Source of the DNA: Saprospiraceae bacterium UBA2329
GTDB lineage: Bacteria; Bacteroidota; Bacteroidia; Chitinophagales; Saprospiraceae
DNA length: 64,000 bases
Direction of reading: 5' to 3'
NCBI GenBank assembly: GCA_002344975.1
Contig: DDUV01000057.1
Location: 1-64,000, forward strand
The notes under the pieces were generated by a model, which was given only the letters and a program-made list of their open reading frames with translations, had not been told where the DNA came from and did not search any database. How positions within the stretch are numbered: position 1 is the stretch's first letter; each line of letters opens with the position of its first letter. This document shows positions 1 to 64,000 of this stretch, in pieces. The position numbers and the translations under genes are program-made.

Positions 1-16
1 TATTTTTGCCCCACTA

Positions 17-1957
17 CTAAGGCTGAAGCATCAATTTCAGCACCGTAAACTTCGCATCTTTTACTATCCGAACTAAATAAACGCCTGCCGGCAGATGTCC
101 CGCCGCAACGGCCTGCCTGTCTGACTGAATGACTCCGCTGAGGCAAGGACGACCTTGCAAATCCAAAAGGTGGAAACGAGCACCCATCCATTCATCTCCG
201 CCTGAAAGCTGAATATTGAAATGCCCGTTTGAGACCGTCGGCGCTATAAAAATGCCGCTGTCTTTGGCCGCTATTGGTTCCTGCGTGGCAGAGGTTTGGC
301 ATGGCAGACTGCGTTGCAAAGCGGTAGGCGAAAGCGTTCCTACGGCCAAATCTGCTCCCGATAGCGAGGTATGAATGATGGAGCGGTTTTGGAGGTCTAA
401 AGTAATGGGGAAAGAATGCAGGCCGGCCAATTCAGGAGCGCAGGACGATGCTCCGGCAAACGACTTCAGCACCATGTTTTTGTCGTAGCTTAGAGCGATG
501 CGACCTTCGGCATCGGGAGGTGCTATGCGAATAAAATCGAGTGCGAAGGGGTAGTGCGAAGAAAAATGGCGACTTCCCGAAATGATTTCATGGGCGCTCG
601 TCACGGCAGCATCGAAGCCGGTAGCAGCGGAGTTGATCTCCAACAAAGCCGGAGTGAAACTGCACTCGGGGCCGCTGAAACAATTTTGGCGAATACCAGT
701 CGCTACGATGAGGCTATTGCCAGGGCCGGGCTGAAAGTCGTGGGCAATCATTTCGATGGGCTGATTGTTGTCGCCGAATCGTTCGCGGAAGAAGGCGTTT
801 CCATGCAAAAACTGCCCGTTGGCCGTGGTGGTAAAAACATACGAAACAGGCAATACCACGCCGCCGCCGTCGCCATTGGTGGGGTTGCCCCAAATGCTGG
901 TGAAAAAAGAAAACTGATTGCCGAGAAAGACCAGATTTCCGTTGGGCAATTCCCGTACGCCGATGATGGCGCCGCCTGTTCCTGTGGCAATGCCAAGTCC
1001 GAAGTTCCAGTCCTGATTAAAAAAACCGTCAAAAAATCCACTGCCGGCCTCAAACCGCTTTGCCCACAGCACATCGCCTTGCGTGTTCACTTTCACAATG
1101 TAGGCATTTTCATCGCAATGCAGAGGAAAAACAAAGCCTCCATCCTGCGTTTGCACCACCGGGCGGCGCAGGGTGGCCGTCAGCAGTTGAAAGGCCGTGG
1201 TGCGACAGTCGGCGGCATTATTGCGATAGCGCCTGGCCCATTGCAGATTGCCCTGCGCGTCCAATTTTACCAAAAAAGTGAGGGCAATGCTGGCCGTGTT
1301 GAGGGCCTGTTCGGGGTTGCTGTACCCGCTGATGATGAAGCCGCCGTCGCTGGTGCGTTCCATATTGTGCGGCGTATCGTTGAAGTCTCCGCCGAAGCGC
1401 TTGGCCCACAATACCTGCGGGGCGCCCTGCTCGTTGGCAGGCACTCTTACCCGCAACACCGCATAATCCAGATTTTGCGAGCCGGGTTGCAGCAGCATCA
1501 CAGGATTCATGTTGATGGCCGCCAAAATGAGGTATTCGTTATCGCCCAGCGGCAGTACATCAGCGCCATAGCTCTCCTGCCAGCGGGTAGTTCCGAAGGG
1601 CGTGGGCAACTGCACATTGATGCGGTAGGATTGGATCGGCTGAAACGACCTGTCTGTCAGAATGAAAACAGCGCGCGAAAACTCGCCGTCGCCCCAGGTG
1701 CCGGCGGTGACATACCCCGATGAAGTTGGGTGGAGATGGCCCATACGGCTGAGGATATTGGGGGCGTCACTTTGTTCCAATTCGGCGTGCAGAAAACCAG
1801 GCAGGGTTTGTGCCGGAGCGGCATGGGCAGCGAACAGCCAGAAAATGATGGAGATGAGGAGGCGAGAAGTGGCTTGCATCGGTTTTGTTGTTAATGGTGA
1901 AAAAGTATTTTGGGATAACAGGGCAAAGTTCCGGGTATTTTCCAGCCCCTGCAACAC
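17..1957 (-). CDS. Secreted repeat protein with N-terminal signal peptide and T9SS type-A C-terminal sorting domain (Por_Secre_tail-like)
   Basis: N-terminus MQATSRLLISIIFWLFAAHAAPAQT looks like a signal peptide. The C-terminal about 80 aa (…NGHFNIQLSGGDEWMGARFHLLDLQGRPCLSGVIQ…GVYLVRIVKDAKFTVLKLMLQP) matches the T9SS CTD pattern. The internal DGG/GNL repeats suggest a beta-propeller. Confidence 0.6.
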   Translation of the reverse strand: MLQGLENTRNFALLSQNTFSPLTTKPMQATSRLLISIIFWLFAAHAAPAQTLPGFLHAELEQSDAPNILSRMGHLHPTSSGYVTAGTWGDGEFSRAVFILTDRSFQPIQSYRINVQLPTPFGTTRWQESYGADVLPLGDNEYLILAAINMNPVMLLQPGSQNLDYAVLRVRVPANEQGAPQVLWAKRFGGDFNDTPHNMERTSDGGFIISGYSNPEQALNTASIALTFLVKLDAQGNLQWARRYRNNAADCRTTAFQLLTATLRRPVVQTQDGGFVFPLHCDENAYIVKVNTQGDVLWAKRFEAGSGFFDGFFNQDWNFGLGIATGTGGAIIGVRELPNGNLVFLGNQFSFFTSIWGNPTNGDGGGVVLPVSYVFTTTANGQFLHGNAFFRERFGDNNQPIEMIAHDFQPGPGNSLIVATGIRQNCFSGPECSFTPALLEINSAATGFDAAVTSAHEIISGSRHFSSHYPFALDFIRIAPPDAEGRIALSYDKNMVLKSFAGASSCAPELAGLHSFPITLDLQNRSIIHTSLSGADLAVGTLSPTALQRSLPCQTSATQEPIAAKDSGIFIAPTVSNGHFNIQLSGGDEWMGARFHLLDLQGRPCLSGVIQSDRQAVAAGHLPAGVYLVRIVKDAKFTVLKLMLQP

Positions 1958-2097
1958 CGCTTATGGGTATTTTACCCCATCGTCATTTTACTAAAAACTC
2001 CCCATCAAAGGGTATGCCGCTCACCGGATTTGGGTATTTTGCGCCTCAGTACTGTGCAATCGGGGACAGTGGGGCGTTGTAGAAAAAACAGTTTACC

Positions 2098-4053
2098 ATG
2101 AACAGGGTCATCGGCAGACGGACTGGTTGGTTGTTGGTTTTCTTCCTGACTATGCTGTCGGCAAGGGCCGAGCGATTCACTCCGGCAGTAATGGACACCG
2201 GCATTACCTGCCTGATGCTCAATTCCGTAGCAGTAGTTTATGAGGCGTCGGGCAAAATTGCCATTTCTCCCGATTCGGTACTCCGAATGCCCGACTCCCT
2301 GTTTGCGGCGGCTGCCTCAAAGGCTTTTTTATTTGGCCTGACGGAAACGCCCCGATGGCTCCGCTTTCAGGTTGTGAACCCGACTGCCGACGCGCGCCGC
2401 CTGCTGCTGGAGATCGCCAACCCCAACCTTCGCCATGTTGAGGTTTACCAATATTGGGGCGATTTGCTCATACAGAGCGACACCAGCGGCATAGATTTTC
2501 CTTTTGAACGACGCCCGGTACCAACACATAACTTCCTTTTTCCAATGCACCTCAAAGCCGGCGATACGCTCACCTGCTTAGTTTATGTGGCGCCTTCGTA
2601 CCAACCGGCCAACTTCGACCTCTATCTCTGGCAAAGGCATCACCGCGTTACGGTCCAGGCCACACGGGAGTCATTGGTTTTAGGAGGTTTTTTTGTAATA
2701 CACCTGGCGTTTTGGGCTTTGTTGGTGGCAGTGGCTGCCAGTTTCAGACTGCGCGAAATGGCCTACTATGCGGCTTATGTGTTGCTGGGCGCTTTGTTTG
2801 TATTTTCAGATGTGGGCCTGGGGTATCGCTTTTTGTGGGGCGAGTGGCCTTATTGGCAAAAGGTGTTTTCGTTTATAGCCATTTGTCTTTACACCATCTT
2901 CGGCACGCAGTTCATCCGGCTGTACTTCAACACCCGCAAACGTTTTCCTGTATTCGAGCAAATTTTCTTTTACGCCATAGCGGTTTGTTGTACATTGCTC
3001 ATATTTACGCTGTTTATTCCGGTCTTACCCCTGCGTTTTGTTCATATTTTGAGCATATTGATGTACATCGTTTTTTTAGTATGCAGCGCAGCGTTTGTGG
3101 CCCTTTTCATTTATACACTGAGCCGAAAATCGAAGTTGTGGTCGGTATGGCTCTTGCTGGGGTTCTCCTTGCATGGCGCGGGCATCGTCGTTACTGTATT
3201 GCAATATATGCGGCTTTTGCCTCAACACTCATTGGCCGGAGGGCTGTACGAGGCCGGTTTTCCACTTACATTTCATACCCAGATTTTAATGATGGCCGGT
3301 ATGACGCTGGAAATCCCGGTGGTGCTGTACACGGCTTTTGCCCGGTTTAAATATGTGGTCAGACAAAACCAAACCCAGGCCGCCAAATTGGCCGAACTGC
3401 GCCACAACAGCATGAACGACCTCTTGCTGGGCATCGAATCTGAGCGACGGCGGCTGTCTCAGGACCTACATGACGGACTTGGCGTGAGCTTGGCCGCTAT
3501 GAAAATGAAGGCCAATCTGATGGAAATGCGAGCAGAAGGTGATGAAAAAAAAGCCTGGCGAGAACTGATGACCGATCTGGAAACCACCTATGAAGAATTG
3601 CGACGCATATCGCACAACTTGCCGCCAAAATCCCTCTTCCGGGCCGGTATGCACAGCGCGTTGGAGGAGGTACTGCAAAGAACCCGCACACTGAGGCCGG
3701 AATTGAGCATCAATTATTACAACAACCTCCCCCTGAAACGCCTCTCCCAACAGGCCGAAATCAATTTGTTTCGCATCACGCTCGAACTCATCAACAACGC
3801 CCTCAAACACGCTGAAGCCTCGCAACTCAGCGTGCAGTGGCTGGCTCACGAAAAGGAAATCGTGCTGATTGTGGAAGACAACGGCAAGGGGTTTCAGTCG
3901 GGGAAAACGGCGGGCGAGGGCATCGGGCTGGCCAATGTGCGCAATCGCGTGACGGTGCTGGGCGGCCAAATGAACACCGACAGCCAACCCGGCCATGGCG
4001 CTACCATAGTGGTGCGCGTTTCCAATGAGGCAGTTTTTAGGAATGAAGTCTAA
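2098..4053 (+). CDS. 7TMR-DISM (7TM receptor with diverse intracellular signalling modules) sensor histidine kinase, HisKA_3/HATPase_c
   Basis: Signal peptide, an extracellular domain, then seven hydrophobic helices. Followed by the coiled coil and H-box (LSQDLHDGLGVSLAAMKMK) and a G-box (GEGIGLANVRNRV) typical of NarX/DegS-type kinases. Confidence 0.8.
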   Translation: MNRVIGRRTGWLLVFFLTMLSARAERFTPAVMDTGITCLMLNSVAVVYEASGKIAISPDSVLRMPDSLFAAAASKAFLFGLTETPRWLRFQVVNPTADARRLLLEIANPNLRHVEVYQYWGDLLIQSDTSGIDFPFERRPVPTHNFLFPMHLKAGDTLTCLVYVAPSYQPANFDLYLWQRHHRVTVQATRESLVLGGFFVIHLAFWALLVAVAASFRLREMAYYAAYVLLGALFVFSDVGLGYRFLWGEWPYWQKVFSFIAICLYTIFGTQFIRLYFNTRKRFPVFEQIFFYAIAVCCTLLIFTLFIPVLPLRFVHILSILMYIVFLVCSAAFVALFIYTLSRKSKLWSVWLLLGFSLHGAGIVVTVLQYMRLLPQHSLAGGLYEAGFPLTFHTQILMMAGMTLEIPVVLYTAFARFKYVVRQNQTQAAKLAELRHNSMNDLLLGIESERRRLSQDLHDGLGVSLAAMKMKANLMEMRAEGDEKKAWRELMTDLETTYEELRRISHNLPPKSLFRAGMHSALEEVLQRTRTLRPELSINYYNNLPLKRLSQQAEINLFRITLELINNALKHAEASQLSVQWLAHEKEIVLIVEDNGKGFQSGKTAGEGIGLANVRNRVTVLGGQMNTDSQPGHGATIVVRVSNEAVFRNEV

Positions 4054-4721
4054 ATCAGCCCCTTTTGCAGTGCCATGCGCACGGCGTCGGTGATGTTGCG
4101 GGCGTTGAGCTTGGAGATGATGTTTTTCCGGTGGGTGTCAATCGTATTGACGCTCAGGAACAACTGTCGTGCAATGTCTTCACTGGTTTTTCCCTCAGAA
4201 ATGAGTTGAAGCACCTCCTTCTCCCGCATGGAAAGCAGCCCGGAATCCGAACCTGACAAGGGCTTCTGACCGGCGCCTGCGGGCGGCTTTTCGTGGCCTA
4301 TCAAGGTGTCCAAAACTTTGGGATCCAAGTACTTCCTGCCGCCGGCCACCTCCAGAATAGCGTGTAGCAACTCATCTTTACCATTGATTTTCAATACATA
4401 CCCCATGGCGCCCCTGCGCAGACACTCTTGTATGGACGGCAGATCGTCGTGTACGGTGAGCATGATAACTTTTATCTCCGGGAAATGCGCCTTGAGGTCG
4501 TTGAGCACCTCCATGCCATCTCTTTCGGGCATGGAAAGGTCCAGCAAAACGATTTCCGGGCATCGTTGCTCAAATAAAGACAATGCCTGCGCTCCGCTCA
4601 TGGCGGCAGCTACGACTTCCAGCTCCGGACAAGCGTTCAACAGTGCCGAAATACCGTCTAAAAACAATTGCTGATCATCCACTATGGCAACGCCGACAGG
4701 CTTGGGAAGGGCAATGCTCAT
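4050..4721 (-). CDS. Two-component response regulator, NarL/FixJ (LuxR HTH) family
   Basis: REC domain (VAIVDDQQLF…LLDLSMPERDG…) plus a C-terminal LuxR HTH (LSMREKEVLQLISEGKTSEDIARQLFLSVNTIDTHRKNIISKL). Its stop codon overlaps the stop codon of the convergent kinase gene. Confidence 0.85.
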   Translation of the reverse strand: MSIALPKPVGVAIVDDQQLFLDGISALLNACPELEVVAAAMSGAQALSLFEQRCPEIVLLDLSMPERDGMEVLNDLKAHFPEIKVIMLTVHDDLPSIQECLRRGAMGYVLKINGKDELLHAILEVAGGRKYLDPKVLDTLIGHEKPPAGAGQKPLSGSDSGLLSMREKEVLQLISEGKTSEDIARQLFLSVNTIDTHRKNIISKLNARNITDAVRMALQKGLI

Positions 4722-4977
4722 TGAAATCTCATTTGGTGTATAAAACCCTTTTCTTTGCGAAAGTACGATACTCTTGTTTTATGGCAGAAAAAAATATTGC
4801 CGTTCAAGCGTCGGCATACAGCGGGGGAGGGGGATCAGCCATCTCATTCGTGAAGTTTTCAAAATATTTTTCTTCGCCTTCTCTTGACTTTTCTCTCTTT
4901 TGTCTTAACTTTGCGACCGCTTTTGAAGAAAAGCTAAAAAATAGTCCCGCCTTCGCTTTGGCTATGGCGGATAAAAG

Positions 4978-5054
<77 letters not shown>

Positions 5055-5282
5055 CTTATAAAGCCTTGTAAATCTTTGATTTGCGAGGCTTTTTTATTTG
5101 TATTTGATGCTCGGTTCTCGCCAGCGCAGGAGAACCGGGTGTGAAGGCTCAATTAGCGCGTCCCACAATCTTGGTTTTTACCAACTTTCCGTAAGTATGC
5201 TTTTCAAACTCTTCAAGGTTGCTGTCGGCATTACCATGACAAACCACTAAAGTTCCCTTCCTGCCTTCCGTAACGAGCAAGC

Positions 5283-6065
5283 CTACAAAGCTTTTATATT
5301 TTCTGCACTTGCCGTGCCCTGATAGTATTTGCCATTCTCCAAATAGAGCACAGATACCCCCGGGCGCTCCATACCCGTCAATTTTTGAAGCTCGTTTTCG
5401 ACCAATCCGGTTTCTGATATTCCTGTCAGATCATCCATAGTGGTCCATTCTATAACGGCTGCATCAGGAGATTGAGTAGGGTATTCGCCATCTTTAGTTT
5501 GAATTGATCGGTTTCTACCTTCAAACTTAGCAAGCCGAAACTCTTCCATACTGTCTTCCTGGCTGCCAATATATGTGCTCATAAAACTTTTCCTTATCAA
5601 TGGATCGAAACTTTCTTCAAGCTGATCGAAACAAAAGGCCTTGATGTAATAGACCCTGTCATTGTAGCTAATTGCCATTGCATACCTGATCGTGTTTGTC
5701 ATTTTATCATGCACCACAGAAAAGAGACCGTTATCCTCCCCATCATAATTTACCCGGCTCAGCTCCAGCAAAACGCTCTTCTTTTCTCTCAAGGCGCTCG
5801 GAGTAATACGGGCTTTTATTTCTTCCAATGACCTCATACTCATCGTTACAGAAATAGATGAAAGTGCATTCGTTGTTTGGTACCCGTCAAACGAGCGCGC
5901 TTTTTCATATCCATTTGGTACTACCATCCATACCCCCCTGCCCAAATGAACACTTTGATCTGTTTTTTGAGGCGAGATACGGAGGTTGCCTTCTTTGTAA
6001 TTCGAACACGAGCCGGCAAGTATCAAAACGATAAGCACGGATAAGCAAAGTCGTAAGTCATTCAT
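5283..6065 (-). CDS. Hypothetical lipoprotein
   Basis: N-terminus MNDLRLCLSVLIVLILAGSCS carries a lipobox-like Cys. No recognisable catalytic motif. Confidence 0.5.
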   Translation of the reverse strand: MNDLRLCLSVLIVLILAGSCSNYKEGNLRISPQKTDQSVHLGRGVWMVVPNGYEKARSFDGYQTTNALSSISVTMSMRSLEEIKARITPSALREKKSVLLELSRVNYDGEDNGLFSVVHDKMTNTIRYAMAISYNDRVYYIKAFCFDQLEESFDPLIRKSFMSTYIGSQEDSMEEFRLAKFEGRNRSIQTKDGEYPTQSPDAAVIEWTTMDDLTGISETGLVENELQKLTGMERPGVSVLYLENGKYYQGTASAENIKAL

Positions 6066-6193
6066 AAAAACTGTTTTTTAGTTGCCGATAAATTCTTGGC
6101 AGGGTGAAAGCGCTCACTTCATCAGCAACTCATCCACGTTCACGCCGGGATTCTGTATCTTGGTCATTTACACGGGGCCCATTTGCTGCGGGC

Positions 6194-6230
6194 GAAGTCA
6201 GGAGGTAACAGGAAGTTACCGCCTGACTTC
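6194..6230. repeat. 37-bp near-perfect palindromic element (copy 1) GAAGTCAGGAGGTAAC-AGGAA-GTTACCGCCTGACTTC
   Basis: About 16-bp inverted arms. An almost identical copy (1 nt different) lies at 12446-12482. It sits just downstream of the flotillin gene stop on the minus strand. Confidence 0.7.
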
Positions 6231-6237
6231 CAGCACG

Positions 6238-7806
6238 CTAACTCCCTGCTTGCTCTTCGCTTGCAGGCGCATCGGCAGCTTTGGGGTTGCCGAGGTATTT
6301 GGGCAGTTCCATGCCCGCCATGTTGAACAGGTCGTTGAGCGGCGGCACCGATTTATACAGCCCCGATACAAAGCGGGAGGTAGAATTGCCCTCGCCGTCG
6401 GAGTGGTTGCCACCGTCCCACACGGTCACTTTGTCTATCTTGATGTTCTTGATAGCATCCACCTGCGTTTTCACTAAGTCTTCGATCTTGTCGGCAATCA
6501 GCATCAGCACGGCGTCGCGGGTATTGCCGCCGGCCGCCTGCACGATTTTGTCAAAACCCTCGGCCTGCTTGCTGAGTATCTCATACAAACCGCGGGCCTC
6601 GGCTTCCTGCTTGAGGAAGATGGCATCGGCCTCGCCCTTGGCCAAGCGGCGGGTTTGTTCGGCCTGCGCTTCGGCTTCGATTTCCATTTTGCGGCGCTGT
6701 ATTTCGGCCTGCACGATGATGTCTGCTTCTTTAGTGGCGCGTTCGCGGGCGGCGCGAGCCTCTTCGGCCTTTTTCTCTGCCAGATAAGCGTCTTCCAATG
6801 CGTTGGCCGTTTGGATTTTTTCAGAAGAAACGGCCGTTTTGTTGGTCTCGGCTTCGCGGATACGGCGGGCCGCTTCCGATTCTGCAATGGTGATTTTGGC
6901 TAAGTTTTCACCCTCGATGGCCTTGGCGCGGGCCGCCGCCTCGCCCACCTGCGCTTCAGACATTGCCTCCGATACCTTGATGCGCTCCTGCATGGCGGCC
7001 TCTGCCTCTTTGATGCGCAGTTCGGCCTGCGAATTGGCGATGGTCACGCGGCTTTGGTTTTCACCATCCACGGCCTGGGCATTGGCAGCCGCCTCGCCCA
7101 CTTTGGCAAAGGCTTCTGCTTCCGATACCTTGATGCGCTGGTCTTTTTTGGCGTTGGCTTCACCGATGGAGCCGTCGCGGGTTTTTTCTGCTACGCTCAT
7201 GCGGGCGTCGTTCACAGCTTTTGCGGCAGCCTCTTTGCCCAATGCTTCTATGTAGCCCGATTCATCCTGAATGTCGGTGATGTTCACGTTGATGAGCGCG
7301 AGGCCGATTTTTCTGAGTTCGGCGCCCACGTTGGTAGAGACATTGGAGAGGAATTTGTCGCGGTCGGAGTTGATTTCCTCAATATCCATGGTGGCTACCA
7401 CGAGGCGGAGCTGACCAAAAATGATGTCTTTGGCAATGTCGCGGATTTCTTCCATAGACTTGCCCAGCAGGCGTTCGGCGGCGTTTTGCATCACGCCTTC
7501 TTCGTTGGAAATGGCCACAGTAAAGCGCGAGGGCACGTCCACGCGGATGTTTTGCTTACTCAGTGCGCGCCGCAGGTCCACATCTATGGAAATAGGGGAG
7601 AGGTCTAAGTATTCGTAGTCCTGAATGACCGGCCATACGAATGCCGCTCCGCCCGCCAGACATTTGGCCGAGCCGGAACCCGTGCGCCCGTAAATGACGA
7701 GCACTTTGTCGGAAGGGCATCGCCGATAGCGGGAAATAACAAAAGCGAGAGTCATAAAAACCAGTAAAACCAGTCCTACGACGAGGATAATCAGAGAAGT
7801 TCCCAT
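6238..7806 (-). CDS. yqiK: Flotillin-like SPFH/band-7 protein (YqiK-type)
   Basis: N-terminal TM (MGTSLIILVVGLVLLVFMTLAFVI), then an SPFH domain, then a long Ala/Glu-rich coiled coil with repeated EAEA…IKVSEA motifs. Start moved to the internal ATG; the track ORF starts further upstream. Confidence 0.75.
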   Translation of the reverse strand: MGTSLIILVVGLVLLVFMTLAFVISRYRRCPSDKVLVIYGRTGSGSAKCLAGGAAFVWPVIQDYEYLDLSPISIDVDLRRALSKQNIRVDVPSRFTVAISNEEGVMQNAAERLLGKSMEEIRDIAKDIIFGQLRLVVATMDIEEINSDRDKFLSNVSTNVGAELRKIGLALINVNITDIQDESGYIEALGKEAAAKAVNDARMSVAEKTRDGSIGEANAKKDQRIKVSEAEAFAKVGEAAANAQAVDGENQSRVTIANSQAELRIKEAEAAMQERIKVSEAMSEAQVGEAAARAKAIEGENLAKITIAESEAARRIREAETNKTAVSSEKIQTANALEDAYLAEKKAEEARAARERATKEADIIVQAEIQRRKMEIEAEAQAEQTRRLAKGEADAIFLKQEAEARGLYEILSKQAEGFDKIVQAAGGNTRDAVLMLIADKIEDLVKTQVDAIKNIKIDKVTVWDGGNHSDGEGNSTSRFVSGLYKSVPPLNDLFNMAGMELPKYLGNPKAADAPASEEQAGS

Positions 7807-7835
7807 AGGATTGAAGCGTTTTATGATGATGTAAT

Positions 7836-8429
7836 TCAGTCTTGCCGGGTCACCAACAAAATATTGTCGGGCAGCACGTCGGTCACGAGAATTTTCGTGC
7901 CGGTGGGGATGTAGGGGCCGTCCGTTACGGCTTCCCATTCGCGGAGTACGTTGCGGGTTTTTACGGTGACGCGGCCTATACCGCTGCGCCCGCCGGGTAT
8001 GGCGAGATATACATCGCCGGCTTGATAGATGGCTTCATGCGCCGTCACGTTGTCTTCCTGGCCCAGCCGTGAAAACCAGAAAATGAGGTAAGCCACCAGA
8101 AACATGGCGATGCCGCCCATGAGCAGGCCCAGCAACAGCGCCAGCCACAGGCTGATACCCGCGCCGAGCATGAGTACGCCCGTCCAGCCGAGGAAAGCAA
8201 AAAACGCGATGATACTGCGCACCGAAAAAACCGAAAAAGAGTGGTCGTGGTCTAATCCGCCGTCATGGCTCAGGTCTCCGGCGTCGGAGTCTCCGTCAAA
8301 ATCCAACCCCGTGAGTGTCAGAATAAACTGTATGAGCATCAGCACCGTAAAGACCACGGCAATGATCCAGAAAATCTGTTCCGGCCTTTGCATGGCCATC
8401 CACCATTCGCTCACCGTCAGTAGTATCAT
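7836..8429 (-). CDS. yqiJ: NfeD-like membrane protein (YqiJ-type), partner of flotillin
   Basis: Several TM helices and a C-terminal OB-fold-like region. Lies 27 bp upstream of the flotillin gene on the same strand, which is the conserved yqiJK arrangement. Confidence 0.55.
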   Translation of the reverse strand: MILLTVSEWWMAMQRPEQIFWIIAVVFTVLMLIQFILTLTGLDFDGDSDAGDLSHDGGLDHDHSFSVFSVRSIIAFFAFLGWTGVLMLGAGISLWLALLLGLLMGGIAMFLVAYLIFWFSRLGQEDNVTAHEAIYQAGDVYLAIPGGRSGIGRVTVKTRNVLREWEAVTDGPYIPTGTKILVTDVLPDNILLVTRQD

Positions 8430-8745
8430 CTTTGAGGGTTGAAAAGCCTTTGTATTATGGCCCGCAAAATGTAAAATGGTCTTGCTGTCTCGTGTATTGA
8501 TTCGATGAAAGGGGGTATTTTATCGGCGAAATTGTAAATCTGTTTTGGGAAATTCATCATGCGGCGGTACAAAGCGGGCTTTTGTTTTTCATTGTCCCCG
8601 GCTCGAAAATAAAAGCAATACGCTCATTTTTTGTCCCCTGTCGGACATACGAAGCCATAAAATTTTGGCTGTTCCCACACATTTGCTTAACATTGTGCCC
8701 TTGATTGGTAAACCTATTGCCAGAGTAGATTTAAATAAATGATGC

Positions 8746-11700
8746 ATGATGCGAAACTTACTCTTAATCAGCTTTTTACTGTTGTCGGCTGTGGCCGCTG
8801 TAGCGCAAACGTCGCTGGGTGGAACCATGACGGACGGTGACTCCAAAGAGCCGGTCATCGGCGGTACGGTACTCCTGTTCAAAAACGGGGTACAAATTAC
8901 AGGTACTACTACCGATTTCGACGGCACTTACAGCATTACCAACCTTGATCCGGGCACCTACGATGTAGAGGCCAGCTATCTGGGCTACCAGAGCCAGCGG
9001 GTTGAAAAGGTGGTCATTTTTGCCGGCAAGGCCAACAAATTGGACTTTGTCATGTCTGCCGGAGTACTCCTCACCACCGTTGAGGTCAAAACCTACCGGG
9101 TGCCTTTGGTGGAGCAGGACAATACCACGCAGGGCCAAACCATCACCAGCGAGCAAATCCGCAACCTGCCCACGCGCAACATCAACGCGCTGGCAGCCAC
9201 CACGGCGGGTCTGGCTTCCGCCGATGAAGGTGGGGCCATCACGGTGCGCGGTTCCCGCTCAGATGCCACCAATTACTATGTGGACGGTATCCGCATTCAG
9301 GGCAACCTCATTCCTGAGTCGGAAATTGACCAAATGCAGGTCATTACCGGCGGTATGGAAGCCCAGTATGGCGACGTGACGGGCGGTATCATTTCCATTA
9401 CCACCAAAGGCCCTTCACAGAAGTTTTCGGGCGGTGTGGAACTGGAAACTTCCAAATACTTCGACGCTTATGCCAACAGCTTGGTGGGTATCAACCTCAC
9501 CGGTCCGATCTGGAAAAACAAAAAGACCGGGGAGTCCATTCTCGGCTATCGCTTCTCCGGCCGCTGGACGCATCAGGTGGATGACCGTCCGCCTGGAATC
9601 CCCGTGTACAATGTAACGGAGGAGAATCTCAAGGCACTCGAAGCCGACCCTATCCTCCGCATCAATAACAGCCCCTTTGTGGCCGCCGACTTTATGAAAG
9701 CCGATGATGTGGATGCGCTCAAAGCGCGCCCCTATGAAACGCTGCGCCGTTACGACGTGACCGCCAAAATTGACGCACGCCTCAGCAAGCAGATTGACAT
9801 TTCGTTTACGGGGGCATTTACCAACACGGAAAACCAGTTTACGCCCGGTGGCTGGCGCGTGTTCAATAGTCACAACAACCCTACGTCTTTCGCCGGCACG
9901 CGTCGCGGCTCCGTTCGCCTGCGCCACCGTTTGGGCGGCGCTGCGGGTGGCGACGATAAAAAATCGGTTATTCAGAATGCTTCGTATTCTTTGCAATTCG
10001 GCTACGAGCAAGAGTTTTACGAAGACTACGATCCGCGCCACGGCCAAAACCATTTTGCTTATGGCCATGTAGGCAATTACGACATACAATGGGTGCCCAC
10101 GTTTGAAGCAATGGTGGATCAGACAACTGGAGAAGTTTCGTTTGTCCACTCGGATAACCGTCAGGTGCTGCGCGGCTATTCCAATGCCGGGTCTTCCAAT
10201 CCGGTATTGTCCAATTACAACAACGCATTGGGCCTTGACTTTTCGGAGGGCCTGAACGGGCAGATTCCCAATGTCATCATTGCCGGTGTAAACGACGGCA
10301 TTGAGAACATTCTCCGCCGGGAAGCCTTCATTGCGCCCAACGGCACCATTTCCAACCAGTTCACTTCTTCCTGGAACTTCCACACCAATGTAGGCACGGT
10401 ATTCAATCGCGTACTCAAGTCGGAAGATGATGTAACGACCTTCAACGTCAATGCTTCGTTCGACCTCGTTCCGAAAGGTGGCGCAGGTAAAGGCCGCCAC
10501 AACATCCAGTTCGGCGCCTGGTATGAGCAGCGCACCAACCGCCAGCACAACGTAGCGCCCCGCGGTTTGTGGGATGTGGCCCGCCAATTGGCCAACAACC
10601 ATATTCTCGGTATTCCGGTGGACGCAGACGGCAACCCGACTTCTCCTGTGATCGGCACCACGCAAGTGACCAACCCGGTGACGGGTGAAGAAGTGACCGT
10701 TGACCTTCACGATGTACAAATCGTGGAAAACGCCGAAGCCGCATTTTACCGCCGCCTGCGCAGTTCTTTGGGTATCACCAACCTGGGGCAATATGTAAAT
10801 GTGGACGGCCTCAATCCGAGCCAGATGAGCCTCAATATGTTCTCTGCCAAAGAATTGAATGACCAGAACATCTTGGGCTACTATGGTTATGACTACCTCG
10901 GCGGAAAATTTGACGGCACCTTTGAAGATTTCTTCACAGCTACCGATGCTGATGGTATCCGCACTTTCCCGGTAGCGCCCAACCGCCCGATTTACCAGGC
11001 ATTCTACATTCAGGACAAGTTCACTTTCCGCGACATCATCTTCCGCCTCGGTTTGCGCGTTGACCGCTACGACGCCAATACCAAGGTGCTCAAAGACAAT
11101 TATTCGCTGTACGAAATCATGGGCGCAGGTGAGTTTCATGATCGTTTTGGTGGTGATCGTCCCGGCAATATCGGCGACGACTTCAAAGTATATACCGCCG
11201 GCGCCGGCAGCGACAATGTGCAAGCCTATCGCGCCGGTGACCAATGGTACCTGCCCAACGGCACGCCCGTGAACAACGTGGCCCTGGCCATTCCTTCCGG
11301 CGTGGTAACGCCCAAATATCAGGATGCCCGCATTGACGACAACATCAACTTCATTCGCGCCCGCGATTTCGATCCGAACGTGAGCTTCAAGGACTACGAA
11401 GTGCAAACCAACTTCATGCCGCGTCTCGCTTTCTCGTTCCCGATTTCCGAAGATGCGAACTTCTTCGCCCACTACGACGTGTTGGTGCAGCGCCCGCCGA
11501 CCAACACCATCGCCACAGCGCTTGACTATTTCTACTTCTTCGACCGCAGCGGCATCCGCAACAACCCCAACCTCAAGCCCGAGCGTACCATTGACTATGA
11601 GGTGGGTTTCAAACAAAAGCTGACCAATGCTTCGGCGCTCACCATTACGGCATATTACAAAGAAATGCGCGACATGATTTCTTCGCGGATTTTCTTCCCC

Positions 11701-12438
11701 GTGCCCATCATCAACCAATACGAAACCTACGACAACCTCGACTTCGGTACGGTGAAAGGTTTCTCTTTTGTGTTCGATCAGCGCCGTTCGGGCAATTTCT
11801 CCATGAATGCCAACTATACGCTGCAATTTGCCGACGGTACCGGCTCCGACGCCAACTCTCAGCGCGCCATTTCCAGCCGCGGTGTGTTGCGCACCCTGTT
11901 CCCGCTCAATTTTGACGAACGTCACCGTTTGGTACTCAGTGCCGACTATCGCTACGACAGCGGCAAACGCTACACCGGTCCGCGTTTGTTCGGTATGGAC
12001 ATCTTCGCCGATGCAGGCGTCAACTTCCAGGCCATTGCTGTTTCCGGCCGTCCTTATACCCGTAAGTTTCTGCCTACGGAGTTAGGCGGCGAGGGTACCA
12101 TCGGCGCCATCAACGGCGCGCGCAACCCTTGGAATTTTACGATAAACTTGCGCGTGGACAAGAGCTTCAATATTGGGGATAAAATGTCGGTGAATGTTTA
12201 TTGCCGCGTTTCCAACCTCTTGGATCGCCGCAACATCATTGGCGTATATCCTGCTACCGGCTCGGCTACCGATGACGGCTTCATTCGTTCGGCTTTCGGG
12301 CAAAACCAAATTACGAGCGTACAAAATTCATTGCGCGAAGTGGATGCTTATCTGGCATCTTACCAGTGGGCCTTGCTCAATCCGGGCAATTTCAGCCTGC
12401 CACGCCGTATTTTTGTAGGCGCTATTTTTGATTTCTAA
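8746..12438 (+). CDS. TonB-dependent outer-membrane receptor with N-terminal carboxypeptidase-regulatory-like domain
   Basis: Signal peptide, a CarbopepD_reg-like region (VIGGTVLLFKNGVQITGTTTDFDGTYSITNLDPGTYDV), a plug (TITSEQIRNLPTRNINALAATTAGL…VRGSRSDATNYYVDGIRIQG) and a long beta-barrel ending in aromatic Phe (…GAIFDF). Confidence 0.8.
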   Translation: MMRNLLLISFLLLSAVAAVAQTSLGGTMTDGDSKEPVIGGTVLLFKNGVQITGTTTDFDGTYSITNLDPGTYDVEASYLGYQSQRVEKVVIFAGKANKLDFVMSAGVLLTTVEVKTYRVPLVEQDNTTQGQTITSEQIRNLPTRNINALAATTAGLASADEGGAITVRGSRSDATNYYVDGIRIQGNLIPESEIDQMQVITGGMEAQYGDVTGGIISITTKGPSQKFSGGVELETSKYFDAYANSLVGINLTGPIWKNKKTGESILGYRFSGRWTHQVDDRPPGIPVYNVTEENLKALEADPILRINNSPFVAADFMKADDVDALKARPYETLRRYDVTAKIDARLSKQIDISFTGAFTNTENQFTPGGWRVFNSHNNPTSFAGTRRGSVRLRHRLGGAAGGDDKKSVIQNASYSLQFGYEQEFYEDYDPRHGQNHFAYGHVGNYDIQWVPTFEAMVDQTTGEVSFVHSDNRQVLRGYSNAGSSNPVLSNYNNALGLDFSEGLNGQIPNVIIAGVNDGIENILRREAFIAPNGTISNQFTSSWNFHTNVGTVFNRVLKSEDDVTTFNVNASFDLVPKGGAGKGRHNIQFGAWYEQRTNRQHNVAPRGLWDVARQLANNHILGIPVDADGNPTSPVIGTTQVTNPVTGEEVTVDLHDVQIVENAEAAFYRRLRSSLGITNLGQYVNVDGLNPSQMSLNMFSAKELNDQNILGYYGYDYLGGKFDGTFEDFFTATDADGIRTFPVAPNRPIYQAFYIQDKFTFRDIIFRLGLRVDRYDANTKVLKDNYSLYEIMGAGEFHDRFGGDRPGNIGDDFKVYTAGAGSDNVQAYRAGDQWYLPNGTPVNNVALAIPSGVVTPKYQDARIDDNINFIRARDFDPNVSFKDYEVQTNFMPRLAFSFPISEDANFFAHYDVLVQRPPTNTIATALDYFYFFDRSGIRNNPNLKPERTIDYEVGFKQKLTNASALTITAYYKEMRDMISSRIFFPVPIINQYETYDNLDFGTVKGFSFVFDQRRSGNFSMNANYTLQFADGTGSDANSQRAISSRGVLRTLFPLNFDERHRLVLSADYRYDSGKRYTGPRLFGMDIFADAGVNFQAIAVSGRPYTRKFLPTELGGEGTIGAINGARNPWNFTINLRVDKSFNIGDKMSVNVYCRVSNLLDRRNIIGVYPATGSATDDGFIRSAFGQNQITSVQNSLREVDAYLASYQWALLNPGNFSLPRRIFVGAIFDF

Positions 12439-12445
12439 TCGTATT

Positions 12446-12501
12446 GAAGTCAGGAGGTAACCGGAAGTTACCGCCTGACTTCACTCACTCTGACTTTTTT
12501 T
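12446..12501 (+). terminator. Intrinsic terminator built from 37-bp palindromic element (copy 2) plus T-run
   Basis: GAAGTCAGGAGGTAACCGGAAGTTACCGCCTGACTTC followed by …GACTTTTTTTT, directly after the TonB-dependent receptor gene stop. Confidence 0.65.
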
Positions 12502-12544
12502 TGAATTGACTTTCAAAATTGTTGACTTTTAAACTTTTTCTAAT

Positions 12545-15500
12545 ATGCTCAACAGAAAACTTTGGTTTTGGAACACGGCTCTGGGCCTGTTGATGACCTT
12601 GCCGGTCATAGCCAATGTGAATCCAAACTTACAGCGGAGCAGAGAAACACCGGCTAAACCGGGCAACAACGTTTCTTTCCGATTCAACTGCGACAAAGCC
12701 CTTGCGCAAACCGATCAGGCCATCAACAACGTACGTGCGCGTTTGCTCACCGGCGGTGATGTATGGTGGGATGCAGCTCCGCAAAACGCCAACGGCCGGT
12801 ATGTGGTGCCCAAAGTGCCACCCGGCGTGCCGGAAGTTTCTTCTTTGTTTGCCGGCGCTGTATGGCTCGGCGGTTTGGACCCTGCCGGCAACCTGAAAGT
12901 AGCCGCGCAGACGTATGGTTCTTCTTCCGGAGACAAAGACTTCTGGCCTGGCCCATTAGACCCCGAAACCGGCGGCACCGATCAAACTGTATGCTCCAAG
13001 TGGGACCGCTTTTTCACTGTGAAAGGCAGTAACATTGAGTTGCACATCAAAAATTTCAAAAAAGCGCAGGCAGACGGCGTCCCCTACGATCCCGATCTCA
13101 TTCCTTTGGATGTGAAGGGCTGGCCCGGCCGCGGCAACCCGTTCTTTCAGGAAATCAACCGTTTTGCATTGCCCAATACGCGCCAGGGTTTGGCCGGCTT
13201 CTGGGATGAAGACGGCGATATGGATTACAACCCGGAATTTGGCGACTATCCCATCATCGAAATCCGGGGCTGCGAAGACAGCCCGCAATATCCGGATGAG
13301 ATGACCTTCTGGATTTACAACGACAACGGCAACATCCACTCGGAATCTCGCGGCGACGCCATCCAGATGGAAGTGCAGGTGCAGGCTTTTGCTTATGCTA
13401 CCAACAACGAACTCAACGACATGACCTTCCAGCGCTACAAGCTCATCAACCGCGCTATTGAGGATATTGACAGTACTTTCTTTGCCATGTGGTCCGACCC
13501 CGACTTGGGTTGCTACACCGACGACTATGTGGGCTGCGATACTTCCCGGAGTTTGGCTTATGTATATAACATTGACGCCGCCGATGGACAAACCGGATGT
13601 ACCTGCCCGCAAGGGGTGAATACTTATTGTGAAAACATTCCTATTCTGGGCATTGACTATTTCCGGGGCCCCTTGCGCTACATTGAGGATGCCCAAGGAC
13701 ATGTCATTGACACAGTAGAAATAGGCATGTCTTCGTTCACATACTTCAACAACGGCGGTGTGACGCCCACGCCCGCGCCGGGCACAACCGACCCGAACAA
13801 CGCGCAGGAATACTACAACTATCTGACAGGTTCCTGGCGCGACGGCTCGCCGTTTACCTATGGCGGCGATGCTTATCAGGATGGCCCGCCGATCAAGTAC
13901 GCGTTCACGGAAGCGCCCGACAATCAAACAGGCTGGAGCATGTGTACGCAGGCCCTGCCCGCCGGCGACCGCCGTACCATTCAGGCTTCGGGGCCGTTCA
14001 AATTGCGTCCCGGCGACATCAACGAACTCATCATTGGCGTGGTATGGGTGCCCGATCAGCGTTACCCTTGTCCCAGCATCAAGAAGTTGCAGGAAGCCGA
14101 CGACATCGCACAAGACTTGTTCGACGCTTGTTTCAGATTGCCCAACTGCCCGGATGCACCCGATGTGGACTTCGTGGAATTGGATCGCGAGATCATAGCC
14201 ATTTTTACCAATGACCAGAATTCCTCCAACAACTTCGGTGAAAGCTATGCACAGGCAGGTTTGGGGATTCCGCAAGAATTTGCAGACTCGCTGTTTGTAT
14301 TCGAGGGCTACAAGCTGTTTCAGGTTTCCCGCCCGGATGTCAAGTTGGATGCTTCTACTCTGGATGACCCATCTAAAGTGCGTCTCATCTATCAGGTGGA
14401 CGTGAAAAACGGCATCAATCGCATCTTCAACTGGAGAACTTTGAGCGATGCATTGGATACGCCGACGGCTGAAGAATACTTCACGCCGGAGTTGCAGGTG
14501 GACGGCGCCGACCTCGGCATACGCCATACTTTCCGCATTACGGAAGACCAATTTGCCGTGGGTGATCGCCGTTTGATCAATCACAAACTGTACTATTTCA
14601 TTGCGGTAGCGTATGCTCACAATGAATACTTGCCTTTCGATCCGGTACAGGTATTGGGCCAAAAAGCACCCTACTGTGAAGGCCGTCGCAACATCGGCCC
14701 CAACGGTGACGGCTTGCCCTACGCTGCTGTGCCGCGCCCCATCACCGACCGCCGCCTCAATGCCCAATACGGCGACGGCGTGGTCATTACCCGTGTGGAT
14801 GGAGCTGGTACCGGCGAAAACTTCTTAGATATTTCCAGCGAGACCCGCGCACTCATTGAGGCGGATGTCAAGGCGGATGCTCAACTCGGCGCTTTCCGCG
14901 GCGAGATCACTTATACGGCTGGTCGCGGTCCTATCGAGGTGAAGGTATTCAACCCCTTGGATGTAAAAGACGGCGACTTTGAACTGCGTTTTGTGGACGG
15001 CAATATGAATGACAACGTATTGGCAACAAACGCGCGTTGGGAACTGCGTCGTACGGATATTCCCAACGAACCGCTCATTGCATCGGAAACGACCATCGAG
15101 AAACTCAATGAGCAGATCATCAAGAAATATGGATTCAGTGTCACCATTGGTCAGACAGATGTGCCCGGCACCCGACGCGACCGCTCCAACGGCGTGTTGG
15201 GTTATGAAGAGCAATATGCTCGTACAGGCGCCAACCGTTGGCTCACAGGCATAAAAGACGACGTTTTGCCGGGCTTTAACCTCTTGGACCAAGTCGTATT
15301 CAACTATGTGCTGACTGGTACCGGCGAGCGGGATGAGATTTACGATCCCACACAGGCATTCACCAACATGGGGCCGGGTTACTTTGTACCGTTCTATTTG
15401 ACCAACTGGTCGCGTGTTGGAGAAGGAGGGCCGGTATTCATCTCCCCGAGCTGGTTTGAGTCTTCCGGTATGAACATCGTGCGCACGCAGTCCGGGCTTC

Positions 15501-16693
15501 AGTTCCTGAACAATGTGGACGTCGTGTTTACCTCCAATAAAGACCTCTGGAGCCGTTGCGTGGTGGTAGAGACGAACAGCACTTTTATGTCGGATGCGGG
15601 CGTAGTTTCCAAAGGCAACCGCAGAAACTTCGACGTGCGTTCTGATTCCTCTGTGCTTAAAACGGCCAACCCCGCGACCGGCTTACCGGTAGTGGGAAGG
15701 CTCGGAACTACCGACCCTGCTCTCGGCATGGGCTGGTTCCCCGGTTACGCCATAGATGTGGAGACGGGACAGCGACTCAATGTTTTCTTTGGTGAAAACT
15801 CGGGGTATCGTTTTGACGATCAGTTGTTTGTTACACCGGAGACCTTCAACAATGAAGGCCCTCGCGGCGCCGACATGATGTTCAATCCGACGGCACAAAT
15901 GAAGGTGTTCCCTACCAGTCCGGAGATCAGTCTCCTTCAATACTATATGGGCGGTCAGCACTTTGTTTACGTCACTCGCACACCTTATGACAAGGGCGAA
16001 TTCTTTGCAAATCGTTTCCGCCCGGCGCCCATACCTGTGCTGAACAAGGTAGCTGCCGTGAACCAGATTACCTGGGCAGGTATGCTGATGACCACGCCGA
16101 CGGCGCCGTTCAAGTCCTACGCTGATGGTTTGATCCCCGATGATGTGACGGTGAAGCTCCGTGTTCGCGCCCCCTACAAGGTGGAAACCGAGCGCGTGAT
16201 CAATAATGCCAACCCGCGCGTAGTGGTGCCGCGCACCGGCACGGTGGTGAACAATTATCACCCGGCCTACCGCTTCAGCGTCAGGGGCAAGCAGGCTTCC
16301 GATCTGGATGCCGACGGCGTACAAACCGCTTTGGACAACATCAATGTAGTACCCAACCCGTATTATGGTTTCTCCGACTACGAAACGTCGCAGTTTACGA
16401 ATGTCATCAAGGTGACCAATTTGCCGGCCAAATGCGTGGTGACGATTTACTCGCTTGACGGCAAGTTCATTCGCCAATACAACCGCGACGAAGTGGGGGC
16501 AATTCCGGACGGCACGAATCGCGGCATTGAGCGCAAGCAAATTGTACCCGATTTGGAATGGGATTTGAAAAACACCAAGGGCATTCCGGTGGCCAGCGGC
16601 GTATATCTCATCCACGTTAAAGCGCCGGGTATGGGCGAACGCACGATCAAATGGTTCGGGGTGAACCGCAAGTTTGACCCCTCCGGTTTGTAA
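12545..16693 (+). CDS. porU: Large secreted protein with T9SS C-terminal domain; candidate PorU (T9SS C-terminal signal peptidase)
   Basis: 1382 aa with a signal peptide and a C-terminal CTD-like tail (…VPNPYYGF…VVTIYSLDGKF…GVYLIHVKAPG…). It sits immediately upstream of, and slightly overlapping, the PorV gene, which is the conserved porU-porV order. The C25 catalytic dyad could not be verified by eye. Confidence 0.5.
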   Translation: MLNRKLWFWNTALGLLMTLPVIANVNPNLQRSRETPAKPGNNVSFRFNCDKALAQTDQAINNVRARLLTGGDVWWDAAPQNANGRYVVPKVPPGVPEVSSLFAGAVWLGGLDPAGNLKVAAQTYGSSSGDKDFWPGPLDPETGGTDQTVCSKWDRFFTVKGSNIELHIKNFKKAQADGVPYDPDLIPLDVKGWPGRGNPFFQEINRFALPNTRQGLAGFWDEDGDMDYNPEFGDYPIIEIRGCEDSPQYPDEMTFWIYNDNGNIHSESRGDAIQMEVQVQAFAYATNNELNDMTFQRYKLINRAIEDIDSTFFAMWSDPDLGCYTDDYVGCDTSRSLAYVYNIDAADGQTGCTCPQGVNTYCENIPILGIDYFRGPLRYIEDAQGHVIDTVEIGMSSFTYFNNGGVTPTPAPGTTDPNNAQEYYNYLTGSWRDGSPFTYGGDAYQDGPPIKYAFTEAPDNQTGWSMCTQALPAGDRRTIQASGPFKLRPGDINELIIGVVWVPDQRYPCPSIKKLQEADDIAQDLFDACFRLPNCPDAPDVDFVELDREIIAIFTNDQNSSNNFGESYAQAGLGIPQEFADSLFVFEGYKLFQVSRPDVKLDASTLDDPSKVRLIYQVDVKNGINRIFNWRTLSDALDTPTAEEYFTPELQVDGADLGIRHTFRITEDQFAVGDRRLINHKLYYFIAVAYAHNEYLPFDPVQVLGQKAPYCEGRRNIGPNGDGLPYAAVPRPITDRRLNAQYGDGVVITRVDGAGTGENFLDISSETRALIEADVKADAQLGAFRGEITYTAGRGPIEVKVFNPLDVKDGDFELRFVDGNMNDNVLATNARWELRRTDIPNEPLIASETTIEKLNEQIIKKYGFSVTIGQTDVPGTRRDRSNGVLGYEEQYARTGANRWLTGIKDDVLPGFNLLDQVVFNYVLTGTGERDEIYDPTQAFTNMGPGYFVPFYLTNWSRVGEGGPVFISPSWFESSGMNIVRTQSGLQFLNNVDVVFTSNKDLWSRCVVVETNSTFMSDAGVVSKGNRRNFDVRSDSSVLKTANPATGLPVVGRLGTTDPALGMGWFPGYAIDVETGQRLNVFFGENSGYRFDDQLFVTPETFNNEGPRGADMMFNPTAQMKVFPTSPEISLLQYYMGGQHFVYVTRTPYDKGEFFANRFRPAPIPVLNKVAAVNQITWAGMLMTTPTAPFKSYADGLIPDDVTVKLRVRAPYKVETERVINNANPRVVVPRTGTVVNNYHPAYRFSVRGKQASDLDADGVQTALDNINVVPNPYYGFSDYETSQFTNVIKVTNLPAKCVVTIYSLDGKFIRQYNRDEVGAIPDGTNRGIERKQIVPDLEWDLKNTKGIPVASGVYLIHVKAPGMGERTIKWFGVNRKFDPSGL

Positions 16694-16778
16694 TCAACAA
16701 TCATTGGAGAGCCGGTTTGATACCGCAAGGAAGACCGGCTCTCTTCTTTTTCTTTTTATTTTACTTCAAACATCGAGC

Positions 16779-17822
16779 ATGAAAAAATTAATCTACACCA
16801 TACTCTTGTTGCCGGCCATTGTGGGAACCGCCTTAGCGGGCAACCCCGACCGTCAGGGGGAAGCCGGCGCGTATGAGTTGCTGATGAATCCCTGGGCCAA
16901 GAGTGCCGGTTTGCATACCATGACCACCGCAAATGTGTCGGGTGTGGAGGCCAACTGGATCAACGTGGCGGGCATGTCGCGCATCAACAAAACAGAAGTA
17001 GCAGTAGGCAATGCCGACTACCTGCGCGGCACCGATATTCGTATGAATGCCTTCGGTATTTCGCAGCGCGTGGGCAAAAAGGGAGCCTTCGGCCTCAGCA
17101 TCATGGCCCTGGATTTCGGCGATATTGCGGTAACGACTACCGATCAGCCTGAAGGTACCGGCGCTACATACTCTCCTTCATTTTTCAACATCGGCTTTGG
17201 ATATGCCCATACTTTTGAAAACAAAGTGTCGGTAGGCGTGTTGGTGCGCGGCGTGTCTGAAACCATCGCCGACGTAGGCGCTTTCGGATTTGCCATTGAT
17301 GCGGGGGTGCAGTATGTGTCAGGAGATCAGGATAATTTCAAGTTCGGCATTTCGCTTCGCAATATCGGTTCCCGCATGAGTTTTGGAGGCGAGGGCTTGT
17401 CGGTAAATGGCCCCAGTTCCAATGGCGGAGGTTACAATCTTACCTTCAATCAGCGTTCTGCCGGTTTTGAACTTCCTTCTACCTTGAACATCGGGTTGTC
17501 TTATGATTTTTATCTGGGCGAGAAAAACCGGATTACAGCATTAGGCAATTTTACAGCCAACTCCTTTTCGGAAGACGCCATTGGCGGTGGTTTGGAGTAT
17601 GGGTTCAACAACATCGTTATGTTGCGCGCAGGTTATCTATACGATTTTGGCTCTAAAGACGTAGTGTCTGCTCCTTTGTATGCAGGCCCCAGCGCGGGCG
17701 CTACTTTTGAGTTGCCCCTGAGCAAGGAAAACAAGAAAACCCGCCTCGGCATTGATTACGGCTGGCGGCAGACCAACATTTTCAACGGTACGCATAACAT
17801 CGGCGTTCGTCTGAATATGTAA
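16779..17822 (+). CDS. porV: PorV/LptO family T9SS outer-membrane beta-barrel protein
   Basis: About 348 aa with a signal peptide (MKKLIYTILLLPAIVGTALA) and a FadL-like beta-barrel with alternating hydrophobic strands ending …GVRLNM. Context next to the porU candidate. Start placed at the internal ATG 16779; the track ORF starts upstream at 16674. Confidence 0.65.
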   Translation: MKKLIYTILLLPAIVGTALAGNPDRQGEAGAYELLMNPWAKSAGLHTMTTANVSGVEANWINVAGMSRINKTEVAVGNADYLRGTDIRMNAFGISQRVGKKGAFGLSIMALDFGDIAVTTTDQPEGTGATYSPSFFNIGFGYAHTFENKVSVGVLVRGVSETIADVGAFGFAIDAGVQYVSGDQDNFKFGISLRNIGSRMSFGGEGLSVNGPSSNGGGYNLTFNQRSAGFELPSTLNIGLSYDFYLGEKNRITALGNFTANSFSEDAIGGGLEYGFNNIVMLRAGYLYDFGSKDVVSAPLYAGPSAGATFELPLSKENKKTRLGIDYGWRQTNIFNGTHNIGVRLNM

Positions 17823-17876
17823 TGCCTGCGTTGCAAAAATTACGCTCACAGCTTGTGTTTTGCTGAAAGTGTGCGT

Positions 17877-17884
17877 ATCTTTGC
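17877..17884 (+). promoter_or_regulatory. Bacteroidota sigma-A type -7 element (TAnnTTTG) upstream of greA
   Basis: TATCTTTG sits about 100 bp upstream of the greA ATG. Only the consensus match supports it. Confidence 0.3.
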
Positions 17885-17982
17885 ACTTCTAAATAACAAT
17901 CAAAGGCAAAAACGCTTCCGCAATGCTGTGGGAGCGTTTTTGTCTTTTTTAATTTTTATCAACCGAATAAAACGAATTTCCT

Positions 17983-18459
17983 ATGGCAGGGTACAATTAT
18001 TTGACCAAGGAAGGACATGACAAACTGAAAGCGGAATTGGAAGACCTCAAAACCAGAGGCCGTGATGAAGCCGCCCGCGCCATTGCCGAGGCTCGCGAAA
18101 AAGGCGACCTTTCGGAAAATGCAGAATATGATGCCGCCAAAAATGCACAGGGCATGCTGGAGTTGCGCATCAATGAGTTGGAAAAAGTGATGGCCAATGC
18201 CAGAATTTTAGATGGTTCGCATCTGGATGAGTCAAAAGTGACGGTACTGTCCAATGTGACCATCCGCAACTTGAAGACCATGAAAGAAATGTCTTATAAA
18301 TTGGTTTCCGAGTCGGAGGCCGACCTGAAGGCTGGCCGTGTGTCGGTCAGCTCGCCTATGGGCGCCGGGTTGTTGGGCAAGACGGTAGGCGATTTGGCTG
18401 TGGTAGAAACGCCGCGTGGCAATATGGAATTTGAAATTGTCAATATCTCAATTGATTGA
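17983..18459 (+). CDS. greA: Transcription elongation factor GreA
   Basis: MAGYNYLTKEGHDKLKAELEDLKT…GDLSENAEYDAAK… coiled-coil N-domain plus a C-terminal FKBP-like domain; 158 aa. Confidence 0.9.
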   Translation: MAGYNYLTKEGHDKLKAELEDLKTRGRDEAARAIAEAREKGDLSENAEYDAAKNAQGMLELRINELEKVMANARILDGSHLDESKVTVLSNVTIRNLKTMKEMSYKLVSESEADLKAGRVSVSSPMGAGLLGKTVGDLAVVETPRGNMEFEIVNISID

Positions 18460-18463
18460 TCTC

Positions 18464-18856
18464 ATGCCGAGCATTTTCTCCCGTATTGTAGCCGGCGAGA
18501 TTCCTTGCCACAAAATTGCCGAAACAGAAGAATATCTGGCCTTTTTGGATGTCAATCCGCGCGCTGTGGGGCACACGTTGGTCATTCCCAAGTTGGAGAC
18601 CGATTACATCTTCGACATGGAAGACAAGGCGCTGGCGGGCTTGATGGTGTTTGCAAAGCGCGTAGCCCGCGCTGTTGAGGCGGCTGTACCCTGCGCCCGC
18701 ATCGGGGTGGCGGTCATTGGTTTGGAAGTGCCGCATACGCATGTACATTTGGTGCCGCTCAATCGCATCGCTGATCTGAGTTTCGAGCGTCCGCCGATTG
18801 CCCTCACACAAGAGGAACTGGCTGCGACCGCCGCTCGAATCCGGGCCGCGCTGTAA
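18464..18856 (+). CDS. HIT (histidine triad) family hydrolase
   Basis: …NPRAVGHTLVIPK… and the HxHxHxx motif (PHTHVHLVP). Starts 5 nt after the greA stop. Confidence 0.85.
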   Translation: MPSIFSRIVAGEIPCHKIAETEEYLAFLDVNPRAVGHTLVIPKLETDYIFDMEDKALAGLMVFAKRVARAVEAAVPCARIGVAVIGLEVPHTHVHLVPLNRIADLSFERPPIALTQEELAATAARIRAAL

Positions 18857-18873
18857 CGGCAACTTGAGTTTCC

Positions 18874-18917
18874 GGGAAACGGGTATCTGCTTAGGTGGGT
18901 ACCCGTTTTTTTGTGCC
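18874..18917 (+). terminator. Rho-independent terminator after greA-HIT operon
   Basis: AACGGGTA…TACCCGTT stem followed by TTTTTTT. Confidence 0.5.
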
Positions 18918-19191
18918 TGTATTTCAGGGCGCTATGGAGGGTGGCGCTGCCGTTGGTATGGCTTTGGGCAAGGTGCTGAATAGTAGTTATGAAAATTTAT
19001 ATATTTTTTTATACATTGATTTACAGCGTTTTGTGTGTTTTTTATGGCGCTGTATCCTGTCTTTTTTAAAATTGGTATCATTTTTGGTTTAGATGAAGGG
19101 TAGTTAGTTCATCCCAAAATTTTCCGGGAAACGTACCGACAAAAGGATGTGCGGCTGAAGTACCGCGTATGTACGGCGGCCAGTCATCCTT

Positions 19192-22100
19192 ATGTCTGAA
19201 ATGAACCGGGGTTTATTCCTTCATCATCCAAAACAATGTTGTGCTATGAGACACGCAACAATTTTCACAAAAGCCTCCCTGAACAAACTGATGCTGCCGG
19301 CGCTGCTCGCTTCGGTCGTGTTATTGGGGAGTGCGGGCCTGAAGACCAACGCTTTTGAAGCGGTATGGACTTTTTTGACGGACCCGCCGATCATTTACCG
19401 GGGTACTGTCTCCGGTGCAACGCCGCCCTGCAACTGCCTCAACAACGCCACGAACCTGGTGAACGGGCAGTTTCAGGACACGCTCACCATTGCGTCCAAT
19501 CCGGGAGAAATCTGGACCATTACGACAGCCAATGGTTTGTTCAGTGTTTCCAGTCCGGCGCCGCCGATGGCTCCTTTTCCTATCGGGATGGGAGCGCAGT
19601 TTGCTGAAACGGCCCCCGGATCGGGTGTTTATCGCCTGATTGTGAGGCATGTGGATGCAGTTGGTTTTTCGCTGACGGTGACCAACAACCTCAACGAAAG
19701 CGTGAGCCTGAGTGCCGCCTGCCACTACCCCAATCCGCAGATAGTGGGTCTGAACAGCCAATACTGCATCACCAGTTTACCGGTGCCGCTGCAAGGCAAC
19801 GCCGGCGCGGGGGTAGCAGGTAGCGGTACGTTCCGGGTTAACGGCGTTGTTGCTACGGAGTTCGATCCGAGCATTTACCCGCCGGGTTCGTCGCAAACCA
19901 TCACCTACACATTTGATGCCGGTACGGGTGCTGTAAACAACCCGAACGACCCAGCCTGTTCAGCTACCATTACGCAAACCGTAAACATCAGCAATGTACC
20001 CTGGCCGGCGGGCATTACCTTCCTCAACGTGCCGCTCAACAACCAGTGCTACACGGTGATAACGCCGTTTATGACTTTGTCCGACCTCAATGCCTACCCC
20101 TGCATGGACGACTTCTATGTGGTGGTATTTGATGTGCCGGGCAACCCCATAGGCGACACTATTGGTTCAGAATGGGTAGGATTTACGTTGCGCGCTGTAA
20201 CGTATTCATATAATGGTCTTTTTGAGGTGGAAAGCTTCCTCACTTTTGAGGATGAAATAGACCCCAATATCACCTGCCCGCCGCCGGCAACTACGGGTGT
20301 CATCACGAGAAACCGGCAAACGATTTCCAACACCTTGTCTGGTGCAGACCCGACGATTGCGCTTTCGGATTTCAGTTGTTTCCGGGGCCAGACGAACCCC
20401 GCTATGGGCAACCACCGCTACGACCTCCACACCTTCACGGTAAGTGCTGCGAACAAGTATATCTTCGACCTGACGCCGCAGTTCGGCAGAGGGGTGGGCG
20501 TGTTGTACCAGGGCGCGTTCAATCCGGCGTTTCCGTGTATGAACGTGATAGACATGGGCCGCGACAGCATGCTCTTTATGTTTATGTCCCCCGATTCGAT
20601 GATGCGCCTGACGGCCAATCTGGTGCCCAACCAAATCTACACACTGCTGACGAGTTCGGAGCAACCGGGGGCTTTGGGAGCATACTCCTGGAATATCTAT
20701 ACAAATTTCACGGGCGCGCTCAACAACCTGCCGATTACCACCATTCAAGACACTTTTGATTTGGTTTGCAACGATACCGACTCACTTTTCAACAACCCGC
20801 GCAGCTTGTCCATCACCGGGTCGCCCATTGCTGTTGATAACTGCAACAACGTGACGGTAACGTTTACAGATACCCGCCAGAACAACGGCAACTGCGGCCC
20901 GCAAGTCATTACGCGCACATTTACAGCTACCGACCCATCGGGCAACAGCCGCACCTGCCAGCAAACCATCACAGTGCGCAAACCCCGCATCGGCGACCTC
21001 AAATTTCCGCCGCTCAGCACGGTCATTGAGTGCAGCACCAACTACCAGACAACGCCTACCGGCAATCCGCACCCCTCTGCTACCGGGTATCCTTACATTG
21101 AAACGGCTTTTGGCATTTACTACATCAATCCGGTATTTTGCAACCTGTCGGCTACCTGGCAAGACGAACCGAGGGTGCTGAACGATAACAACCCGAACGT
21201 TTATACTTTCTTGCGCCGCTGGACGGTGTTCAACGACTGCGTGCCCGGCGAATTTACTACCTACAATCAGGTGATTCGCGTGGACGACTTCTCGCCCCCG
21301 ATCATTTCCTGCCCGGTGGGTATTGATCAGAATGGCGACGGCACCCCCGATCCGCCGGTATTCTCCACGGGCGACACAGAATGTACCGCCGTAGTGCAGG
21401 TAATGCCGCCGGTCATCACCGATAATTGCAGCAACGTGACCTACATGACCGTCATCATCTCTGAGGTAAGGGTGCCCATTCTCAGTCCGCAGGGTGTGAT
21501 ATTGGGTTACAACACGCAGCTCGTTCCACGCGATACCATCCGGCCGGGGCAAACCCCCATCGTGAGCGGCCTCCCCATCGGTACGCACCGCTTCCGGTAC
21601 ATTGCCACCGATGCCAGAGGGAATATGAGCCAGGTGGACTGCCCGTTCTATGTCATTGATGATGTACAGCCTACCGCTATATGCGACGACAATCTGATTG
21701 TAGCCATCGGCAGCAACAGCTTCGGGCGCGTATTCGCTCAGGATGTAAACGAAGGCAGCAACGACAACTGCGGTATTGCCACCATAGAAGTACGGCGCAG
21801 ATACGACCGCGACCCGGAAACCTGTCTCAATGTGACGCCTTACTACTCCAACTGGGGACCCTCGGTGGACCTTACTTGCTGTGACGTAGGCAGAATGGTC
21901 ATCATTGAACTGCGCGTAACCGACTTGTCGGGCAATATCAACGTATGCGTCAGCGAATTGACCGTGAGCGATAATACCCGCCCGGTGTGTATGGCGCCGC
22001 CGGCACGTACCATCGCTTGCGACTCGCTGCCACAAGGTTTCAACCCGGCGGATACGCTGATGCTGCGCAATATGTTCGGCGCACCCATTGCGGTGGACAA

Positions 22101-24663
22101 CTGCATCGGCGCCTATTCGGAAGAGTTGAACCCAATTGTGAACATCGCCGATTGCGGCAACGGTACCATTGTGCGCCGTTTCCGGGCCAGAGATGCATCG
22201 GGCAATACCTCTTCCAACACCTGCCAGCAGATCATTACCATTAATTTGGCACACAACTACACGATTCGCTTCCCCAAAGATGCTCAGGCAGAGTGCGGCT
22301 TGCCGGAAGTGGATACGCTTATTGTTCAAGCTGCGGGCTGTTCCAATATGGCCATCAGCGTTACCAATGAGCGGTTCACAGCCTCGGAGGGCGCTTGTTT
22401 CAAAATATTCAGAACGTACCGGGTCATCAACTGGTGCGAGTACAACGGAAGCGATGAACCGTTGATAGTCAACAGAGAAGAGGATTGCGATAACGTAGGA
22501 GGAGATGAAGATGTGTGGGTATTGCGTCGCCCAAATCAGACCTATATAGATCGCAACAACAACCACGCCGACAACATACCGGCGGCCAATACACGCGGCA
22601 CGGCCTGCGGTAGTCCAAGTAATCCGGCAGGGTACTGGCGAACCGTACAATCTAAAGGGTACTGGCAATACACGCAAGTCATCAAAGTGTTTGATACGAC
22701 TCGTCCGACAGCTACTTTCGCAGCGCCTGATACGGCCTGCACAGTGGGCACTGCCTGCACCGCTTTGGTCTCGGCCAATTTTACGGTCAATGAAGGCTGC
22801 TCGCCCAATGACGTTACCGTGCAAGTATTCGCAGATTTGTTCTCAGACGGCGTAAACGACAGCGAGATCACAGGAGCGGGTATTTCGGGCAGCTATCCGA
22901 GCTACTTAATTACGGGCACCTTCCCCATCGGCAGCCACCGTTTTGTGGTCAACCTCCGCGACGGGTGCGGCAATACCAACGCCATTACCATTCCTTTTGT
23001 CGTGATTGACTGCGTTGGCCCTGCGCCCGTTTGCGCTGCCGGCATGACGGCTGTGCTCATGCCCTTGCCGCCGAACACCGATGCCGACGGCGACGGCGAC
23101 TTCGACCGGGGGGCAGTTACTCTGCAAGCTGTTGATTTCGTCGGTAGTCCCATTCCCGCCGATTGCAGCGGCCCAGTGCGCGTGTCCATCAATAGAGCCG
23201 GTCAGATTCCATCGCCCAACCAAACTGCTTTGGTGTTGACCTGCGACAATCTGGGTACCAATATCATCGAAATTTATGCCTGGGACAGCGCCAACAACCC
23301 GCGCCGGGTGCAGCCCAACGGCACGCTGGGCGGAGCAAACTTTGGATTCTGCCAGACTTTCGTCATCGTGCAGGCCAATACCGGTGTCAACTGTGGCGGC
23401 TCTACGGCCATGGGCGCTATTGCAGGCGGTATTTTTAGTGAAAACGGCAACCCGGTTCAGTCGGTGGACGTGAACCTGAGCGGGTACATGACGCAAAGTA
23501 TTCAGACAGAGGCCGATGGCCAATATGAAGCAGAAGACCTGCCCAGCGGTGAATCATACACTGTGACGCCGGTGTGTGATCTCAATGCCATCAATGGGGT
23601 TTCTACTTTCGACGTGATTCTCATTACCCGCCATATTTTGGGTACGCAATTGCTCGACTCGCCGTACAAGCTCATCGCTGCCGATGTGAACAATTCCAAG
23701 TCTATTTCAACATTAGATATCATACAGTTGCGCCGCCTGATTCTGGGCCTCACCACCAGCTTCCAGGGCAATACGAGCTGGCGATTTGTGGACGCCGACT
23801 TTGTGTTCCCCAATGAGGCCAACCCCTGGCAAACGCCCTTCCCTGAACTCATTCAGGTGGGCAACCTGCAAGGCAGCCTCAATGGGCGCAACTTCATCGC
23901 CATCAAAGTGGGCGACGTGAACGGCAACGCCATCCTCAATGCCAATCAGGTGGAAGACCGCAGCGTGGCAGGTACTTTCACGCTGTACTCAGAAGCACTT
24001 GACATGGTACAAAATGAAGAACTGACCGTGCCCATCACGGCCCGCAACTGGCAAGGCATAGACGGTTTCCAAATGACGATTGAGTTTGATGCAGAAAAGC
24101 TGGAGTTCCTCGATGTAGTATATGGCGTCATCGGTGCAGAGCATGTAGGCACTGCTATGGTGGACCGCGGCATGATTACCGTGAGCTGGAACCGTCAGGG
24201 CAACAACGTGGCTAATGGCGCCGACCCCTCAGTGGAAGGCGAGGCATTGTTCTGGCTGTCGTTCAAACCCAAGACAGGCGGTAAGATAGAGCAGGCATTG
24301 GCTGTCAACTCCCGCTACGCCCGTGCCGAGGCTTATGATCCGCAAGGCGCGCTGTTGGATGTGGCGCTGCAATTTGAACGCGCACAGCAAAAAGAAGAGC
24401 GCTTCGAGTTGTACCAAAATCAGCCCAACCCGTTCAACAGCCAAACCATGATCGGTTTCAGGCTGCCCGAAGACGACTTCTTCACCCTGCGCATACACGA
24501 TGCAGGCGGTAAAGTCATCAAGGAACAACGCGGTTATTTCGAGGCTGGCTACAACCAAATGTGGCTACATGCCGCCGACCTCCCGGCTTCCGGTCTGGTC
24601 TTTTACACCCTGACTTCAGGCACCCATTCTGCCACGCGCAAAATGGTGATCATAAAGGAATAA
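19192..24663 (+). CDS. Giant (1823 aa) cell-surface adhesin-like protein: multiple HYR/Ig-like Cys-containing repeats, dockerin-like repeat, cohesin-like module, T9SS type-A CTD
   Basis: Recurrent …C.NVT.T..D..GN…C.Q.I.V.D..P.I.CP… units (HYR-like); a dockerin-like ADVNNSKSISTLDIIQLRRLILGL; a cohesin-like region (…MTIEFDAEKLEFLDVVYG…); C-terminus …NPFNSQTMIGFRLPEDDFFTLRIHDAGGKV…YTLTSGTHSATRKMVIIKE = Por_Secre_tail. Confidence 0.7.
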   Translation: MSEMNRGLFLHHPKQCCAMRHATIFTKASLNKLMLPALLASVVLLGSAGLKTNAFEAVWTFLTDPPIIYRGTVSGATPPCNCLNNATNLVNGQFQDTLTIASNPGEIWTITTANGLFSVSSPAPPMAPFPIGMGAQFAETAPGSGVYRLIVRHVDAVGFSLTVTNNLNESVSLSAACHYPNPQIVGLNSQYCITSLPVPLQGNAGAGVAGSGTFRVNGVVATEFDPSIYPPGSSQTITYTFDAGTGAVNNPNDPACSATITQTVNISNVPWPAGITFLNVPLNNQCYTVITPFMTLSDLNAYPCMDDFYVVVFDVPGNPIGDTIGSEWVGFTLRAVTYSYNGLFEVESFLTFEDEIDPNITCPPPATTGVITRNRQTISNTLSGADPTIALSDFSCFRGQTNPAMGNHRYDLHTFTVSAANKYIFDLTPQFGRGVGVLYQGAFNPAFPCMNVIDMGRDSMLFMFMSPDSMMRLTANLVPNQIYTLLTSSEQPGALGAYSWNIYTNFTGALNNLPITTIQDTFDLVCNDTDSLFNNPRSLSITGSPIAVDNCNNVTVTFTDTRQNNGNCGPQVITRTFTATDPSGNSRTCQQTITVRKPRIGDLKFPPLSTVIECSTNYQTTPTGNPHPSATGYPYIETAFGIYYINPVFCNLSATWQDEPRVLNDNNPNVYTFLRRWTVFNDCVPGEFTTYNQVIRVDDFSPPIISCPVGIDQNGDGTPDPPVFSTGDTECTAVVQVMPPVITDNCSNVTYMTVIISEVRVPILSPQGVILGYNTQLVPRDTIRPGQTPIVSGLPIGTHRFRYIATDARGNMSQVDCPFYVIDDVQPTAICDDNLIVAIGSNSFGRVFAQDVNEGSNDNCGIATIEVRRRYDRDPETCLNVTPYYSNWGPSVDLTCCDVGRMVIIELRVTDLSGNINVCVSELTVSDNTRPVCMAPPARTIACDSLPQGFNPADTLMLRNMFGAPIAVDNCIGAYSEELNPIVNIADCGNGTIVRRFRARDASGNTSSNTCQQIITINLAHNYTIRFPKDAQAECGLPEVDTLIVQAAGCSNMAISVTNERFTASEGACFKIFRTYRVINWCEYNGSDEPLIVNREEDCDNVGGDEDVWVLRRPNQTYIDRNNNHADNIPAANTRGTACGSPSNPAGYWRTVQSKGYWQYTQVIKVFDTTRPTATFAAPDTACTVGTACTALVSANFTVNEGCSPNDVTVQVFADLFSDGVNDSEITGAGISGSYPSYLITGTFPIGSHRFVVNLRDGCGNTNAITIPFVVIDCVGPAPVCAAGMTAVLMPLPPNTDADGDGDFDRGAVTLQAVDFVGSPIPADCSGPVRVSINRAGQIPSPNQTALVLTCDNLGTNIIEIYAWDSANNPRRVQPNGTLGGANFGFCQTFVIVQANTGVNCGGSTAMGAIAGGIFSENGNPVQSVDVNLSGYMTQSIQTEADGQYEAEDLPSGESYTVTPVCDLNAINGVSTFDVILITRHILGTQLLDSPYKLIAADVNNSKSISTLDIIQLRRLILGLTTSFQGNTSWRFVDADFVFPNEANPWQTPFPELIQVGNLQGSLNGRNFIAIKVGDVNGNAILNANQVEDRSVAGTFTLYSEALDMVQNEELTVPITARNWQGIDGFQMTIEFDAEKLEFLDVVYGVIGAEHVGTAMVDRGMITVSWNRQGNNVANGADPSVEGEALFWLSFKPKTGGKIEQALAVNSRYARAEAYDPQGALLDVALQFERAQQKEERFELYQNQPNPFNSQTMIGFRLPEDDFFTLRIHDAGGKVIKEQRGYFEAGYNQMWLHAADLPASGLVFYTLTSGTHSATRKMVIIKE

Positions 24664-24824
24664 CATGATGAGGGATTTGTTGGAATAATGATACCAACTT
24701 CAAAAGCGGGCGGCTCTCCGATGGGAGGGTCGCCCTTTTGGTTTTTCACGATATTTGTACCTTCAAATCAATTTCCAAACTATCTTTACCAATGATTCTT
24801 ATCCACTGTAAAGACCATCCAACA

Positions 24825-25898
24825 ATGATCACCATCTCCAAACTGTCTATATTCAGCTTTTTATACAAAACACTGCTTTACTGCTCATTGTGTAGCCTCG
24901 CCGGCTGCGCCGTGCTACCGAGGGGCGATGCCGCCGATGCTGTGCCGCCCGTTCCGCCCGACTATTCCAACCCGGCTTACTGGGCTGCCCTGCCCGATAA
25001 AGCCGACCCCGCCGACCGAACGCCCGCCGGCCTCTCCAACATGCAGGCAAGCGCCCCCGCCGATGTGTTTTTTCTGCATCCTACCACCTACACCGGCGAC
25101 CGCGGCCACAACCAATGGAATGGCCCGGTGAACGACGAGCGCCTGAACCGCAAAACCGACGAAAGTACTATTTTGTATCAGGCCAGCCTGTTCAACGGCG
25201 TGGGACGGGTCTTCGCTCCGCGCTACAGGCAGGCGCATTTGCACTCATATTATGCGCGCAATGCCGCCGAAAAAGCAGCCGCCGAAAAGGCATTTGAATT
25301 GGCCTGGCTCGACGTGAAAGCTGCATTTGAATACTATCTGGCCCACCATCATCAGGGGCGGCCTATCATCATCGCCTCGCACAGTCAGGGTACTACGCAT
25401 GCCAAACGTCTGATGCGCGAGTTCTTCGACGGCAAGCCCTTGCAAGAACGGCTCGTGGCGGCCTACCTCGTGGGCATTCCCGTAGAAAAAGATTATTTGA
25501 AGTCCATTCCGCCCTGCCAGACGCCCGACGATACCGGCTGTTATTGCACCTGGCGCAGCTTTCGCAAAGGGCATATTCCCAAATGGCACAAAGACGGCAG
25601 CCTCATCGCCGTTACCAACCCGCTCACTTGGACGACGGGCGAGGCGTACGCTCCTGCCGACCTCAACGAGGGCGGGGTTTTATACAATTTCGACAAGATT
25701 TTACCCAAGCTGGCAGATGCCCAAATCCACGACGGACTGCTGTGGGTAACCAAACCGCGCTTTCCGGGCAGCGTCTTCTTCACGAGGCCCAACTACCATG
25801 TAGCCGATTATAACTTCTACTACCTCAATGTGCGCAACAATGCCATGCGGCGCGTGGAGGCGTTTCGGCAGGCGGGACAGACAGGGGTGAGTAGGTGA
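24825..25898 (+). CDS. DUF3089-like alpha/beta-hydrolase-fold lipoprotein
   Basis: Lipoprotein signal (…LYCSLCSLAGC) and a nucleophile-elbow-like IIIASHSQGT. Stop codon TGA lies inside the GGGTGAGT repeat. Confidence 0.5.
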   Translation: MITISKLSIFSFLYKTLLYCSLCSLAGCAVLPRGDAADAVPPVPPDYSNPAYWAALPDKADPADRTPAGLSNMQASAPADVFFLHPTTYTGDRGHNQWNGPVNDERLNRKTDESTILYQASLFNGVGRVFAPRYRQAHLHSYYARNAAEKAAAEKAFELAWLDVKAAFEYYLAHHHQGRPIIIASHSQGTTHAKRLMREFFDGKPLQERLVAAYLVGIPVEKDYLKSIPPCQTPDDTGCYCTWRSFRKGHIPKWHKDGSLIAVTNPLTWTTGEAYAPADLNEGGVLYNFDKILPKLADAQIHDGLLWVTKPRFPGSVFFTRPNYHVADYNFYYLNVRNNAMRRVEAFRQAGQTGVSR

Positions 25899-25945
25899 GG
25901 GGTGAGTGGGTGAGGGGTGAGTGGTGAGTGGGTGAGTGGGTGAGG
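25884..25945 (+). repeat. GGGTGAGT octamer tandem repeat (about 7 units), locus A
   Basis: GGGGTGAGTAGGTGAGGGGTGAGTGGGTGAGGGGTGAGTGGTGAGTGGGTGAGTGGGTGAGG directly at the 3' end of CDS 24825-25898. The gene's stop codon TGA is part of the repeat. Confidence 0.9.
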
Positions 25946-26051
25946 AGCGAGATGAAAAAAGTGTCGGCTGTTTTCGTCCGGAGACTTATGTTGCTGAAAA
26001 ATTGCTGTTACGTTTCTAACTTGCCGCTTTTTACGGAAAACAAAAAACAAC

Positions 26052-28219
<2,168 letters not shown>

Positions 28220-28223
<4 letters not shown>

Positions 28224-29293
28224 GTGAATTCATCGGGCGGCAGCGGCTCTATCAGCCCCAACTGTCGGGCGAAGAGCGCTGCCTCCCGGTAGTTTTTAAT
28301 GATGTGCATGACGATTTCTCCCTGTGCCGATTCGATGAGACGGCTGATGCGAAGGGCGCGCCCCGGAATTTCCACATCGCGGATAAAAATGGCCAGAATG
28401 CGCCCCGGAAAACTGCGCGCTATTTCCATGTAAATATCAGTATCCCGTTCGCCGCTGTCGCCGATGAGTACGAAGGGCAGGTCGGGGTATGCCGTGATGA
28501 TGCGGCGGATGTGATCGGCCTTGTGAGTAGAGGGTTTGCCCCAGAGGCGACGGCCCAGAAAGCCAAAATCCCGCATGAACACAGGGCCTTTGGGCAGCTC
28601 ATGCAGTTGAAAAAAATCGCAAAGCAGGTCGTAGAGGTTCCAGGGGCCGTTGGAAACGTAAAAAACCGGATTGTCACAAGTGCCGTCGGGGCCTTTTTGC
28701 AGGGCTTGGTAAAAATCGGCTACCGACTGAAAAGCCTGGCGGCCAAAGGCGTTTTTCACCAAAGTGAGATATACCGCTTTCAGCTTGAGCAGGGAGGTGA
28801 TGCCTGATTTGATGATGGTGTCGTCCACATCGCTGACGATGCCGAAGCGGGCATTGCAGGGCGCCAGCACCTCTCCCGAACATTGGTAATCAAAAATTTC
28901 GCCCAGCGTGCCCAGCAGATGCAGCGAAAAATCGGTCCAGGCATCGTTGCCCGGCTCCAAAGGGTATTGCAGCGGGCCGTCGTAATGAAAGTAGCCATAG
29001 TTGTCGCTCACCAAATGCAGTTTGTTTTTGCCTATGGTGATGTGAATGAGCGCATTGGGAATGGTGAGGCTGCCGAATCGTTTGTAATTGTTGCCCAGAT
29101 TGCGCCACAGCGAATCGCCGGGGCTGACCTGAATGCGGCGGTCGCGCAGTACCCGGCCATGCAGATATGCCCGCCCCTGCGAAACAAAGCCGCGAAAAGG
29201 GACCACCAGAGCAGGTCGTCCGGAGCTGTATCGCCGGTAAGACGGGTCTTCGGGCAATATCCAGCGGAAGAGTTTTGTAATCCAGGTAGCCAT
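28220..29293 (-). CDS. App1-like (DUF2183) HAD-type phosphatase domain protein
   Basis: VSDVDDTIIKS (DxDxT) motif; about 357 aa. Convergent 4-bp overlap with the S46 peptidase gene. Confidence 0.45.
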
Positions 29294-29295
29294 GC

Positions 29296-30468
29296 GTGGG
29301 TAAAGTTATGCAATTCATGGAGATATACAGCATCGGGCAAAATATGTACTTTTGCGGCGTCATGGAATACAAAGACAATTTATTGGGCGTAGTGGGCACG
29401 CTGTACCGGTGGAGAAAGCCCCTCATAGCACTGTGTTTGCTGGCCGGTTTGGGCACAGCGGGCATTTCGTTGATGCTGCCGGATTACTACCAGGCCGGTA
29501 CTACATTTTTTGCAGCCAGCCCCGATCAGAGCAAGCCGGAATTGGTGTTCAACCGCAGCATGTCTATGCGGATGGAATATTACGGCAACTCCGGTGATAT
29601 AGACCGCCTGCTCACCGTGGCCGAGTCAAGCGAATTGGTCGGCTTTTTGGTGGATTCTTTCGACCTTTTCGATCACTACGAGATAGACCCCAACCAGCAC
29701 AAAGCTCCGTTTCTGATGCAGGAGCGTTTCTTCAGTTTATACACCGTCAAAAAGACAAAACGGGACGCCATCGAGTTGACGGTAGAAGACCAGGACCCCC
29801 AATTGGCCGCCGGCATAGCCAATGCCGCCCGCAATAAAATAGAAGAAATCGTACAGCGCCTCATTCGCGAAAGCCAGCAAAAGACCATCAAGGCTTATGA
29901 GGATAATATTGCCGCCAAGGAGGCTTTTCTACTTCAACTTGGCGATTCCTTAGCGGTTTTGCGCACCCAATACGGCACTTACAACGTGGTAGCCCAAACC
30001 GAAACGCTCACCGAGCAGTTGTCGGAAGCACTGGCCCTGTTCACCCGCGACAGCGTTCGGCTTCTGGTGCTGCGGGCCAACGCTCAGGTGCCCCGCGATA
30101 CCATTTATATGCTGGACGCCAAAGTAGCCGGTTTGAGGCAGGAGGTCAAAGTGTTGAAAGGCGAAATCAGTCGGCTCAACAGCGGCATTTCTACCATTTA
30201 CAACTTAGAAAAACAGTTTGCCGAAGCCAATCAGATATTGGGCGAAGACCGCGAACGCCTCAAGCAATGGAGGGCAGCCAATACCTCTACTGCGCCTGCT
30301 GTATTGCTGGTGGAGGCTGCTTCGCCGCCGGTCATCAAATCGAGGCCGAAGCGCAGTATCCTGGTGCTTTCGGCCACCTTCGTAGTATTTTTGTTTGGTG
30401 TGATCGGCATCCTGCTGTTCGATGCGTACAAAAGCATCAACTGGCGGGAGGTGCTGGGTTCAAAATAA
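29296..30468 (+). CDS. Wzz/GumC-like polysaccharide chain-length-determinant topology protein (start uncertain, possibly 29362)
   Basis: N-terminal TM (LIALCLLAGLGTAGISLML), a long central coiled coil, and a C-terminal TM (ILVLSATFVVFLFGVIGILLF). Confidence 0.4.
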   Translation: MGKVMQFMEIYSIGQNMYFCGVMEYKDNLLGVVGTLYRWRKPLIALCLLAGLGTAGISLMLPDYYQAGTTFFAASPDQSKPELVFNRSMSMRMEYYGNSGDIDRLLTVAESSELVGFLVDSFDLFDHYEIDPNQHKAPFLMQERFFSLYTVKKTKRDAIELTVEDQDPQLAAGIANAARNKIEEIVQRLIRESQQKTIKAYEDNIAAKEAFLLQLGDSLAVLRTQYGTYNVVAQTETLTEQLSEALALFTRDSVRLLVLRANAQVPRDTIYMLDAKVAGLRQEVKVLKGEISRLNSGISTIYNLEKQFAEANQILGEDRERLKQWRAANTSTAPAVLLVEAASPPVIKSRPKRSILVLSATFVVFLFGVIGILLFDAYKSINWREVLGSK

Positions 30469-30474
30469 GGTGAC

Positions 30475-30870
30475 ATGAGTTTAAAAAAGAAAAGACCGGT
30501 GATGGCCAATATGTTGGCTATGAAATGTCCTCGTTGTCAGGAGGGCGACCTGTTTGATACGCCGACGTTTTCCTTCAAAAAGCCGTTCGATATGCCGGAA
30601 AAATGCCCGCATTGCGAGCAGGACTATATGCCGGAGCCAGGGTTTTACTACGGAGCCATGTTCATTTCCTATATTTTTATGGGATGGTTCTGCCTGCTTT
30701 TTGTGATGTTTTTTCACTGGGTATTGGGCTGGGGCATGGCCGCGTCGTTTGGGCTGCTCATCGCGGTGTGCATTGTTTTATTTGTGTATATTTTTCGCCT
30801 CGCACGCTCCATCTGGATCAATATTGTAGTGAAATATGATCCTTCCAAAGCTAAACACAAGCACGCATGA
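30475..30870 (+). CDS. DUF983-like small membrane protein with zinc-ribbon
   Basis: CPRCQEG…CPHCEQ zinc-ribbon motif followed by two TM helices. Confidence 0.45.
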   Translation: MSLKKKRPVMANMLAMKCPRCQEGDLFDTPTFSFKKPFDMPEKCPHCEQDYMPEPGFYYGAMFISYIFMGWFCLLFVMFFHWVLGWGMAASFGLLIAVCIVLFVYIFRLARSIWINIVVKYDPSKAKHKHA

Positions 30871-31520
30871 TGACCGAAGAGCAACAGATCAGAGAGTACC
30901 TGCGCAAGTATTATTCCAACATTGCCGAACTCGGGCTACAGGAAGAGATAGCGCATATCGGCAAGGTGATGGAGTTCAAAGCCGGCGAAATCATCATGGA
31001 CTTCGGGGCTTATGTCAAGCTCATTCCTTTAGTGGTGGAAGGCAGCATCAAGGTGTCGCGGGAAGGTGACGACGGCGGCGAGATTTTTCTGTACTACCTG
31101 CAGCCGGGCGAGTCGTGTACCATGTCTTTCACCTGCTGCATGATGAACAAGCGCAGCGAAATCCGCACGCAGGCAGAGGAAGATACGGTCGTCATTGCCA
31201 TTCCCATTCGATACATGGACGACTGGATGTCGAGGTACCAAAGCTGGAAAAATTTTGTGATGATGTCTTACGATCATCGCATGAAAGAACTGATCCGAAC
31301 CATAGACGAAATTGCGTTCAAAAAAATGGACGAGCGCCTGCTCACCTATTTGCAGAAAAAAGCGCAGGTGACCGGTTCCAAAACGCTGAATGCCACCCAT
31401 CAGGAAATTGCTTATGACCTCAACGCCTCGCGGGAAGCGGTGTCTCGGCTGCTCAAACAGTTGGAACACGACGGCTATGTGAAACTGGGGCGCAACAAAA
31501 TCACTTTGGCCAAAGGGTAG
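30867..31520 (+). CDS. Crp/Fnr family transcriptional regulator
   Basis: cNMP-binding beta-barrel plus C-terminal HTH (…THQEIAYDLNASREAVSRLLKQLEHDGYV…). 4-bp overlap with the upstream gene. Confidence 0.8.
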   Translation: MMTEEQQIREYLRKYYSNIAELGLQEEIAHIGKVMEFKAGEIIMDFGAYVKLIPLVVEGSIKVSREGDDGGEIFLYYLQPGESCTMSFTCCMMNKRSEIRTQAEEDTVVIAIPIRYMDDWMSRYQSWKNFVMMSYDHRMKELIRTIDEIAFKKMDERLLTYLQKKAQVTGSKTLNATHQEIAYDLNASREAVSRLLKQLEHDGYVKLGRNKITLAKG

Positions 31521-31522
31521 TT

Positions 31523-32203
31523 TTATTCCCTGTCAAGTAAGCCAAAGGCAAAAAACGTCAGCATGTTTTTCACCTCCGTCAGATCGTCTGCGGGCGTGCG
31601 CACTTCCGTGAGCGAGGGCAGGTGCTGTGCTGCATAAATGTGAAAATTGGCCATTTCCAGCAAGGTGCTGGCCAATGCTTTCGGGTACTCAAAGGCGGGG
31701 TTGACTTCCCCTATAATGGCTGCCAGGTCGGCGGCCAATGCTTTATACACGGCAAAGAATCCCTTTTTGTTCTCCTCGTCCACCGCTTTGGTGTGGTAGG
31801 TTTTGGGGCCTTCCGTCAGTACAATTCTGAATAAGATATGCTCATTGATATACTCCACAGCCGGATCGGCTTTGCTGCTGTCCACAATGGCCGACAGGGC
31901 GAGGCGCAGTTTTTGTTCGGGGGTTTCGATGTTGGTGGTGGCCAGCGTGATCTGATACCGCACGCGTTCCCAGTACCAGCATAGCAAATACACCAAAAAT
32001 TTGTGCTTGTTTTCAAAATAGCGATAAATGGAAGCCTCGGTGGATTCGATTCGGTGTGCTAATTTTTTGAAGGTAAATTCCTCCAACCCCAATTCCTCTA
32101 TCAGGCAAATACCGTGTTGCAGGATGTTGCGCCCCAGCTTGCTGTCCTGCGGGTCCCGTAGATACAATTGCTCGTTGACCTGAATTTGAATTTTAAAGCC
32201 CAT
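31523..32203 (-). CDS. TetR/AcrR family transcriptional regulator
   Basis: N-terminal HTH (RNILQHGICLIEELGLEEFTFKKLAHRIESTEASIYRYFENKHKFL). Confidence 0.8.
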   Translation of the reverse strand: MGFKIQIQVNEQLYLRDPQDSKLGRNILQHGICLIEELGLEEFTFKKLAHRIESTEASIYRYFENKHKFLVYLLCWYWERVRYQITLATTNIETPEQKLRLALSAIVDSSKADPAVEYINEHILFRIVLTEGPKTYHTKAVDEENKKGFFAVYKALAADLAAIIGEVNPAFEYPKALASTLLEMANFHIYAAQHLPSLTEVRTPADDLTEVKNMLTFFAFGLLDRE

Positions 32204-32274
32204 TTTTCGCCAATTTTAAAAAGCAAATGTAGCCACTTTACCTTTCGGTAGCATTACTTTAGCAAATACTTTTT

Positions 32275-32357
32275 CCACTCACCCTTCATCCCTCACCCAC
32301 TCACCCATTCACCCATTCACCCACTACCCACTCACCCACTCACCCACTCACCCATTC
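32275..32357 (-). repeat. GGGTGAGT-type tandem repeat (about 10 units incl. GGGTGAAT variants), locus B, oriented with minus-strand gene
   Basis: Plus strand reads CACTCACCC…; the reverse complement is GAATGGGTGAGTGGGTGAGTGGGTGAGTGGGTAGTGGGTGAATGGGTGAATGGGTGAGTGGGTGAGGGATGAAGGGTGAGTG. It supplies the TGA stop of CDS 32348-33448. Confidence 0.9.
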
Positions 32358-33448
32358 CTCTTACCCGCTTCAATACCATGCTTGGCCGGGTCTTTCAGCC
32401 TGTCCCGAAGGGTAGAAAGCGCCACCACATCGGCTTGAGTCAGTACCTTGAATTTTGCATTCAGGATAGCGTCCAGTTCCGCGCCGGCCTCGGCTGCTGT
32501 ATGCCAGAAGCTCGTTTCGGCCTGAGTCAGATCAGATACGATGCGGGTTTTCATGGTTTGGAGCGGCTGTTCAAAGAGTGCGTCAGGACTGCTTTGCGCA
32601 TTGATTTTGCTCAGCAAATCTTTACAAACGCCGCTGCCGAGCATACAATGCCCGCCGTAATCCCAAGTCTGAATCTGCCAGGCCGGGAAGAAATACTCGA
32701 TGCTGTCGTCGGGGAAGGCGGCAATTTGGAGGTCCATAAAAATGTCATCCTGTACGCCTTTGGTTTTTTTGGAAAGAGCCAGCCACTGCCGATAATCCAA
32801 AAAGAGGTAGTACGCGGTCCCCTCGGCCACCAATTGCGGCTGGAAGCCCGTGAACAGCTCCGCCAGCCAGAACATGTCGGGCATATCCTCGGCAGAAGTA
32901 GGCGGAATGCGCCGTTGCAGCACCTCGTTGATGGTGTCGCGCAGGGCCGTACTTTGTTCCAGCAGGCGGCTCAGGTCGGCTTCGTTGCGGGTAGCGGCCC
33001 AGTTGCGGCGGTGTTGGTTGATGCTCTCCACGAGCGGCTGTCCGAGCATGGCTGTGGCGCGTTTTTGCAGGAGGGCGCGGGTGGCGGGCGAGTTTTGGGA
33101 GGCGTCAAAAATGAGTCCTCCGCCATACACCCAGCCCGTTTGGCCGGAGGAGGTTTTCACCTTGATCCAGGGTTCGTCAAAAGTGATACCGCGCAAAGTG
33201 ACCCGCGTGGTGAAATCGCTCACTTCGCCCAGGTCTTCCAGTTTGGCGCCTTTGGGCAGGGTGGCCACGATGACGCCTTTTTCGCCGGGCGTTTCGCGCA
33301 TGCGGAGGTCGGACACGGCCGTTTCAAACTGCACCGGCCCTTTGTCGGTCATGGTTTCGGTAGAGGCGGCCTGTTCTGCGCCGGCATTTTTGGGGCGACA
33401 GCCGAACAGCAGGGCGGCAGGTATCAGCAATAGAAGTAAGGTACGCAT
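32348..33448 (-). CDS. Hypothetical lipoprotein with SH3b-like domain
   Basis: MRTLLLLLIPAALLFGC lipobox; an SH3-like stretch (MRETPGEKGVIVATLPKGAKLEDLGEV). Confidence 0.5.
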   Translation of the reverse strand: MRTLLLLLIPAALLFGCRPKNAGAEQAASTETMTDKGPVQFETAVSDLRMRETPGEKGVIVATLPKGAKLEDLGEVSDFTTRVTLRGITFDEPWIKVKTSSGQTGWVYGGGLIFDASQNSPATRALLQKRATAMLGQPLVESINQHRRNWAATRNEADLSRLLEQSTALRDTINEVLQRRIPPTSAEDMPDMFWLAELFTGFQPQLVAEGTAYYLFLDYRQWLALSKKTKGVQDDIFMDLQIAAFPDDSIEYFFPAWQIQTWDYGGHCMLGSGVCKDLLSKINAQSSPDALFEQPLQTMKTRIVSDLTQAETSFWHTAAEAGAELDAILNAKFKVLTQADVVALSTLRDRLKDPAKHGIEAGKRNG

Positions 33449-33610
33449 GATGTGATTGTTTATTGAAATTGGTTGGAATGTTCCGGGCGACAGGCAAAGC
33501 GGAATAGTAAGAAGTCAAAAAAGTATTCGATACTTTCCTGAACACTCTAAGTTAGTAATCAGCACCGCGCCACACGCGCGGCAAGCATCAGCAATCAGCA
33601 CATCTACACA

Positions 33611-34129
33611 TTAGAAATCCTTTTTGCCCATCAGTATTTTGAAATCAATTTTGCCCTGCATCAGCTTCAGGTGCTCCACTACGGCTACGGCCCGGATAAG
33701 GCGGGTTTCGGCAGTTTTCGGCGAGCCGACGTAATAGAGCATAGTGCGCAACTTGCCGGGCGTGAGGGCGTGCAGACAGCGATGGCCCTCCTCGTCTTGT
33801 CGCAGCAATTCCTCCAACTCTTCGGGCATGGGCAGGCCGTATTCGCTGTCGTCTTTCCACAGGGTGACCTCTAACGGTGAGCCGATTTTGATGCGGAGCT
33901 GATCGCGCAGTTTTTTGTTCACATTGATAAAAAACGCCCCCTCGCCTTTGGGCATCAGCGCGCACTGAAAAGGCTTGCTGCCGTTGAGGATGCACACCAC
34001 GCGGCGCTTGTTGCCCTCCACAAAGACCTGCCCGATGGCGGCCGGCACTACAAAGTGATGCCCCCACAACGCCGAGTCGAAGTCCTCGAGCAGGGAAGTG
34101 AATTGAACGGCAGATTCGGGTGCTTGCAT
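33611..34129 (-). CDS. YdeI/OmpD-associated family protein (DUF1905 + DUF1801-like)
   Basis: …HHFVVPAAIGQ…CILNGSKPFQCALMPKGEGAFFINVNKKLR…; 172 aa. Confidence 0.5.
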   Translation of the reverse strand: MQAPESAVQFTSLLEDFDSALWGHHFVVPAAIGQVFVEGNKRRVVCILNGSKPFQCALMPKGEGAFFINVNKKLRDQLRIKIGSPLEVTLWKDDSEYGLPMPEELEELLRQDEEGHRCLHALTPGKLRTMLYYVGSPKTAETRLIRAVAVVEHLKLMQGKIDFKILMGKKDF

Positions 34130-34276
34130 GTGGTTGAGAACAAGTTGAACTTCAAAGTTCGGATTCTTTGTGGTATCTTTGTTCCTAATAATGAAAAAAA
34201 CTCAATTTGTTTTATGAAAACATACCCAAAGACGGTTGCGGAATTTTTTTCTCAAACGCATATCTAATTATCTGCT

Positions 34277-35017
34277 ATGCATAAGACCCGCAATAGTGCG
34301 ATCCTGATAGGATTATTTTTATCAAGGTTTGATGAAGATGGCCTTAACGCACTTGGCTTTAGCGGATTTTGGGAAGCATTCAATACGTTAGGATATGCCA
34401 TAGGAGTGAAGCCTTCCTCTATAAAAAATTACAGAGACGAGTTTGATCCGTATTATCCAAATACAAGAAAAGGCTGGCACAAAAGAAGCCTTAGAGACTA
34501 TTGCAAGGTCGTCATGGAGGAATATGCGAGTTATGATTTACACTCATTTACTGAGATTATCAAGGAGTTATTGATTAATAACTATGAAGTTGAACGAATA
34601 GAGGAAATGATTATTGATAAGAAAAGTACAAGCTCAATTGCGCAAAGACTTATAACAGGCCAATCCGCGGAAGCCTATTTCAAGGAGAATTACTTGACAG
34701 TGCCACAGTTCCAGAATTACGCCTTTAAAGACACTACTTTGCTGGGATGTGGCTTCGATTTCCTCCTTACACGTCAAACTGATTTTTTTTGTATTGAAGT
34801 GAAAGGGCTTCACAGCAAATCAGGTACGATATCGCTGACGGAGAAGGAGTATCAAATGGCTGAAAAGCTGAGCGAGCATTTTTGCTTGTATGTTGTGTCT
34901 AATTTTTGCGAGCAACCTATTGCCAATGTAATAATCAATCCCTTAGAATCTGGGTTGGATTTTGTAAAAGATGAGAGGCTTATTACTGTTGTGTCATTTC
35001 AAACCTACATAAGATGA
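34277..35017 (+). CDS. Predicted PD-(D/E)xK nuclease, DUF3883 (NO VEIN C-terminal)-like, gene 1 of low-GC island
   Basis: C-terminal half …GCGFDFLLTRQTDFFCIEVKGLHSKSGTISLTEKEYQMAEKLSEHFCLYVVSN… gives D…(E)VK plus the downstream 'LT.NE…A' pattern, characteristic of DUF3883 restriction-endonuclease-like folds. AT-rich codon usage unlike the flanking DNA. Confidence 0.5.
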   Translation: MHKTRNSAILIGLFLSRFDEDGLNALGFSGFWEAFNTLGYAIGVKPSSIKNYRDEFDPYYPNTRKGWHKRSLRDYCKVVMEEYASYDLHSFTEIIKELLINNYEVERIEEMIIDKKSTSSIAQRLITGQSAEAYFKENYLTVPQFQNYAFKDTTLLGCGFDFLLTRQTDFFCIEVKGLHSKSGTISLTEKEYQMAEKLSEHFCLYVVSNFCEQPIANVIINPLESGLDFVKDERLITVVSFQTYIR

Positions 35018-35775
35018 ATGTAGATAATCAGTCCAACTATACATTGGCCTTTGAGGATGGCTGGGATGCGCTTCAGCCTCAAATCGTCAATGATCAGGAT
35101 TTTTTAAAAGCTGTTTTATTGATGCTTGATTTGATGAAACAAGATAAAAATATTGACCCCAGCAGATATTGTGATGAAAACGGCAATTTGAAAAGTTACG
35201 TCGAACTGTGTAAGTATAAAAAACTTCAGTTGGTCTATAATCCTGAATATCCAACATGGAAGATCATTCATACGCTACTCTCCCAAGCAATAAATGAAGG
35301 TAAAGCAGGGGCCGTTGCATATCATTTGGTTGGAGCAACTTTGCAATTGAGATTCCCGGACATTGAAATCTCAAATGAATCAGCGAATACCGCAGATCAG
35401 CCAACAGGAAGATCGGGCGATTTCACTATTGGCGACACTGTTTTTCATGTCACGGTTCATCCAATGACCTCTGTTTTTGATAAGTGCAGGGAGAATATCA
35501 AGGATGGGCTTAAAGCATTTTTGCTGGTTCCAGATTCCAGTTTGACGGGTTCTCGGATGTGGGCATTAAAAGATGGCGTGGAGCTTTTTGCGGTAGAATC
35601 TTTAGAGTCGTTCATTTCTCAAAACATTGAGGAAATTAGTGCATTTGATCCTAAATACCGGAAAAACAGCCTTTTCAACTTGATCTATTTGTACAATCAA
35701 AGGGTTGACCAAGCTGAAACAGATAAGTCGCTCATGATCGAATTACCCTCCAATTTGAAGGTGTCAAATGGCTGA
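35014..35775 (+). CDS. Hypothetical protein, gene 2 of low-GC island (no recognisable family)
   Basis: 253-aa ORF. Its start overlaps gene 1 by 4 nt (ATGA) and its end overlaps gene 3 by 8 nt, indicating translational coupling. No motif I can assign. Confidence 0.5.
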   Translation: MNVDNQSNYTLAFEDGWDALQPQIVNDQDFLKAVLLMLDLMKQDKNIDPSRYCDENGNLKSYVELCKYKKLQLVYNPEYPTWKIIHTLLSQAINEGKAGAVAYHLVGATLQLRFPDIEISNESANTADQPTGRSGDFTIGDTVFHVTVHPMTSVFDKCRENIKDGLKAFLLVPDSSLTGSRMWALKDGVELFAVESLESFISQNIEEISAFDPKYRKNSLFNLIYLYNQRVDQAETDKSLMIELPSNLKVSNG

Positions 35776-36175
35776 TGTTTTCACTCCCGAAAAACGTAGC
35801 GAGGTTATGCGAAGAGTAAAGTCTTCCCGCAACGCATCCACGGAACTGAAACTGATACAGTTTTTCAAAAATCATAAAATTAAAGGATGGAGGAGAAGTT
35901 ATCCTCTCGTTGGGAAGCCTGATTTTGTCTTTCCTAAACAAAGAATTGTCATATTCGCAGATGGTTGCTTTTGGCATGGCCACGATTGCCGAAATACTAA
36001 ACCCGCTCAGAATCGCACATATTGGGAATCCAAGCGAGACAGGAACATTGCCAGAGATATCTTGGTAACCAATGCTTTACAAAAAAAAGGATGGACTGTA
36101 ATTCGTATATGGGAATGTGAATTGAAAAAAGGTAGCTACGAATCTCGTTTGCTCAGCGCGTTACAATCGGATTAG
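35768..36175 (+). CDS. vsr: Very-short-patch-repair (Vsr) DNA mismatch endonuclease
   Basis: MADVFTPEKRSEVMRRVKSSRN…GKPDFVFPKQRIVIFADGCFWHGHDC…TVIRIWECELKK reproduces the hallmark Vsr motifs of E. coli Vsr (MADV…, GRPDFV, HGCFWHHH, W..K…N..RD, WRVLIVWEC). Confidence 0.9.
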   Translation: MADVFTPEKRSEVMRRVKSSRNASTELKLIQFFKNHKIKGWRRSYPLVGKPDFVFPKQRIVIFADGCFWHGHDCRNTKPAQNRTYWESKRDRNIARDILVTNALQKKGWTVIRIWECELKKGSYESRLLSALQSD

Positions 36176-36219
36176 AATTGATTTGATCTCCCCCAAAACA
36201 TCGTACCTTTGCCATCCTT

Positions 36220-37623
36220 ATGGCAAAAAAAACTTTCATAGCGGAGCAGGTGCGCATCACCGGCATAGCAGAAAAAGGGCGGGGCGTAGGCCGAGACGCT
36301 GAGGGACGCGTATTTTTTGTACCCGATACCGTGCCCGGCGATGTAGTGAATGTGCTGACCCTGCGCAAGAAAAAGGGATTTTTTGAAGGCGTGGTGCATG
36401 CCGTGCTGGAAAGCTCGCCGGAGCGTGTGCAGCCCTTTTGCCGGCATTTCGACCTCTGCGGCGGATGCAGTTGGCAGCACTTAGACTATGCCGCCCAATT
36501 GCACCACAAACAACTGATGGTAGAAAACGCCCTGTTGCGCATCGGTAAATTGGAAGTAGAAGATTTTCAGCCCATCACAGGCGCTGATCCCAATGTATAT
36601 TACCGAAATAAATTAGAGTTTTCCTTCTCCAACCGCCGCTGGCTCACCAAAGAGGAAGTTGACTCTGAGGTGACCAACCTGGAGGATGTACTGGGATTTC
36701 ACAAATCGGGAGCCTTCGACAAAGCCATTGATATTGAACACTGCTGGCTGCAACCCGATCCTTCCAACGCCATCCGTCTGGCCGCCAAACGTATCGCTGT
36801 AGCGCAGGGTCTTGCCTTCTGGGATGCCCGCGACAACAAGGGTTTTGTGCGCAATCTCATGCTGCGCGTGGCCACTACTGGGCAGGTCATGGCGCTGATG
36901 AGTTTTTCCGAAAATCGCAAAAAAGCCATCTCCGCTTTTTTGGATGCATTGCAGGAGGCCTGCCCGCAGATCACCTCGCTGTACTATTGCATCAATCACA
37001 AGGTCAATGATTTTATGTTCGACCTCGACATGATCCTGTATCGCGGCGAGCCTGCTATCGAGGAGCAGTTGGGCCATGTACGGTGCCGCATCGGGCCGAA
37101 ATCTTTTTTCCAGACCAACACCAGGCAGGCTAAGGTACTGTTCGATACGGCTGCCGAGTTTGCCGGGCTGCAAGGCCACGAAAACGTGTATGATCTCTAT
37201 ACCGGAATCGGCAGTATAGCGTTGTATCTGGCGGGGCGTTGCCGACAGGTGACGGGCATTGAGGAAATAGCCGCCGCCATTGACGATGCGCGCGACAACG
37301 CGGCCCTCAACGGCATTGATAATTGCACTTTTTACGCCGGAGACGTGAAGGACATGCTCACGCCGGAGTTTGCTGAAAAGCATGGCAAACCCGATGTGCT
37401 CATCACCGATCCGCCGCGGGCGGGCATGCACCCCAAAGTGGTGGACATCCTGCTGGAATTGGCCGCGCCGCGCATCGTGTATGTGAGTTGCAATGCCGCC
37501 ACCCAGGCCCGCGATCTGCAATTGCTCTCGGCAAAATACCGCGTGCTCAAAGTTCGCCCGGTGGACATGTTTCCGCATACGCACCATGTGGAGAGCGTGG
37601 CACTGCTGGAGCTTCAGGGGTGA
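36220..37623 (+). CDS. rlmD: 23S rRNA (uracil-C5)-methyltransferase RlmD/RumA family (TRAM + [4Fe-4S] + class I MTase)
   Basis: TRAM-like N-terminus, the Cys cluster CRHFDLCGGCSWQHLDY, and a C-terminal MTase with DPPRAGM. Stop TGA is embedded in the GGGTGAGT repeat. Confidence 0.85.
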   Translation: MAKKTFIAEQVRITGIAEKGRGVGRDAEGRVFFVPDTVPGDVVNVLTLRKKKGFFEGVVHAVLESSPERVQPFCRHFDLCGGCSWQHLDYAAQLHHKQLMVENALLRIGKLEVEDFQPITGADPNVYYRNKLEFSFSNRRWLTKEEVDSEVTNLEDVLGFHKSGAFDKAIDIEHCWLQPDPSNAIRLAAKRIAVAQGLAFWDARDNKGFVRNLMLRVATTGQVMALMSFSENRKKAISAFLDALQEACPQITSLYYCINHKVNDFMFDLDMILYRGEPAIEEQLGHVRCRIGPKSFFQTNTRQAKVLFDTAAEFAGLQGHENVYDLYTGIGSIALYLAGRCRQVTGIEEIAAAIDDARDNAALNGIDNCTFYAGDVKDMLTPEFAEKHGKPDVLITDPPRAGMHPKVVDILLELAAPRIVYVSCNAATQARDLQLLSAKYRVLKVRPVDMFPHTHHVESVALLELQG

Positions 37624-37677
37624 GTGGGTGAGGGGTGAGTGGGTGAAGGGTGAGTATGTGAGTGGTGAGCAACCCGA
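37617..37677 (+). repeat. GGGTGAGT octamer tandem repeat, locus C
   Basis: CAGGGGTGAGTGGGTGAGGGGTGAGTGGGTGAAGGGTGAGTATGTGAGTGGTGAGC immediately at the rlmD 3' end. Confidence 0.9.
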
Positions 37678-37743
37678 ATCCGCCTTCGCCAAGGCTTCGG
37701 CGGATGAAACCCGAAACTTTGAACTCGAAAACATAAAAAATAT

Positions 37744-38175
37744 ATGATAGAAAAACTTTGGCAGGCGCTTTACGATGCCGGCGGCGTTATCAAAGACCAG
37801 GCCGCCAATATGGGGCAGGGCGCCCGCGAAAAAAGTCAGGAAGTCATTGAGGAATGGTTGGCGGTATTCCCCCGCCTCGAAGCCTACGGATTTCGCGTGA
37901 CGCACTTCTCGCTGGGCGTTTCCATCAGTCCGTCATTGGAGGTGGAAATGCGCGCTGCACACGAAACCTTTCCTCCGGAGCGCATAGACCAATACATAGA
38001 AACCACGCGCAGCAGCACGGCCCTGCAATTGGTTTTTAATACCGTCAAGTCCACTTATGCCTTGTACCGCAAGGCCAAACTGCCTCTGCGCGGGGAGTTG
38101 ATTGTGCGTTTGCGCATACGAATCTCCCCCGAAATACGCGTTATCATCGGCGCGCCGGCGGGCGTGGAGGAGTAG
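37744..38175 (+). CDS. Hypothetical protein
   Basis: 143-aa ORF in a coding-dense context; no motif recognised. Confidence 0.4.
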   Translation: MIEKLWQALYDAGGVIKDQAANMGQGAREKSQEVIEEWLAVFPRLEAYGFRVTHFSLGVSISPSLEVEMRAAHETFPPERIDQYIETTRSSTALQLVFNTVKSTYALYRKAKLPLRGELIVRLRIRISPEIRVIIGAPAGVEE

Positions 38176-38191
38176 ATAAAAAATAACATCC

Positions 38192-39007
38192 ATGACCAAA
38201 CTCAATTTGCTTGTCCTGGCTTTGCTTTGCTGCGGTTTCATCACAAGCATGGCCCAAAACGACAAACACATCACGGTCAGCGAAGAACCTACCGACGATG
38301 GCGTGATCCTCTACATCGAGAACATTGGAGTGTGTCCCTACACAGTGGAGTTTGATGCCGAACTCACCAATGTTCGCGCCGATAAAGCCCTGCCGATGAG
38401 CATAGTAGTACCCGCCGGAATGCGCATGGAATTGCTGCGCTTGGAACCAAAACCCAATGCTCGCTGGGGGTATCGGTACAACTTCAACTACTACATGGGC
38501 GATGCGTTCAATGCCCGTCACGATGGGCTGTACGTATATCAGTTGCCCTATGAAAAGGGTGCTTCTTTCGTCGTGGGGCAGGGCTACAACGGCGATTTTA
38601 GCCATCGCGGCGAAAAAGCGCTTGACTTTGTGATGCCCGTTGGAACGCCTGTCCATGCGGCGCGCGAGGGTATGGTCATCAAAGTGAGATCGGATTCCAA
38701 CCGGGGCTGCGGGTCCGAATCCTGTCGCGACGACGGCAACTATCTGCTCATTCTTCACAGCGACGGCAGCATAGCCAACTACGCGCACTTCAAGCATCGC
38801 GGCGTGGCGGTGAAGGAGGGCGAGGTGGTAGCTCAGGGCCAATTGATCGGTTACAGTGGCAATACCGGCTGGAGTTCCGGGCCGCATCTGCACTTTCAGG
38901 TGTATGTGCCGGGCTTGGGCAATAAGCGCAACAGCGTGGCTACCTATTTTCGCACGGCGTCATCGGAGTCGGTGCTGCTGAGGGAAAAACAGAGTTACAA
39001 ATGGTAG
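38192..39007 (+). CDS. M23 family metallopeptidase (secreted)
   Basis: Signal peptide; HxxxD-like …GEKALDFVMPVGTPVHAAREG… and a C-terminal HLHFQV motif. Confidence 0.8.
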   Translation: MTKLNLLVLALLCCGFITSMAQNDKHITVSEEPTDDGVILYIENIGVCPYTVEFDAELTNVRADKALPMSIVVPAGMRMELLRLEPKPNARWGYRYNFNYYMGDAFNARHDGLYVYQLPYEKGASFVVGQGYNGDFSHRGEKALDFVMPVGTPVHAAREGMVIKVRSDSNRGCGSESCRDDGNYLLILHSDGSIANYAHFKHRGVAVKEGEVVAQGQLIGYSGNTGWSSGPHLHFQVYVPGLGNKRNSVATYFRTASSESVLLREKQSYKW

Positions 39008-39520
39008 TCAATCGTATAGAAACGGCTCGTCGCCCTCTGCCATTCGGCGAACATTTTCAAGCACCTGATTCATATATTTTTTATAAAACACTTTTGCGAA
39101 AAGCCATTGAAGGGGTATAAAAACAAAGCCTTTAGCGTGAATGGTGTAATCGTAATTGATTTGTATTTTATTGGGCGAAAGCTCCGTCGTTGTCCATTCA
39201 AAAGTGAACTGCCAAATATCCAGCATCCACGACTTGAAATTGCCCACTTCTGCTTTCCAATATTTGTTTTCAATGCGCTCAATAATCTTGTCGGTTGATA
39301 CCTCGCCGCCTTTAAAAGTTAATGATTTGTCGGCATAAACATTTTTTATAGAACCGACTTTGCCCCAACCCTCATCATTGGTTGTTTTGGTGACTTTCGG
39401 CATCAGTCCGAACCCTGTATGCACTTTGGTAACATCGCAAAGTATGGGCGCTTTAAAAGCTCGTTCAAGCGAGCAATGGTAAATGGCTGTGGTGTGTATT
39501 TTAAAATCCATTTTATTCAT
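39008..39520 (-). CDS. Hypothetical protein, SRPBCC (START/Bet v1)-like fold suspected; AT-richer than its neighbours
   Basis: 170-aa ORF. Its stop abuts the M23 gene stop (convergent, 0-bp gap). Alternating beta/alpha pattern; no catalytic motif. Confidence 0.4.
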   Translation of the reverse strand: MNKMDFKIHTTAIYHCSLERAFKAPILCDVTKVHTGFGLMPKVTKTTNDEGWGKVGSIKNVYADKSLTFKGGEVSTDKIIERIENKYWKAEVGNFKSWMLDIWQFTFEWTTTELSPNKIQINYDYTIHAKGFVFIPLQWLFAKVFYKKYMNQVLENVRRMAEGDEPFLYD

Positions 39521-39617
39521 TTTTTGAGTTTTCAGTGTCAGTAAAGTGTATGCGTAGTGAAGGGGTGACTACGGGCTGTGATCTTGGCAGAGTCACCCTT
39601 TCACTAAGCTGCCCGCC

Positions 39618-40679
39618 CTATTTTTTCAATTGCCGCCCCAAGGCCCTGAACGCGGCTATCATCTCTTTAGCCGGCAGGTAAGGCACTCCCCGGCGGTGCA
39701 GCGCAGTGCCCATTCTATAAACGATGTCCCAGTGGCGTATGATTTCGCGCAGGGCGTAGCCGTAGGTATTGGCCTGTTCGTCGTAGATGTGCGTGGGTTC
39801 CGAGCAGGTGCCGTTGATTTCCAGAATAATGAAATTTTCGCCCCGGCGCAGCTCCTCAAAACTGTCGCATTTGATGTCGAAGCGCCCGTAGTGGAAACCC
39901 TCAATGCGGCGGCTGATGCGGTCGAAACTCTCGCGCAAAGTATCGTCAATGTGCGCGGCAGCATTGATGAAACGTGTGCCTTTGGAGTGATTGCCGATTT
40001 CGCCGAGCGGCACGATTTCGCCTGCCGGGGGAATGATTTCCATTTTTTCGGCGTGCGATTTCGAGAGGCGTTCCCATTGCAGCAAAGCCCTCGGATGCGC
40101 CGCTATCAATTGCCGAAGCGTATCTTGCCCGTTGCCGACAACGTGCAGGAACTCCTTGAATGTGAGGGAAGTAATGTGCCCCTGCTCTTCGTCGGGGAAG
40201 CGGTGATAGAACACGCCGAATTCATTTTTTTTGGAAATAAATTCCTGCAATACAAAAGGAACCGGGTGCTTTTCCAGCAGCGTTTGCAAAGCTGCCAGGT
40301 CATAAATTTTGGAAACTAAAAACCCCCGCAATCCCATATCCGGCTTGGCAATGAGCGGAAACCCGATGCCGGCCTGTTCCAGCCGCAAAGACAAAGACTC
40401 AGTAGATTCGCCGGGCAGGGCTAAGATCGTTTTGGGCCGCCATTCCGCAGGTATTTTCATCAGGGTTTCGTATTTCGATTCCATGCCCATGCCGCCGGTG
40501 TAAATGCCGGGATTGGCCGCCGTGAAAAAGCAGAGATGCCGGGCCTTGAGCGCCAGCCAGGGGTAATACGCCAACATGGGAAAATAGTACGCCCAAGAGG
40601 GCCAGTACTCCCAGTGTTTCCAACGGATCATGCGGCCGCGTTGCCGGAAATGCGCATCTGTAGGCATCACTTGGTACAC
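39618..40679 (-). CDS. ATP-grasp-like domain protein (hypothetical ligase)
   Basis: …FPLIAKPDMGLRGFLVSKIYD…VLQEFISKKNEFGVFYHRF… resembles the ATP-grasp central and C-domains. Overlaps the upstream MTase gene by 13 nt (operon with trmB). Confidence 0.4.
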   Translation of the reverse strand: MYQVMPTDAHFRQRGRMIRWKHWEYWPSWAYYFPMLAYYPWLALKARHLCFFTAANPGIYTGGMGMESKYETLMKIPAEWRPKTILALPGESTESLSLRLEQAGIGFPLIAKPDMGLRGFLVSKIYDLAALQTLLEKHPVPFVLQEFISKKNEFGVFYHRFPDEEQGHITSLTFKEFLHVVGNGQDTLRQLIAAHPRALLQWERLSKSHAEKMEIIPPAGEIVPLGEIGNHSKGTRFINAAAHIDDTLRESFDRISRRIEGFHYGRFDIKCDSFEELRRGENFIILEINGTCSEPTHIYDEQANTYGYALREIIRHWDIVYRMGTALHRRGVPYLPAKEMIAAFRALGRQLKK

Positions 40680-41212
40680 ACATAAATGAAAGCCGGAGGG
40701 ATGTTGAGCAATTCAAACCGAACGCCCACTTTGCCGAAATGCCGGCGCAGCAAACCATAATCTGTGAGGGAATACTGAAACTGTACAAACAAGCCGCCGG
40801 GTTTCAACGATTCGGCAGCGGCGCGGAGGATGCGATTCTTTTCTGCTTTGGGAATAAAGGCCAGCGGCAGCGCAGAGATGACGGCGTCCACCGAATCGGG
40901 CTGCACCCATTGCAAAAGATCGGCGGCATTTTGGTTCAGGCATTGCACACGGGCATCCTGAATACGGGCCAAACCGGCGAAAAAAACATCGTTCAGTTCA
41001 AATACCAATAATTGGCTCTCCGGCGACATGTGCCGGATGATGGCATCGGTGATGCGGCCGTCGCCGGCGCCCATTTCCACGATGCTGCGGGCCGAGCTGA
41101 ATGGCACGGGTTCCAGCATTTCTTCAATGAGATGAGGCGAACTGCCCGCTATGGCTCCAATGGTTTTGAAGTCTTTGATAGCAGTTTTTAAAAAACCAGA
41201 TTTGGCAGCCAT
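40667..41212 (-). CDS. Class I SAM-dependent methyltransferase
   Basis: Motif I VEMGAGDGRITDAI…; motif post-I LLVFELNDVF. Confidence 0.6.
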   Translation of the reverse strand: MAAKSGFLKTAIKDFKTIGAIAGSSPHLIEEMLEPVPFSSARSIVEMGAGDGRITDAIIRHMSPESQLLVFELNDVFFAGLARIQDARVQCLNQNAADLLQWVQPDSVDAVISALPLAFIPKAEKNRILRAAAESLKPGGLFVQFQYSLTDYGLLRRHFGKVGVRFELLNIPPAFIYVCTK

Positions 41213-41243
41213 GTTTTAGATGATTGGTGATTTAAAGGCAACT

Positions 41244-41938
41244 TTACTCCCCGGCCCAACGAAAACAGAGATATTTGATGGTTTTCCCATCTGCTAAGTG
41301 CATGTTTTCGTAGTACGTTTTCAGCGCCAGTTCGGGCAGCGGCAGATCGCCGGCGTAAATATCGCTGTTTTGTGCCAAAATCTGTATTTCCGGCACCGCC
41401 TCCAGGGTTTCGAGCGAAAACTCGTACAACTCCGGCGAGTCGGTTTTGAGATGCACTTTGCCGCCTGAAGGCAAGAGGCGTTGGTATGTTTCTAAAAATT
41501 TCGGACTCGTGAGGCGTCGGTTGGACTTGCTGTTGCGCAAAAACGGATCGGGGAAGGTGATCCAGATTTCAGCAATTTCGCCGGCTTGGAAAAACTGTTC
41601 CAACAGTTCGATGCGGGTGCGCAGGAAGGCGGCATTGGGCAGCCCCTCCTCCAGCGCGATGTGTGCGCCTTTCCAGATGCGCGCGCCTTTGATGTCCACG
41701 CCGATGAAGTTTCTGTCGGGATACATGCGCGCCAGTCCCAGCGTGTATTCGCCGCGCCCGCAGGCCAATTCCAATGTGATGGGATTGTTGTTTCCAAAAT
41801 GCCCTTCGGCCCAGCGGCCGGCCATTTCCACTTCTTTGCCGGCGGTGTGCAGTACGGGCCGCCCCACGTCGAAATTTTCATATACGTTGGGAAACGCTGC
41901 CATTTCGGCAAACTTCATCAATTTGTTTCTTTTGCTCA
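41244..41938 (-). CDS. trmB: tRNA (guanine46-N7)-methyltransferase TrmB
   Basis: …ELACGRGEYTLGLARMYPDRNFIGVDIKG…WITFPDPFLR…KVHLKTD… Start placed at the internal ATG (MSKRNKLMKF…). Confidence 0.85.
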
Positions 41939-42273
41939 TAAGAGTGTGCTGATGCGGCAGTCGAGTAGCCGCCATTTTTCAGGGGTGCAAGTTAGGGAAA
42001 AAGTAGATTTTGGATTGGATGCCTGTGATTTTCGCATGTCAGGCCAATAGAGTCGGCTTGTTTTTTGACGCTAATTTTTTATGGTTTTTATGATTTTCGC
42101 TGCTCGGAGAGGGCGTCGCGAGCGGGTTTTACATTTATCACTTGATATTTTTCGGTTGGGCGGTTTCCTTCCACTCTTCTGTATAGTCCGCTAAAGGTAG
42201 AACCGGGCGGGGAAAATTTGACAAATCTCGAAGATTTGTCAAATTGGACACTGTCCGAAAACTGCGCCTCACT

Positions 42274-42855
42274 TTATTCTTTGGATGTGCTTGCAGTTTC
42301 CTTCCACTCTTCTGTAAAATGCCGGATGCTCTGGGGCTGTGCAAATTTCCCGGCATTGTACGCATCCGAGGCGCGCTTGGGAATGGAGAGCGAGGTCCAA
42401 TCGGAATCCTGCACCATTTTTCCAATAAAAACGATCTGACCGATGTGGTAGGGATAGTGCGCCAATTGCCGGCTGATGGCCTCCAGTACGGTATGGCCTT
42501 CGTTGCGGATGTAAACGACGGCGCCCAAATCGGCCTCCGACAAGCCGTTCAGAGCGGTGAACAGGCAGGCCCAGCCTTCGTTCCAGCGGGCCAGAATTTC
42601 ATCGCGGGAGGCATGCTCCGATTCAAATTCGGCATCGCGTTGCCGCCATTCTTTTTCGCCATCGGTGGTGAGGAAGTCCGTCCAACGTGACAACATATTG
42701 CCCCACAAGTGTTTGACAATCACAGCAATGCTGTTGCTCTCCGGCGTGGGCTGGAACAGCAGTGCCTCGTCGGGCAATTGGGCCATAGCCCTTTCGCCGA
42801 TGAGCTTGTAGTACTCGAATTGTTGGATGGCGGCGGGAAGGAATTGGGTGGGCAT
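42274..42855 (-). CDS. DinB/YfiT-like (DUF1572) four-helix-bundle protein
   Basis: …AVIVKHLWGNMLSRWTDFL…HYPYHIGQIVFIGKM… His-rich helical pattern. Confidence 0.5.
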   Translation of the reverse strand: MPTQFLPAAIQQFEYYKLIGERAMAQLPDEALLFQPTPESNSIAVIVKHLWGNMLSRWTDFLTTDGEKEWRQRDAEFESEHASRDEILARWNEGWACLFTALNGLSEADLGAVVYIRNEGHTVLEAISRQLAHYPYHIGQIVFIGKMVQDSDWTSLSIPKRASDAYNAGKFAQPQSIRHFTEEWKETASTSKE

Positions 42856-42882
42856 TGGTCGGATCGTTGATTTATGAAACAG

Positions 42883-42917
42883 ATTTCGACGCCCACGGAT
42901 TATGCAGGCGTCGAAAT
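42883..42917. terminator. 11-bp perfect inverted repeat hairpin (ATTTCGACGCC…GGCGTCGAAAT) between two minus-strand genes
   Basis: Seen directly. Located 3' of the 42969-43397 gene on the minus strand; no clear T-run. Confidence 0.35.
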
Positions 42918-42968
42918 CAGGATTCTTGCAGAATAGCTAAGCACACGATGCACTTTGCTCTCGGCTTT

Positions 42969-43397
42969 TTACTTCTTCCCCTTCTTCATTTTCACCGGCT
43001 TCTTCCACGAAGCGATGGTGCCGCTGCTGTTCAGATCGAACACCAAATACAGTTTTTCCGGCTTGCTGAAGGAATGGCTCTCTTCGTGCATACAGTCAAT
43101 GCTGTAGTTGTTGGTCACGGTATGCTCTTCCCAGGTGCCTTCGTACTTGGCCCAGTTCATCACGCGGAGTTTGTGCGCACCTGTAGGCACATTTACGGTC
43201 AGGATACCTTTTTTGCTCTGCTTGTGCGGCATGGATTCTCCAACCGATTTTCCATCAATGACGACCTGCGTTTTGGTTTCGTGGTCATACCCGTCTTCGA
43301 TGTTGCGGAACTCGTAATACACCGTCAGTTGGGTGGTTTGGGCGTATCCGACTAAGCCGAACAACGCAAATACGGCAATGCTCAAAAATTTTTTCAT
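42969..43397 (-). CDS. Hypothetical secreted protein
   Basis: Signal peptide MKKFLSIAVFALFGLVGYAQT; 142 aa. Start moved to the internal ATG. Confidence 0.45.
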   Translation of the reverse strand: MKKFLSIAVFALFGLVGYAQTTQLTVYYEFRNIEDGYDHETKTQVVIDGKSVGESMPHKQSKKGILTVNVPTGAHKLRVMNWAKYEGTWEEHTVTNNYSIDCMHEESHSFSKPEKLYLVFDLNSSGTIASWKKPVKMKKGKK

Positions 43398-43606
43398 GGT
43401 AGTATTTGAGATTAAAATGTGAGTAATGGCGCAAAGGTAATTTTTTAGATTTAGCTGCAAGCCTCAAGCTGCGAACTACGATCGGCTGGTGGCTTGCAGC
43501 TAAGGGCTTGCGGCCAACAGCTTACCACATAACATAAGAATTATTTCCACCCGACAGGCAGCGGACAACCACATTCTGAGTATCTCTTAAACAAAATACA
43601 ATCACC

Positions 43607-46600
43607 ATGAATCAGTTCTCCCAAAAACGCCTGTGGGCCTGCCTCGTCTTTACACTTATGTTGGGAACCGCCCAAGCCCAGGTCAGCAATATTACATTTT
43701 TCATTCAAGGCCCGGAAGTTGTATGCCCCGGCACCTGCGACACCTTCAGGGTGGTGAGTTCCATGCCCAATCCAGGGGGTAGCAATGTAGTCGTTACCAA
43801 TGTGACCTGGACTGTTTCAAATGGGCTGACGGCACAGGGCAATCCAGCTTTGTTTTGTTTCGATATTCCTGGTGCGACTTATCTCCTTTTCGCGACGGGC
43901 CTGGCCAGCGTCAATGGGGCGCCCTTTACATTTCAAACCCAGCCATATACTGTGCAAGTTCTGGAAACCTGCGGATTCAACATCCCTTTCCAAATTACCT
44001 CCAACGCCTCCTCTCTGTGCGCCGCCAACCTGCCTCCGCAGCCGGTATCGCCGCCGCCCACAGGTTTTGCCTTGCTCCTCTCCGACATTAACGGAGCGGT
44101 ACCCGGCCAACAAATTTGCATGGACATTCAGGCGCAGAATTTTTTCAATATGTCCGGCATGTCTTTCAGTATGCAGTACGACCCTGCCCGCTTGCTGTTT
44201 GCTTCCATGACCAATGTCGGGCTGCCGGGAAGCACTCTGTTCGGGCTGCCCAGCCCGCCCAATTCAGGAACTACCGACCCCGGCGCCATCACCGTAAGCT
44301 GGTCGTCGCCCGATCAGTCCATCACACTCAACAACGGCACTGTTCTGTTTCGCCTTTGTTTTTTTGTGCTGCCCGGCAGTGGCTGTACCACCGATGTGGT
44401 GTTTACGAATGAGCCGGCGCCCATCAGAATATTAAGAGGCAGCGGTGAAATTGTGTCTTTCAATAGCCGTTCGGGCCGGGTACAAATCTCTAATAGTTCA
44501 ATGGGGAGCGATCCCAATTCAGCATCATGCTGCGAAAAAGTTTGCGAAGGCGCTGTAGTTCAATACAATGTGGACATACCTACGGGCGCCATCCATCCTG
44601 TAACCTGGTCCGTGCAGGGCGCTCAAAGCTACACCGTCAACAATTTCGGCTACGGCGTGGAGGTAGTGTGGGGCACCGCGGGATCGGGGTCGGTCACTGC
44701 AGCCGTTTATGACAATACTGCTCAAATTTGCGTTGACATTCTGGCCATTCCGGAGGCCGGTTTTACCACCAATCCGCCCACGGTGAACGACACGGTTCGT
44801 CTGTGCCGGGGGCAATCTCTGGCGTTTACCAACACGACCGTCGGAGCGGAAAGCCATCGCTGGGTGTTCGGCGACGGCACTTCGAGTACTGAGTTGAACC
44901 CCGTTCATCAGTTTGAAGACGCCGGGCTGTACCGCGTGGCGCTCATTGCCTACAATGCCTGCCTTTGCAGCGATACGGCCTTTGTGATGGTGCAGGTGGA
45001 CCCCGCCATCGCGCCGCAAGTCACCTGCCGGGGTACTGTTTGCGAAGGCACAGCCGTGACCTACACCACCGACGCCGATTGCGGCACTTTCATCTGGACG
45101 GTCAGCGCCAACGGAACCATCACCAACGGCGGCGGCCCCGCGGATCATTTCATCACCATTGATTGGGCGGGCGGCCAGGAAGGCATCATCACCTTGCAGG
45201 TTTCCAATTGCAACAATGCAACGTACTGCCCGGCGCCCAACGAACTGCATGTACCGGTCATCAGCGAAAGCGCACAGATCAGCGGGCCGGAGCAGGTGTG
45301 CCGGGCGCAATCAGCCAAATACAGCATCACCCGTTTTGAAGGTTCGGAATTCACCTGGTCGGTATCGGGCATGGGCAATATCCAAAGTGGGCAGGGCACG
45401 CACGAAGTAGTAGTGCAATGGTCGGGCCTGCTGAGCACACAGCCGCAGTGGGTGGCCGTGGAATATTACAATTGCTATTTGGAATGCGGCGGCCGGGATA
45501 CCATCATGGTGAACATACGCCCCGAATTTGCTGTCTCCGGCCCGGTGGAAGCCTGCCTGAACAGTACCCAAAATTATACCGCCCGACGCACCGACAACGG
45601 CGCCAACGTACCCTGTAACTGGGAGGCAGTAGCCGGCGACGGCTCTGTGGTCTGGACTTCCGTGGCCGCTACTGCTGCGCCGTCGCTCACCTGGAATTTC
45701 GGGCTGGGTTCGTATCGTTTGATCGCCCGGCCGGCGGTTCCGACGGATTTTTGTATCCCCTTGTATGAGATAACGGTCAGGGTACTCGATTTGCCGCCTG
45801 CATTGGCCATTATTAACGGAGAAAATGTGATTTGCCCCGGCCAGGCTTACCAATACAGCGGTGGCGGCGCATTGCCGGCTCATACGCTGAATTGGAGCCT
45901 TGCCGGCAATGTCGGACCGGCTACTCTCAGCGGCAATCCCGTGACGGTGCAATGGGCGGCTGCCGGGTCTTATACCTTGTCGGTCAGGCAGGTAAGTCCG
46001 CAGGGTTGCGTTTCGCCTCCGCTGGGTTTTGGCGCTTCCGTGTTGCCGGCCATTGCTGTTTCCGGCCCGACAGATGCCTGCGAGGATGAGCGTGCTACTT
46101 ACACAGCTACGTCCTTTCCGCAATTGGATTACCAATGGTCTGTGGTACCGGCCGGCGCGGGCAGCATTTATCAGGTGGGCAACAGTGCCTCGGTTGAGAT
46201 TCTGTGGCATCGGCCCGGTGCGGCAACGCTGCAACTCAACGTGTGCGGCCAAAACATTTCCCGGTCCGTGACGGTACACGCCCGCCCGGTTCCGATGGTC
46301 GCAGCGCCTGCATCGGTGTGCGAGGGCACAACGGCGATGGTGAGCGTGGGCGGCGCTTATGCTGCTTACGAGTGGCGCAACGCGACAGATCAGTTGGTTT
46401 CCAATGTGGCCGCAGCCAATCTCCCGGCGGGGTATTACCAACTCATCGTGACCGACAATTTCGGCTGCGCCGGCTCGGCCCGATTCAACATGTCGGAACT
46501 GCCCGCGCCGTATGTTTCGCTCACCACGCCCGACAATGCAGGTCTGTGCCCCGGCGATCCGCCTTCCACTTTGTACGCCACCGAATCGGAGGCCGGTTTT

Positions 46601-49600
46601 TCGTACGTCTGGCTCCGCGACGGCAGCCCGATAGCAGGCGCCAATGCCTCCACTTTTTCCACCGATGTGCTGGGCGTGTATCAGGTGGAGGCCACGAATG
46701 CGAACGGTTGCCGGGCATTGTCCAATCCGCTCACGCTCTTTTTCTACTGCGCTCCCGGCGGCGGTGGTGGATTCCCCGGCGGCGGATTTCCGGGCGGCGG
46801 TGGCGGCAATCCCTCCAATTGCGATCCCAACACGCTGATTCAATTCAATATACAGGCTACGGCCAACTGCAACGTTTCCAATTTTACCAACACCACGCCG
46901 GCCTTCATTCCCGGCACTTTGAGTTGGAATTTCGGCGATCCGGGTTCCGGGGCCGATAACGTCTCTACTCTGGAAAATCCGACGCACACCTTCAGTCGGG
47001 CAGGATTTTTCAGGGTGGCTTTGTTCGGACAGGTTTTGAATCCGACGCCTGAAAACTGTTACGCCATTCGCGTGGACACGGTGCCCGTAGCTGCCGGTTT
47101 TTATGCAGATATAGCCTGTGCCGGCGCGCCGGCTGCCTTTACCGACGCCTCCACGTTTCTGCCCGGAGAGAGCATCGCATCGCGGGCCTGGGACTTTGGC
47201 GATCCCGCTTCCGGGGCCGACAACAACAGCGCGGCCACGCATCCTACCCACGTTTTTGCCACGCCCGGCATTTACACCATCACCCTCACCGTGACGGCAG
47301 CCAATGGTTGCACGGCGGTCATTTCCAAAACCATAGAGGTGGTAGCTCCGCCGACGGCAGCTTTTCCCGATCCAAGCGTTTTGTGCGCCGCTACCGCCAC
47401 GCCGTTCATCGCCAATGTGAGTGCCGATGCAATAGAATTTGGCTGGAATTTCGGCGATCCCGCTTCCGGCGACGCTAATGCCTCCTCTTTGGAGCAGCCT
47501 TTCCATCGCTACGAAAACCCCGGCAGTTACTCCGTCCGACTCGAAGCGACCAATATTTACGGCTGCACCGCCGACACCTTGCGCAGCATTACCATCCTCC
47601 CCAATGGACTGAGCGGCAGCATCACCTTCACTTCTCCCATCTGCACCGGCGACAGCACCTTGCTCACGGCGCCTTCCGGTGGTGTGCGTTGGCAATGGAG
47701 TACCGGCGACACCACCTCTACGGTATGGGTACGCGACGCGGGCATTTACACCCTGCTGCTGACCAATGCCGACGGATGCGAGTACCAACCCGCCGCTGCC
47801 GTAGTGAACGTGCTGCCTCCGCCAGTGACGGCCATACGCGGCGTGCGCTACAATGCGCTGGGCCTGCCGGAAAGTTATACCTACGATTCACTTTCGGTCT
47901 GCGTCGGCGAGGATGTGTTTTTGGAAGTCATTGCCCAAACCGGACAGACTTATCAATGGAGCACCGGGCAGCCCGGCACGAACATCGAATTTTCTGAAAA
48001 CAGAGGCAACCAACTGCCTGTGGGTCAGCAAGATATTTTTGTGACGATCCGCGAAACAGCCACCAATTGTACCAATGTCATCGGGCCGTTCCGAATTTGG
48101 GTGCGCCCCCTGCCCAATGTGCCTTTGGTGAGCGCCTCACCCGCCGGCGTGGTGTGCGAAGGTACGCCCGTGAGTTTTAATATAACCAACTCGCAAGCCG
48201 GCGTGAATTACTCCTGGTCGTCGGGTGCCAATGGCAATACATGGACCACCGAACGCCCCGGCCAATACCGCGCCATAGCAACCAACGAATGGGGCTGCGC
48301 CAATGAAAGCGCGCCGCAAACCGTGCTGGCCGGCCCCGATATTGCACGCATTCCCTCCGGTTGCCACAGCCGCTGCAATCCCGATACTTTGTGCTTCCCC
48401 GCTGTGCCGGGCGTCAATGCTTACCAATGGTTTTTCAACGGCGCGGCGCAAGGGTCTGCATCGGGCAGCGTGCCGCAGATTGTCATTACCCAAAGCGGTG
48501 CCTACTACATGCGCATGACCACCACAGACGGCTGTGTTTTGGATTCCGAACCTCTGACGGTGGACCTGTTCGACGGCTACGGCAGTTTGCGGGGCATTGT
48601 TTATTGGGATAGAAACGACAACGGGAGCTACGACCCGGCCGATTCGCTGCTCACGGGCGTGCCGCTCATCTTGTTGTCGGGCAATACGCCGTTGGATACT
48701 GTGCTGTCGCAAACCGGCGGGCAATACGGGTTTGCCAATATCCTCTCCACCGGCTACGGTCTGCAATTAGATACCGCCGCCTTGCCTTTCGGTCTCGTGC
48801 CGGACACGGTGCGCATTGATACGGCATTGGTGGGCTGCGATGTGGAGGTGTTGGTCAATTGGCGTGTACGCTGCGTGAACACAACAGAGGAAGTGACGCT
48901 CCAGGCTTGTCCCGGCAGAACGGTGTCTTATAATGGAAATACGCTGACGGCAGGTGAGGTGCGCAGTTTCACGTTGGTCAATGCGGCAGGTTGCGATTCT
49001 ACAGTGACGGTGACGGTCAACACCCTGCCGACCGGTACGGGATCGGTAACGCTCCAGGCTTGTCCCGGCGGAACGGCGACGTACAATGGAAATACGCTGA
49101 CGGCAGGTGAGGTGCGCAGTTTCACGTTGGTCAATGCGGCGGGCTGTGATTCGACCGTGACGGTGACGGTCAATACCTTGCCTGCGAGTACGGGCACGGT
49201 GATGCTCCAGGCTTGTCCCGGCCAAACAGTGACTTACAACGGAACCACTCTGGGAGCAGGCGAGGTGCGCAGTTTCCAACTCGTCAATGCGGCGGGCTGC
49301 GATTCGACCGTGACGGTGACGGTCAATACCTTGCCTGCGAGTACGGGCACGGTGATGCTCCAGGCTTGTCCCGGCCAAACAGTGACTTACAACGGAACCA
49401 CGCTGACGGCGGGCGAGGTGCGCAGTTTCACGTTGGTCAATGCGGCAGGTTGTGATTCTACGGTGACGGTGACGGTGGTGGAATTCCCCGCTTTGCAAGT
49501 ACAGGCTACGGCAGTGGAGAGTTGCCCCAATCGCCCATCGGGGAGCATCACGGTTGCAGCCACGGGGCAAGGGCCGTTCAGCTATCGCATCAATGGCGGC

Positions 49601-50239
49601 GCGGCGCAGGCAGAGGCCCTTTTCGGGAATCTTGCTTCAGGAACGTACAATCTGCTGGTGCAGGATGGGAATGGTTGCAGTGCCGAATCGCGGGCTACGG
49701 TGACGGGTTTGGCAGCCTTGCAGGCGCAGGTTTTGAACGCCGAACTCTCCTGCGATGCCGATTCTGTGATGGTGGAAGCTGTCATTGCATCGGGCGACGA
49801 CGGGCAGGTGCAACTCCTGTGGGACGATGGCTCGACAGCGGCTCAACGCCTCATCACTCAGCCCGGCGACTACCGCCTGACCGTCATCAATTCCTGCGAT
49901 ACCCTGCGCCAAACGGTGCAGGTGCGCTACACCGAACGGCCAGATTTGACGCCGATATTTGTACCCAATGCCTTCAGTCCCAACGATGACGGCATCAACG
50001 ACTTGTTCCGGGCCTTCGCTTCTACGGAAGTGCGGGTACTCAGTTTCGACCTGATGGTAGCCGACCGCTGGGGCAATCTCATGTTCAGAACCCAAAATCC
50101 GGCAGAGGGCTGGAACGGGCAATTGCGCGAGCGCCAGATGGACCCGGCAGTGTTCGTGTGGCACCTCAAAGCTACCGTGCAGCACTGCGGCCAGATCATG
50201 GAACTGAATGAAATGGGCGATGTGACGCTGGTGCGGTAG
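43607..50239 (+). CDS. Giant (2210 aa) surface protein: PKD/Ig-like domains, Gly-rich linker, four tandem 51-aa repeats, T9SS type-B ('gliding motility-associated') C-terminal domain
   Basis: Signal peptide; PKD-like units (…NPVHQFEDAGLYRVALIAYNAC…, …HTFSRAGFFRVAL…, …THVFATPGIYTITLTVTAANGC…); a CAPGGGGGFPGGGFPGGGGGNP linker; 4x TLQACPG.TV.YNG.TL.AGEVRSF.LVNAAGCDSTVTVTVNTLP; C-terminus …FVPNAFSPNDDGINDLF… = type-B CTD. Confidence 0.75.
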   Translation: MNQFSQKRLWACLVFTLMLGTAQAQVSNITFFIQGPEVVCPGTCDTFRVVSSMPNPGGSNVVVTNVTWTVSNGLTAQGNPALFCFDIPGATYLLFATGLASVNGAPFTFQTQPYTVQVLETCGFNIPFQITSNASSLCAANLPPQPVSPPPTGFALLLSDINGAVPGQQICMDIQAQNFFNMSGMSFSMQYDPARLLFASMTNVGLPGSTLFGLPSPPNSGTTDPGAITVSWSSPDQSITLNNGTVLFRLCFFVLPGSGCTTDVVFTNEPAPIRILRGSGEIVSFNSRSGRVQISNSSMGSDPNSASCCEKVCEGAVVQYNVDIPTGAIHPVTWSVQGAQSYTVNNFGYGVEVVWGTAGSGSVTAAVYDNTAQICVDILAIPEAGFTTNPPTVNDTVRLCRGQSLAFTNTTVGAESHRWVFGDGTSSTELNPVHQFEDAGLYRVALIAYNACLCSDTAFVMVQVDPAIAPQVTCRGTVCEGTAVTYTTDADCGTFIWTVSANGTITNGGGPADHFITIDWAGGQEGIITLQVSNCNNATYCPAPNELHVPVISESAQISGPEQVCRAQSAKYSITRFEGSEFTWSVSGMGNIQSGQGTHEVVVQWSGLLSTQPQWVAVEYYNCYLECGGRDTIMVNIRPEFAVSGPVEACLNSTQNYTARRTDNGANVPCNWEAVAGDGSVVWTSVAATAAPSLTWNFGLGSYRLIARPAVPTDFCIPLYEITVRVLDLPPALAIINGENVICPGQAYQYSGGGALPAHTLNWSLAGNVGPATLSGNPVTVQWAAAGSYTLSVRQVSPQGCVSPPLGFGASVLPAIAVSGPTDACEDERATYTATSFPQLDYQWSVVPAGAGSIYQVGNSASVEILWHRPGAATLQLNVCGQNISRSVTVHARPVPMVAAPASVCEGTTAMVSVGGAYAAYEWRNATDQLVSNVAAANLPAGYYQLIVTDNFGCAGSARFNMSELPAPYVSLTTPDNAGLCPGDPPSTLYATESEAGFSYVWLRDGSPIAGANASTFSTDVLGVYQVEATNANGCRALSNPLTLFFYCAPGGGGGFPGGGFPGGGGGNPSNCDPNTLIQFNIQATANCNVSNFTNTTPAFIPGTLSWNFGDPGSGADNVSTLENPTHTFSRAGFFRVALFGQVLNPTPENCYAIRVDTVPVAAGFYADIACAGAPAAFTDASTFLPGESIASRAWDFGDPASGADNNSAATHPTHVFATPGIYTITLTVTAANGCTAVISKTIEVVAPPTAAFPDPSVLCAATATPFIANVSADAIEFGWNFGDPASGDANASSLEQPFHRYENPGSYSVRLEATNIYGCTADTLRSITILPNGLSGSITFTSPICTGDSTLLTAPSGGVRWQWSTGDTTSTVWVRDAGIYTLLLTNADGCEYQPAAAVVNVLPPPVTAIRGVRYNALGLPESYTYDSLSVCVGEDVFLEVIAQTGQTYQWSTGQPGTNIEFSENRGNQLPVGQQDIFVTIRETATNCTNVIGPFRIWVRPLPNVPLVSASPAGVVCEGTPVSFNITNSQAGVNYSWSSGANGNTWTTERPGQYRAIATNEWGCANESAPQTVLAGPDIARIPSGCHSRCNPDTLCFPAVPGVNAYQWFFNGAAQGSASGSVPQIVITQSGAYYMRMTTTDGCVLDSEPLTVDLFDGYGSLRGIVYWDRNDNGSYDPADSLLTGVPLILLSGNTPLDTVLSQTGGQYGFANILSTGYGLQLDTAALPFGLVPDTVRIDTALVGCDVEVLVNWRVRCVNTTEEVTLQACPGRTVSYNGNTLTAGEVRSFTLVNAAGCDSTVTVTVNTLPTGTGSVTLQACPGGTATYNGNTLTAGEVRSFTLVNAAGCDSTVTVTVNTLPASTGTVMLQACPGQTVTYNGTTLGAGEVRSFQLVNAAGCDSTVTVTVNTLPASTGTVMLQACPGQTVTYNGTTLTAGEVRSFTLVNAAGCDSTVTVTVVEFPALQVQATAVESCPNRPSGSITVAATGQGPFSYRINGGAAQAEALFGNLASGTYNLLVQDGNGCSAESRATVTGLAALQAQVLNAELSCDADSVMVEAVIASGDDGQVQLLWDDGSTAAQRLITQPGDYRLTVINSCDTLRQTVQVRYTERPDLTPIFVPNAFSPNDDGINDLFRAFASTEVRVLSFDLMVADRWGNLMFRTQNPAEGWNGQLRERQMDPAVFVWHLKATVQHCGQIMELNEMGDVTLVR
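48893..49500 (+). repeat. Four tandem about 153-bp in-frame repeats inside the 2210-aa gene (copies 3 and 4 essentially identical)
   Basis: Units start about 48903, 49055, 49206 and 49361, each beginning CCAGGCTTGTCCCGGC… and ending …CAATGCGGC(A/G)GG(C/T)TG(C/T)GATTC(G/T)AC(A/C)GTGACGGTGACGGT. The last two units share long identical runs. Confidence 0.8.
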
Positions 50240-50282
50240 GCGGAATTGCGATAAGGATGTGCCGACCGCACAAAACCGAGAA

Positions 50283-50747
50283 TCACCTCATTGGCTTGAG
50301 GGCAGAAATGCCTTCCACAACGCCTTCCGTCGTTTTGGTTTCTACAATCCTGACGGTCAGTCCTTGCGGAACAAACACAGAAAAGGCAACGCGCTCGGTG
50401 AGCAGCTTTTCGCCGATGCGTACGTTTTTGCGCAAGCCGGGCGCACTGATGGCAAATGCCTGGCCCTGATCTTCTCCTTTCAGATTGTAACGGCCACCGG
50501 AAATCAAGGTTTGGAGCATGCTTTCGTGTACATTGTCCAGACCGATTTGCATTTGTACCCGCACGGTGGCGGCGTCCCAATGCTGAATGGTTGCAGGATA
50601 ACCCAGATCAAGCGTCAACTCCTGCGCATCGCCTTTGTCGAAGGCCCGCACGAGCGTTTTCTGAACCGTCTGGGCAGGAAGCGCAGCGGCGCAAAGCATC
50701 AGTATGAGGGTGGGAATGTGTAGAGATGTTGTCCTCATAGGTTTCAA
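50283..50747 (-). CDS. Hypothetical secreted protein
   Basis: Signal peptide MKPMRTTSLHIPTLILMLCAAALPAQT; 154 aa. Confidence 0.4.
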   Translation of the reverse strand: MKPMRTTSLHIPTLILMLCAAALPAQTVQKTLVRAFDKGDAQELTLDLGYPATIQHWDAATVRVQMQIGLDNVHESMLQTLISGGRYNLKGEDQGQAFAISAPGLRKNVRIGEKLLTERVAFSVFVPQGLTVRIVETKTTEGVVEGISALKPMR

Positions 50748-50943
50748 AATTTAATAAATGAGCAAAAACCATCTGAAATCAATTCGGGCATAAGTTACAA
50801 CTTTTTTGGGGAAAAGTCAATTTTTATTTTGAAATATTGTCGGTAACTGTCGTTAATAACAAATTTTCATTTTTGGATCATCGCAAAAGCAGCAAATGTT
50901 GGTCGCAGCACGTTTTTCAAACTACCATAAACACTGCATTTCT

Positions 50944-52143
50944 ATGCCCTTTTCGATTTCGTTCCATCATCATCGTCTGCTGTACCCGGTGCTATTCAGC
51001 GTGGTCGCTTTGTTCGCCTCTTCGTGCCGGAGTGATTCGGCTGCCGGCAGTGATGCTGAAAACACAACCCCGACCATTCCCACCGAGGAAGACTACGGCC
51101 CCTCGCGGGAAAAATGGGGTTTTATGGATCGCAACGGGCGCCTGTCCATCAAGGGCAATTACGACGAGGTGCGCGGTTTTGTGCAGGGCCGTGCCGCTGT
51201 GCGCAAAAAAGGGCGCTGGGGCTACATTGATAACCGCGCCCGGTGGATTGCAGAGCCTCAGTTTCGGGCGGCCTGGTCGTTTTCGGAAGGGCTGGCCCGC
51301 GTGACGACTTTTGAAGACAAAGCCGGATTTATTGATACAAACGGGGACTGGGCCATACAGCCGACTTATGCCGATGCCGGAGATTTTCGTTTCGGACGTG
51401 CGCGCGCTATGGACGGCGACCGCTACGGATATATTGATACACAAGGCCGTTGGGTCATTCCGGCCCGGTACGAGGAGGCTGCGCCGGCTTTCAAAAACGG
51501 CTATGCAAAAGTGGGGCTGAGCGAGTTGTACGGCCTCATTGACACCAATGGAACGCTGGTGCTGCCTTTGGTTTTCGACCAGGTTTTTCCTTTTTCGCCG
51601 GAGGGCCTGGCCCGCGCTAAAAAAGACGAAGCCTACCGGTTTTATCTCCTGAACGGGAAGCCTGCATTTGATGCAAAGTTTTTGTTTGCCGGAGATTTTG
51701 AGGAAGGCCTGGCGCCGGCGCAGAACGAAGCAGGCTTCGGACTCATAGATACCAAAGGAAAATGGCAGGTGCAGCCGGGCTTCGACAGAATATGGTATGC
51801 CGGCGAGGGGCGTTGGGGCGTGGAGCAGGACGGTCTTTTCGGCATTATTGACGGGGAGGGCAATGAAATCGTTGCGCCGCAATTTCCTCAGTTGTACGGC
51901 TTTACCGAGGGCCTGGCCCCATACCAATGGAATGAATTGTGGGGGTATTTAGACCGCGAGGGCCGCATCGTCACAGAGCCGATTTTCGGACTGGCCTGGG
52001 GTTTCAACGAAGGTCTGGCGCGGGTGGCTGTTTACGGGGGCATCGCTTTCATCAATAGCGAGGGCTTCCAAACGCTGCCGGCAAAATACATAGACGCCCG
52101 CGATTTTTCAGAAGGTCTGGCGCCGGTGCAGGTGCGAAGATAG
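50944..52143 (+). CDS. WG-repeat (KWG) containing lipoprotein
   Basis: At least 10 copies of the …(K/R)WGYID.NG….P.F… motif (WGFMDRNGR, WGYIDNRARW, YGYIDTQGRW, WGYLDREGR…). Lipobox at the N-terminus (start placed at the internal ATG). Confidence 0.7.
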   Translation: MPFSISFHHHRLLYPVLFSVVALFASSCRSDSAAGSDAENTTPTIPTEEDYGPSREKWGFMDRNGRLSIKGNYDEVRGFVQGRAAVRKKGRWGYIDNRARWIAEPQFRAAWSFSEGLARVTTFEDKAGFIDTNGDWAIQPTYADAGDFRFGRARAMDGDRYGYIDTQGRWVIPARYEEAAPAFKNGYAKVGLSELYGLIDTNGTLVLPLVFDQVFPFSPEGLARAKKDEAYRFYLLNGKPAFDAKFLFAGDFEEGLAPAQNEAGFGLIDTKGKWQVQPGFDRIWYAGEGRWGVEQDGLFGIIDGEGNEIVAPQFPQLYGFTEGLAPYQWNELWGYLDREGRIVTEPIFGLAWGFNEGLARVAVYGGIAFINSEGFQTLPAKYIDARDFSEGLAPVQVRR

Positions 52144-52413
52144 TGGAAATGGGCAGGGTGGGGTTAGCGACTGTGATTCTCATTCCAGTCGAGTTTGGTT
52201 ATTTTACCCCGACTTACAATCATCACCGAAACCTCCCTGTCCAAGGCTGTACCATAAAAATCAAAATATGAAAGCATCAATATATACAACCCTCGTAAAG
52301 TCATAGCCGGTAATGTGTGGTTTGCTGTCTTAGATTAGCCGGAAATAGAATAATTGCCCACTTCATGGTTTTATCTGGTATGCTATTCCTGTTCGGGCGA
52401 TCTTTTAGCGCTA

Positions 52414-53994
52414 CTATTCGGCTGTTTTTATTTCGTAATGCGTTTGACCGGTATAGCGCTTGCCAAACATGTCAACGGCCTCCACTTCTATGACGTGTTT
52501 ACCCACCGGCAACCTGTTGGGGATATTGGCCCGCCAGAGGTGTCTGCATTTTTCAGGATTGGAGGGGCGTTTCCCGTCCATTAGTTCAGTGGTGGTATCC
52601 CAATCAAACATTTCTAAAAGGTAGGCCGGGTCATATTCTTCCAAATAGTGCATGTTTTGCCAGGTTCCCTCATCTATACGAAAACGCAGGGTGGATTTTT
52701 CATTGCCGATAAAAAAGTTGACATATATCCCCGCCGAAGTTCGCTTATCTTTTTCGATCACTTTGGGGGCAAAAATCTCCATTTGATACGAAGGCTCCTC
52801 ATTGGCGACTTTGTAGCGCAAGGCATAGCTGTTGCCATCGAAATCTATGAAAGCATACCCTTTGGGAGTACCGTCTCGCATGGTAGAAACGGGCACGCCA
52901 TTTTTGTTCAGTTTTCCCTTGTACCAGTCGCCGGAGGTGGTGCCCACATTGTAGTGGTGGTGGGGCTTGGGCTGTTTCCACCCGTCATCCTCATCGAAGA
53001 AGTACTGGCGCTGTAAATGGGTGTGGGCCGACAGCGAAAGCGTGTGCGGAAATTCCTCCAGCAATTCAAAAAGCGCCGTTCTGTCGCTGTCGCGGAATGA
53101 ATCGCCATAGTCTTCATCGAAGAGCGGTATGTGCATGGCCAATACGATCAGGCGATCTTTGGGCACAAAAGCCAGATCGTTTTTGATAAAAGCCAACTGA
53201 TCTTCCCTGAAACCTCCCCAATAACCCGTTCCATCCCGCGGATCAGGGTAGAGAATGTCGTCCAGAACGATAAAATGCACCTTTCCGTAATTGAAGGCGT
53301 AGTGAGATGGGCCAAAATGCGCCTCGAAGGTTTCATCGGCAAGTTCGTCTCGTGTTACATCCAGATTCAGATCGTGATTGCCCATGACATTGTACCAGGG
53401 TATGCCCACTTTGGCGACGGCCTCCTGATAGGATTTGAAAAGGCTCAGGTCGTCGCCCACGAGGTCACCCAGCGATATTCCCAAACTGACATTCGCGATC
53501 CCCTCGACTTCATGGACTATTCCTTTTTCAAAAAAGGCCATTTCCATCAAATTGTAGGGCTGAGGATCGCCAAACACCAGAGCCGTAAAAGTAGCTTCCA
53601 CTTTGGCCGGCAGCAAAGCAAAGTTGATTTCTTCGGGCAGTTCGCCGGTAGGGGCCACGCCTTTGTATTTCAATTCAGGGGCGCCCACCGGTTTGTGAAT
53701 GTGATAAAACTGCGGCAGGTGGAGTACGTTTTTGGGCAAGTCATAATCGGCAGGTTTAATCACCGCCAGTATCTGATCTGCTTGAAGGGGCAGGGTATAG
53801 CGCCCCAAAGCATCCGTCTGAACCACATCCACGCCATTGGTAACCGATACCCCGGCAATGCCTTTTTCCCGCTTGTCTTTCTTGTTGTTAACATTGAGGT
53901 CTTCATAGACATATCCTGATATGGTCTGTTGTGCGAGGCAGGTCAGCCCGCTGAACAACATGGCTATGAACAGTATCGTGGTTTTCATACGCAT
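52414..53994 (-). CDS. Calcineurin-like metallophosphoesterase with N-terminal SdrD-B/Cna-B-like domain
   Basis: Signal peptide; SGYVYEDLNVNNKKDKREKGIAGVSVTNG (Cna-B-like); phosphoesterase motifs GDLVGDD, GNHDL, …SAHTHLQ. Confidence 0.7.
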   Translation of the reverse strand: MRMKTTILFIAMLFSGLTCLAQQTISGYVYEDLNVNNKKDKREKGIAGVSVTNGVDVVQTDALGRYTLPLQADQILAVIKPADYDLPKNVLHLPQFYHIHKPVGAPELKYKGVAPTGELPEEINFALLPAKVEATFTALVFGDPQPYNLMEMAFFEKGIVHEVEGIANVSLGISLGDLVGDDLSLFKSYQEAVAKVGIPWYNVMGNHDLNLDVTRDELADETFEAHFGPSHYAFNYGKVHFIVLDDILYPDPRDGTGYWGGFREDQLAFIKNDLAFVPKDRLIVLAMHIPLFDEDYGDSFRDSDRTALFELLEEFPHTLSLSAHTHLQRQYFFDEDDGWKQPKPHHHYNVGTTSGDWYKGKLNKNGVPVSTMRDGTPKGYAFIDFDGNSYALRYKVANEEPSYQMEIFAPKVIEKDKRTSAGIYVNFFIGNEKSTLRFRIDEGTWQNMHYLEEYDPAYLLEMFDWDTTTELMDGKRPSNPEKCRHLWRANIPNRLPVGKHVIEVEAVDMFGKRYTGQTHYEIKTAE

Positions 53995-54147
53995 TGGTTT
54001 TCAATTGAATCGTAAAAATAAGGTTGATCTTCATCATACAGATTAAACTTGCCTTAATTTTTCGTGATTTTCGCGTGGCGGACGAATGGTCGTGCATACC
54101 GCCCGCCGCTCGTTGCGAAATCCATCCTGAAACCCTACCTTTGCGGC

Positions 54148-55038
54148 ATGTTTCAACTCACAGGTCTTCCGCCGTTTTCGGATTACGAACTCGCCGACTC
54201 CGGCAACTTCAGAAAATTGGAGCGATTCGGAGCGTACTACCTTTCCCGGCCCGAACCACAGGCCATCTGGAAACCGGCCCTGTCGGACGCAGAATGGCAA
54301 GGCCTGGCGCACGCCACGTTTGAGCGGCGCGGCGGCAAAGGCAACGATTCCGGCGACGAGGGCAACTGGCAACTGCGCTCCGGCATGCCCGAACAATGGC
54401 ATATTTCGTACCGGCACGAGGCGCTCCAACTCAAGCTGCGGCTGGGGCTGACCTCCTTCAAGCACGTTGGCGTGTTCCCGGAACAAGCCGATAACTGGAA
54501 CTATATTTACGATGCGGTTTCCGGCATGTCGCCGGCGCCGGCGGTGCTCAATCTTTTTGCTTACACAGGCGCCGCTTCTTTGGCTGCCCGGGCTGCCGGC
54601 GCAGAGGTCGTGCATGTGGATGCAGTGAAACCCGTCATCACCTGGGCACGGCAAAACATGGAGGCCTCCGGTTTGGACAATATCCGCTGGGTGGTGGAAG
54701 ACGCGCTCAAGTTTGCCCAACGCGAAGACCGTCGCGGACGCCGCTATCAGGGCATCATCCTCGATCCGCCGGCTTACGGGCGCGGCCCCGACGGTGAGAA
54801 ATGGCTGTTGGAGAAGCATTTGGGGGAACTGTTGGAGATTTGCTGCCGCCTGTTGGACCCCGAACAGCACTTTTTTGTCATCAACCTGTACTCGATGGGT
54901 TTCTCTGCTTTGGTATTGGAAAACTTGGTGCGCAGCTATTTTCCACAGGCGCGCCAATACGAATTCGGCGAACTGTTCATTCCTTCCACTGCCGGGCCGA
55001 GGCTGCCTTTGGGGGTGTTTTTGAGGTTTCGGAGGTAG
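54148..55038 (+). CDS. Class I SAM-dependent (RlmI/RlmK-like) RNA methyltransferase
   Basis: …VLNLFAYTGAASLAARAAGAEVVHVDAVKPVITWARQNMEASGL… (motif I/II) and DPPAYGRGP (motif IV). Confidence 0.55.
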   Translation: MFQLTGLPPFSDYELADSGNFRKLERFGAYYLSRPEPQAIWKPALSDAEWQGLAHATFERRGGKGNDSGDEGNWQLRSGMPEQWHISYRHEALQLKLRLGLTSFKHVGVFPEQADNWNYIYDAVSGMSPAPAVLNLFAYTGAASLAARAAGAEVVHVDAVKPVITWARQNMEASGLDNIRWVVEDALKFAQREDRRGRRYQGIILDPPAYGRGPDGEKWLLEKHLGELLEICCRLLDPEQHFFVINLYSMGFSALVLENLVRSYFPQARQYEFGELFIPSTAGPRLPLGVFLRFRR

Positions 55039-55073
55039 AAATTTCTGAACTTTGGCCCCGCAAACGACACAAC

Positions 55074-56096
55074 ATGACCTTACAAGAACGACTATCAGCA
55101 CTGAGCGAACTGGGACGCCGGCTGCAACTGCCCGACGACTATCTGGACGCTGTGATTCACCGCACGGCTTTCAATAACGGCTGGTTTACGCCTGAAAATC
55201 AGCGCAAAGCGATACAGGCCATCGCCACGCGTATGCTGGATGCGGACAAGTTGCACGCTTGGGCAGGCCGCTATTTTTTGCCCGATGCGCCCGCCCTCAA
55301 AACGGTGGGCTTGGTCATGGCTGGCAATATCCCTCTCGTGGGCTGGCACGATGTGCAGTGCGTGTTTACTGCGGGGCACCGCGCACAGATCAAGCTGTCG
55401 GACAAAGATCAGTACCTGCTGCCTTGCCTGCTGAGGATGTTGGAACAGATAGATGCCCGCACGGCAGCTTACTTTGAGATGGTGCATCAGTTGCGGGATT
55501 TCGACGCCGTCATCGCTACGGGCAGCAACAACACCTCGCGCTATTTCGAGTCTTATTTCGCGCATGTGCCCCACATCATTCGGCGCAACCGGAATGCCGT
55601 TGCCGTTCTCGACGGTTCGGAATCGGCAGAAGCATTGGCGGCCCTCGGCGACGATGTTTTTCGGTTTTTCGGGCTGGGCTGCCGAAATGTTTCCAAAATA
55701 TATGTGCCTCAGGATTATGACTTTATGCCCTTGCTGAATGCGCTGCATGAATACCGGGAAATCGTTTTGCACGATAAATACAAAAATAATTTCGACTACA
55801 ATTTTGCGCTCTACACCCTCAATAAAACGCCCTTTTACATGGCCGGCAGCGTTATGCTCACCGAAAATGCGGGCTTCAGTTCGCGCATAGCGGCTCTGCA
55901 CTACGAGCGCTATGACAAGGTAGCGGCATTAGAGCAACAATTGTCTGCGCACCGGGACGCCATTCAGTGCGTGATCGGACGCCCCGGTTTATTGGCTCAT
56001 ACAGAGGTGATTGCCTTCGGGCGTGCGCAGGAACCGGAACTCTGGGACTATGCCGACGGCGTGGATACGATGCAGTTTTTGTTGTTGCTGGGGTGA
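55074..56096 (+). CDS. Acyl-CoA reductase (LuxC-like) family protein
   Basis: Begins MTLQERLSALSELGRRLQ… and has the typical about 340-aa length. Start placed at the internal ATG; the track ORF extends upstream and overlaps the previous gene. Confidence 0.5.
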   Translation: MTLQERLSALSELGRRLQLPDDYLDAVIHRTAFNNGWFTPENQRKAIQAIATRMLDADKLHAWAGRYFLPDAPALKTVGLVMAGNIPLVGWHDVQCVFTAGHRAQIKLSDKDQYLLPCLLRMLEQIDARTAAYFEMVHQLRDFDAVIATGSNNTSRYFESYFAHVPHIIRRNRNAVAVLDGSESAEALAALGDDVFRFFGLGCRNVSKIYVPQDYDFMPLLNALHEYREIVLHDKYKNNFDYNFALYTLNKTPFYMAGSVMLTENAGFSSRIAALHYERYDKVAALEQQLSAHRDAIQCVIGRPGLLAHTEVIAFGRAQEPELWDYADGVDTMQFLLLLG

Positions 56097-56170
56097 GGAA
56101 TCTTTTCCCTCCTTTGCGCTGTTATGTAATCTGAAAAAAGCAGCCCCTTTTGCATTACGAACCAACCAAC

Positions 56171-56665
56171 ATGAGTCAAACAACCGTAACTTTTGCGCAA
56201 TTCTTAGCCAAATTTCCCGAAATCGAATTGCCTGTCGTGCTCAACGACGAAGCGCACCACACCTTCAGCACCGAAAACAGCCCGTTGGCCGAGGCCATGA
56301 TCGCGCAGTACATCCTGCCCGCTGAACCGGAAGAAGCTGACGAAATGACCGAGTTTGTACCTTGCTTCAAACTGCCCAAAACAGAAGGATTTCATGCCGT
56401 CGTTTACTGGCGGGCCGGCCTGATGAACTACCAGTATGTGCTGGTCACCTTTGCTAAAAAAGGCCAACTGATAGACCGCCGGGTAATAGCCGGAACTTTT
56501 GTGAACGGCCAAATGATTACGCAGTCAGTAGCCACCATCAATGAAGAAAACGAAATTTTTGTGGCCTCCGGGCAGTCCGATGCTCAAGACGAAACCTACG
56601 ACCCCGCGTCCAGTACCGCTTATGAATTGGAATTGCTGCCCGACGGCCTGATTGTCAATAATTAA
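56171..56665 (+). CDS. Hypothetical protein
   Basis: 165-aa ORF (ATG start; the track ORF begins at an upstream TTG), ending directly before rnr. Confidence 0.4.
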   Translation: MSQTTVTFAQFLAKFPEIELPVVLNDEAHHTFSTENSPLAEAMIAQYILPAEPEEADEMTEFVPCFKLPKTEGFHAVVYWRAGLMNYQYVLVTFAKKGQLIDRRVIAGTFVNGQMITQSVATINEENEIFVASGQSDAQDETYDPASSTAYELELLPDGLIVNN

Positions 56666-58867
56666 ATGTATTCACACAACTTACCCATGACCAAACAACG
56701 CAAACCGCGCGAAAAACCTGCCGGACGAGGCAAAACCTCACAGGGCAGAAAACTCAGCGCAGCCCAACTACAACAAGCTGTTTTACAACTGTTTCAGAAC
56801 AATCCTAAAAAGCGATTCAACCCTAAACAAGTCATTCAGCACCTTCGGATAGACAACAACAAAGACTCTGTGCAGCACGCCCTCCACACATTGGTGGAAG
56901 CCCGCCTGCTGGCGCCGCTCGAAGATTTTAAGTTCAAACTGCGGTCTGAAGGACCCCCGACCTCCAAAATCGGCTCTTACGAGGGCTACATTGACATGAC
57001 CCGCACCGGCTCGGCCTACGTCACCTGCGACAAAGTGGAAGAGGACGTTCACGTTGCTGCACGGTACATGAACGGCGCCATGCACGGCGACCGCGTGCGC
57101 CTCAACGTGTGGAAACCCCGCGGCCGCCAACGCCCGGAAGGAGAGGTGCTGGAAGTACTCGAACGCGCCTCCACCCATTTTGTGGGCACCATCTGGCTGC
57201 ACCATCGCTATGCTGTGGTATCGCCCGAAATGAAGGTGCCGCTCGATATTTATGTGGAACTCGCCAACACCAAAGGCGCCAAAGACGGCGATAAAGTGGT
57301 GGTAAAAATAACGAAGTACGACACCGGCCGCTTCACCACGATGGAAGGCGTAGTGACCACCGTACTCGGCCAGGCAGGCAGCCACGATATTGAAATGCAG
57401 GCCATCCTCATCAACAATGGTTTTGATCTGGAATTTTCGGAAACCGCCCTCGAAGAAGCCGCCGGCATTTCAGAAAGCATTGAAACAGAAGAAATTGCCC
57501 GCCGCCGGGACATGCGCGACACCTTCACCATCACCATTGACCCCTTCAACGCCAAAGACTTTGACGATGCACTCTCGCTGCGCTACTTAGACGACGGCCT
57601 CTGCGAAGTGGGCGTGCATATTGCCGATGTGACGCACTACCTCAAGCCCGACGGCGCCTTGGATAAAGACGCCTACCGCCGTTCTACCTCGGTGTATTTG
57701 GTGGATCGCGTGCTGCCCATGCTGCCCGAAAAGCTCTCCAACGAACTGTGCTCGCTGCGGCCCAACGAAGACAAACTCACGTTTTCGGCCGTTTTTGTAT
57801 TTGATAAAAACAGCAAAATCATAGAGCGCTGGTTTGGCAAAACCGTCATTCATTCCGATCGCCGCTTCACTTATGAAGAAGTGCAGGAAATTTTGGATGC
57901 AGGCCAGGGCGAGCATGTAAAGGAGTTGAAACACCTGAACAAAATAGCCGAAAAGCTGCGCAAAGACCGCTTCAAAAAGGGTTCCATCAATTTTGAAACC
58001 CCGGAGGTACAGTTCCGCCTGGCCCCCGACGGCACGCCCATCGAAGCCTTTGTAAAAGAGCGCAAAGACGCACACCTGCTCATAGAAGATTTCATGTTGC
58101 TGGCCAATCGCGAAGTGGCCACGTTCATTCATGAAAAAGGCAAAGGCAGCGAAATCCCCTTCGTGTACCGCATCCACGACGAGCCGAATCCTGAAAAGCT
58201 GGAAGAATTTGCCCGTTTCGCCCGCGAGTTCGGTTTCGATATGGATTTGGGTTCGCCCAAAGGTATTTCCAGTTCGCTCAATCGCTTGGTAGAAGCGGCT
58301 CGTCACGAACCCGCGCTCAAGCTCCTCGAACAGCCCGCTATCCGCACCATGGCCAAAGCCGTGTACTCCACCGGCAACATAGGCCACTACGGGCTGGCAT
58401 TCCAGTATTATTCGCACTTCACCTCGCCCATACGCCGCTACTCCGACGTGCTGGCACACAGGATTTTAGAGCAAAACCTGCTGCCCGATGTCTATTACCG
58501 CGTCAAAAAAGAGAAGCTCGAAGAGCAGTGCAAGCACATCTCCATGCAGGAACGCAAGGCCATGGAGGCCGAGCGGGAATCGGTGAAGTACAAGCAGGCC
58601 GAATACATGGAAAAACACCTGGGGCAGGAGTTCGACGGCGTCATTTCGGGCATGTCGGAGCGGGGCATTTTCGTTACCCTCACCGAAACGCTGTGCGAAG
58701 GCATGGTGAGTTTCGATTCGATGGGCGAGCCGTTCCGCGAACTCAATAGTAAGTTGAGAGTCAAGGGAATGTACTCTGGTCGCGAGCTGAAAACCGGCGA
58801 TGCGATCCGCGTAAAAGTGGTACGTACCGACCTCAGCCGGCGGGTGATAGATATGGAACTGGTATAG
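56666..58867 (+). CDS. rnr: Ribonuclease R (RNB family 3'-5' exoribonuclease with C-terminal S1 domain)
   Basis: Cold-shock/OB N-domains, an RNB catalytic region (…DPFNAKDFDDALSLRYL…HIADVTHY…), a C-terminal S1 (…FDGVISGMSERGIFVTL…), and a basic N-terminal extension. Confidence 0.9.
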   Translation: MYSHNLPMTKQRKPREKPAGRGKTSQGRKLSAAQLQQAVLQLFQNNPKKRFNPKQVIQHLRIDNNKDSVQHALHTLVEARLLAPLEDFKFKLRSEGPPTSKIGSYEGYIDMTRTGSAYVTCDKVEEDVHVAARYMNGAMHGDRVRLNVWKPRGRQRPEGEVLEVLERASTHFVGTIWLHHRYAVVSPEMKVPLDIYVELANTKGAKDGDKVVVKITKYDTGRFTTMEGVVTTVLGQAGSHDIEMQAILINNGFDLEFSETALEEAAGISESIETEEIARRRDMRDTFTITIDPFNAKDFDDALSLRYLDDGLCEVGVHIADVTHYLKPDGALDKDAYRRSTSVYLVDRVLPMLPEKLSNELCSLRPNEDKLTFSAVFVFDKNSKIIERWFGKTVIHSDRRFTYEEVQEILDAGQGEHVKELKHLNKIAEKLRKDRFKKGSINFETPEVQFRLAPDGTPIEAFVKERKDAHLLIEDFMLLANREVATFIHEKGKGSEIPFVYRIHDEPNPEKLEEFARFAREFGFDMDLGSPKGISSSLNRLVEAARHEPALKLLEQPAIRTMAKAVYSTGNIGHYGLAFQYYSHFTSPIRRYSDVLAHRILEQNLLPDVYYRVKKEKLEEQCKHISMQERKAMEAERESVKYKQAEYMEKHLGQEFDGVISGMSERGIFVTLTETLCEGMVSFDSMGEPFRELNSKLRVKGMYSGRELKTGDAIRVKVVRTDLSRRVIDMELV

Positions 58868-58970
58868 GGCAAAAACACTTCCCCGCCAAAATACTACCAT
58901 ACCTCCGCGATATTGTCTATTTTTGCCCATCGTCTGCACCAACAACATCGTGCTTACGACCTTTTAGTAC

Positions 58971-61415
58971 ATGGCGACGAAACCGCGAAATAAAAACCAG
59001 TTGGCGCTCAAACTTGGCGTAAATGACGAGCGCATCCCGAAGCTGTTAGGTGTAATATGCTGGTTTCTGGCATTTTACCTCTTCATAGCCTTCTTTTCCT
59101 ATCTCTTCACCTGGAAGACTGATCAGGACGAAGTGCTCCGTTTTTCATGGAGTTTGCTGACCGCAGACGTGAGTATGTCCAATTGGTTGGGCCGTTTGGG
59201 AGCCATTATTTCCAACATGTTTTTTTATTGGGGACTGGGGCTTCCGTCCTTTGGCTTTGTGTATCTGCTCATGGCCGGCGGCAGGTCTTTGATGAAGCGC
59301 TTGGACGCTTCTGTGTGGATAGATAAACTACGCATCACGTCTGTTTTGATGTTGTTGTTTGCGGTATTTTTAGAGTTTATCTTCGGCAATGCAGCCTTTC
59401 CCTGGGGCGGCGCCATTGGCGAATCCATTGCTACCTGGCTGCAAAATCTGTTGGGAGTGGTAGGTCTCGGCACGCTGTTTCTGCTCGTCATCATCGGCGT
59501 CATCACCTGGGTATTCAATCCCAACTACAACGACATGACCTTCCGCAGCGCGGTGGAGAGCGTGACGGAATACATCCGCGATTTTTTCACCGGCAGGCTC
59601 TACCGGCGTCAAAGGGCAGCCGAACAAGCCGCCGCCAATGCTGCCGCTGAAGAAAAAGCACAGCCACGCCCGCGGCCATTACCGGCCGGGGAAGAAGAAT
59701 CCCAACTCTCGCTCGATCTTGATCAGCGTCTGCGTCCTACCTCCCCCTCGCTTCGTCCGGAAGGCGCCGAGTTGGAAATCCAAACGCCCATAGCGCCTGA
59801 ACCTGAGCCGATTGCCACCAGTGCTGCGCCGCCGCCGATGCAACCATCCGACAACATCGCCGGCATTTCGCAGGAAAATGTTGACCACAGCGAGCCGTAT
59901 GATCCCACGCTGGAGTTGTCTTCGTACGAAAATCCGGTGTTGTCTTTGCTGGAAGATTATTCCGATCAAAAAGTAGAAGTGGACCGCGCCGAATTGGAGG
60001 CCAACAAAGACCAGATCATCGAAACCCTGCTCAATTACAAAATCGAGATCACCAAAATACGCGCCACCATCGGGCCAACAGTCACGCTGTACGAAATTGT
60101 GCCGGCGCCCGGCGTGCGCATCAGTCGCATCAAAAACCTCGAAGACGACATCGCGCTGAGCCTGGCCGCGTTGGGCATCCGCATCATTGCGCCCATCCCC
60201 GGCAAGGGCACCATCGGTATTGAAGTGCCCAACAAAAACAAGCAGGTTGTGTCCATGAAGGAGGTGCTGCAGCACGAAAAATTCCGCCGCGCCAAAATGG
60301 ACCTGCCCATCGCCTTGGGCAAAACCATCTCCAACGAAATCGTAGTGACCGACCTTGCCAAGATGCCTCACCTGCTCATGGCCGGTGCTACGGGGCAGGG
60401 TAAATCGGTGGGTATCAACGCAGTACTCATGTCGCTGTTGTACAAAAAGCACCCTTCGCAGGTCAAGCTCGTACTCATTGACCCCAAAAAAGTGGAGCTT
60501 TCGCCTTACGGCAAACTCGAAAACCACTATTTGGCCATTCTGCCCGGCCAGGAAGAACCCATTGTGACCGAAACCAACAAGGTCATCCATACGCTCAACT
60601 CCCTGTGCATCGAAATGGACACGCGCTACAACCTGCTCAAAAAAGCCGGCGCGCGCAACATCCGCGAGTACAATGAGAAGTTTGTGCAACGCCAGCTCAA
60701 CCCGCAAAAGGGCCACAAATTCATGCCTTTCATCGTGCTGGTGATAGACGAATTTGCCGACCTCATCATGACCGCCGGCAAGGAAGTAGAACTGCCCCTG
60801 GGCCGCCTTGCTCAATTGGCCCGCGCCATCGGCATCCACATCATCATTGCTACACAGCGCCCCTCGGTCAACATCATCACGGGCGTTATCAAGGCCAACT
60901 TCCCGGCCCGCGTCGCGTTCAAAGTATCGGCCAAAGTGGACTCCCGCACCATCCTCGACGCCAGCGGCGCCGACCAGCTCATCGGTCGGGGCGACATGCT
61001 GCTGTCCGTAGGCGGCGACATGATTCGCGTGCAGTGCGCCTTTGTGGACACGCCCGAAGTGGAGCGCGTGGTAGAGTTCATCAATCAGCAGCCGGGCTAT
61101 GCCGAGCCGTACCTCCTGCCCGAATTCCACGGCGAAGAGGGCGAAGGCTTAGCCGGTAGCAACGGCCCCTTGCGCTATTCCGATCTCGACGAAATGTTTG
61201 AAGATGCCGCCCGCCTCATCATCCAAACGCAGCACGGCTCTACCTCCATGATTCAGCGCAGGCTCAAATTGGGTTATAACCGCGCAGGTCGCCTCATGGA
61301 CCAACTCGAATCGGCCGGCATCGTAGGCGCCGCCGACGGCAGCAAGGCCCGCGAGGTGCTCATTTACGACGAGATGGAGTTGAACCGGTTTTTGGAGGAT
61401 TTGAAGAGGCGGTAA
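58971..61415 (+). CDS. ftsK: DNA translocase FtsK/SpoIIIE
   Basis: N-terminal multi-TM region, a Pro/Ala-rich linker, a motor domain with Walker A (AGATGQGKSVGIN) and Walker B (LVLIDEFADL), and a gamma domain with wHTH (…IQRRLKLGYNRAGRLMDQLE…). Confidence 0.9.
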   Translation: MATKPRNKNQLALKLGVNDERIPKLLGVICWFLAFYLFIAFFSYLFTWKTDQDEVLRFSWSLLTADVSMSNWLGRLGAIISNMFFYWGLGLPSFGFVYLLMAGGRSLMKRLDASVWIDKLRITSVLMLLFAVFLEFIFGNAAFPWGGAIGESIATWLQNLLGVVGLGTLFLLVIIGVITWVFNPNYNDMTFRSAVESVTEYIRDFFTGRLYRRQRAAEQAAANAAAEEKAQPRPRPLPAGEEESQLSLDLDQRLRPTSPSLRPEGAELEIQTPIAPEPEPIATSAAPPPMQPSDNIAGISQENVDHSEPYDPTLELSSYENPVLSLLEDYSDQKVEVDRAELEANKDQIIETLLNYKIEITKIRATIGPTVTLYEIVPAPGVRISRIKNLEDDIALSLAALGIRIIAPIPGKGTIGIEVPNKNKQVVSMKEVLQHEKFRRAKMDLPIALGKTISNEIVVTDLAKMPHLLMAGATGQGKSVGINAVLMSLLYKKHPSQVKLVLIDPKKVELSPYGKLENHYLAILPGQEEPIVTETNKVIHTLNSLCIEMDTRYNLLKKAGARNIREYNEKFVQRQLNPQKGHKFMPFIVLVIDEFADLIMTAGKEVELPLGRLAQLARAIGIHIIIATQRPSVNIITGVIKANFPARVAFKVSAKVDSRTILDASGADQLIGRGDMLLSVGGDMIRVQCAFVDTPEVERVVEFINQQPGYAEPYLLPEFHGEEGEGLAGSNGPLRYSDLDEMFEDAARLIIQTQHGSTSMIQRRLKLGYNRAGRLMDQLESAGIVGAADGSKAREVLIYDEMELNRFLEDLKRR

Positions 61416-61429
61416 TAAATAAAATTTTC

Positions 61430-63106
61430 ATGACACGAATCATTTTCACACTGACATTCAGCCTGTTCTGTGGCTTACTGTTTTCACAAACAGCCGACGA
61501 GCTGCTCCGCGACTTGCAACAGGCCACCACCGCCAAAGAAAAAATGCTCATTAATTTTCAGATTGCTGAGACCTACATGCGCGGCGGAGACCGGGAAAAA
61601 GCCATTGATTTTGCCAGAACCGCCCATCAGTCTTCCATAGAGCAAAGCAACAACGGCATGGCAGCCCGCTCGGCCTACCTCATCGGCGATGCTTACGAGC
61701 GCCTGCGCAACGACCGAAACGCCGAAACCTGGTACAAAACCTGTCTCAATTTTGCCAAAACTGCCGGCGACTTCGACCTCATCGTACAGAGTGTGAAAAA
61801 ACGCAGCAAAATTGCCACCAAAGACGGCAACTACCGCCGCGCCTACGAAATCAATCAGGAAGCCTTCGATTTTTTCAGCGGTAAAGGCACCAGCATTTCC
61901 GATCTGGAAGGCAAGTACGAAAATCAAAAGGTCATTCTGGATCGCGAAAAACGGGTGCTCGTAGAAGAGAAAAACCGGCTGGAGCGCGAAATTGCCTCTA
62001 TGGCCGCAGAACGCGACCAACTCAGTACCGACAAAACACATTTAGAGTCGCGGCAGCAGGAATTGGTACAGCAAAAGGCCAAAGTGGAAGAGCAGATTTC
62101 TGAAAAGGAACAGGCGCTGGTTTCAGTAGCCGAAGAAAAGCGCAAAGTGGAAGAAGTGGCACAGCAAAAAGAAGCTGCCCTGAAAAATCTCTCCCGCGAG
62201 AAACTCATACAGGAAGCTGCCCTCAACGCTGCCAAAAAAGAAAGCGCAGAAGCCGAACTAGCTGTGCAACAGGAGAAAAGCCTCCGCGAGCAGGAGAAAA
62301 GCCTCCGCGAAAAAACGCTCCTCCAGGCATTGCTGGGTGGCGCAATAGGCGCTTTGATCCTGTTTTTTATGACCCTGCTGTACCTGTCGAGCCGCAGGGC
62401 CAAGTCCAGTCTACAGCGCAAAAATAAACTCATTGAGATGGAACGCGAGCGCTCCGATGAACTGTTGTTCAACATCTTGCCCAAGTCTATCGGCGAGGAA
62501 TTGAAGGAATTCGGCAAGGCCCGCGCCCGCAAGTTCGAGCAGGCTACGGTGCTGTTCACCGATTTCAAAAACTTCACTAAAATATCGGAAACCCTCAGTC
62601 CGGAAGACCTCGTGGCCGAAATTGACCGCTGTTTCAAAGGTTTCGATTTTATCATCTCGCAGTATCCCGACATTGAAAAAATAAAGACCATCGGCGACGC
62701 TTATATGTGTGCCTCAGGTTTGAACGAAGGGGGCAGTTCGCCCGACAACCTGCTGCGCGCAGCCTTAGAAATGCAAGAATTTTTGGATGAGCAAAAGGTA
62801 GAGCGCCAACGCTTGGGCAAACCCTACTTCGAGGCCCGCATCGGCCTGCATACAGGCCCGGTGGTGGCCGGCGTGGTGGGCGTCAATAAATTTGCCTACG
62901 ACATCTGGGGCGACACGGTGAACATTGCCGCCCGCATGGAGGCCCAATGCGAAGAGGGCCGCATCAATATTTCAGAAACTACCTACAACCTCGTGCGCTA
63001 CTCATTTGAATGCACTTACCGGGGTAAAGTAGAGGCCAAAAATAAAGGCGCCATAGATATGTACTATGTAGAGCGGGAATTGGCCGGCAGCGGTGTGTAT
63101 TCGTGA
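61430..63106 (+). CDS. Class III adenylate/guanylate cyclase with N-terminal TPR-like region, coiled coil and one TM helix
   Basis: Signal/TM, TPR-like helices, a long coiled coil (contains the tandem EKSLREQEKSLRE), a TM segment (GGAIGALILFFMTLLYL), and a CHD domain (…ATVLFTDFKNFT…KTIGDAYMCASGL…GLHTGPVVAGVVG…YDIWGDTVNIAARME…). Confidence 0.8.
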   Translation: MTRIIFTLTFSLFCGLLFSQTADELLRDLQQATTAKEKMLINFQIAETYMRGGDREKAIDFARTAHQSSIEQSNNGMAARSAYLIGDAYERLRNDRNAETWYKTCLNFAKTAGDFDLIVQSVKKRSKIATKDGNYRRAYEINQEAFDFFSGKGTSISDLEGKYENQKVILDREKRVLVEEKNRLEREIASMAAERDQLSTDKTHLESRQQELVQQKAKVEEQISEKEQALVSVAEEKRKVEEVAQQKEAALKNLSREKLIQEAALNAAKKESAEAELAVQQEKSLREQEKSLREKTLLQALLGGAIGALILFFMTLLYLSSRRAKSSLQRKNKLIEMERERSDELLFNILPKSIGEELKEFGKARARKFEQATVLFTDFKNFTKISETLSPEDLVAEIDRCFKGFDFIISQYPDIEKIKTIGDAYMCASGLNEGGSSPDNLLRAALEMQEFLDEQKVERQRLGKPYFEARIGLHTGPVVAGVVGVNKFAYDIWGDTVNIAARMEAQCEEGRINISETTYNLVRYSFECTYRGKVEAKNKGAIDMYYVERELAGSGVYS

Positions 63107-63632
63107 GGCGGGCGAGTAAAAAACTGCTCAGGTAGTGGACTCACTTTAATGAACAGTCTCTCGTTTTTTTTCGCTCCTGAAAGTTTTTTTGAAAAAATTT
63201 AAATGCCCGGAAACTTTCAGGGCATAGCCTCCTGTTATTGCCCCGTTCTTGCATCTGAAATGCCGCAGGAACGAAACATCAAAAACACTTTTTCGGAAAA
63301 ACAACAAAATCTTCCAACCATGTTGCGCAACCACATTTCCATCACCACGCACTTCGTCCGGCCGTGCGACCCCTCAGATTGCTGCGGGTTCCGACCGTTT
63401 CGGAAGTGTTGCCCCCGCGACGGGCAGCAGGTGGATGGGTTGCGTAAAAAGTTACGCCCCCTCGGAGCCGGCTGAAAACGGCGCCTCCTCAAAAACTTCT
63501 TCTCTTTTTTCTTGCACTATGCAGCGCGAACAGCACTGGTACTGATCGAAGGCGTTACTTCGCATCCGAATCAGAAAAACACGCCTCGAATTTTTGTCCT
63601 TGCTGTTCCTGTTGTTCAGTGATTTGAAAAAC

Positions 63633-63706
63633 AGCCCTTTAGCCCAACCGGCAGAGGCAATGGTTTCAGAAGCCATTCAGTTTCGGTTCGAATCCGAAAG
63701 GGGCTA
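63633..63706 (+). ncRNA. Atypical tRNA-like element (anticodon CAG but class-I architecture); possible pseudo-tRNA
   Basis: Hand fold: acceptor AGCCCTT/AGGGGCT, a 3-bp D stem with an 11-nt loop, anticodon arm ATGGT-TTCAGAA-GCCAT, a 5-nt variable loop, canonical T arm TTCGG-TTCGAAT-CCGAA. A Leu(CAG) tRNA should carry a long variable arm, so its function is doubtful. Confidence 0.3.
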
Positions 63707-63715
63707 CCTGTATAT

Positions 63716-63788
63716 GGTGACATGGCGCAACGGCAAGCGCACCCGACTGTCTATCGGAAGGTTGTGGGTTCAAATCCCATTGTCACCG
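63716..63788 (+). tRNA. tRNA-Asp (anticodon GTC)
   Basis: Acceptor GGTGACA/TGTCACC, D arm GCGC-AACGGCAA-GCGC, anticodon loop CTGTCTA, T arm GTGGG-TTCAAAT-CCCAT, discriminator G. Position 37 reads T, which is unusual. Confidence 0.7.
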
Positions 63789-63796
63789 CTTGTAAT

Positions 63797-63867
63797 AGCC
63801 CGGTCGTTCAATGGCAGGACGGGGGAATACGAATCCCCAAACGAAGGTTCGACTCCTTCCCTGGCTT
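63797..63867 (+). tRNA. tRNA-Arg (anticodon ACG)
   Basis: D arm GTTC-AATGGCA-GGAC, anticodon arm GGGGA-ATACGAA-TCCCC, T arm GAAGG-TTCGACT-CCTTC. The acceptor AGCCCGG/CCTGGCT has one C-U mismatch, so boundaries are ±1-2 nt. Confidence 0.6.
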
Positions 63868-63874
63868 CGTAGCA

Positions 63875-63945
63875 GTGAGAGTGGTTTAATGGCAGAACGC
63901 CGGTATGCCAAGCCGGAGACAGGAGTTCGATTCTCCTCTTTCGCT
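63875..63945 (+). tRNA. tRNA-Gly (anticodon GCC)
   Basis: Acceptor GTGAGAG/CTTTCGC (two G-U pairs), D arm GTTT-AATGGCA-GAAC, anticodon arm CCGGT-ATGCCAA-GCCGG, T arm AGGAG-TTCGATT-CTCCT. Confidence 0.6.
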
Positions 63946-64000
63946 CTGTATTTTGCGCGGTGGTGTAACAAGCAACACACGGCTCTCATAAGGCCGTAGA

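Follow-up and report, generated by a model that had tools for sequence, protein, structure and literature searches.

Two almost identical palindromes lie in the window (the whole 64-kb stretch of DNA that was analysed), each immediately beyond the stop codon of a gene, and the locus therefore raises the question of whether they are terminators of those genes or members of a wider family of repeats. The features concerned are the following.

6194..6230, + strand: copy 1 of the palindromic element, asymmetric type A, loop AGGAA; 60.3 bits, E 1.4e-14, with R1, our covariance model of the palindromic family.
6238..7938, − strand: Band_7/SPFH (flotillin) gene (Pfam PF01145, E 2.8e-27), its 3′ end abutting copy 1.
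8746..12438, + strand: TonB-dependent-receptor-like gene with CarboxypepD_reg, Plug and OMP beta-barrel domains, its 3′ end abutting copy 2.
12446..12482, + strand: copy 2 of the palindromic element, type A, loop CGGAA; R1 60.6 bits, E 1.1e-14.
12495-12502, + strand: run of eight T residues (T8), 12 nt 3′ of the copy 2 stem, outside the element and not conserved.

In agreement with an initial sequence-only reading of this DNA, the 37-mer GAAGTCAGGAGGTAAC(A/C)GGAAGTTACCGCCTGACTTC occurs twice on the + strand, at 6194-6230 and 12446-12482, the sole difference being loop base 17 (A or C), and no match to it was found in 100 dinucleotide-preserving shuffles, even at three mismatches. That reading gave the arms as about 16 bp; they are indeed 16 nt long, but contain 15 pairs, arranged as 9 bp, an A.G mismatch and 6 bp, around a loop of 5 nt. 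The RNA folding energy of stretches of 66-74 nt round each copy was −25 to −32 kcal/mol (z −4.4 to −5.2), and the DNA folding energy of the isolated 37-mers was −13.5 to −14.7. A hairpin census of the 64 kb, with a minimum stem of 11 bp, returned three, namely the two copies and one unrelated hairpin, and no third copy was detected in the window by half-site search, type-B pattern, the unfiltered covariance model or this census. An Rfam scan of the whole window at the gathering threshold reported five tRNAs and nothing else, and permissive scans round both copies produced no credible match, the VrrA match at E 4.8 being noise. Coding sequence was considered and rejected: in the KSGGNRKLPPDF frame the two loops differ synonymously (AGG/CGG), but this frame stays open for fewer than 80 codons across either copy, and a long ORF in another frame across copy 1 (6082-6477) is antisense to the flotillin gene and probably spurious.

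Copy 1 ends 7 nt from the flotillin stop codon (6238-6240, minus strand), so that its earlier placement beyond an opposite-strand flotillin stop was right and the distance of 8 bp was not. The genes on both sides of copy 1 are on the minus strand, and the copy is antisense to both. Flotillin homologs are 470-523 aa long, and the true start therefore probably lies within ORF 6238..7938. The TonB-dependent-receptor-like ORF encodes 1230 aa and ends with TAA at 12436-12438; copy 2 begins 7 nt beyond it and is separated by 62 nt from the ATG (12545) of the downstream gene.

Both sites are also occupied in a syntenic contig from a close relative (L041), the flotillin of which is 97% identical. Site 1 of this contig (11577-11613) holds an orthologous copy, inherited with three point differences from copy 1; at site 2 (5326-5360) the element is inverted, one stem pair has changed by compensation from C-G to G-C, and the immediate flanks are different. 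The element is absent from two contigs with flotillins 95% and 92% identical (L045 and L046), whose downstream DNA cannot be aligned with the window, and from two that are not syntenic (L047 and L048; flotillin 74-75%), in the first of which the gene downstream of flotillin is not homologous to that in the window. As the flanks in these four contigs are not alignable, they yielded no empty sites for the window's own copies.

The position of each copy, 7 nt from a stop codon, might suggest dedicated intrinsic (Rho-independent) terminators or 3′-end stabilisers that were selected at gene ends and reused as a good module. Like Rho-independent terminators, they place a stable hairpin a few nucleotides past a stop codon; the RNA hairpin is strong, copies in L002, L014, L040 and the L028 cluster also lie 7-120 nt past stops, and copy 2 has the T8 run downstream. 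Copy 2 had indeed been read as the obvious terminator of the receptor gene, followed by T8. The run exists, but it starts 12 nt past the stem rather than adjacent to it; a terminator scan of the window called neither copy; and at the equivalent position in L041, where the element is inverted, the sequence is GCCG followed by A8, so that this assignment is not supported in that form. Copy 1 has no T-run on either strand, and the combination expected of an intrinsic terminator, a GC-rich stem with a U-tract within 0-2 nt at a gene 3′ end, was found at neither copy. A canonical terminator does occur in the window, after a tRNA (5060-5092), with the T-run directly following the stem, indicating that the organism uses the classical form. 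Family members, moreover, occupy a divergent promoter region in L033, positions upstream of genes in L028 (at 1685) and L022, and the interior of four ORFs, a distribution that, together with the missing T-run of copy 1, argues against the broader proposal that the family is reused as terminators. Rho-independent terminators differ from the family in that it lacks an adjacent U-tract, is variable in orientation and position, extends into genes and promoter regions, and is conserved in sequence across unrelated loci. We consider a terminator or stabiliser function selected at gene ends unlikely. Transcribed as part of the spacers 3′ of the flotillin and TonB-receptor genes, the window copies would nevertheless form a stable hairpin (about −25 kcal/mol), which could protect or shape mRNA 3′ ends without being a canonical intrinsic terminator; any such effect of a 3′ UTR hairpin would be incidental.

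Scans of public genomes and metagenomes, with the covariance model, identified some 25 related copies distributed over about 16 unrelated sites and, wherever the organism is named, it belongs to the Saprospiraceae. A 24-base core pattern matched four of 185,579 species genomes, all of them Saprospiraceae MAGs, the strict core giving one exact match in each of these four GTDB genomes. A looser pattern scan of metagenomes added eight family loci, which were recognised by conserved AAGT...ACTT arms outside the search pattern; most of the 36 metagenome matches were unrelated hairpins that have only CAGGNGGTAAC in common and lack these arms, and were excluded. Type A and type B scans of viral contigs gave no matches. 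Copies that the patterns miss were recovered by R1 alone, as type B in L028 and L033, with others in L041 and L051. Within the reach of these scans, the family is restricted to Saprospiraceae (Bacteroidota). R1 counted two copies in the 64 kb of the window, four in 12.5 kb of L033 and six in 1.7 kb of L028; the family may be low-copy, unlike classical REPs, of which a genome holds tens to hundreds, dispersed. Its members lie past stop codons, between convergent and between divergent genes, and inside ORFs. The copy in L040 was at first a candidate for the last class, but its ORF is antisense to a real PKD/Por_Secre_tail gene and the copy is intergenic.

These results also dispose of a purely local explanation, in which the two copies arose by duplication or gene conversion between nearby spacers and no family exists. 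The window does contain only two copies, 6.2 kb apart and in the same orientation, but related copies with unrelated flanks are present in at least 12 other contigs, and we regard this explanation as refuted, with scarcely any probability left to it. The suggestion of a dispersed REP/MITE-like palindromic family, by contrast, gains support from the copies outside the window, given their unrelated loci, alternating clusters and an insertion polymorphism. We consider it probable that the 37-mers belong to a family of short non-coding repeats that form hairpins and behave like REP/BIME/REPIN elements.

The insertion polymorphism comes from one of the copies that lie in frame in four unrelated genes. 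In an adenylate-cyclase/AAA16/TPR protein (L003) the insert DVKSGGNLKLPPDL is missing from 15 homologs, one of which (L049) is 82% identical, and at the DNA level the empty site in L049 reads GGCGAC|AAGCCT, while the filled site in L003 carries 42 extra nucleotides, including a 35-nt perfect palindrome, with GAC repeated. This is the only clean empty/filled pair. The remaining in-gene copies are in an OstA-like protein (L004), a DNA methyltransferase (L032) and a GT2 glycosyltransferase (L025). The methyltransferase insertion is shared with a 78%-identical homolog (L051) and missing from 20 others; it sits in a length-variable loop, where its boundaries are not definable.

The repeated GAC raises the alternative that the element is a minimal MITE, consisting of two 16-nt terminal inverted repeats (TIRs) of a DDE-type insertion sequence and moved by cut-and-paste with a 3-bp target duplication. 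GAC on both sides of the resolved L003 insertion, and GCC in the same geometry in L004, as read from the sequence, are possible duplications of this size, and the arm length is within the TIR range; at the remaining copies, however, there is no consistent flanking direct repeat. At 37 bp the unit is also much shorter than described MITEs (70-300 bp; PMC3733652), which have TIRs of 15-30 bp and an internal non-coding segment, whereas the present elements span 35-42 nt with arms 1-6 nt apart. In addition, the outermost bases of the element vary and its inner stem is the most conserved part, the opposite of what TIR elements show, and a parent IS with matching ends was not seen. A MITE origin thus appears improbable.

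The stem itself covaries. Among 22 copies, 16 have CG and six GC at pair 10-36, while 17 have GC and five CG at pair 16-30, and neither position is unpaired in any copy; the covariation score was 0.165, compared with 0.057 in shuffles (none of 500 as high) and at most 0.061 with the partners slid. A dyad-symmetric site to which a protein dimer binds would be expected to covary symmetrically just as much. The window-type subfamily also conserves features that are asymmetric, namely the A.G mismatch, the loop C(G/C)GAA and an unpaired 5′ C-[G/C]-AAG, this 5′ foot being present in 13 of 15 asymmetric copies. Neighbouring units are organized into alternating clusters: five units, B+ A- B+ A- B+, occupy L028 740-962, with linkers alternating between 2-3 nt and 14-19 nt, and three, B+ A- B+, lie between divergent genes at L033 9573-9715. 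Adjacent inverted units can co-fold into a longer hairpin. The window itself contains no inverted dimers or alternating clusters. The L004 contig has other perfect palindromes of 33-37 nt with a similar ...TT-N-AA... centre, which hint at a shared mechanism generating or recognising the hairpin tip.

These data bear on whether the palindrome is instead a dyad-symmetric site bound as duplex DNA by a dimer, for example a regulator, a recombinase or a nucleoid-associated protein. Seven copies are perfect palindromes of 33-36 nt with a centre of 0-3 nt, and the half-sites change symmetrically, as they should if a site co-evolves with its dimer. However, arms of 16-17 nt much exceed those of usual operators, the copies lie in unrelated coding regions and past stops with no shared gene function, a symmetric dimer has no need of the asymmetric features described above, and the tight alternating clusters resemble BIMEs rather than operators. 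A dimer-binding site is accordingly a doubtful explanation.

In common with the REP/BIME/REPIN elements of E. coli and Pseudomonas, the family consists of imperfect palindromes in the range of 20-40 bp with a stem mismatch (37 nt, 15 pairs and one internal mismatch in the window), mostly just 3′ of ORFs; single units, inverted dimers and alternating clusters of two types with alternating linker lengths (L028 and L033) all occur; its subfamilies differ by compensatory stem changes; and a conserved motif at the 5′ foot plays no part in pairing. It differs from these GTAG-tagged elements, which are mobilised by RAYT/TnpA-REP, in that its 5′ motif is C-[G/C]-AAG rather than GT[AG]G, and no family copy has a GTAG or GTGG tag. 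Copy density is so far low, one-quarter of the independent sites fall within ORFs, the members of one subfamily are perfect palindromes, and no flanked RAYT gene lies beside family copies in the sequence scanned. A scan for HUH/Y motifs over the window and all loci (about 0.4 Mb) found a single Y1 gene (L032 7624-8097), flanked by a different repeat that is a genuine GTAG-type REP array, and no transposase or HUH-Y1 (RAYT, PF01797) gene adjoins a family copy in this sequence.

Two other kinds of palindromic repeat, CGTC-REPs and Rickettsia palindromic elements (RPEs), likewise have no dedicated transposase known, and RPEs also insert in frame into functional genes, adding a peptide. RPEs are roughly 100-150 bp long, as against the 35-42 nt of the family unit. 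CGTC repeats, defined by a CGTC tag, a stem of 8-9 bp and a loop of 4-5 nt, have been reported in Bacteroidetes (PMC3733652), but the present family has stems of 12-17 bp and neither CGTC nor GACG at either element end. Similar in phylum and in the absence of GT[AG]G are the atypical secondary structures flanking RAYT subclass 2.6 genes in Bacteroidetes, of which further copies occur at other genomic positions (Quentin et al. 2018, PMC6006769). Compared by description only, those are weaker hairpins defined by the flanking tnpA-REP gene (PMC6006769), and no such gene was found adjoining any family copy.

The data above demonstrate the existence of the family, its restriction to one lineage, the covarying stem, the clusters and one clean insertion polymorphism. 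From the conserved A.G mismatch, the asymmetry of the loop and the unpaired 5′ motif we infer that the element is or was mobile and that one strand is recognised as a hairpin; this would resemble HUH/Y1 (RAYT-type) systems. In this reading a unit of about 35-37 bp with a stem of 12-17 bp arrives as one discrete block at genomic sites that are unrelated; it tolerates either orientation, is present as singletons, inverted doublets or alternating clusters, and survives in frame inside genes. Our verdict is that the family is a new, tag-less variant of REP-like palindromic repeats, and our literature search found no description of such elements in Saprospiraceae. The fuller proposal, of undescribed, Saprospiraceae-restricted, tag-less mobile palindromes with BIME-like clusters and repeated in-frame insertion adding (K)SGGNxKLPPD(L/F/Y), moved by an enzyme outside the known RAYT subclasses, is one that we offer tentatively and would sooner question than assert.

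For annotation, strong hairpins beside stop codons in these genomes are not automatically terminators, and a 12-14-aa ‘KSGGNxKLPPD’ stretch within a Saprospiraceae protein is the mark of an inserted element rather than a protein motif. Much is known about REP-like elements in Proteobacteria and very little about those of Bacteroidota, and a tag-less family with BIME-like organisation, stem covariation and one clean in-frame insertion polymorphism offers a concrete starting point for studying what moves such elements in the latter phylum.

The 37-mer GAAGTCAGGAGGTAAC(A/C)GGAAGTTACCGCCTGACTTC lies on the + strand at 6194–6230 (copy 1) and 12446–12482 (copy 2) and, as the sequence-only reading had it, the two copies differ in a single loop base, which is the first of the loop. 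In the arms, put at about 16 bp there, pairing comprises 9 bp, an A.G mismatch and 6 bp around a 5-nt loop. With up to three mismatches allowed, the 37-mer had no match in 100 dinucleotide-preserving shuffles. RNA folding energies for 66–74 nt around each copy were −25 to −32 kcal/mol for both strands (z −4.4 to −5.2), and DNA folding energies for the 37-mers alone were −13.5 to −14.7 kcal/mol. Only three hairpins in the window have stems of 11 bp or more (0–2 in shuffles), namely the two copies and an unrelated one at 42215–42245, and a covariance-model search of the window with filters off gave no further copy. The right flanks of the copies share 8 of 13 bases and the left flanks none; from the sequence, the similarity does not convincingly extend beyond the palindrome. 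The surroundings are as follows.

12446–12482, + strand: copy 2, starting 7 nt past the TAA of the TonB-dependent-receptor-like ORF
8746–12438, + strand: TonB-dependent-receptor-like ORF, 1230 aa (CarboxypepD_reg/Plug/beta-barrel)
6194–6230, + strand: copy 1, 7 nt beyond the stop of the Band_7/flotillin ORF (adjacent, as previously noted, although not at 8 bp)
6238–7938, minus strand: Band_7/flotillin ORF, 566 aa as listed
5283–6065, minus strand: second ORF, with copy 1 upstream of it

Copy 2 is followed after 62 nt by the ATG of a same-strand 1382-aa ORF. Because the neighbours of copy 1 are on the minus strand and those of copy 2 on the + strand, the copies are oppositely oriented relative to local transcription. 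Close homologs of the flotillin, covering 92% of the listed ORF, are all 470–523 aa long, and the annotated start of this ORF is probably placed too far upstream.

A scan of one genome for each of 185,579 prokaryotic species, a collection outside which the window's genome falls, gave four matches to GTCAGGNGGTAACN{3,7}GTTACCNCCTGAC, one each in L001–L004, all Saprospiraceae MAGs. A looser pattern gave 36 metagenome loci, eight of which (L014, L017, L022, L025 = L030, L028, L032, L033 and L040) carry outer AAGT...ACTT arms; these arms lay outside the search pattern and were used to recognise members of the family, the other loci being set aside as unrelated hairpins without them. Two scans of viral contigs gave no match. 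A covariance model built on 17 copies recovered variants missed by the patterns: three more in L033, a sixth in L028, both orthologous copies in L041, a syntenic contig of a close relative, and a degenerate one in L051. By our count the family has some 25 copies, distributed over roughly 16 independent sites. This supports the dispersed, REP-like family previously proposed, and as far as seen it is limited to Saprospiraceae.

The family comes in three forms. Type A, the window form, reads C-G-AAGTCAGG-A-GGTAAC-C(G/C)GAA-GTTACC-G-CCTGAC, and type B, C-C-AAGTGAGG-A-GCTAAC-C(C/G)GAA-GTTAGC-G-CCTCAC, differs from it by two compensatory pair swaps. In the symmetric form, AAGTCAGG(A/C)GGTAACTT-N-AAGTTACC(T/G)CCTGACTT, an A-T or C-G pair stands at the position of the mismatch, and the loop-proximal bases pair as well. 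Among 22 copies, 16 have CG and six GC at pair 10–36, 17 have GC and five CG at pair 16–30, and no copy leaves either of them unpaired. Their covariation score of 0.165 compares with 0.057 in shuffles (0/500 as high) and at most 0.061 for slid partners. Types A and B keep the asymmetric A.G mismatch, an asymmetric loop, N-(G/C)-GAA, and a 5′ C-[G/C]-AAG that has no complementary 3′ partner in most non-window copies. This last motif has the layout of the REP ‘foot’, but its sequence is neither GT[AG]G nor CGTC. Because the mismatch, loop and 5′ motif are all asymmetric, we infer that the family is recognised as a single-strand hairpin rather than as a symmetric duplex.

Units also occur in clusters. 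Five at L028 740–962 run B+ A− B+ A− B+, with linkers alternating between 2–3 nt and 14–19 nt, and three at L033 9573–9715 (B+ A− B+) lie between divergently transcribed TIR-STAND and acyl-CoA dehydrogenase genes. Adjacent inverted units can join into a longer hairpin by pairing with one another. The clusters are arranged in the way reported for BIMEs and REP dimers/REPINs (PMC3733652). A 16-mer, GAATCCCGGCGCGAGC, is identical in L041 (11654–11670) and L033 (6269–6285) and present with two differences at approximately 6137–6153 (minus strand) of the window. Its distance downstream is about 40 nt from copy 1 (both in the window and in L041) and 5 nt from a type-B copy (in L033), and it may represent a second module or have arisen by chance.

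The Logan contig L041, whose flotillin is 97% identical to that of the window, is syntenic with roughly 4–17 kb and has the element at both sites. At site 1 the insertion is shared, differing by three point changes. At site 2 the element lies in the opposite orientation, one C-G pair has become G-C by a compensatory swap, and the immediate flanks differ; this site has therefore been remodelled since the lineages split. Contigs with flotillins of 92–95% (L045, L046) and 74–75% identity (L047, L048) lack the element, but their downstream DNA cannot be aligned, and so they provide no clean empty site for the window's own copies. The block GTTGACTTTTAAA(C/T)(T/A)TTTCTAAT at 12503–12544, which closely precedes the start codon of the 1382-aa ORF, is conserved in L041 (5285–5310, reverse strand), whereas the element-adjacent DNA is not; in the window, TTGACTTT is present in two tandem copies. 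The block is probably a promoter or leader of the downstream gene.

Copy 2 had been taken as the obvious terminator of the receptor gene, and the family as reused terminators. The T8 run invoked does exist (12495–12502) but begins 12 nt beyond the stem, no T-run flanks copy 1, and a consensus terminator scan calls neither copy, so that neither fits the definition of an intrinsic terminator. The organism does use the classical form, since a canonical example at 5060–5092, immediately after a tRNA gene (4978–5051), has a 15-bp stem leading directly into TTTTATTTG. Moreover, L041 site 2 has GCCG and A8 beyond the element in place of the 12-nt spacer and T8, so the T-run is not conserved together with the hairpin. 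The terminator claim is thus not supported as it stood; an effect of the window copies on transcript 3′ ends is plausible but would be secondary.

Four independent copies lie in frame within real genes.

L003: adenylate-cyclase/AAA16/TPR protein
L004: OstA/LptD_N-like protein
L032: PF01555 DNA methyltransferase
L025: GT2 glycosyltransferase

Three of the four are read in the frame (K)SGGNxKLPPD(L/Y), and the L025 copy in the second open frame, GQAVTSGYLLT; the remaining frame has a TAA. The L003 protein carries a 14-aa insertion, DVKSGGNLKLPPDL, absent in all 15 homologs aligned, one of them (L049) 82% identical. The empty site in L049 reads ...GGCGAC|AAGCCT... and the filled site ...GGCGAC-GTGAAGTCAGGAGGTAACTTAAAGTTACCTCCTGACTTGGAC-AAGCCC..., a gain of 42 nt with GAC at both sides. 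This single case would fit either a 3-bp target duplication or microhomology; as we read it, GAC|AAG mirrors the element's own termini (...GAC, AAG...). The methyltransferase copy is shared with a 78%-identical protein (L051) and absent in 20 other homologs, and sits in a length-variable loop that blurs the boundaries of the copy. L004 also contains three palindromes of other sequence (1483–1515, 2196–2232 and 2254–2286; 33–37 nt), two perfect and one with a single mismatch, with centres of 1–3 nt (...ACTT-N-AAGT... or ...AGTT-N-AACT...). One lies in frame in the same OstA-like ORF, encoding DSPGDFKSPGEL, and together they suggest several palindrome families of common geometry in that genome.

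Across the window and all loci, scanning for the HUH...Y motif turned up one transposase-like HUH-Y1 gene, at L032 7624–8097 (DHVH...), and none near any family copy. The Y motif of this gene, YIDNQEEHH, matches the subclass 1.2 type (PMC6006769), and the gene stands amid an array (7350–8550) of a different, genuinely GTAG-tagged REP (GCCCCAGCGGGGC...ATATTGGTAG), a REPtron-like locus of another repeat family 2.7 kb from a present-family copy. No other transposases were noticed near family copies, the systematic scan covering Y1 genes only. RAYT subclasses 2.4 and 2.6 occur in Bacteroidetes, and genes of subclass 2.6 have atypical structures that lack GTAG on their flanks (PMC6006769), which is a lead for the present family.

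Two further structures in the window are distinct from the family. G-rich tandem 8/15-nt repeats (GGGTGAGTGGGTGAG...) at 25868–25951 (+), 32277–32365 (complementary strand) and 37601–37669 (+), each at or just past a gene 3′ end, recur at L033 11634–11672 in a related metagenome contig; this second dispersed repeat might fold into G-quadruplexes. The hairpin at 42215–42245 has a perfect 14-bp stem, AATTTGACAAATCT-CGA-AGATTTGTCAAATT.

In function and organisation the family works like REP/BIME elements: it consists of short imperfect palindromes, mostly just after ORFs, with subfamilies tied by compensatory changes, alternating clusters and occasional intragenic copies, which REPs and RPEs have as well (PMC3733652). 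It lacks the defining tag of either the GTAG or the CGTC superfamily, and its unit is far too short for a MITE. Given these traits, the missing tags, the short unit and the failure as terminators, we place it among the REP-like palindromic repeats as a new, tag-less form, and the window copies are ordinary singleton members of it in 3′ spacers. The family is unsurprising in kind, but it appears to be undescribed for the Saprospiraceae lineage, and the clean in-frame insertion in L003 offers a useful handle on it.

Follow-up and report, generated by a model that had tools for sequence, protein, structure and literature searches.

The three tandem arrays described here, built of GGGTGAGT-type units at the ends of three genes, probably represent a G-rich, C-free octanucleotide "long SSR" (simple sequence repeat), like the cyanobacterial STRRs, and one among many 7–8 nt intergenic SSR families of their lineage. 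Tandem Repeats Finder (TRF) scores them at 7.9, 10.4 and 6.9 units in the window, that is, the whole 64-kb stretch of DNA that was analysed. The DNA comes from an activated-sludge bacterium of the Saprospirales (Bacteroidota). The arrays, the stop codons within them and the surrounding genes are as follows.

24738..25898, +, DUF3089 family gene, upstream of array 1; 386 aa (Pfam DUF3089, E=9.8e-61)
25884..25945, +, array 1; ~8 units GGGTGAGT/GGGTGAG/GGTGAGT/AGGTGAG with 8- and 15-nt periodicity (TRF, sequence)
25896..25898, +, TGA stop of the DUF3089 gene, in the second unit of array 1 (ORF 24738-25898, sequence)
26052..28223, +, S46 peptidase gene, downstream of array 1; start codon 107 nt past the array (ORF call, Pfam)
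31523..32203, -, TetR family gene, downstream of array 2; start 72 nt past the array (ORF call, Pfam)
32275..32357, -, array 2; ~10 units GGGTGAGT, GGGTGAAT, GGGTAGT, GGGTGAGG, GGGATGAA, with two strict G4 motifs (TRF, sequence)
32348..32350, -, TGA stop of the SH3-domain gene, in the first unit of array 2 (ORF 32348-33448(-), sequence)
32348..33448, -, SH3_3 domain protein gene, upstream of array 2; 366 aa (ORF call, Pfam)
36220..37623, +, rlmD (23S rRNA U1939 methyltransferase RlmD), upstream of array 3; 467 aa
37617..37669, +, array 3; ~7 units GGGTGAGT GGGTGAG GGGTGAGT GGGTGAA GGGTGAGT ATGTGAGT GGTGAG, with one strict G4 motif (TRF, sequence)
37621..37623, +, TGA stop of rlmD, in the first unit of array 3 (ORF 36220-37623)
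37678..37705, +, hairpin ATCCGCC..GGCGGAT directly after array 3, without a U-tract; kept in strain L137
37744..38175, +, hypothetical protein gene, downstream of array 3; 143 aa, no Pfam match

By TRF, all three arrays have a period of 8: array 1 at 25885-25944 (7.9 copies, GGGTGAGT), array 2 at 32275-32354 (10.4 copies, CCACTCAC, so that its G-rich strand is the minus strand) and array 3 at 37618-37669 (6.9 copies). A 15-nt period (GGGTGAGT+GGGTGAG) was also scored for arrays 1 and 3, and the units of array 3 decay toward its 3′ end. The coordinates first proposed for arrays 1 and 2 hold, and the end of array 3 is better set at 37669 than at 37677. Like G-rich long SSRs, the units contain a run of at least three G and follow each other head-to-tail at a period of 8 (and 15), in 6.9–10.4 copies. 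Shuffles predict 1.34 copies of the exact octamer in the window, where 12 are present, and 0.10 copies of the two-unit 15-mer with up to two mismatches, where there are again 12; all of these matches lie within the three arrays, which are real and far above chance. In each array, the G-rich strand runs in the sense direction of the gene upstream. No further arrays were found in the ~17 kb walked beyond both window ends; the three window arrays fall within 12 kb, and none lies in the other ~69 kb examined.

The original prediction held that the repeat donates the stop codon of the gene before it, and the ORF ends bear this out, with the TGA lying within the array for 3/3 genes. The rlmD ORF ends in ..CTT CAG GGG TGA and that of the SH3 gene in ..AGG AAT GGG TGA, both taking the TGA from the first unit as proposed, and a small correction applies to the DUF3089 gene, whose ORF ends in ..ACA GGG GTG AGT AGG TGA and draws its stop from the second unit. 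It is the TGA built into the unit that accounts for stop donation. Since TGA recurs every 8 nt on the G strand and 8 is not a multiple of 3, all three frames are shut within 24 nt, except that the 15-nt-periodic stretches keep one forward frame open. The suggestion that the repeat would otherwise be read as GEWVR is correct for these latter stretches (one of three frames open) and fails for the pure 8-nt stretches (all three closed). The C strand (ACTCACCC) is stop-free in every frame; antisense ORFs over the arrays (25820-26263 and 36613-37905, both minus) were passed over by the gene chooser and are shadow ORFs allowed by this strand. RlmD homologues end in ..VALLEL[KR](0-6 aa) and the focal RlmD in VALLELQG before its stop, so array 3 begins at the very last codon of rlmD.

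Comparison of copy number between strains had been proposed as a check on whether the arrays are expandable, and it supports that idea. Strain L137 is 94.5% identical in nucleotide sequence over 9.4 kb, with 97% identity in RlmD, and has arrays 2 and 3 in the same places, with no change in the flanks. Its array 2 has 7 units, compared with 10 in the window, and differs in its unit variants, with GGGTGAGG among them; its array 3 is internally rearranged. As unit number and variants differ at the same sites between identical flanks, the arrays are slippage-prone simple sequence repeats. The strain comparison shows arrays that stay at fixed loci while unit number and variants turn over quickly, a pattern such as would be expected for replication slippage followed by decay through point mutation. 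Five metagenome contigs with identical rlmD (L001-L005) have identical arrays and so come from the same population, giving no information on copy number.

At greater distance (77–84% amino-acid identity), the rlmD 3′ flanks of three relatives contain no GGGTGAGT. The gene has no spacer after it in L136, is followed by a (ACGCCCA)n array in L134, and in L138 by a TAA-bearing heptamer array, again stop-donating, and then (CAACTGA)n. TRF finds many other intergenic SSR families of 7–8 nt at Saprospirales loci.

The focal-lineage sample comprises eight distinct arrays in ~150 kb of lineage genomes; it is small because a metagenome scan with the lineage-typical 8+7+7 pattern gave only 10 loci. Genes outside the window were called by a crude ORF chooser. 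All eight arrays are confined to non-coding, intergenic DNA, apart from overlaps with the final codons of a gene. The expectation that orientation relative to the upstream gene is always the same is upheld in this sample: the array is G-sense in 7/7 cases with a called upstream gene (p=0.016), three of them 9–164 nt from the stop. The stop lies inside the array in one focal-lineage array besides the 3/3 of the window. Arrays stand between co-directional genes in all three window cases and in 6/7 of the focal lineage. A 5′ junction of (T)CA abutting GGGGTGAGT is found in 5/8 arrays, and a 3′ junction GAGCAACCCGAA(A/T)CC in 3/8; the sequence shared at the 3′ junction is in turn a different heptamer SSR (CCCGAAA/CCTTGAA/CCCGGAA).

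The same octamer occurs at more than 116 loci in at least ten phyla, with many loci per genome. A survey of 116 genome loci spanning many phyla gave 37 arrays whose distance from a co-oriented stop is between -22 and +10 nt; the stop beside a G-sense array is TGA in 32/37 cases (background 52%, p=1e-5), and this TGA keeps the register of the unit, either at -6, -14 or -22 or as part of an incomplete first unit. Convergent spacers hold arrays more often than divergent ones across phyla (17 vs 4, p=0.007), and 18/43 arrays between co-directional genes are C-sense. Inverted GGGTGAGT array pairs between convergent genes in other phyla form long hairpins (-79 kcal/mol in L126), and 8/8 inverted pairs in those phyla have the G arm first. 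Only two matches were found in 2.9 million viral contigs. A cultivable carrier is Flavilitoribacter nigricans DSM 23189 (L093). Arrays were also seen near the start codons of C-sense genes. This was taken as an artefact of the ORF caller, as the C strand lacks both stop and start codons; however, the tendency may be real, since Rehm et al. 2015 see the same with curated annotation (PMC4692102).

The array ends lie 107, 72 and 67 nt ahead of the next start codon (arrays 1, 2 and 3), and the genes beside them are housekeeping or functionally unrelated. In a manual search of the three spacers, a perfect TAnnTTTG box was found after array 2 only; this sequence, TACATTTG, which we take to be a Bacteroidetes-type -7 box, ends 28 nt before the ATG of the TetR gene. 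A TAnnTTTG box also follows the L128 array, and the -7 boxes seen lie downstream of the array, none within or across it. A consensus scan detected no canonical (Rho-independent) terminator in the three array-bearing spacers, although it found a 12-bp example at 24708-24735, and the absence of any other terminator there leaves room for a 3′-end function. No sigma-70 promoters were predicted in the three spacers by a scan that models no Bacteroidetes promoters. An Rfam 15 covariance-model search of 24500-39500 on both strands gave no match at E<=1, and plasmid BLAST with the array 1 region gave no match, which carries no weight with the low-complexity filter in force.

The arrays had been described as G-quadruplex-capable, and under the strict G3+N1-7 motif this stands for arrays 2 and 3; array 1 fails it, needing a 12-nt loop, and array 3 of L137 has lost it. 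The only strict G4 motifs of the 64-kb window are those in arrays 2 and 3. Energies given by ViennaRNA for G4 in arrays 1, 2 and 3 are -1.3, -14.4 and -14.9 kcal/mol. Predicted G4 capability is thus inconsistent and not kept at every locus. The possibility that the arrays form Watson-Crick pairs with the pyrimidine-rich spacers that follow them was considered (-45 and -43 kcal/mol), yet the shuffle z-scores of -2.0, -1.8 and -0.6 give no evidence of structure. Antisense folds leave the array unpaired, and the C strand (62% C, no G) is predicted to be unstructured.

On the slippage reading, the asymmetry of the two strands would let an array abut or replace the gene's own TGA only in the G-sense orientation. 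Such abutment would cost at most a few residues, and later slippage would never alter the protein. Stop donation and tight abutment would then be by-products of the unit sequence and of purifying selection, perhaps aided by seeding on a native TGA(G), with no dedicated stop-supplying device. Most likely, the array is transcribed as the start of the 3′ UTR of the upstream gene, where an effect through RNA or non-template-DNA G4, RNA polymerase pausing or protection from 3′ exonucleases is plausible. Any such effect is too poorly conserved to be required at each locus.

Several observations do not sit easily with slippage alone. A neutral model predicts no orientation for arrays off stops, yet the focal-lineage arrays are uniformly G-sense (7/7, p=0.016), the inverted pairs of other phyla put the G arm first without exception (8/8), and the window's strict G4 motifs fall only in arrays 2 and 3; nor does slippage explain why the octamer is present in at least ten phyla or why the CA-GGGGTGAGT junction recurs in 5/8 arrays. 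A functional 3′-end element is a possible, if doubtful, alternative. Here the G-rich RNA or non-template DNA strand would form G-quadruplexes or R-loops, and would pause or terminate RNA polymerase or block 3′-to-5′ exonucleases, thereby setting and stabilising the mRNA end of the upstream gene at sites where the lineage has no hairpin terminator. The shared G-sense of all seven focal-lineage arrays with a called upstream gene is consistent with this, as are the rarity of arrays between divergent genes, their position between the stop and the likely promoter of the next gene (TAnnTTTG after array 2 and the L128 array), the lack of a canonical terminator in the three spacers (though one exists at 24708-24735) and the strict G4 motifs, unique in the window, of arrays 2 and 3, at ~-14 kcal/mol each (ViennaRNA). 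Array 1 and L137 array 3, however, have no strict G4 motif, the element is not conserved at the same site in relatives of 77–84% amino-acid identity, and across phyla 18/43 arrays between co-directional genes are C-sense. Xanthomonas transcript ends favour G4-capable repeats, but that effect is strand-independent and no regulatory role was found (PMC4692102). It is unlikely that GGGTGAGN arrays are, over at least ten phyla, a polar and strand-specific 3′-end element that is TGA-seeded or TGA-targeted with the G strand 5′-first, acting as a G4/R-loop signal for transcription end or mRNA protection or written by a repeat-adding activity, rather than passive products of slippage.

The original prediction also called the element mobile, and a related reading is active sequence-specific deposition, whereby the repeats would be placed by a mobile element, by an enzyme that adds repeats from a template or by insertion directed to TGA stops through microhomology, with no local slippage. 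The occurrence at many loci of each genome, over more than ten phyla, the adjoining stop being TGA in unit register (32/37), the clustering of the window arrays within 12 kb (none in the other ~69 kb examined) and the recurrent junctions, (T)CA abutting GGGGTGAGT at the 5′ end (5/8) and GAGCAACCCGAA(A/T)CC at the 3′ end (3/8), would all suit it. Mobility finds no backing in the flanks: no terminal inverted repeats, palindrome or target-site duplication was seen in those of the eight focal-lineage arrays, and no transposase or reverse-transcriptase genes near the arrays; the shared 3′ junction is another heptamer SSR, strain differences are of whole units, as in slippage, and viral contigs gave only 2 matches in 2.9 million. 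Active deposition is therefore quite unlikely. Identity as a MITE or REP was rejected, the flanks having no inverted repeats or target-site duplication and the fold z-scores being weak. Rho is known to favour RNA that is unstructured, rich in C and poor in G. The (ACUCACCC)n RNA of the opposite strand, which is C-rich and has no G (62% C, predicted unstructured, with the array unpaired in antisense folds), might therefore be an ideal rut site, terminating transcripts that run antisense or converge on the 3′ end of the upstream gene, and the excess of convergent over divergent spacers (17 vs 4) would agree; however, no converging transcript is expected for the 3/3 window arrays and 6/7 focal-lineage arrays between co-directional genes, making this very unlikely. 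Least probable, to the point of being barely credible, are contingency loci, in which slippage changes the C-terminus or the expression of flanking genes and so causes phase variation. In favour of this are a unit length that 3 does not divide, the overlap of the arrays with the stop and the strain difference in unit number, but a whole-unit change spares the 5′ junction as well as the first TGA in frame. The two strains, whose arrays differ, have proteins of equal length (RlmD 467 aa, SH3 protein 366 aa), which contradicts the suggestion of C-terminal length variation by slippage; moreover, the neighbouring genes are housekeeping or unrelated in function, the arrays end 67–107 nt before the next start, and the -7 boxes seen lie downstream of the array. 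Pairing of GGUGA with the anti-Shine-Dalgarno UCACC, a Chi/KOPS-like polar DNA motif and sites for RNA-binding proteins were also considered; array 2 and its genes are inverted as a block within 12 kb, a point against any motif oriented by replication alone.

The arrays are best placed as a member, new by its unit, of a described class of G-rich, 7–9-nt intergenic repeats near or overlapping stops. A literature search for the unit dimer found no paper, and ACTCACCC alone matched primers and guide RNAs; the original view that no such family had been described is thus right for the unit and wrong for the class (PMC4692102, PMC4679880). The heptameric SSRs GGGAATC of Xanthomonas and GGGGA(C/T)T of Nostoc PCC 7120 form G4 in vitro and lie within 50 bp of, or overlap, stops on the coding strand, and both their positional rules and their strain-to-strain variation at conserved loci have been published (Rehm et al. 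2015 PLoS One, PMC4692102). Transcript starts and ends in Xanthomonas are commoner at G4-capable repeats than at control ones, whichever strand is transcribed, and no regulatory role was found (PMC4692102). The window arrays share with these heptamers the G-rich head-to-tail units with a G3-4 tract, many loci per genome, an overwhelmingly intergenic location near or over the stop on the coding strand, a preference for co-directional ORFs and rarity between divergent ones, inverted tandem pairs, no tie to the function of neighbouring genes, and variation of unit number and sequence among close relatives at conserved loci. They stand outside that sequence family, in that the unit is of 8 nt (GGGTGAGN), mixed with 7-nt variants, and of other sequence; it holds a TGA and can supply a stop in any frame, unlike GGGAATC, which has no stop in its unit; the hosts are Saprospirales and many other phyla; and G4 formation is a prediction from the motif, which not every array fits.

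TAACTGA repeats, intergenic heptamer direct repeats of Beggiatoaceae, Cyanobacteria and Bacteroidetes (MacGregor 2015 Front Microbiol, PMC4679880), resemble the window arrays as 7-nt-class intergenic direct repeats, also of Bacteroidetes, that share their spacers with other heptamer arrays, show whole-unit indels between strains and are patchily spread over phyla. Their forward strand has stops in all frames, allowing only slight overlap with gene ends, and their reverse strand is open; the all-frame-stop argument was published for them (PMC4679880). The near-identical (CAACTGA)n follows rlmD in the relative L138. However, TAACTGA is A/T-rich, with no G4 possible, and in Ca. Maribeggiatoa mostly lies a few nt upstream of starts, hinting at a translational role (PMC4679880), whereas the window arrays abut upstream stops and end 67–107 nt before the next start. 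STRRs resemble the window arrays as families of short units in tandem, scattered through intergenic DNA, with one strand rich in G runs. They too are variable, enough so for use in strain fingerprinting (PMC5088731). They are said to have been described by Mazel et al. in 1990 as short tandemly repeated repetitive heptamers of cyanobacteria, e.g., CCCCA(A/G)T. They differ in being heptamers of heterocystous cyanobacteria with another unit sequence. REP/BIME elements and intrinsic terminators are likewise repeated extragenic sequences concentrated after stops, but the window arrays are direct repeats with no palindrome, U-tract or significant hairpin.

The present evidence is an incremental addition and reveals no new mechanism. 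The Xanthomonas and Nostoc repeats have the same polarity as the octamer, which to our knowledge has never been explained. With its own stop codon in the unit, the octamer makes the polarity rule unusually visible: the 5′ end of the G strand points toward the gene end, as seen in the TGA in register (32/37) and in the inverted pairs with the G arm first (8/8). The class of G-rich, 7–9-nt, stop-crowding SSRs would gain an octamer unit and a host range that takes in Saprospirales and many other phyla.

Tandem Repeats Finder and shuffle counts confirm three arrays of the octamer GGGTGAGT (also written GGGTGAGN, or GGGUGAGU as RNA) at the positions given in the original prediction. The arrays and the genes upstream of them are as follows.

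Octamer arrays (Tandem Repeats Finder) and upstream genes in the window
24738–25898, + strand: ORF of the DUF3089 protein, upstream of array 1
25885–25944, + strand: array 1, period 8, 7.9 copies, consensus GGGTGAGT
32275–32354, plus strand C-rich, so G-rich on the minus strand: array 2, period 8, 10.4 copies
32348–33448, − strand: ORF of the SH3_3-domain protein, upstream of array 2
36220–37623, + strand: ORF of RlmD, upstream of array 3
37618–37669, + strand: array 3, period 8, 6.9 copies

In arrays 1 and 3 a 15-nt period (GGGTGAGT plus the 7-nt variant GGGTGAG) outscores period 8. The window contains 12 copies of the exact octamer, where dinucleotide-preserving shuffles lead one to expect 1.34, and also 12 of the two-unit 15-mer (≤2 mismatches), against 0.10 expected; every occurrence of either lies inside the three arrays. 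At all three, the upstream gene has the G-rich strand as its sense strand, as predicted, and since array 2 is inverted along with its genes, array orientation tracks the gene and not the chromosome strand. Neighbouring genes are co-directional in each case, the next start codon lying 107, 72 and 67 nt past the array end. The stop codon was predicted to come from the first repeat units. It is the TGA of the first unit for rlmD, which ends CTT CAG GGG TGA, and for the SH3 gene (AGG AAT GGG TGA), and that of the second unit for the DUF3089 gene (ACA GGG GTG AGT AGG TGA).

The arrays lie within 12 kb of each other, and no further array was found in 17 kb walked past the window ends, giving a density of about 3 per 81 kb; a contig of MAG GCA_002343745.1 (DDSB01) matches the window exactly at its right end. 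Between arrays 2 and 3, the stretch 34277–36175 is low in GC (GC3 ~0.40 versus ~0.65–0.70 in adjacent genes) and was probably acquired horizontally. The genes there are NOV_C, DUF4928 and a 135-aa ORF, and the length of the NOV_C gene is strain-dependent (246 aa, versus 203 aa in contig L005 and sister strain L137). A 153-nt tandem repeat at 48893–49476 (3.8 copies, 87% matches), in ORF-dense, high-GC surroundings, is probably part of the gene for a very large surface protein, whose repeated domains it would encode; PKD/CHU_C-type genes are close by in contig L002.

On the G-rich strand TGA recurs every 8 nt and, as 8 mod 3 is 2, each of the three frames meets a stop within 24 nt; 15-nt-periodic stretches keep one frame (GEWVR) open. 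Stops are absent from the C-rich strand (ACTCACCC), as are ATG, GTG and TTG. Because of this asymmetry, an array could touch or replace a gene's stop only when its G-rich strand is sense for that gene (G-sense), at the cost of a few residues, while a C-sense array at a gene end would mean read-through across the whole array. Judged from the unit sequence, stop donation would be automatic, and is no evidence of a stop-supplying device.

RlmD occurs in identical form on sludge and bioreactor metagenome contigs. Its nearest named homologues (~65% identity) are from Lewinellaceae, Saprospiraceae and Phaeodactylibacter, which places the host in the Saprospirales (Bacteroidota). Five contigs sharing identical RlmD also have identical arrays. 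In L137 (97% RlmD identity; 94.5% nucleotide identity to the window over 9.4 kb), arrays 2 and 3 occupy the same positions, with both flanks identical for tens of bases. Copy number does differ between the strains, array 2 having 10 units in the window and 7 in L137, with GGGTGAGG in L137 in place of the GGGTGAGT or GGGTGAAT of the window; array 3 has undergone internal rearrangement. The proteins are equal in length in both strains (RlmD 467 aa, SH3 protein 366 aa). The loci are thus stable while the microsatellites in them are hypervariable, and the proteins are unaffected by unit number because gain or loss of whole units touches neither the 5′ junction nor the first in-frame TGA. The suggestion that slippage generates C-terminal length variation is refuted by these constant lengths, as array geometry would dictate. 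Many short-read contigs break off within arrays (L005 from Logan, L012, L032, L038, L055, L059, L079 and L109), showing that the repeats break assemblies and are probably under-counted in MAGs.

Scanning metagenomes for the 8+7+7 pattern typical of the lineage found 10 loci, five from the sludge assemblies. With those of the window, the focal lineage provides eight distinct arrays. Seven have a called gene upstream, and each of the seven is G-sense to that gene (two-sided p=0.016); the upstream stop is inside the array in four, ≤20 nt off in one and ~100–160 nt off in two, and the downstream gene is co-directional for six and convergent for one. The 5′ junction is (T)CA followed by GGGGTGAGT in five of the eight (window 25880–25892 and 37614–37625; array starts of L124, L128, L130 and L132), and resembles what would be left of a unit whose TGAG had become YCAG. 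At the other end, the junction GAGCAACCCGAA(A/T)CC is found in three of the eight and runs into a heptamer array, CCCGAAA/CCTTGAA/CCCGGAA.

A scan for three consecutive units, with one genome per species, gave at least 116 loci; the viral contigs scanned gave only two matches. The matches listed include Planctomycetota, Cyanobacteria, Verrucomicrobiota, Armatimonadota, Gemmatimonadota, Chloroflexota, Acidobacteriota, Actinomycetota, Proteobacteria and Bacteroidota (Ca. Ribeiella danica, Haliscomenobacter, Flavilitoribacter nigricans and other Saprospiraceae), frequently with several loci per genome. Cultivable carriers include Flavilitoribacter nigricans DSM 23189 (L093) and Sphaerotilus mobilis DSM 10617 (L063). 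Genes outside the window were called by a simple ORF chooser, which reproduces the called genes of the window. Read in the G-strand orientation, intergenic arrays among these matches fall in 25 (+,+), 17 (+,−), 18 (−,−) and 4 (−,+) spacers. Convergent spacers thus exceed divergent ones by 17 to 4 (p=0.007), while the 25 G-sense and 18 C-sense arrays in co-directional spacers do not differ significantly (p=0.36), so the strict orientation of the focal lineage is not universal. About 25 short arrays among the same matches lie within long ORFs on the stop-free C strand. Examples of 4–5 units (L037, L045, L052, L064, L090 and L120), mostly from high-GC phyla, lie deep in very long putative genes (ORFs of 790–1390 aa) and, read on that strand, would encode THPLTHSP-like peptides.

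At 37 of the arrays listed, the end of a co-oriented upstream ORF falls within −22 to +10 nt of the array start, and the adjoining stop is TGA in 32 of them, versus 52% TGA among all called genes in those loci (p=1e-5). These stops are in unit register, at −6, −14 and −22 in 10, 6 and 3 cases, or form a partial first unit (..NNN TGA GT GGGTGAGT). Inverted array pairs, found in other phyla between convergent genes, have the G arm first in all eight listed (L126, L125, L058, L087, L096, L101 and L118 are among the loci), with the stop of each gene in or adjoining its own G arm. They form long hairpins, as in L126 (293–379 and 3946–4040; 33 bp, −79 kcal/mol).

The arrays were also predicted to be G-quadruplex (G4)-capable. 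By the strict motif (G3+N1-7, four tracts) this stands for arrays 2 (two motifs) and 3, and the 64-kb window has no other such motif, but not for array 1, which needs a 12-nt loop; array 3 of L137 lacks even the relaxed motif. With G4 energies included, ViennaRNA puts arrays 1, 2 and 3 at −1.3, −14.4 and −14.9 kcal/mol, and Watson–Crick folds of array plus downstream spacer are not significant (z = −2.0, −1.8 and −0.6). Rfam gave no match in 24500–39500. The consensus of the Bacteroidetes −7 box is TAnnTTTG, and such a box follows array 2 and the array of L128. None of the three array-bearing spacers has a hairpin-plus-U-tract terminator, although the organism does use hairpin terminators: a strong canonical one (24708–24735; 12-bp stem, nine GC pairs, T-rich tail) sits after an 1823-aa gene, just upstream of the DUF3089 gene. 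Directly after array 3 there is a hairpin, ATCCGCC(N14)GGCGGAT (37678–37705), which has no U-tract, is kept in L137 and interrupts a AACCCGAA..ACCCGAAAC motif.

RlmD homologues end in ..VALLEL[K/R] plus 0–6 variable residues and the focal protein in VALLELQG*, so array 3 starts at the last codon of the conserved protein. The site was compared in four relatives with 77–84% amino-acid identity (L134, L135, L136 and L138). In L136 there is no spacer, the next gene beginning 4 nt past the TAA, and in L135 rlmD overlaps a different downstream gene. In the two relatives with 83–84% RlmD identity, rlmD either has its own TGA followed by a heptamer array, (ACGCCCA/ACGAACA)n (L134:11402–11480), or takes its TAA from a TAA-bearing heptamer array (ACGGCTT AAGGCTA AGGGCAT ..) that is followed by (CAACTGA)n (L138:1860–1969), one base away from the published TAACTGA repeat. 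The GGGTGAGT array is therefore kept in close strains only, and unrelated 7-nt arrays take the spacer in sister lineages. Tandem Repeats Finder detects many other intergenic 7–8-nt families in Saprospirales loci, among them GTTCCGG, GGAATCA, GGCGGTA, GATTTCG, GTAGTCA, GGTTGGT, AACCTTC and TGAGTGTG, and GGGTGAGT is one of many such SSR families in this order. How dense intergenic repeats can be is seen in the focal lineage at L129:4045–4845 (= L127), where six different arrays of period 7, 14 or 15 (including AGGGGTG, GGAATCA, GGCGGTA and CAGCCAG) and a ~46-nt repeat fill the spacers flanking a short 147-aa ORF.

Cyanobacterial STRRs are an older precedent for such repeats. The original prediction knew of no described family with this unit, which is right for the unit, no paper in the literature searched printing two consecutive units of GGGTGAGT, but not for the class. 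Rehm et al. 2015 (PMC4692102) described the G-rich heptamers GGGAATC (Xanthomonas) and GGGGA(C/T)T (Nostoc), which are intergenic, mainly between aligned ORFs, under-represented between divergent ORFs, always nearer to the ORF on their 5′ side than to the next one downstream, and also found as inverted pairs. On the coding strand they overlap the stop codon or lie ≤50 bp from it, at conserved loci Xcc and Xac carry them in differing lengths and sequences, and they form G4 in vitro, with no function identified (PMC4692102). MacGregor 2015 (PMC4679880) reported TAACTGA and other heptamer arrays in Beggiatoaceae, Cyanobacteria and Bacteroidetes, with whole-unit indels between strains and the same argument from all-frame-stop asymmetry as for the octamer. 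The window arrays match every testable class-defining feature of G-rich SSRs, and differ from the described repeats in unit length and sequence, in host range and in carrying their own stop codon.

The arrays are probably a slippage-driven family of long G-rich SSRs. Slippage would change the number of GGGTGAGT units at stable loci, and an all-frame TGA unit under purifying selection would account for both the flush placement at the stop and stop donation; arrays may also have been seeded on a native TGA(G). A real function at the 3′ end, whether G4 or R-loop termination or protection from exonucleases, would fit the uniform G-sense orientation in the focal lineage (7/7), the G-arm-first inverted pairs (8/8 among the matches listed) and the lack of other terminators in array-bearing spacers, but is rather unlikely given that conservation does not extend to the G4 motifs, that arrays turn over quickly between relatives and that in other phyla many are C-sense. 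An active mechanism of insertion or synthesis would account for the repeated use of the CA-GGGGTGAGT junction and for the occurrence in many phyla, but is considered improbable.

What the first reader, a model, noticed from the sequence alone, without database searches (positions are those of the whole stretch)
34130..36180. AT-rich 3-gene island (PD-(D/E)xK DUF3883-like nuclease – unknown – Vsr) without a methyltransferase: candidate undescribed defence/restriction-like module
Between a conserved gene (33611-34129) and rlmD (36220) lies about 2 kb whose base composition is visibly AT-rich, with many AAA/AAT/GAT codons and T-runs, against a GC-rich background. That suggests horizontal acquisition. 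The three genes are translationally coupled (ATGA overlap at 35014; 8-nt overlap at 35768). Gene 3 is an unmistakable Vsr T/G-mismatch endonuclease, yet no cytosine-5 methyltransferase is present anywhere in this 64-kb window. Gene 1 has a DUF3883/NOV-C type PD-(D/E)xK nuclease core (GFDFLL…CIEVKG…LTEKEYQMA) behind a roughly 130-aa N-terminal domain of unknown function. Gene 2 (253 aa) matches nothing I recognise. A nuclease + unknown + Vsr-fold operon without a methyltransferase is not a canonical Dcm-Vsr or Type II R-M layout. It could be a modification-dependent (Type IV-like) restriction system, or a new defence system that recruits a Vsr-family nicking nuclease as effector.
Basis: partly seen in the sequence, partly recalled or inferred. 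Interest (0 to 1): 0.85.

Follow-up and report, generated by a model that had tools for sequence, protein, structure and literature searches.

The report
Nuclease cassette replacing a restriction-modification junction
The island is a cytosine-methylating restriction-modification operon whose methylase gene and the front of its restriction gene were swapped for an uncharacterised nuclease gene, and relatives of that nuclease sit in the same position inside broken restriction operons of several unrelated families in many bacterial phyla.

Summary
Window 34130-36180 is the most AT-rich 2 kb of the window (GC 0.39 vs 0.53). It carries three overlapping + strand genes and no intact C5-methyltransferase (MTase).

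Gene 2 is not unknown. It is a DUF4928 Type II restriction endonuclease (REase) lacking about 69 internal residues. A 12-codon MTase relic (34214-34249) precedes gene 1.

Metagenome contigs from closely related strains carry, at the same site, an intact MTase - long DUF4928 - Vsr operon. In the window, 1,044 bp replace 1,595 bp of that operon. The incoming segment holds gene 1 (a new N-terminal domain plus a NOV_C/DUF3883 nuclease) and the 5' part of a short DUF4928.

Across 79 species genomes:
- 41 copies of gene 1 follow a C5-MTase that keeps only its N-terminus.
- 38 precede an REase (DUF4928, R.HinP1I or "Ya") that keeps only its C-terminus.

Intact operons of the DUF4928 and Ya families lack gene 1. 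Gene 1 is under purifying selection without an MTase.

Its N-terminal domain also heads an MTase-less McrB/LlaJI-type pair, and DUF3883 is the catalytic domain of known modification-dependent enzymes. My best reading is therefore inferred, not shown: a Type IV-like, m5C-directed nuclease cassette that is allelic to the R-M operon, like DpnI/DpnII. A selfish homing-type cassette is the main rival.

The parts
34130..34213 (+). AT-rich upstream region of the operon, presumed to hold the promoter. It is shared with the intact R-M allele.
   Evidence: It lies inside the left homology block, window 33071-34249 = L092 6-1164 at 94.7%. GC falls from here on. The sigma-70 consensus scan gave nothing useful here.
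34214..34267 (+). 17-codon leader ORF. Codons 1-12 (34214-34249, MKTYPKTVAEFF) are the relic of the C5-MTase up to the start of motif I. Codons 13-17 (SQTHI) and the stop are cassette-side sequence. The ORF ends 9 nt before the gene 1 ATG.
   Evidence: The sequence is identical to the start of the 391-aa MTase of L092 (MKTYPKTVAEFFAGIGLMRIGLE...) and then diverges. L095 shows the same junction.
34250..35293 (+). Cassette-specific segment of 1,044 bp. It replaces 1,595 bp of the intact operon (MTase codons 13-391 and REase codons 1-~163).
   Evidence: blastn of L092 and L093 against the window shows homology ending at 34249 and resuming at 35294. L092 against L095 gives the same two break-points.
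34277..35017 (+). Gene 1 (246 aa). It has an all-helical N-terminal domain (~1-141) with the motif KPxSIKNYRDEFDPxFxNxRxGW, followed by a NOV_C/DUF3883 PD-(D/E)xK nuclease (D161, E174, K176). It is the cargo of the cassette.
35014..35775 (+). Gene 2 (253 aa), a short-form DUF4928 Type II REase homologue that lacks about 69 internal residues of the 322-aa long form. It is a mosaic. The 5' part (to about 35350) matches the cassette allele L095. The 3' part (35400-35750) is 98-100% identical to the intact REase of L092.
35768..36175 (+). Gene 3 (135 aa), the Vsr T/G-mismatch endonuclease. It is the native third gene of the R-M operon and keeps the same 8-nt overlap with the REase gene as in the intact allele.
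   Evidence: TIGR00632 at 109.4 bits, above the cutoff. L092 has R at 2273-3241 and V at 3234-3641. Vsr alignment.
33611..34129 (-). Left chromosomal neighbour (DUF1905/OmdA protein). It marks the insertion site shared by both alleles.
   Evidence: Pfam. The same neighbour is present in L001-L005, L092 and L094-L097.
36220..37623 (+). Right chromosomal neighbour (RlmD-like 23S rRNA U5-methyltransferase with a TRAM domain). It is not a DNA MTase.
   Evidence: PF05958 and TRAM. It is homologous to the gene that follows Vsr in L092.

Best explanation
SHOWN. The island is a chimeric allele of a horizontally acquired Type II m5C restriction-modification operon, made of a C5-MTase, a DUF4928 REase and Vsr, with overlapping genes. 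Closely related strains carry the intact operon at the same chromosomal site. In the window, the stretch from MTase codon 13 to about REase codon 163 has been replaced by a 1.04-kb cassette. The cassette encodes gene 1 (a new N-terminal domain plus a NOV_C/DUF3883 nuclease) and the 5' part of a deletion variant of the REase. The exchange occurred by recombination within the homologous gene ends, and the window's gene 2 is itself a recombinant between the cassette allele and an intact allele.

The gene 1 family is widespread. It characteristically sits exactly on the M/R junction of C5 R-M operons from at least three unrelated REase families. The MTase keeps only its N-terminal part and the REase keeps only its C-terminal part. 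The cassette therefore removes methylation and classical restriction together.

INFERRED. Gene 1 is a reader-plus-nuclease enzyme of the modification-dependent (Type IV-like) kind, most likely directed against m5C-containing DNA, and so incompatible with the MTase it displaces. It is expressed from the old R-M promoter by translational coupling to the MTase leader relic. On this reading the cassette and the intact operon are complementary alleles, as DpnI and DpnII are in pneumococcus. One allele marks self DNA and cuts unmarked DNA. The other leaves DNA unmarked and cuts marked DNA.

The short DUF4928 protein and Vsr are retained parts of the old operon. They may or may not have been co-opted into a new function.
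For: 1. Same locus, two alleles. L092 6-1164 matches window 33071-34249 (94.7%) and L092 2760-4595 matches window 35294-37139 (91%). L092 encodes M (391 aa, starting MKTYPKTVAEFFAGIG...), R (322 aa) and V (135 aa). L092 against the cassette allele L095 gives a 99.3% identical left flank and the same break-points.

2. Mosaic. Window 35400-35750 is 98-100% identical to L092 but only 66-81% (98% in the last bin) to L095. Window 34300-35300 is 96-100% identical to L095.

3. Generality (79 genome loci). 41 loci have a C5-MTase relic directly upstream; the 36 detected by tblastn all start at residue 20 or earlier. 38 loci have an REase remnant downstream that runs to the C-terminal end of the enzyme: Ya 15, R.HinP1I 18, DUF4928 5. 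No MTase relic reaches the end of its cognate enzyme: the profile end-points range from 39 to 271 of 298, and the three longest cover residues 1-295 of 325. Intact operons of the DUF4928 and Ya families lack gene 1. In the least-deleted loci the insert removes only the last ~30 MTase codons and the first ~4-6 REase codons.

4. Gene 1 is maintained without an MTase. dN/dS is 0.05-0.12, including between loci that share the same truncation junction (dS 0.2-0.9), and the catalytic D...ExK motif is invariant.

5. Reader-plus-nuclease logic. DUF3883 is the catalytic domain of the modification-dependent REases YenY4I and McaZI (PMC6765204). Gene 1's N-terminal domain recurs in 568 representative proteins. 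One of them has it at the N-terminus of an 883-aa AAA_5 (McrB-like) protein, followed by an RE_LlaJI (McrC-like) gene with no MTase nearby.

6. Only C5-MTases were seen upstream. No other DNA MTase type appeared among the 25 families listed for the neighbours of relic-free loci.

7. Coupling. MTase relic ORFs end within 0-25 nt of the gene 1 ATG in most loci. Many independent deletions stay in frame with a shared Ala-Ala-stop.

8. Precedents. Complementary DpnI/DpnII systems (PMC3812788) and conflict between an R-M system and a methylation-dependent REase (PMC8989522).
Against: No biochemical evidence exists for modification dependence. The N-terminal domain has no structural match to any known modified-base reader, and McrB-type N-domains can also read unmodified sequence.

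L019, L022 and L029 keep MTase residues 1-295 with all ten motifs next to an intact gene 1. L080 has an intact C5-MTase two genes downstream. Under the conflict model these MTases must be inactive or have a non-target specificity.

The conflict model does not explain how the cassette reaches the M/R junction of unrelated R-M families.

Low dN/dS of gene 2 and Vsr is not decisive, because MTase relics show the same low values.

Replacing M and R in a fully methylated cell with an m5C-dependent nuclease should be dangerous at first.
Confidence: 0.45

Rival explanations
1. Selfish, homing-type cassette. Gene 1 is a site-directed nuclease that cuts intact C5 R-M operons near the M/R junction. Repair from a cassette-bearing copy, through the flanking MTase 5' and REase 3'/Vsr homology, copies the cassette in. 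It spreads as a parasite of R-M operons, and its arrival disarms both toxin and antidote at once, so the cell survives.
Against: A sequence-specific homing enzyme would not be expected in three or four R-M families with unrelated REase genes and MTases that differ outside their conserved motifs. The family is old and diverged (45-60% identity), and it is absent from 2.9 million viral contigs, where free-standing homing genes abound. The MTase truncation points vary widely, which is not the precise junction that homing produces. The same N-domain serves in a McrB/LlaJI-type restriction pair. No terminal repeats or target duplication were found.
Confidence: 0.25
2. Genes 1-3 form one integrated, MTase-independent defence system. 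The NOV_C nuclease, the remodelled DUF4928 protein and the Vsr-fold nickase act together, with gene 2 as specificity partner and Vsr as effector or co-effector.
For: In the window's clade the three genes stay together at uniform lengths (245-248, 248 and 133-135 aa) with overlaps or short spacers, in loci whose MTase is reduced to 110 aa, 48 aa or nothing (L006/L007, L012, L013). dN/dS is 0.05-0.13 for all three at dS 0.7-2.4. The short-form-specific N-terminus of gene 2, which cannot be refreshed from intact operons, still shows constraint (pN 0.17-0.22 against pS 0.58-0.76; omega about 0.23). Residues that are invariant in long-form REases are kept in the short form.
Against: Outside this clade, gene 1 is followed by a 75-aa Cys-rich ORF, by a 71-aa ORF, or by REase remnants of other families truncated to any length. 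Vsr is undetected in 57 of 79 loci and fragmentary in several others. MTase relics show equally low dN/dS, so the statistic is confounded by recombination with intact operons, which is seen directly in the window's gene 2. PADLOC recognises the parts only as Type II REase, Vsr and a NOV_C domain, and no library scanned holds a model of the three-gene set.
Confidence: 0.12
3. Plain decay. The locus is a dying R-M operon. Gene 1 is simply an alternative or second REase, or an accessory gene, of C5 R-M systems. It happens still to be intact, and the three ORFs have no current function.
For: The MTase is reduced to 12 codons and gene 2 lacks 69 residues. Relatives show every stage of erosion of M, R and V. 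Distant relatives of gene 1 are components of Dcm-linked multi-gene clusters.
Against: An REase that outlives its MTase should be lethal, yet gene 1 is intact in about 77 of 79 loci while its MTase is truncated in every locus with a relic. Gene 1 shows strong purifying selection after shared truncation events. Intact operons of the DUF4928 and Ya families do not contain gene 1, so it is an insertion and not an original member.
Confidence: 0.1

Closest known systems
DpnI / DpnII complementary restriction cassettes of Streptococcus pneumoniae (Lacks et al. 1986, as cited in PMC3812788)
   Same: Conspecific strains carry one of two alternative gene sets. One set has an MTase plus an REase that cuts unmethylated DNA. 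The other has no MTase and, in DpnI, a nuclease that cuts methylated DNA. Exchange is by homologous recombination. That the two Dpn cassettes occupy the same chromosomal locus is taken from the title of the cited 1986 paper and from my own knowledge; the term 'same locus' was not found in the paper read. Here L092/L093 (M-R-V) and L095/window (no M, NOV_C nuclease) are alleles of one site.
   Different: The modification here would be m5C, not m6A. Modification dependence of gene 1 is untested. The cassette lies inside the remains of the R-M operon, whose 5' and 3' ends serve as homology arms. As I recall (not checked here), the Dpn cassettes are instead bounded by common flanking chromosomal DNA. 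The same nuclease family is found in R-M operons of several unrelated REase families and in many phyla.
Modification-dependent (Type IV / IIM) REases with a DUF3883 catalytic domain: YenY4I and the McaZI group (PMC6765204)
   Same: They use the same C-terminal PD-(D/E)xK DUF3883/NOV_C nuclease domain behind an N-terminal DNA-sensing module, have no cognate MTase, and occur in defence contexts.
   Different: Their sensors are PUA-superfamily and DUF3427 domains. Gene 1 has an unrelated all-helical domain with no Pfam model and no structural match. Gene 1 is only 246 aa.
Type II m5C R-M operons with Vsr (M.HhaI/HinP1I-like MTase + REase + Vsr)
   Same: The locus is derived from one. The promoter region, the first 12 MTase codons, the 3' two-thirds of the REase gene and the whole vsr gene are still there in native order and overlap.
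   Different: There is no MTase, the REase has lost about 69 residues, and a foreign nuclease gene lies between the two remnants.
Free-standing homing endonuclease genes
   Same: A nuclease gene is present or absent at a fixed position between two host genes. Flanking homology is used for transfer and co-conversion tracts are seen.
   Different: The family is not found in phage or viral contigs. The targets would be several unrelated operons. The flanking genes are truncated to variable extents rather than left intact.
McrBC / LlaJI-type GTP-dependent restriction
   Same: Gene 1's N-terminal domain is found where McrB-family proteins carry their DNA-reader domain. P0344 combines this domain with AAA_5 and is followed by an RE_LlaJI gene.
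   Different: Gene 1 has no NTPase. It couples the reader domain directly to a nuclease.

Membership tests
Type II restriction-modification system | A functional cognate DNA methyltransferase gene | tested here: not met
   Only codons 1-12 remain (34214-34249). No C5-MTase was found among the ORFs of 40 aa or more in the 64-kb window.
Type II restriction-modification system | A restriction endonuclease gene of a recognised family, adjacent to the MTase gene | tested here: inconclusive
   Gene 2 matches PF16280 and PADLOC REase_II and has an REase fold. It lacks about 69 residues that are highly conserved in the long form. Its activity is unknown.
Vsr (TIGR00632 / PF03852) | Profile score above the curated cutoff over the full length | tested here: met
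   109.4 bits against 97.85, residues 1-118 of the protein matching profile positions 1-119 of 119. The FADGCFWHGH block is conserved with the Vsr of intact operons.
Vsr (TIGR00632 / PF03852) | T/G mismatch nicking in the sequence context of a co-resident C5-MTase | not testable with these tools
   No MTase is present in the window, and the rest of the genome was not available.
DUF4928 (PF16280) | Full-length match to the family profile | tested here: not met
   The score is far above the cutoff (208.8 against 25), but only profile positions 124-306 of 306 are matched. The N-terminus aligns only weakly and co-linearly (hhalign E 2e-4), and the central 69 residues are absent. Gene 2 is a deletion variant (the 'short form') of the family.
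NOV_C / DUF3883 PD-(D/E)xK nucleases (PF13020) | Profile match above the cutoff, the catalytic D...(D/E)xK motif, and the restriction-endonuclease-like fold | tested here: met
   [not shown]
Modification-dependent (Type IV/IIM) restriction endonuclease | A nuclease domain fused to a DNA or modification reader domain, with no cognate MTase | tested here: inconclusive
The architecture and the lack of an MTase fit. Its fold matches no known reader.
Modification-dependent (Type IV/IIM) restriction endonuclease | Cleavage requires modified (for example m5C) DNA | not testable with these tools
   This needs enzyme assays or in vivo methylation-dependent toxicity tests.
DpnI/DpnII-type complementary cassettes | Alternative gene sets at one chromosomal locus in closely related strains, one with and one without an MTase | tested here: met
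   L092/L093 against L095/L096/window. The flanks are 91-99% identical and the break-points are the same.
DpnI/DpnII-type complementary cassettes | The MTase-less cassette restricts DNA methylated by the other cassette | not testable with these tools
Homing endonuclease gene | The nuclease cleaves the allele that lacks it and is copied in by repair | not testable with these tools
   Only the population pattern (presence/absence, recombinant tracts) could be shown.
Tiamat (PADLOC TmtA) | A large (>1,000 aa) TmtA protein matched over its length | tested here: not met
   The hits cover only the last ~100 positions of 1,063-1,782-position profiles, that is, the shared NOV_C domain.
Insertion sequence / transposon | Terminal inverted repeats, target-site duplication and a transposase | tested here: not met
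   There are no inverted repeats, only chance-level short direct repeats, and no transposase.

The most novel reading that the evidence does not exclude
The gene 1 family defines a previously unrecognised class of mobile cassette that specifically targets cytosine-methylating restriction-modification operons. It lands on the MTase/REase gene junction and removes antidote and toxin in one step, which evades post-segregational killing. It takes over the operon's promoter and then spreads between related operons through the remaining gene ends. Its nuclease would act either as a homing enzyme or as an m5C-dependent 'anti-methylase' weapon. This would be a parasite, or a competitor, of selfish R-M systems, present in hundreds of species across more than ten phyla.
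Probability: 0.3. Interest if true: 0.9.

Novelty: new variant of a known kind. Interest (0 to 1): 0.72.

Why it matters
R-M systems are regarded as addictive. Losing the MTase while the REase persists kills the cell, so it has been unclear how genomes get rid of them or swap them.

This locus, with its intact sister allele, shows a one-step route. A single replacement removes the MTase and the front of the REase gene and installs a different nuclease. The same nuclease family marks the same position in broken C5 R-M operons of at least three unrelated REase families, in dozens of the species genomes examined and across many phyla. The pattern is therefore recurrent, not an accident.

If gene 1 is m5C-dependent, it would supply three things:
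- A compact (246-aa) modification-dependent enzyme with a new reader domain, which could be useful as an epigenetic tool.
- A cytosine-methylation counterpart of the DpnI/DpnII system.
- A natural case of 'epigenetic conflict' resolved by gene replacement rather than by silencing.

If it is instead a homing-type element, it would be the first known parasite of R-M operons.

Either way the predictions are directly testable by cloning three small genes.

Tried and rejected
1. 'Gene 2 is a simple 5'-truncated REase or a fusion with an unrelated small ORF.' Rejected. Its N-terminus aligns co-linearly with the long form (hhalign E 2e-4) and the difference is an internal ~69-aa gap. It is unrelated to the 75-aa Cys-rich ORF found after gene 1 elsewhere.

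2. 'MTase fragments are 5'-truncated C-terminal pieces.' Rejected. All start at motif I.

3. 'Gene 1's N-domain is a leftover of the MTase.' No similarity was found.

4. Transposon or IS origin. No inverted repeats, target duplication or transposase were found.

5. Phage origin. There are no relatives in 2.9 million viral contigs, and only two distant ones on plasmids.

6. Sequence search of the PDB found nothing for genes 1 and 2. Fold searches found no match for gene 1's N-domain. The AFDB library was unavailable.

7. The search for an empty-site allele through the flanking DUF1905 protein returned only cassette alleles.

8. The sigma-70 promoter and terminator scan was uninformative, which is expected for a Bacteroidota-type host.

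9. dN/dS of gene 2 and Vsr as proof of function had to be downgraded. The MTase-relic control gave equally low values, probably because the arms recombine with intact operons.

10. The literature search for DUF4928 found one irrelevant mention. Nothing was found that describes this cassette.
Full report
**1. The observation**

Window 34130-36180 has GC 0.392, against 0.531 for the whole window and 0.526/0.527 for the flanks. It is the lowest of 620 sliding windows of the same size.

It holds three + strand ORFs: 34277-35017 (246 aa), 35014-35775 (253 aa) and 35768-36175 (135 aa). They overlap by ATGA and by 8 nt.

- Gene 3 is Vsr (TIGR00632, 109.4 bits, above the cutoff).
- Gene 1 has a NOV_C/DUF3883 nuclease core at residues 151-214 behind a ~140-aa N-terminal domain.
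- A C5-MTase profile iterated over all ORFs of 40 aa or more in the window found nothing.

Two points need correcting.

- Directly upstream of gene 1 lies a 17-codon ORF (34214-34267) that begins MKTYPKTVAEFF.

**2. The locus is a rearranged R-M operon**

DUF4928 proteins come in two forms:

- a long form of 316-322 aa;
- a short form of about 248 aa that lacks ~69 internal, highly conserved residues (...GASG..RPFAKEGGRTNRGG...).

The long form sits directly behind a full-length C5-MTase. This is seen in Haliscomenobacter hydrossis and in contigs L092/L093, where the order is MTase (391 aa), DUF4928 (322 aa), Vsr (135 aa), with overlapping genes.

L092 is the same chromosomal site as the window:

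- L092 6-1164 matches window 33071-34249 at 94.7%.
- L092 2760-4595 matches window 35294-37139 at 91%.

Its MTase starts MKTYPKTVAEFFAGIGLMRIGLE... The window keeps codons 1-12 and then diverges.

Thus window 34250-35293 (1,044 bp) stands in place of 1,595 bp of the intact operon. The window segment comprises five codons and a stop, a 9-nt spacer, gene 1, and the first ~93 codons of gene 2. The replaced segment is MTase codons 13-391 plus REase codons 1-~163.

Contigs L095/L096 carry the cassette allele at the same site. L092 and L095 have a 99.3% identical left flank and the same two break-points. They are therefore alternative alleles in closely related Saprospiraceae strains from sludge and bioreactor metagenomes.

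The window's gene 2 is itself recombinant:

| Window segment | Identity to L095 (cassette) | Identity to L092 (intact) |
|---|---|---|
| 34300-35300 | 96-100% | not homologous |
| 35400-35750 | 66-81% (98% in the last bin) | 98-100% |

The intact operon is also AT-rich (GC 0.41-0.42), so the whole R-M locus is foreign to this genome, not only the cassette.

**3. The pattern is general**

Gene 1 has 636 database homologues of uniform length (~248 aa). It was found in at least 340 species genomes of Bacteroidota, Nitrospirota, Patescibacteria, Verrucomicrobiota, Acidobacteriota, Elusimicrobiota and others, at 45-60% identity.

I annotated 79 of these loci with profiles and tblastn.

*Upstream.* In 41 loci a C5-MTase relic lies directly upstream on the same strand.

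- The 36 relics detected by tblastn all begin at the native N-terminus (motif I); the other 5 are short motif-I peptides.
- None reaches the end of its cognate enzyme.
- The break-points differ from locus to locus, from profile position 39 to 271 of 298.

*Downstream.* In 38 loci an REase remnant follows. Each runs to the C-terminal end of the enzyme and lacks from 0 to about 217 N-terminal residues. Three unrelated families are involved:

- DUF4928 (5 loci);
- R.HinP1I, PF11463 (18 loci);
- 'Ya' (15 loci).

The MTase relics fall into at least four sequence subtypes, and these tend to go with particular REase families.

Ya is the REase partner of an M.HhaI-like MTase. More than 3,000 Ya homologues of ~250 aa exist. 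On long contigs the arrangement is MTase (325 aa) - Ya - Vsr, with overlapping genes and no gene 1, often inside defence islands.

In the least-deleted cassette loci (L019, L022, L029):

- The MTase matches residues 1-295 of 325.
- A ~1.16-kb segment follows, carrying gene 1 plus a conserved 75-aa Cys-rich ORF.
- The REase then resumes at residue 4-7, without its start codon.
- The left junction is exact. The intact sequence reads ...AACATGGTGAAA|GCTGTT... and the cassette allele reads ...AACATGGTGAAA|CAAGCGGCGTAG....

Vsr is detectable in 22 loci and is fragmentary in several. The Cys-rich ORF is present in 22 loci and a different 71-aa ORF in 5.

In loci with no relic, the neighbours are ordinary housekeeping genes. 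No other class of DNA MTase appeared among the 25 Pfam families listed.

So gene 1 characteristically sits on the M/R junction of C5 R-M operons, and the losses extend outward into both genes. Intact operons of the DUF4928 and Ya families do not contain it. I did not look at intact R.HinP1I operons.

**4. Selection**

Among MTase-less loci of the window's clade (L006, L012, L013), dN/dS is 0.05-0.13 for gene 1, short DUF4928 and Vsr, at dS 0.7-2.4.

Between loci that share the same MTase truncation junction, gene 1 has dN/dS 0.05-0.12 at dS 0.2-0.9 (L023/L025, L054/L082, L045/L055).

A control weakens part of this. The MTase relics themselves show dN/dS of about 0.09. The likeliest reason is the recombination with intact operons that the window itself shows. 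If so, low values in the 'arms' (MTase relic, REase 3' part, Vsr) do not prove that they function in the cassette.

Gene 1 is absent from intact operons such as L092, L009 and L105, so it cannot be refreshed from them. Its constraint, its uniform length and its invariant D161/E174/K176 argue that it works without an MTase.

The short-form-specific N-terminus of gene 2 also cannot be refreshed. It shows weaker constraint (omega about 0.23), which leaves room for a co-opted role in this clade.

**5. What gene 1 is likely to do**

The N-domain carries the near-invariant motif KPxSIKNYRDEFDPxFxNxRxGW. It has 568 relatives among 1.8 billion representative proteins, in several architectures:

- fused to NOV_C;
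- duplicated in tandem;
- as the C-terminal half of ~240-aa proteins;
- at the N-terminus of an 883-aa AAA_5 (McrB-like) protein.

The gene for that 883-aa protein is followed by an RE_LlaJI (McrC-like) gene, with no MTase nearby. That is the position where McrB-family enzymes carry their DNA-reader domain (established knowledge of McrBC/LlaJI, not tested here).

DUF3883 is the catalytic domain of the experimentally studied modification-dependent enzymes YenY4I and the McaZI group (PMC6765204).

Taken together with the exclusive association with disabled C5-MTases, the most economical mechanism is that gene 1 is a reader-plus-nuclease enzyme acting on m5C-containing DNA. It could not coexist with the resident MTase. 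This is inference.

Expression probably uses the old R-M promoter and translational coupling:

- The MTase relic ORFs end 0-25 nt before the gene 1 ATG in most loci.
- Many independent deletions remain in frame with a shared Ala-Ala-stop.

**6. Difficulties**

- Three loci keep MTase residues 1-295 with all motifs. One locus has an intact C5-MTase nearby.
- The model does not explain how the cassette reaches the same junction in unrelated R-M families. Either selection allows only insertions that destroy M and R together, or the nuclease itself targets such operons. The second option is the homing-type rival. It also fits the allele polymorphism and the recombinant tracts, but fits poorly with the diversity of targets, the variable break-points and the absence from viral contigs.
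- No transposon features are present.

**7. Comparison with known systems and novelty**

The locus fails the Type II R-M membership test because it has no MTase. It contains a bona fide Vsr, a deletion variant of DUF4928 and a bona fide NOV_C nuclease.

The closest functional analogue is the pneumococcal DpnI/DpnII pair of complementary systems (PMC3812788). The closest conceptual frame is conflict between R-M systems and methylation-dependent nucleases (PMC8989522).

I found no description of this nuclease family, of its N-terminal domain, or of its systematic placement inside disrupted C5 R-M operons. The literature library searched is incomplete.

**8. Verdict**

Its interpretation is partly supported. 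This is not a de novo three-gene system built around Vsr. It is an R-M operon taken over by an uncharacterised nuclease cassette, and the cassette is itself a good Type IV-like candidate.

- The structural and evolutionary account is well supported (about 0.9).
- The m5C-dependent mechanism is a reasoned inference (about 0.45).
- The main rival is a selfish homing-type cassette (0.25).

Noticed in passing
window 39000-39600: This is a second, smaller GC dip (0.40-0.42) about 3 kb downstream of the island, in otherwise ~0.53 GC sequence.
   Followed up: no
window 34183-34202 and 36215-36234: A 20-nt imperfect direct repeat (15/20 identical; TCCTAATAATGAAAAAAACT and TCCTTATGGCAAAAAAAACT) brackets the whole R-M island. 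The copies lie just before the MTase relic and at the rlmD start. It may be chance or the trace of the original island insertion.
   Followed up: no
L001-L004 (same locus in public assemblies), locus coordinates 10755-11162: The intact 135-aa vsr ORF is not among the genes listed for these contigs in the public gene-position collection. It is listed in L094-L096. This is an annotation gap, not a sequence difference.
   Followed up: partly
L073:4991-5974: A single 327-aa ORF fuses a Vsr domain (N-terminal) to a C5-MTase that is truncated after motif VI. It lies directly upstream of a gene 1 homologue.
   Followed up: no
L080:6752-8328: Here a gene 1 homologue is followed by a 158-aa C-terminal fragment of a C5-MTase and then by an intact 367-aa C5-MTase. 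This is the reverse orientation of the usual relic pattern, and a case of coexistence with an intact MTase.
   Followed up: no
[not shown]
   Followed up: partly
L102-L104, genes at 6001-8652 and 8652-10130 (coordinates in L102 and L103): An MTase-less pair consists of an 883-aa protein (gene 1-type N-domain + a PDC-S02-like middle region + AAA_5) and an RE_LlaJI-family protein. It looks like a McrBC/LlaJI-type restriction system with a novel reader domain.
   Followed up: partly
L019:6723-6950, L022:6610-6837 and 20 other loci: A conserved 73-79-aa Cys-rich ORF (W-E-C-x-L-C ... H-P-L-C-x-x-C, probably a zinc ribbon) is translationally coupled (ATGA) to gene 1 homologues. It has no significant Pfam family; the only hit is weak, to Gin (E 0.022). 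It could be a partner or inhibitor of the nuclease.
   Followed up: partly
L105-L112 and L114: The intact M.HhaI-like MTase - Ya - Vsr operon of Chitinophagaceae lies next to an Mrr-type (Type IV) nuclease gene and a SduA_C (Shedu-like) gene. This means a C5 R-M system and a putative methylation-dependent nuclease sit side by side in one defence island.
   Followed up: no
window 33500-33600: The intergenic stretch between the SH3_3 gene and the DUF1905 gene is only 74% identical between strains whose neighbouring sequence is 96-100% identical. It is a local hypervariable spot.
   Followed up: no
P0247 (431 aa), from the representative-protein search: This protein carries two tandem copies of the gene 1-type N-terminal domain and no recognisable catalytic domain.
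   Followed up: no
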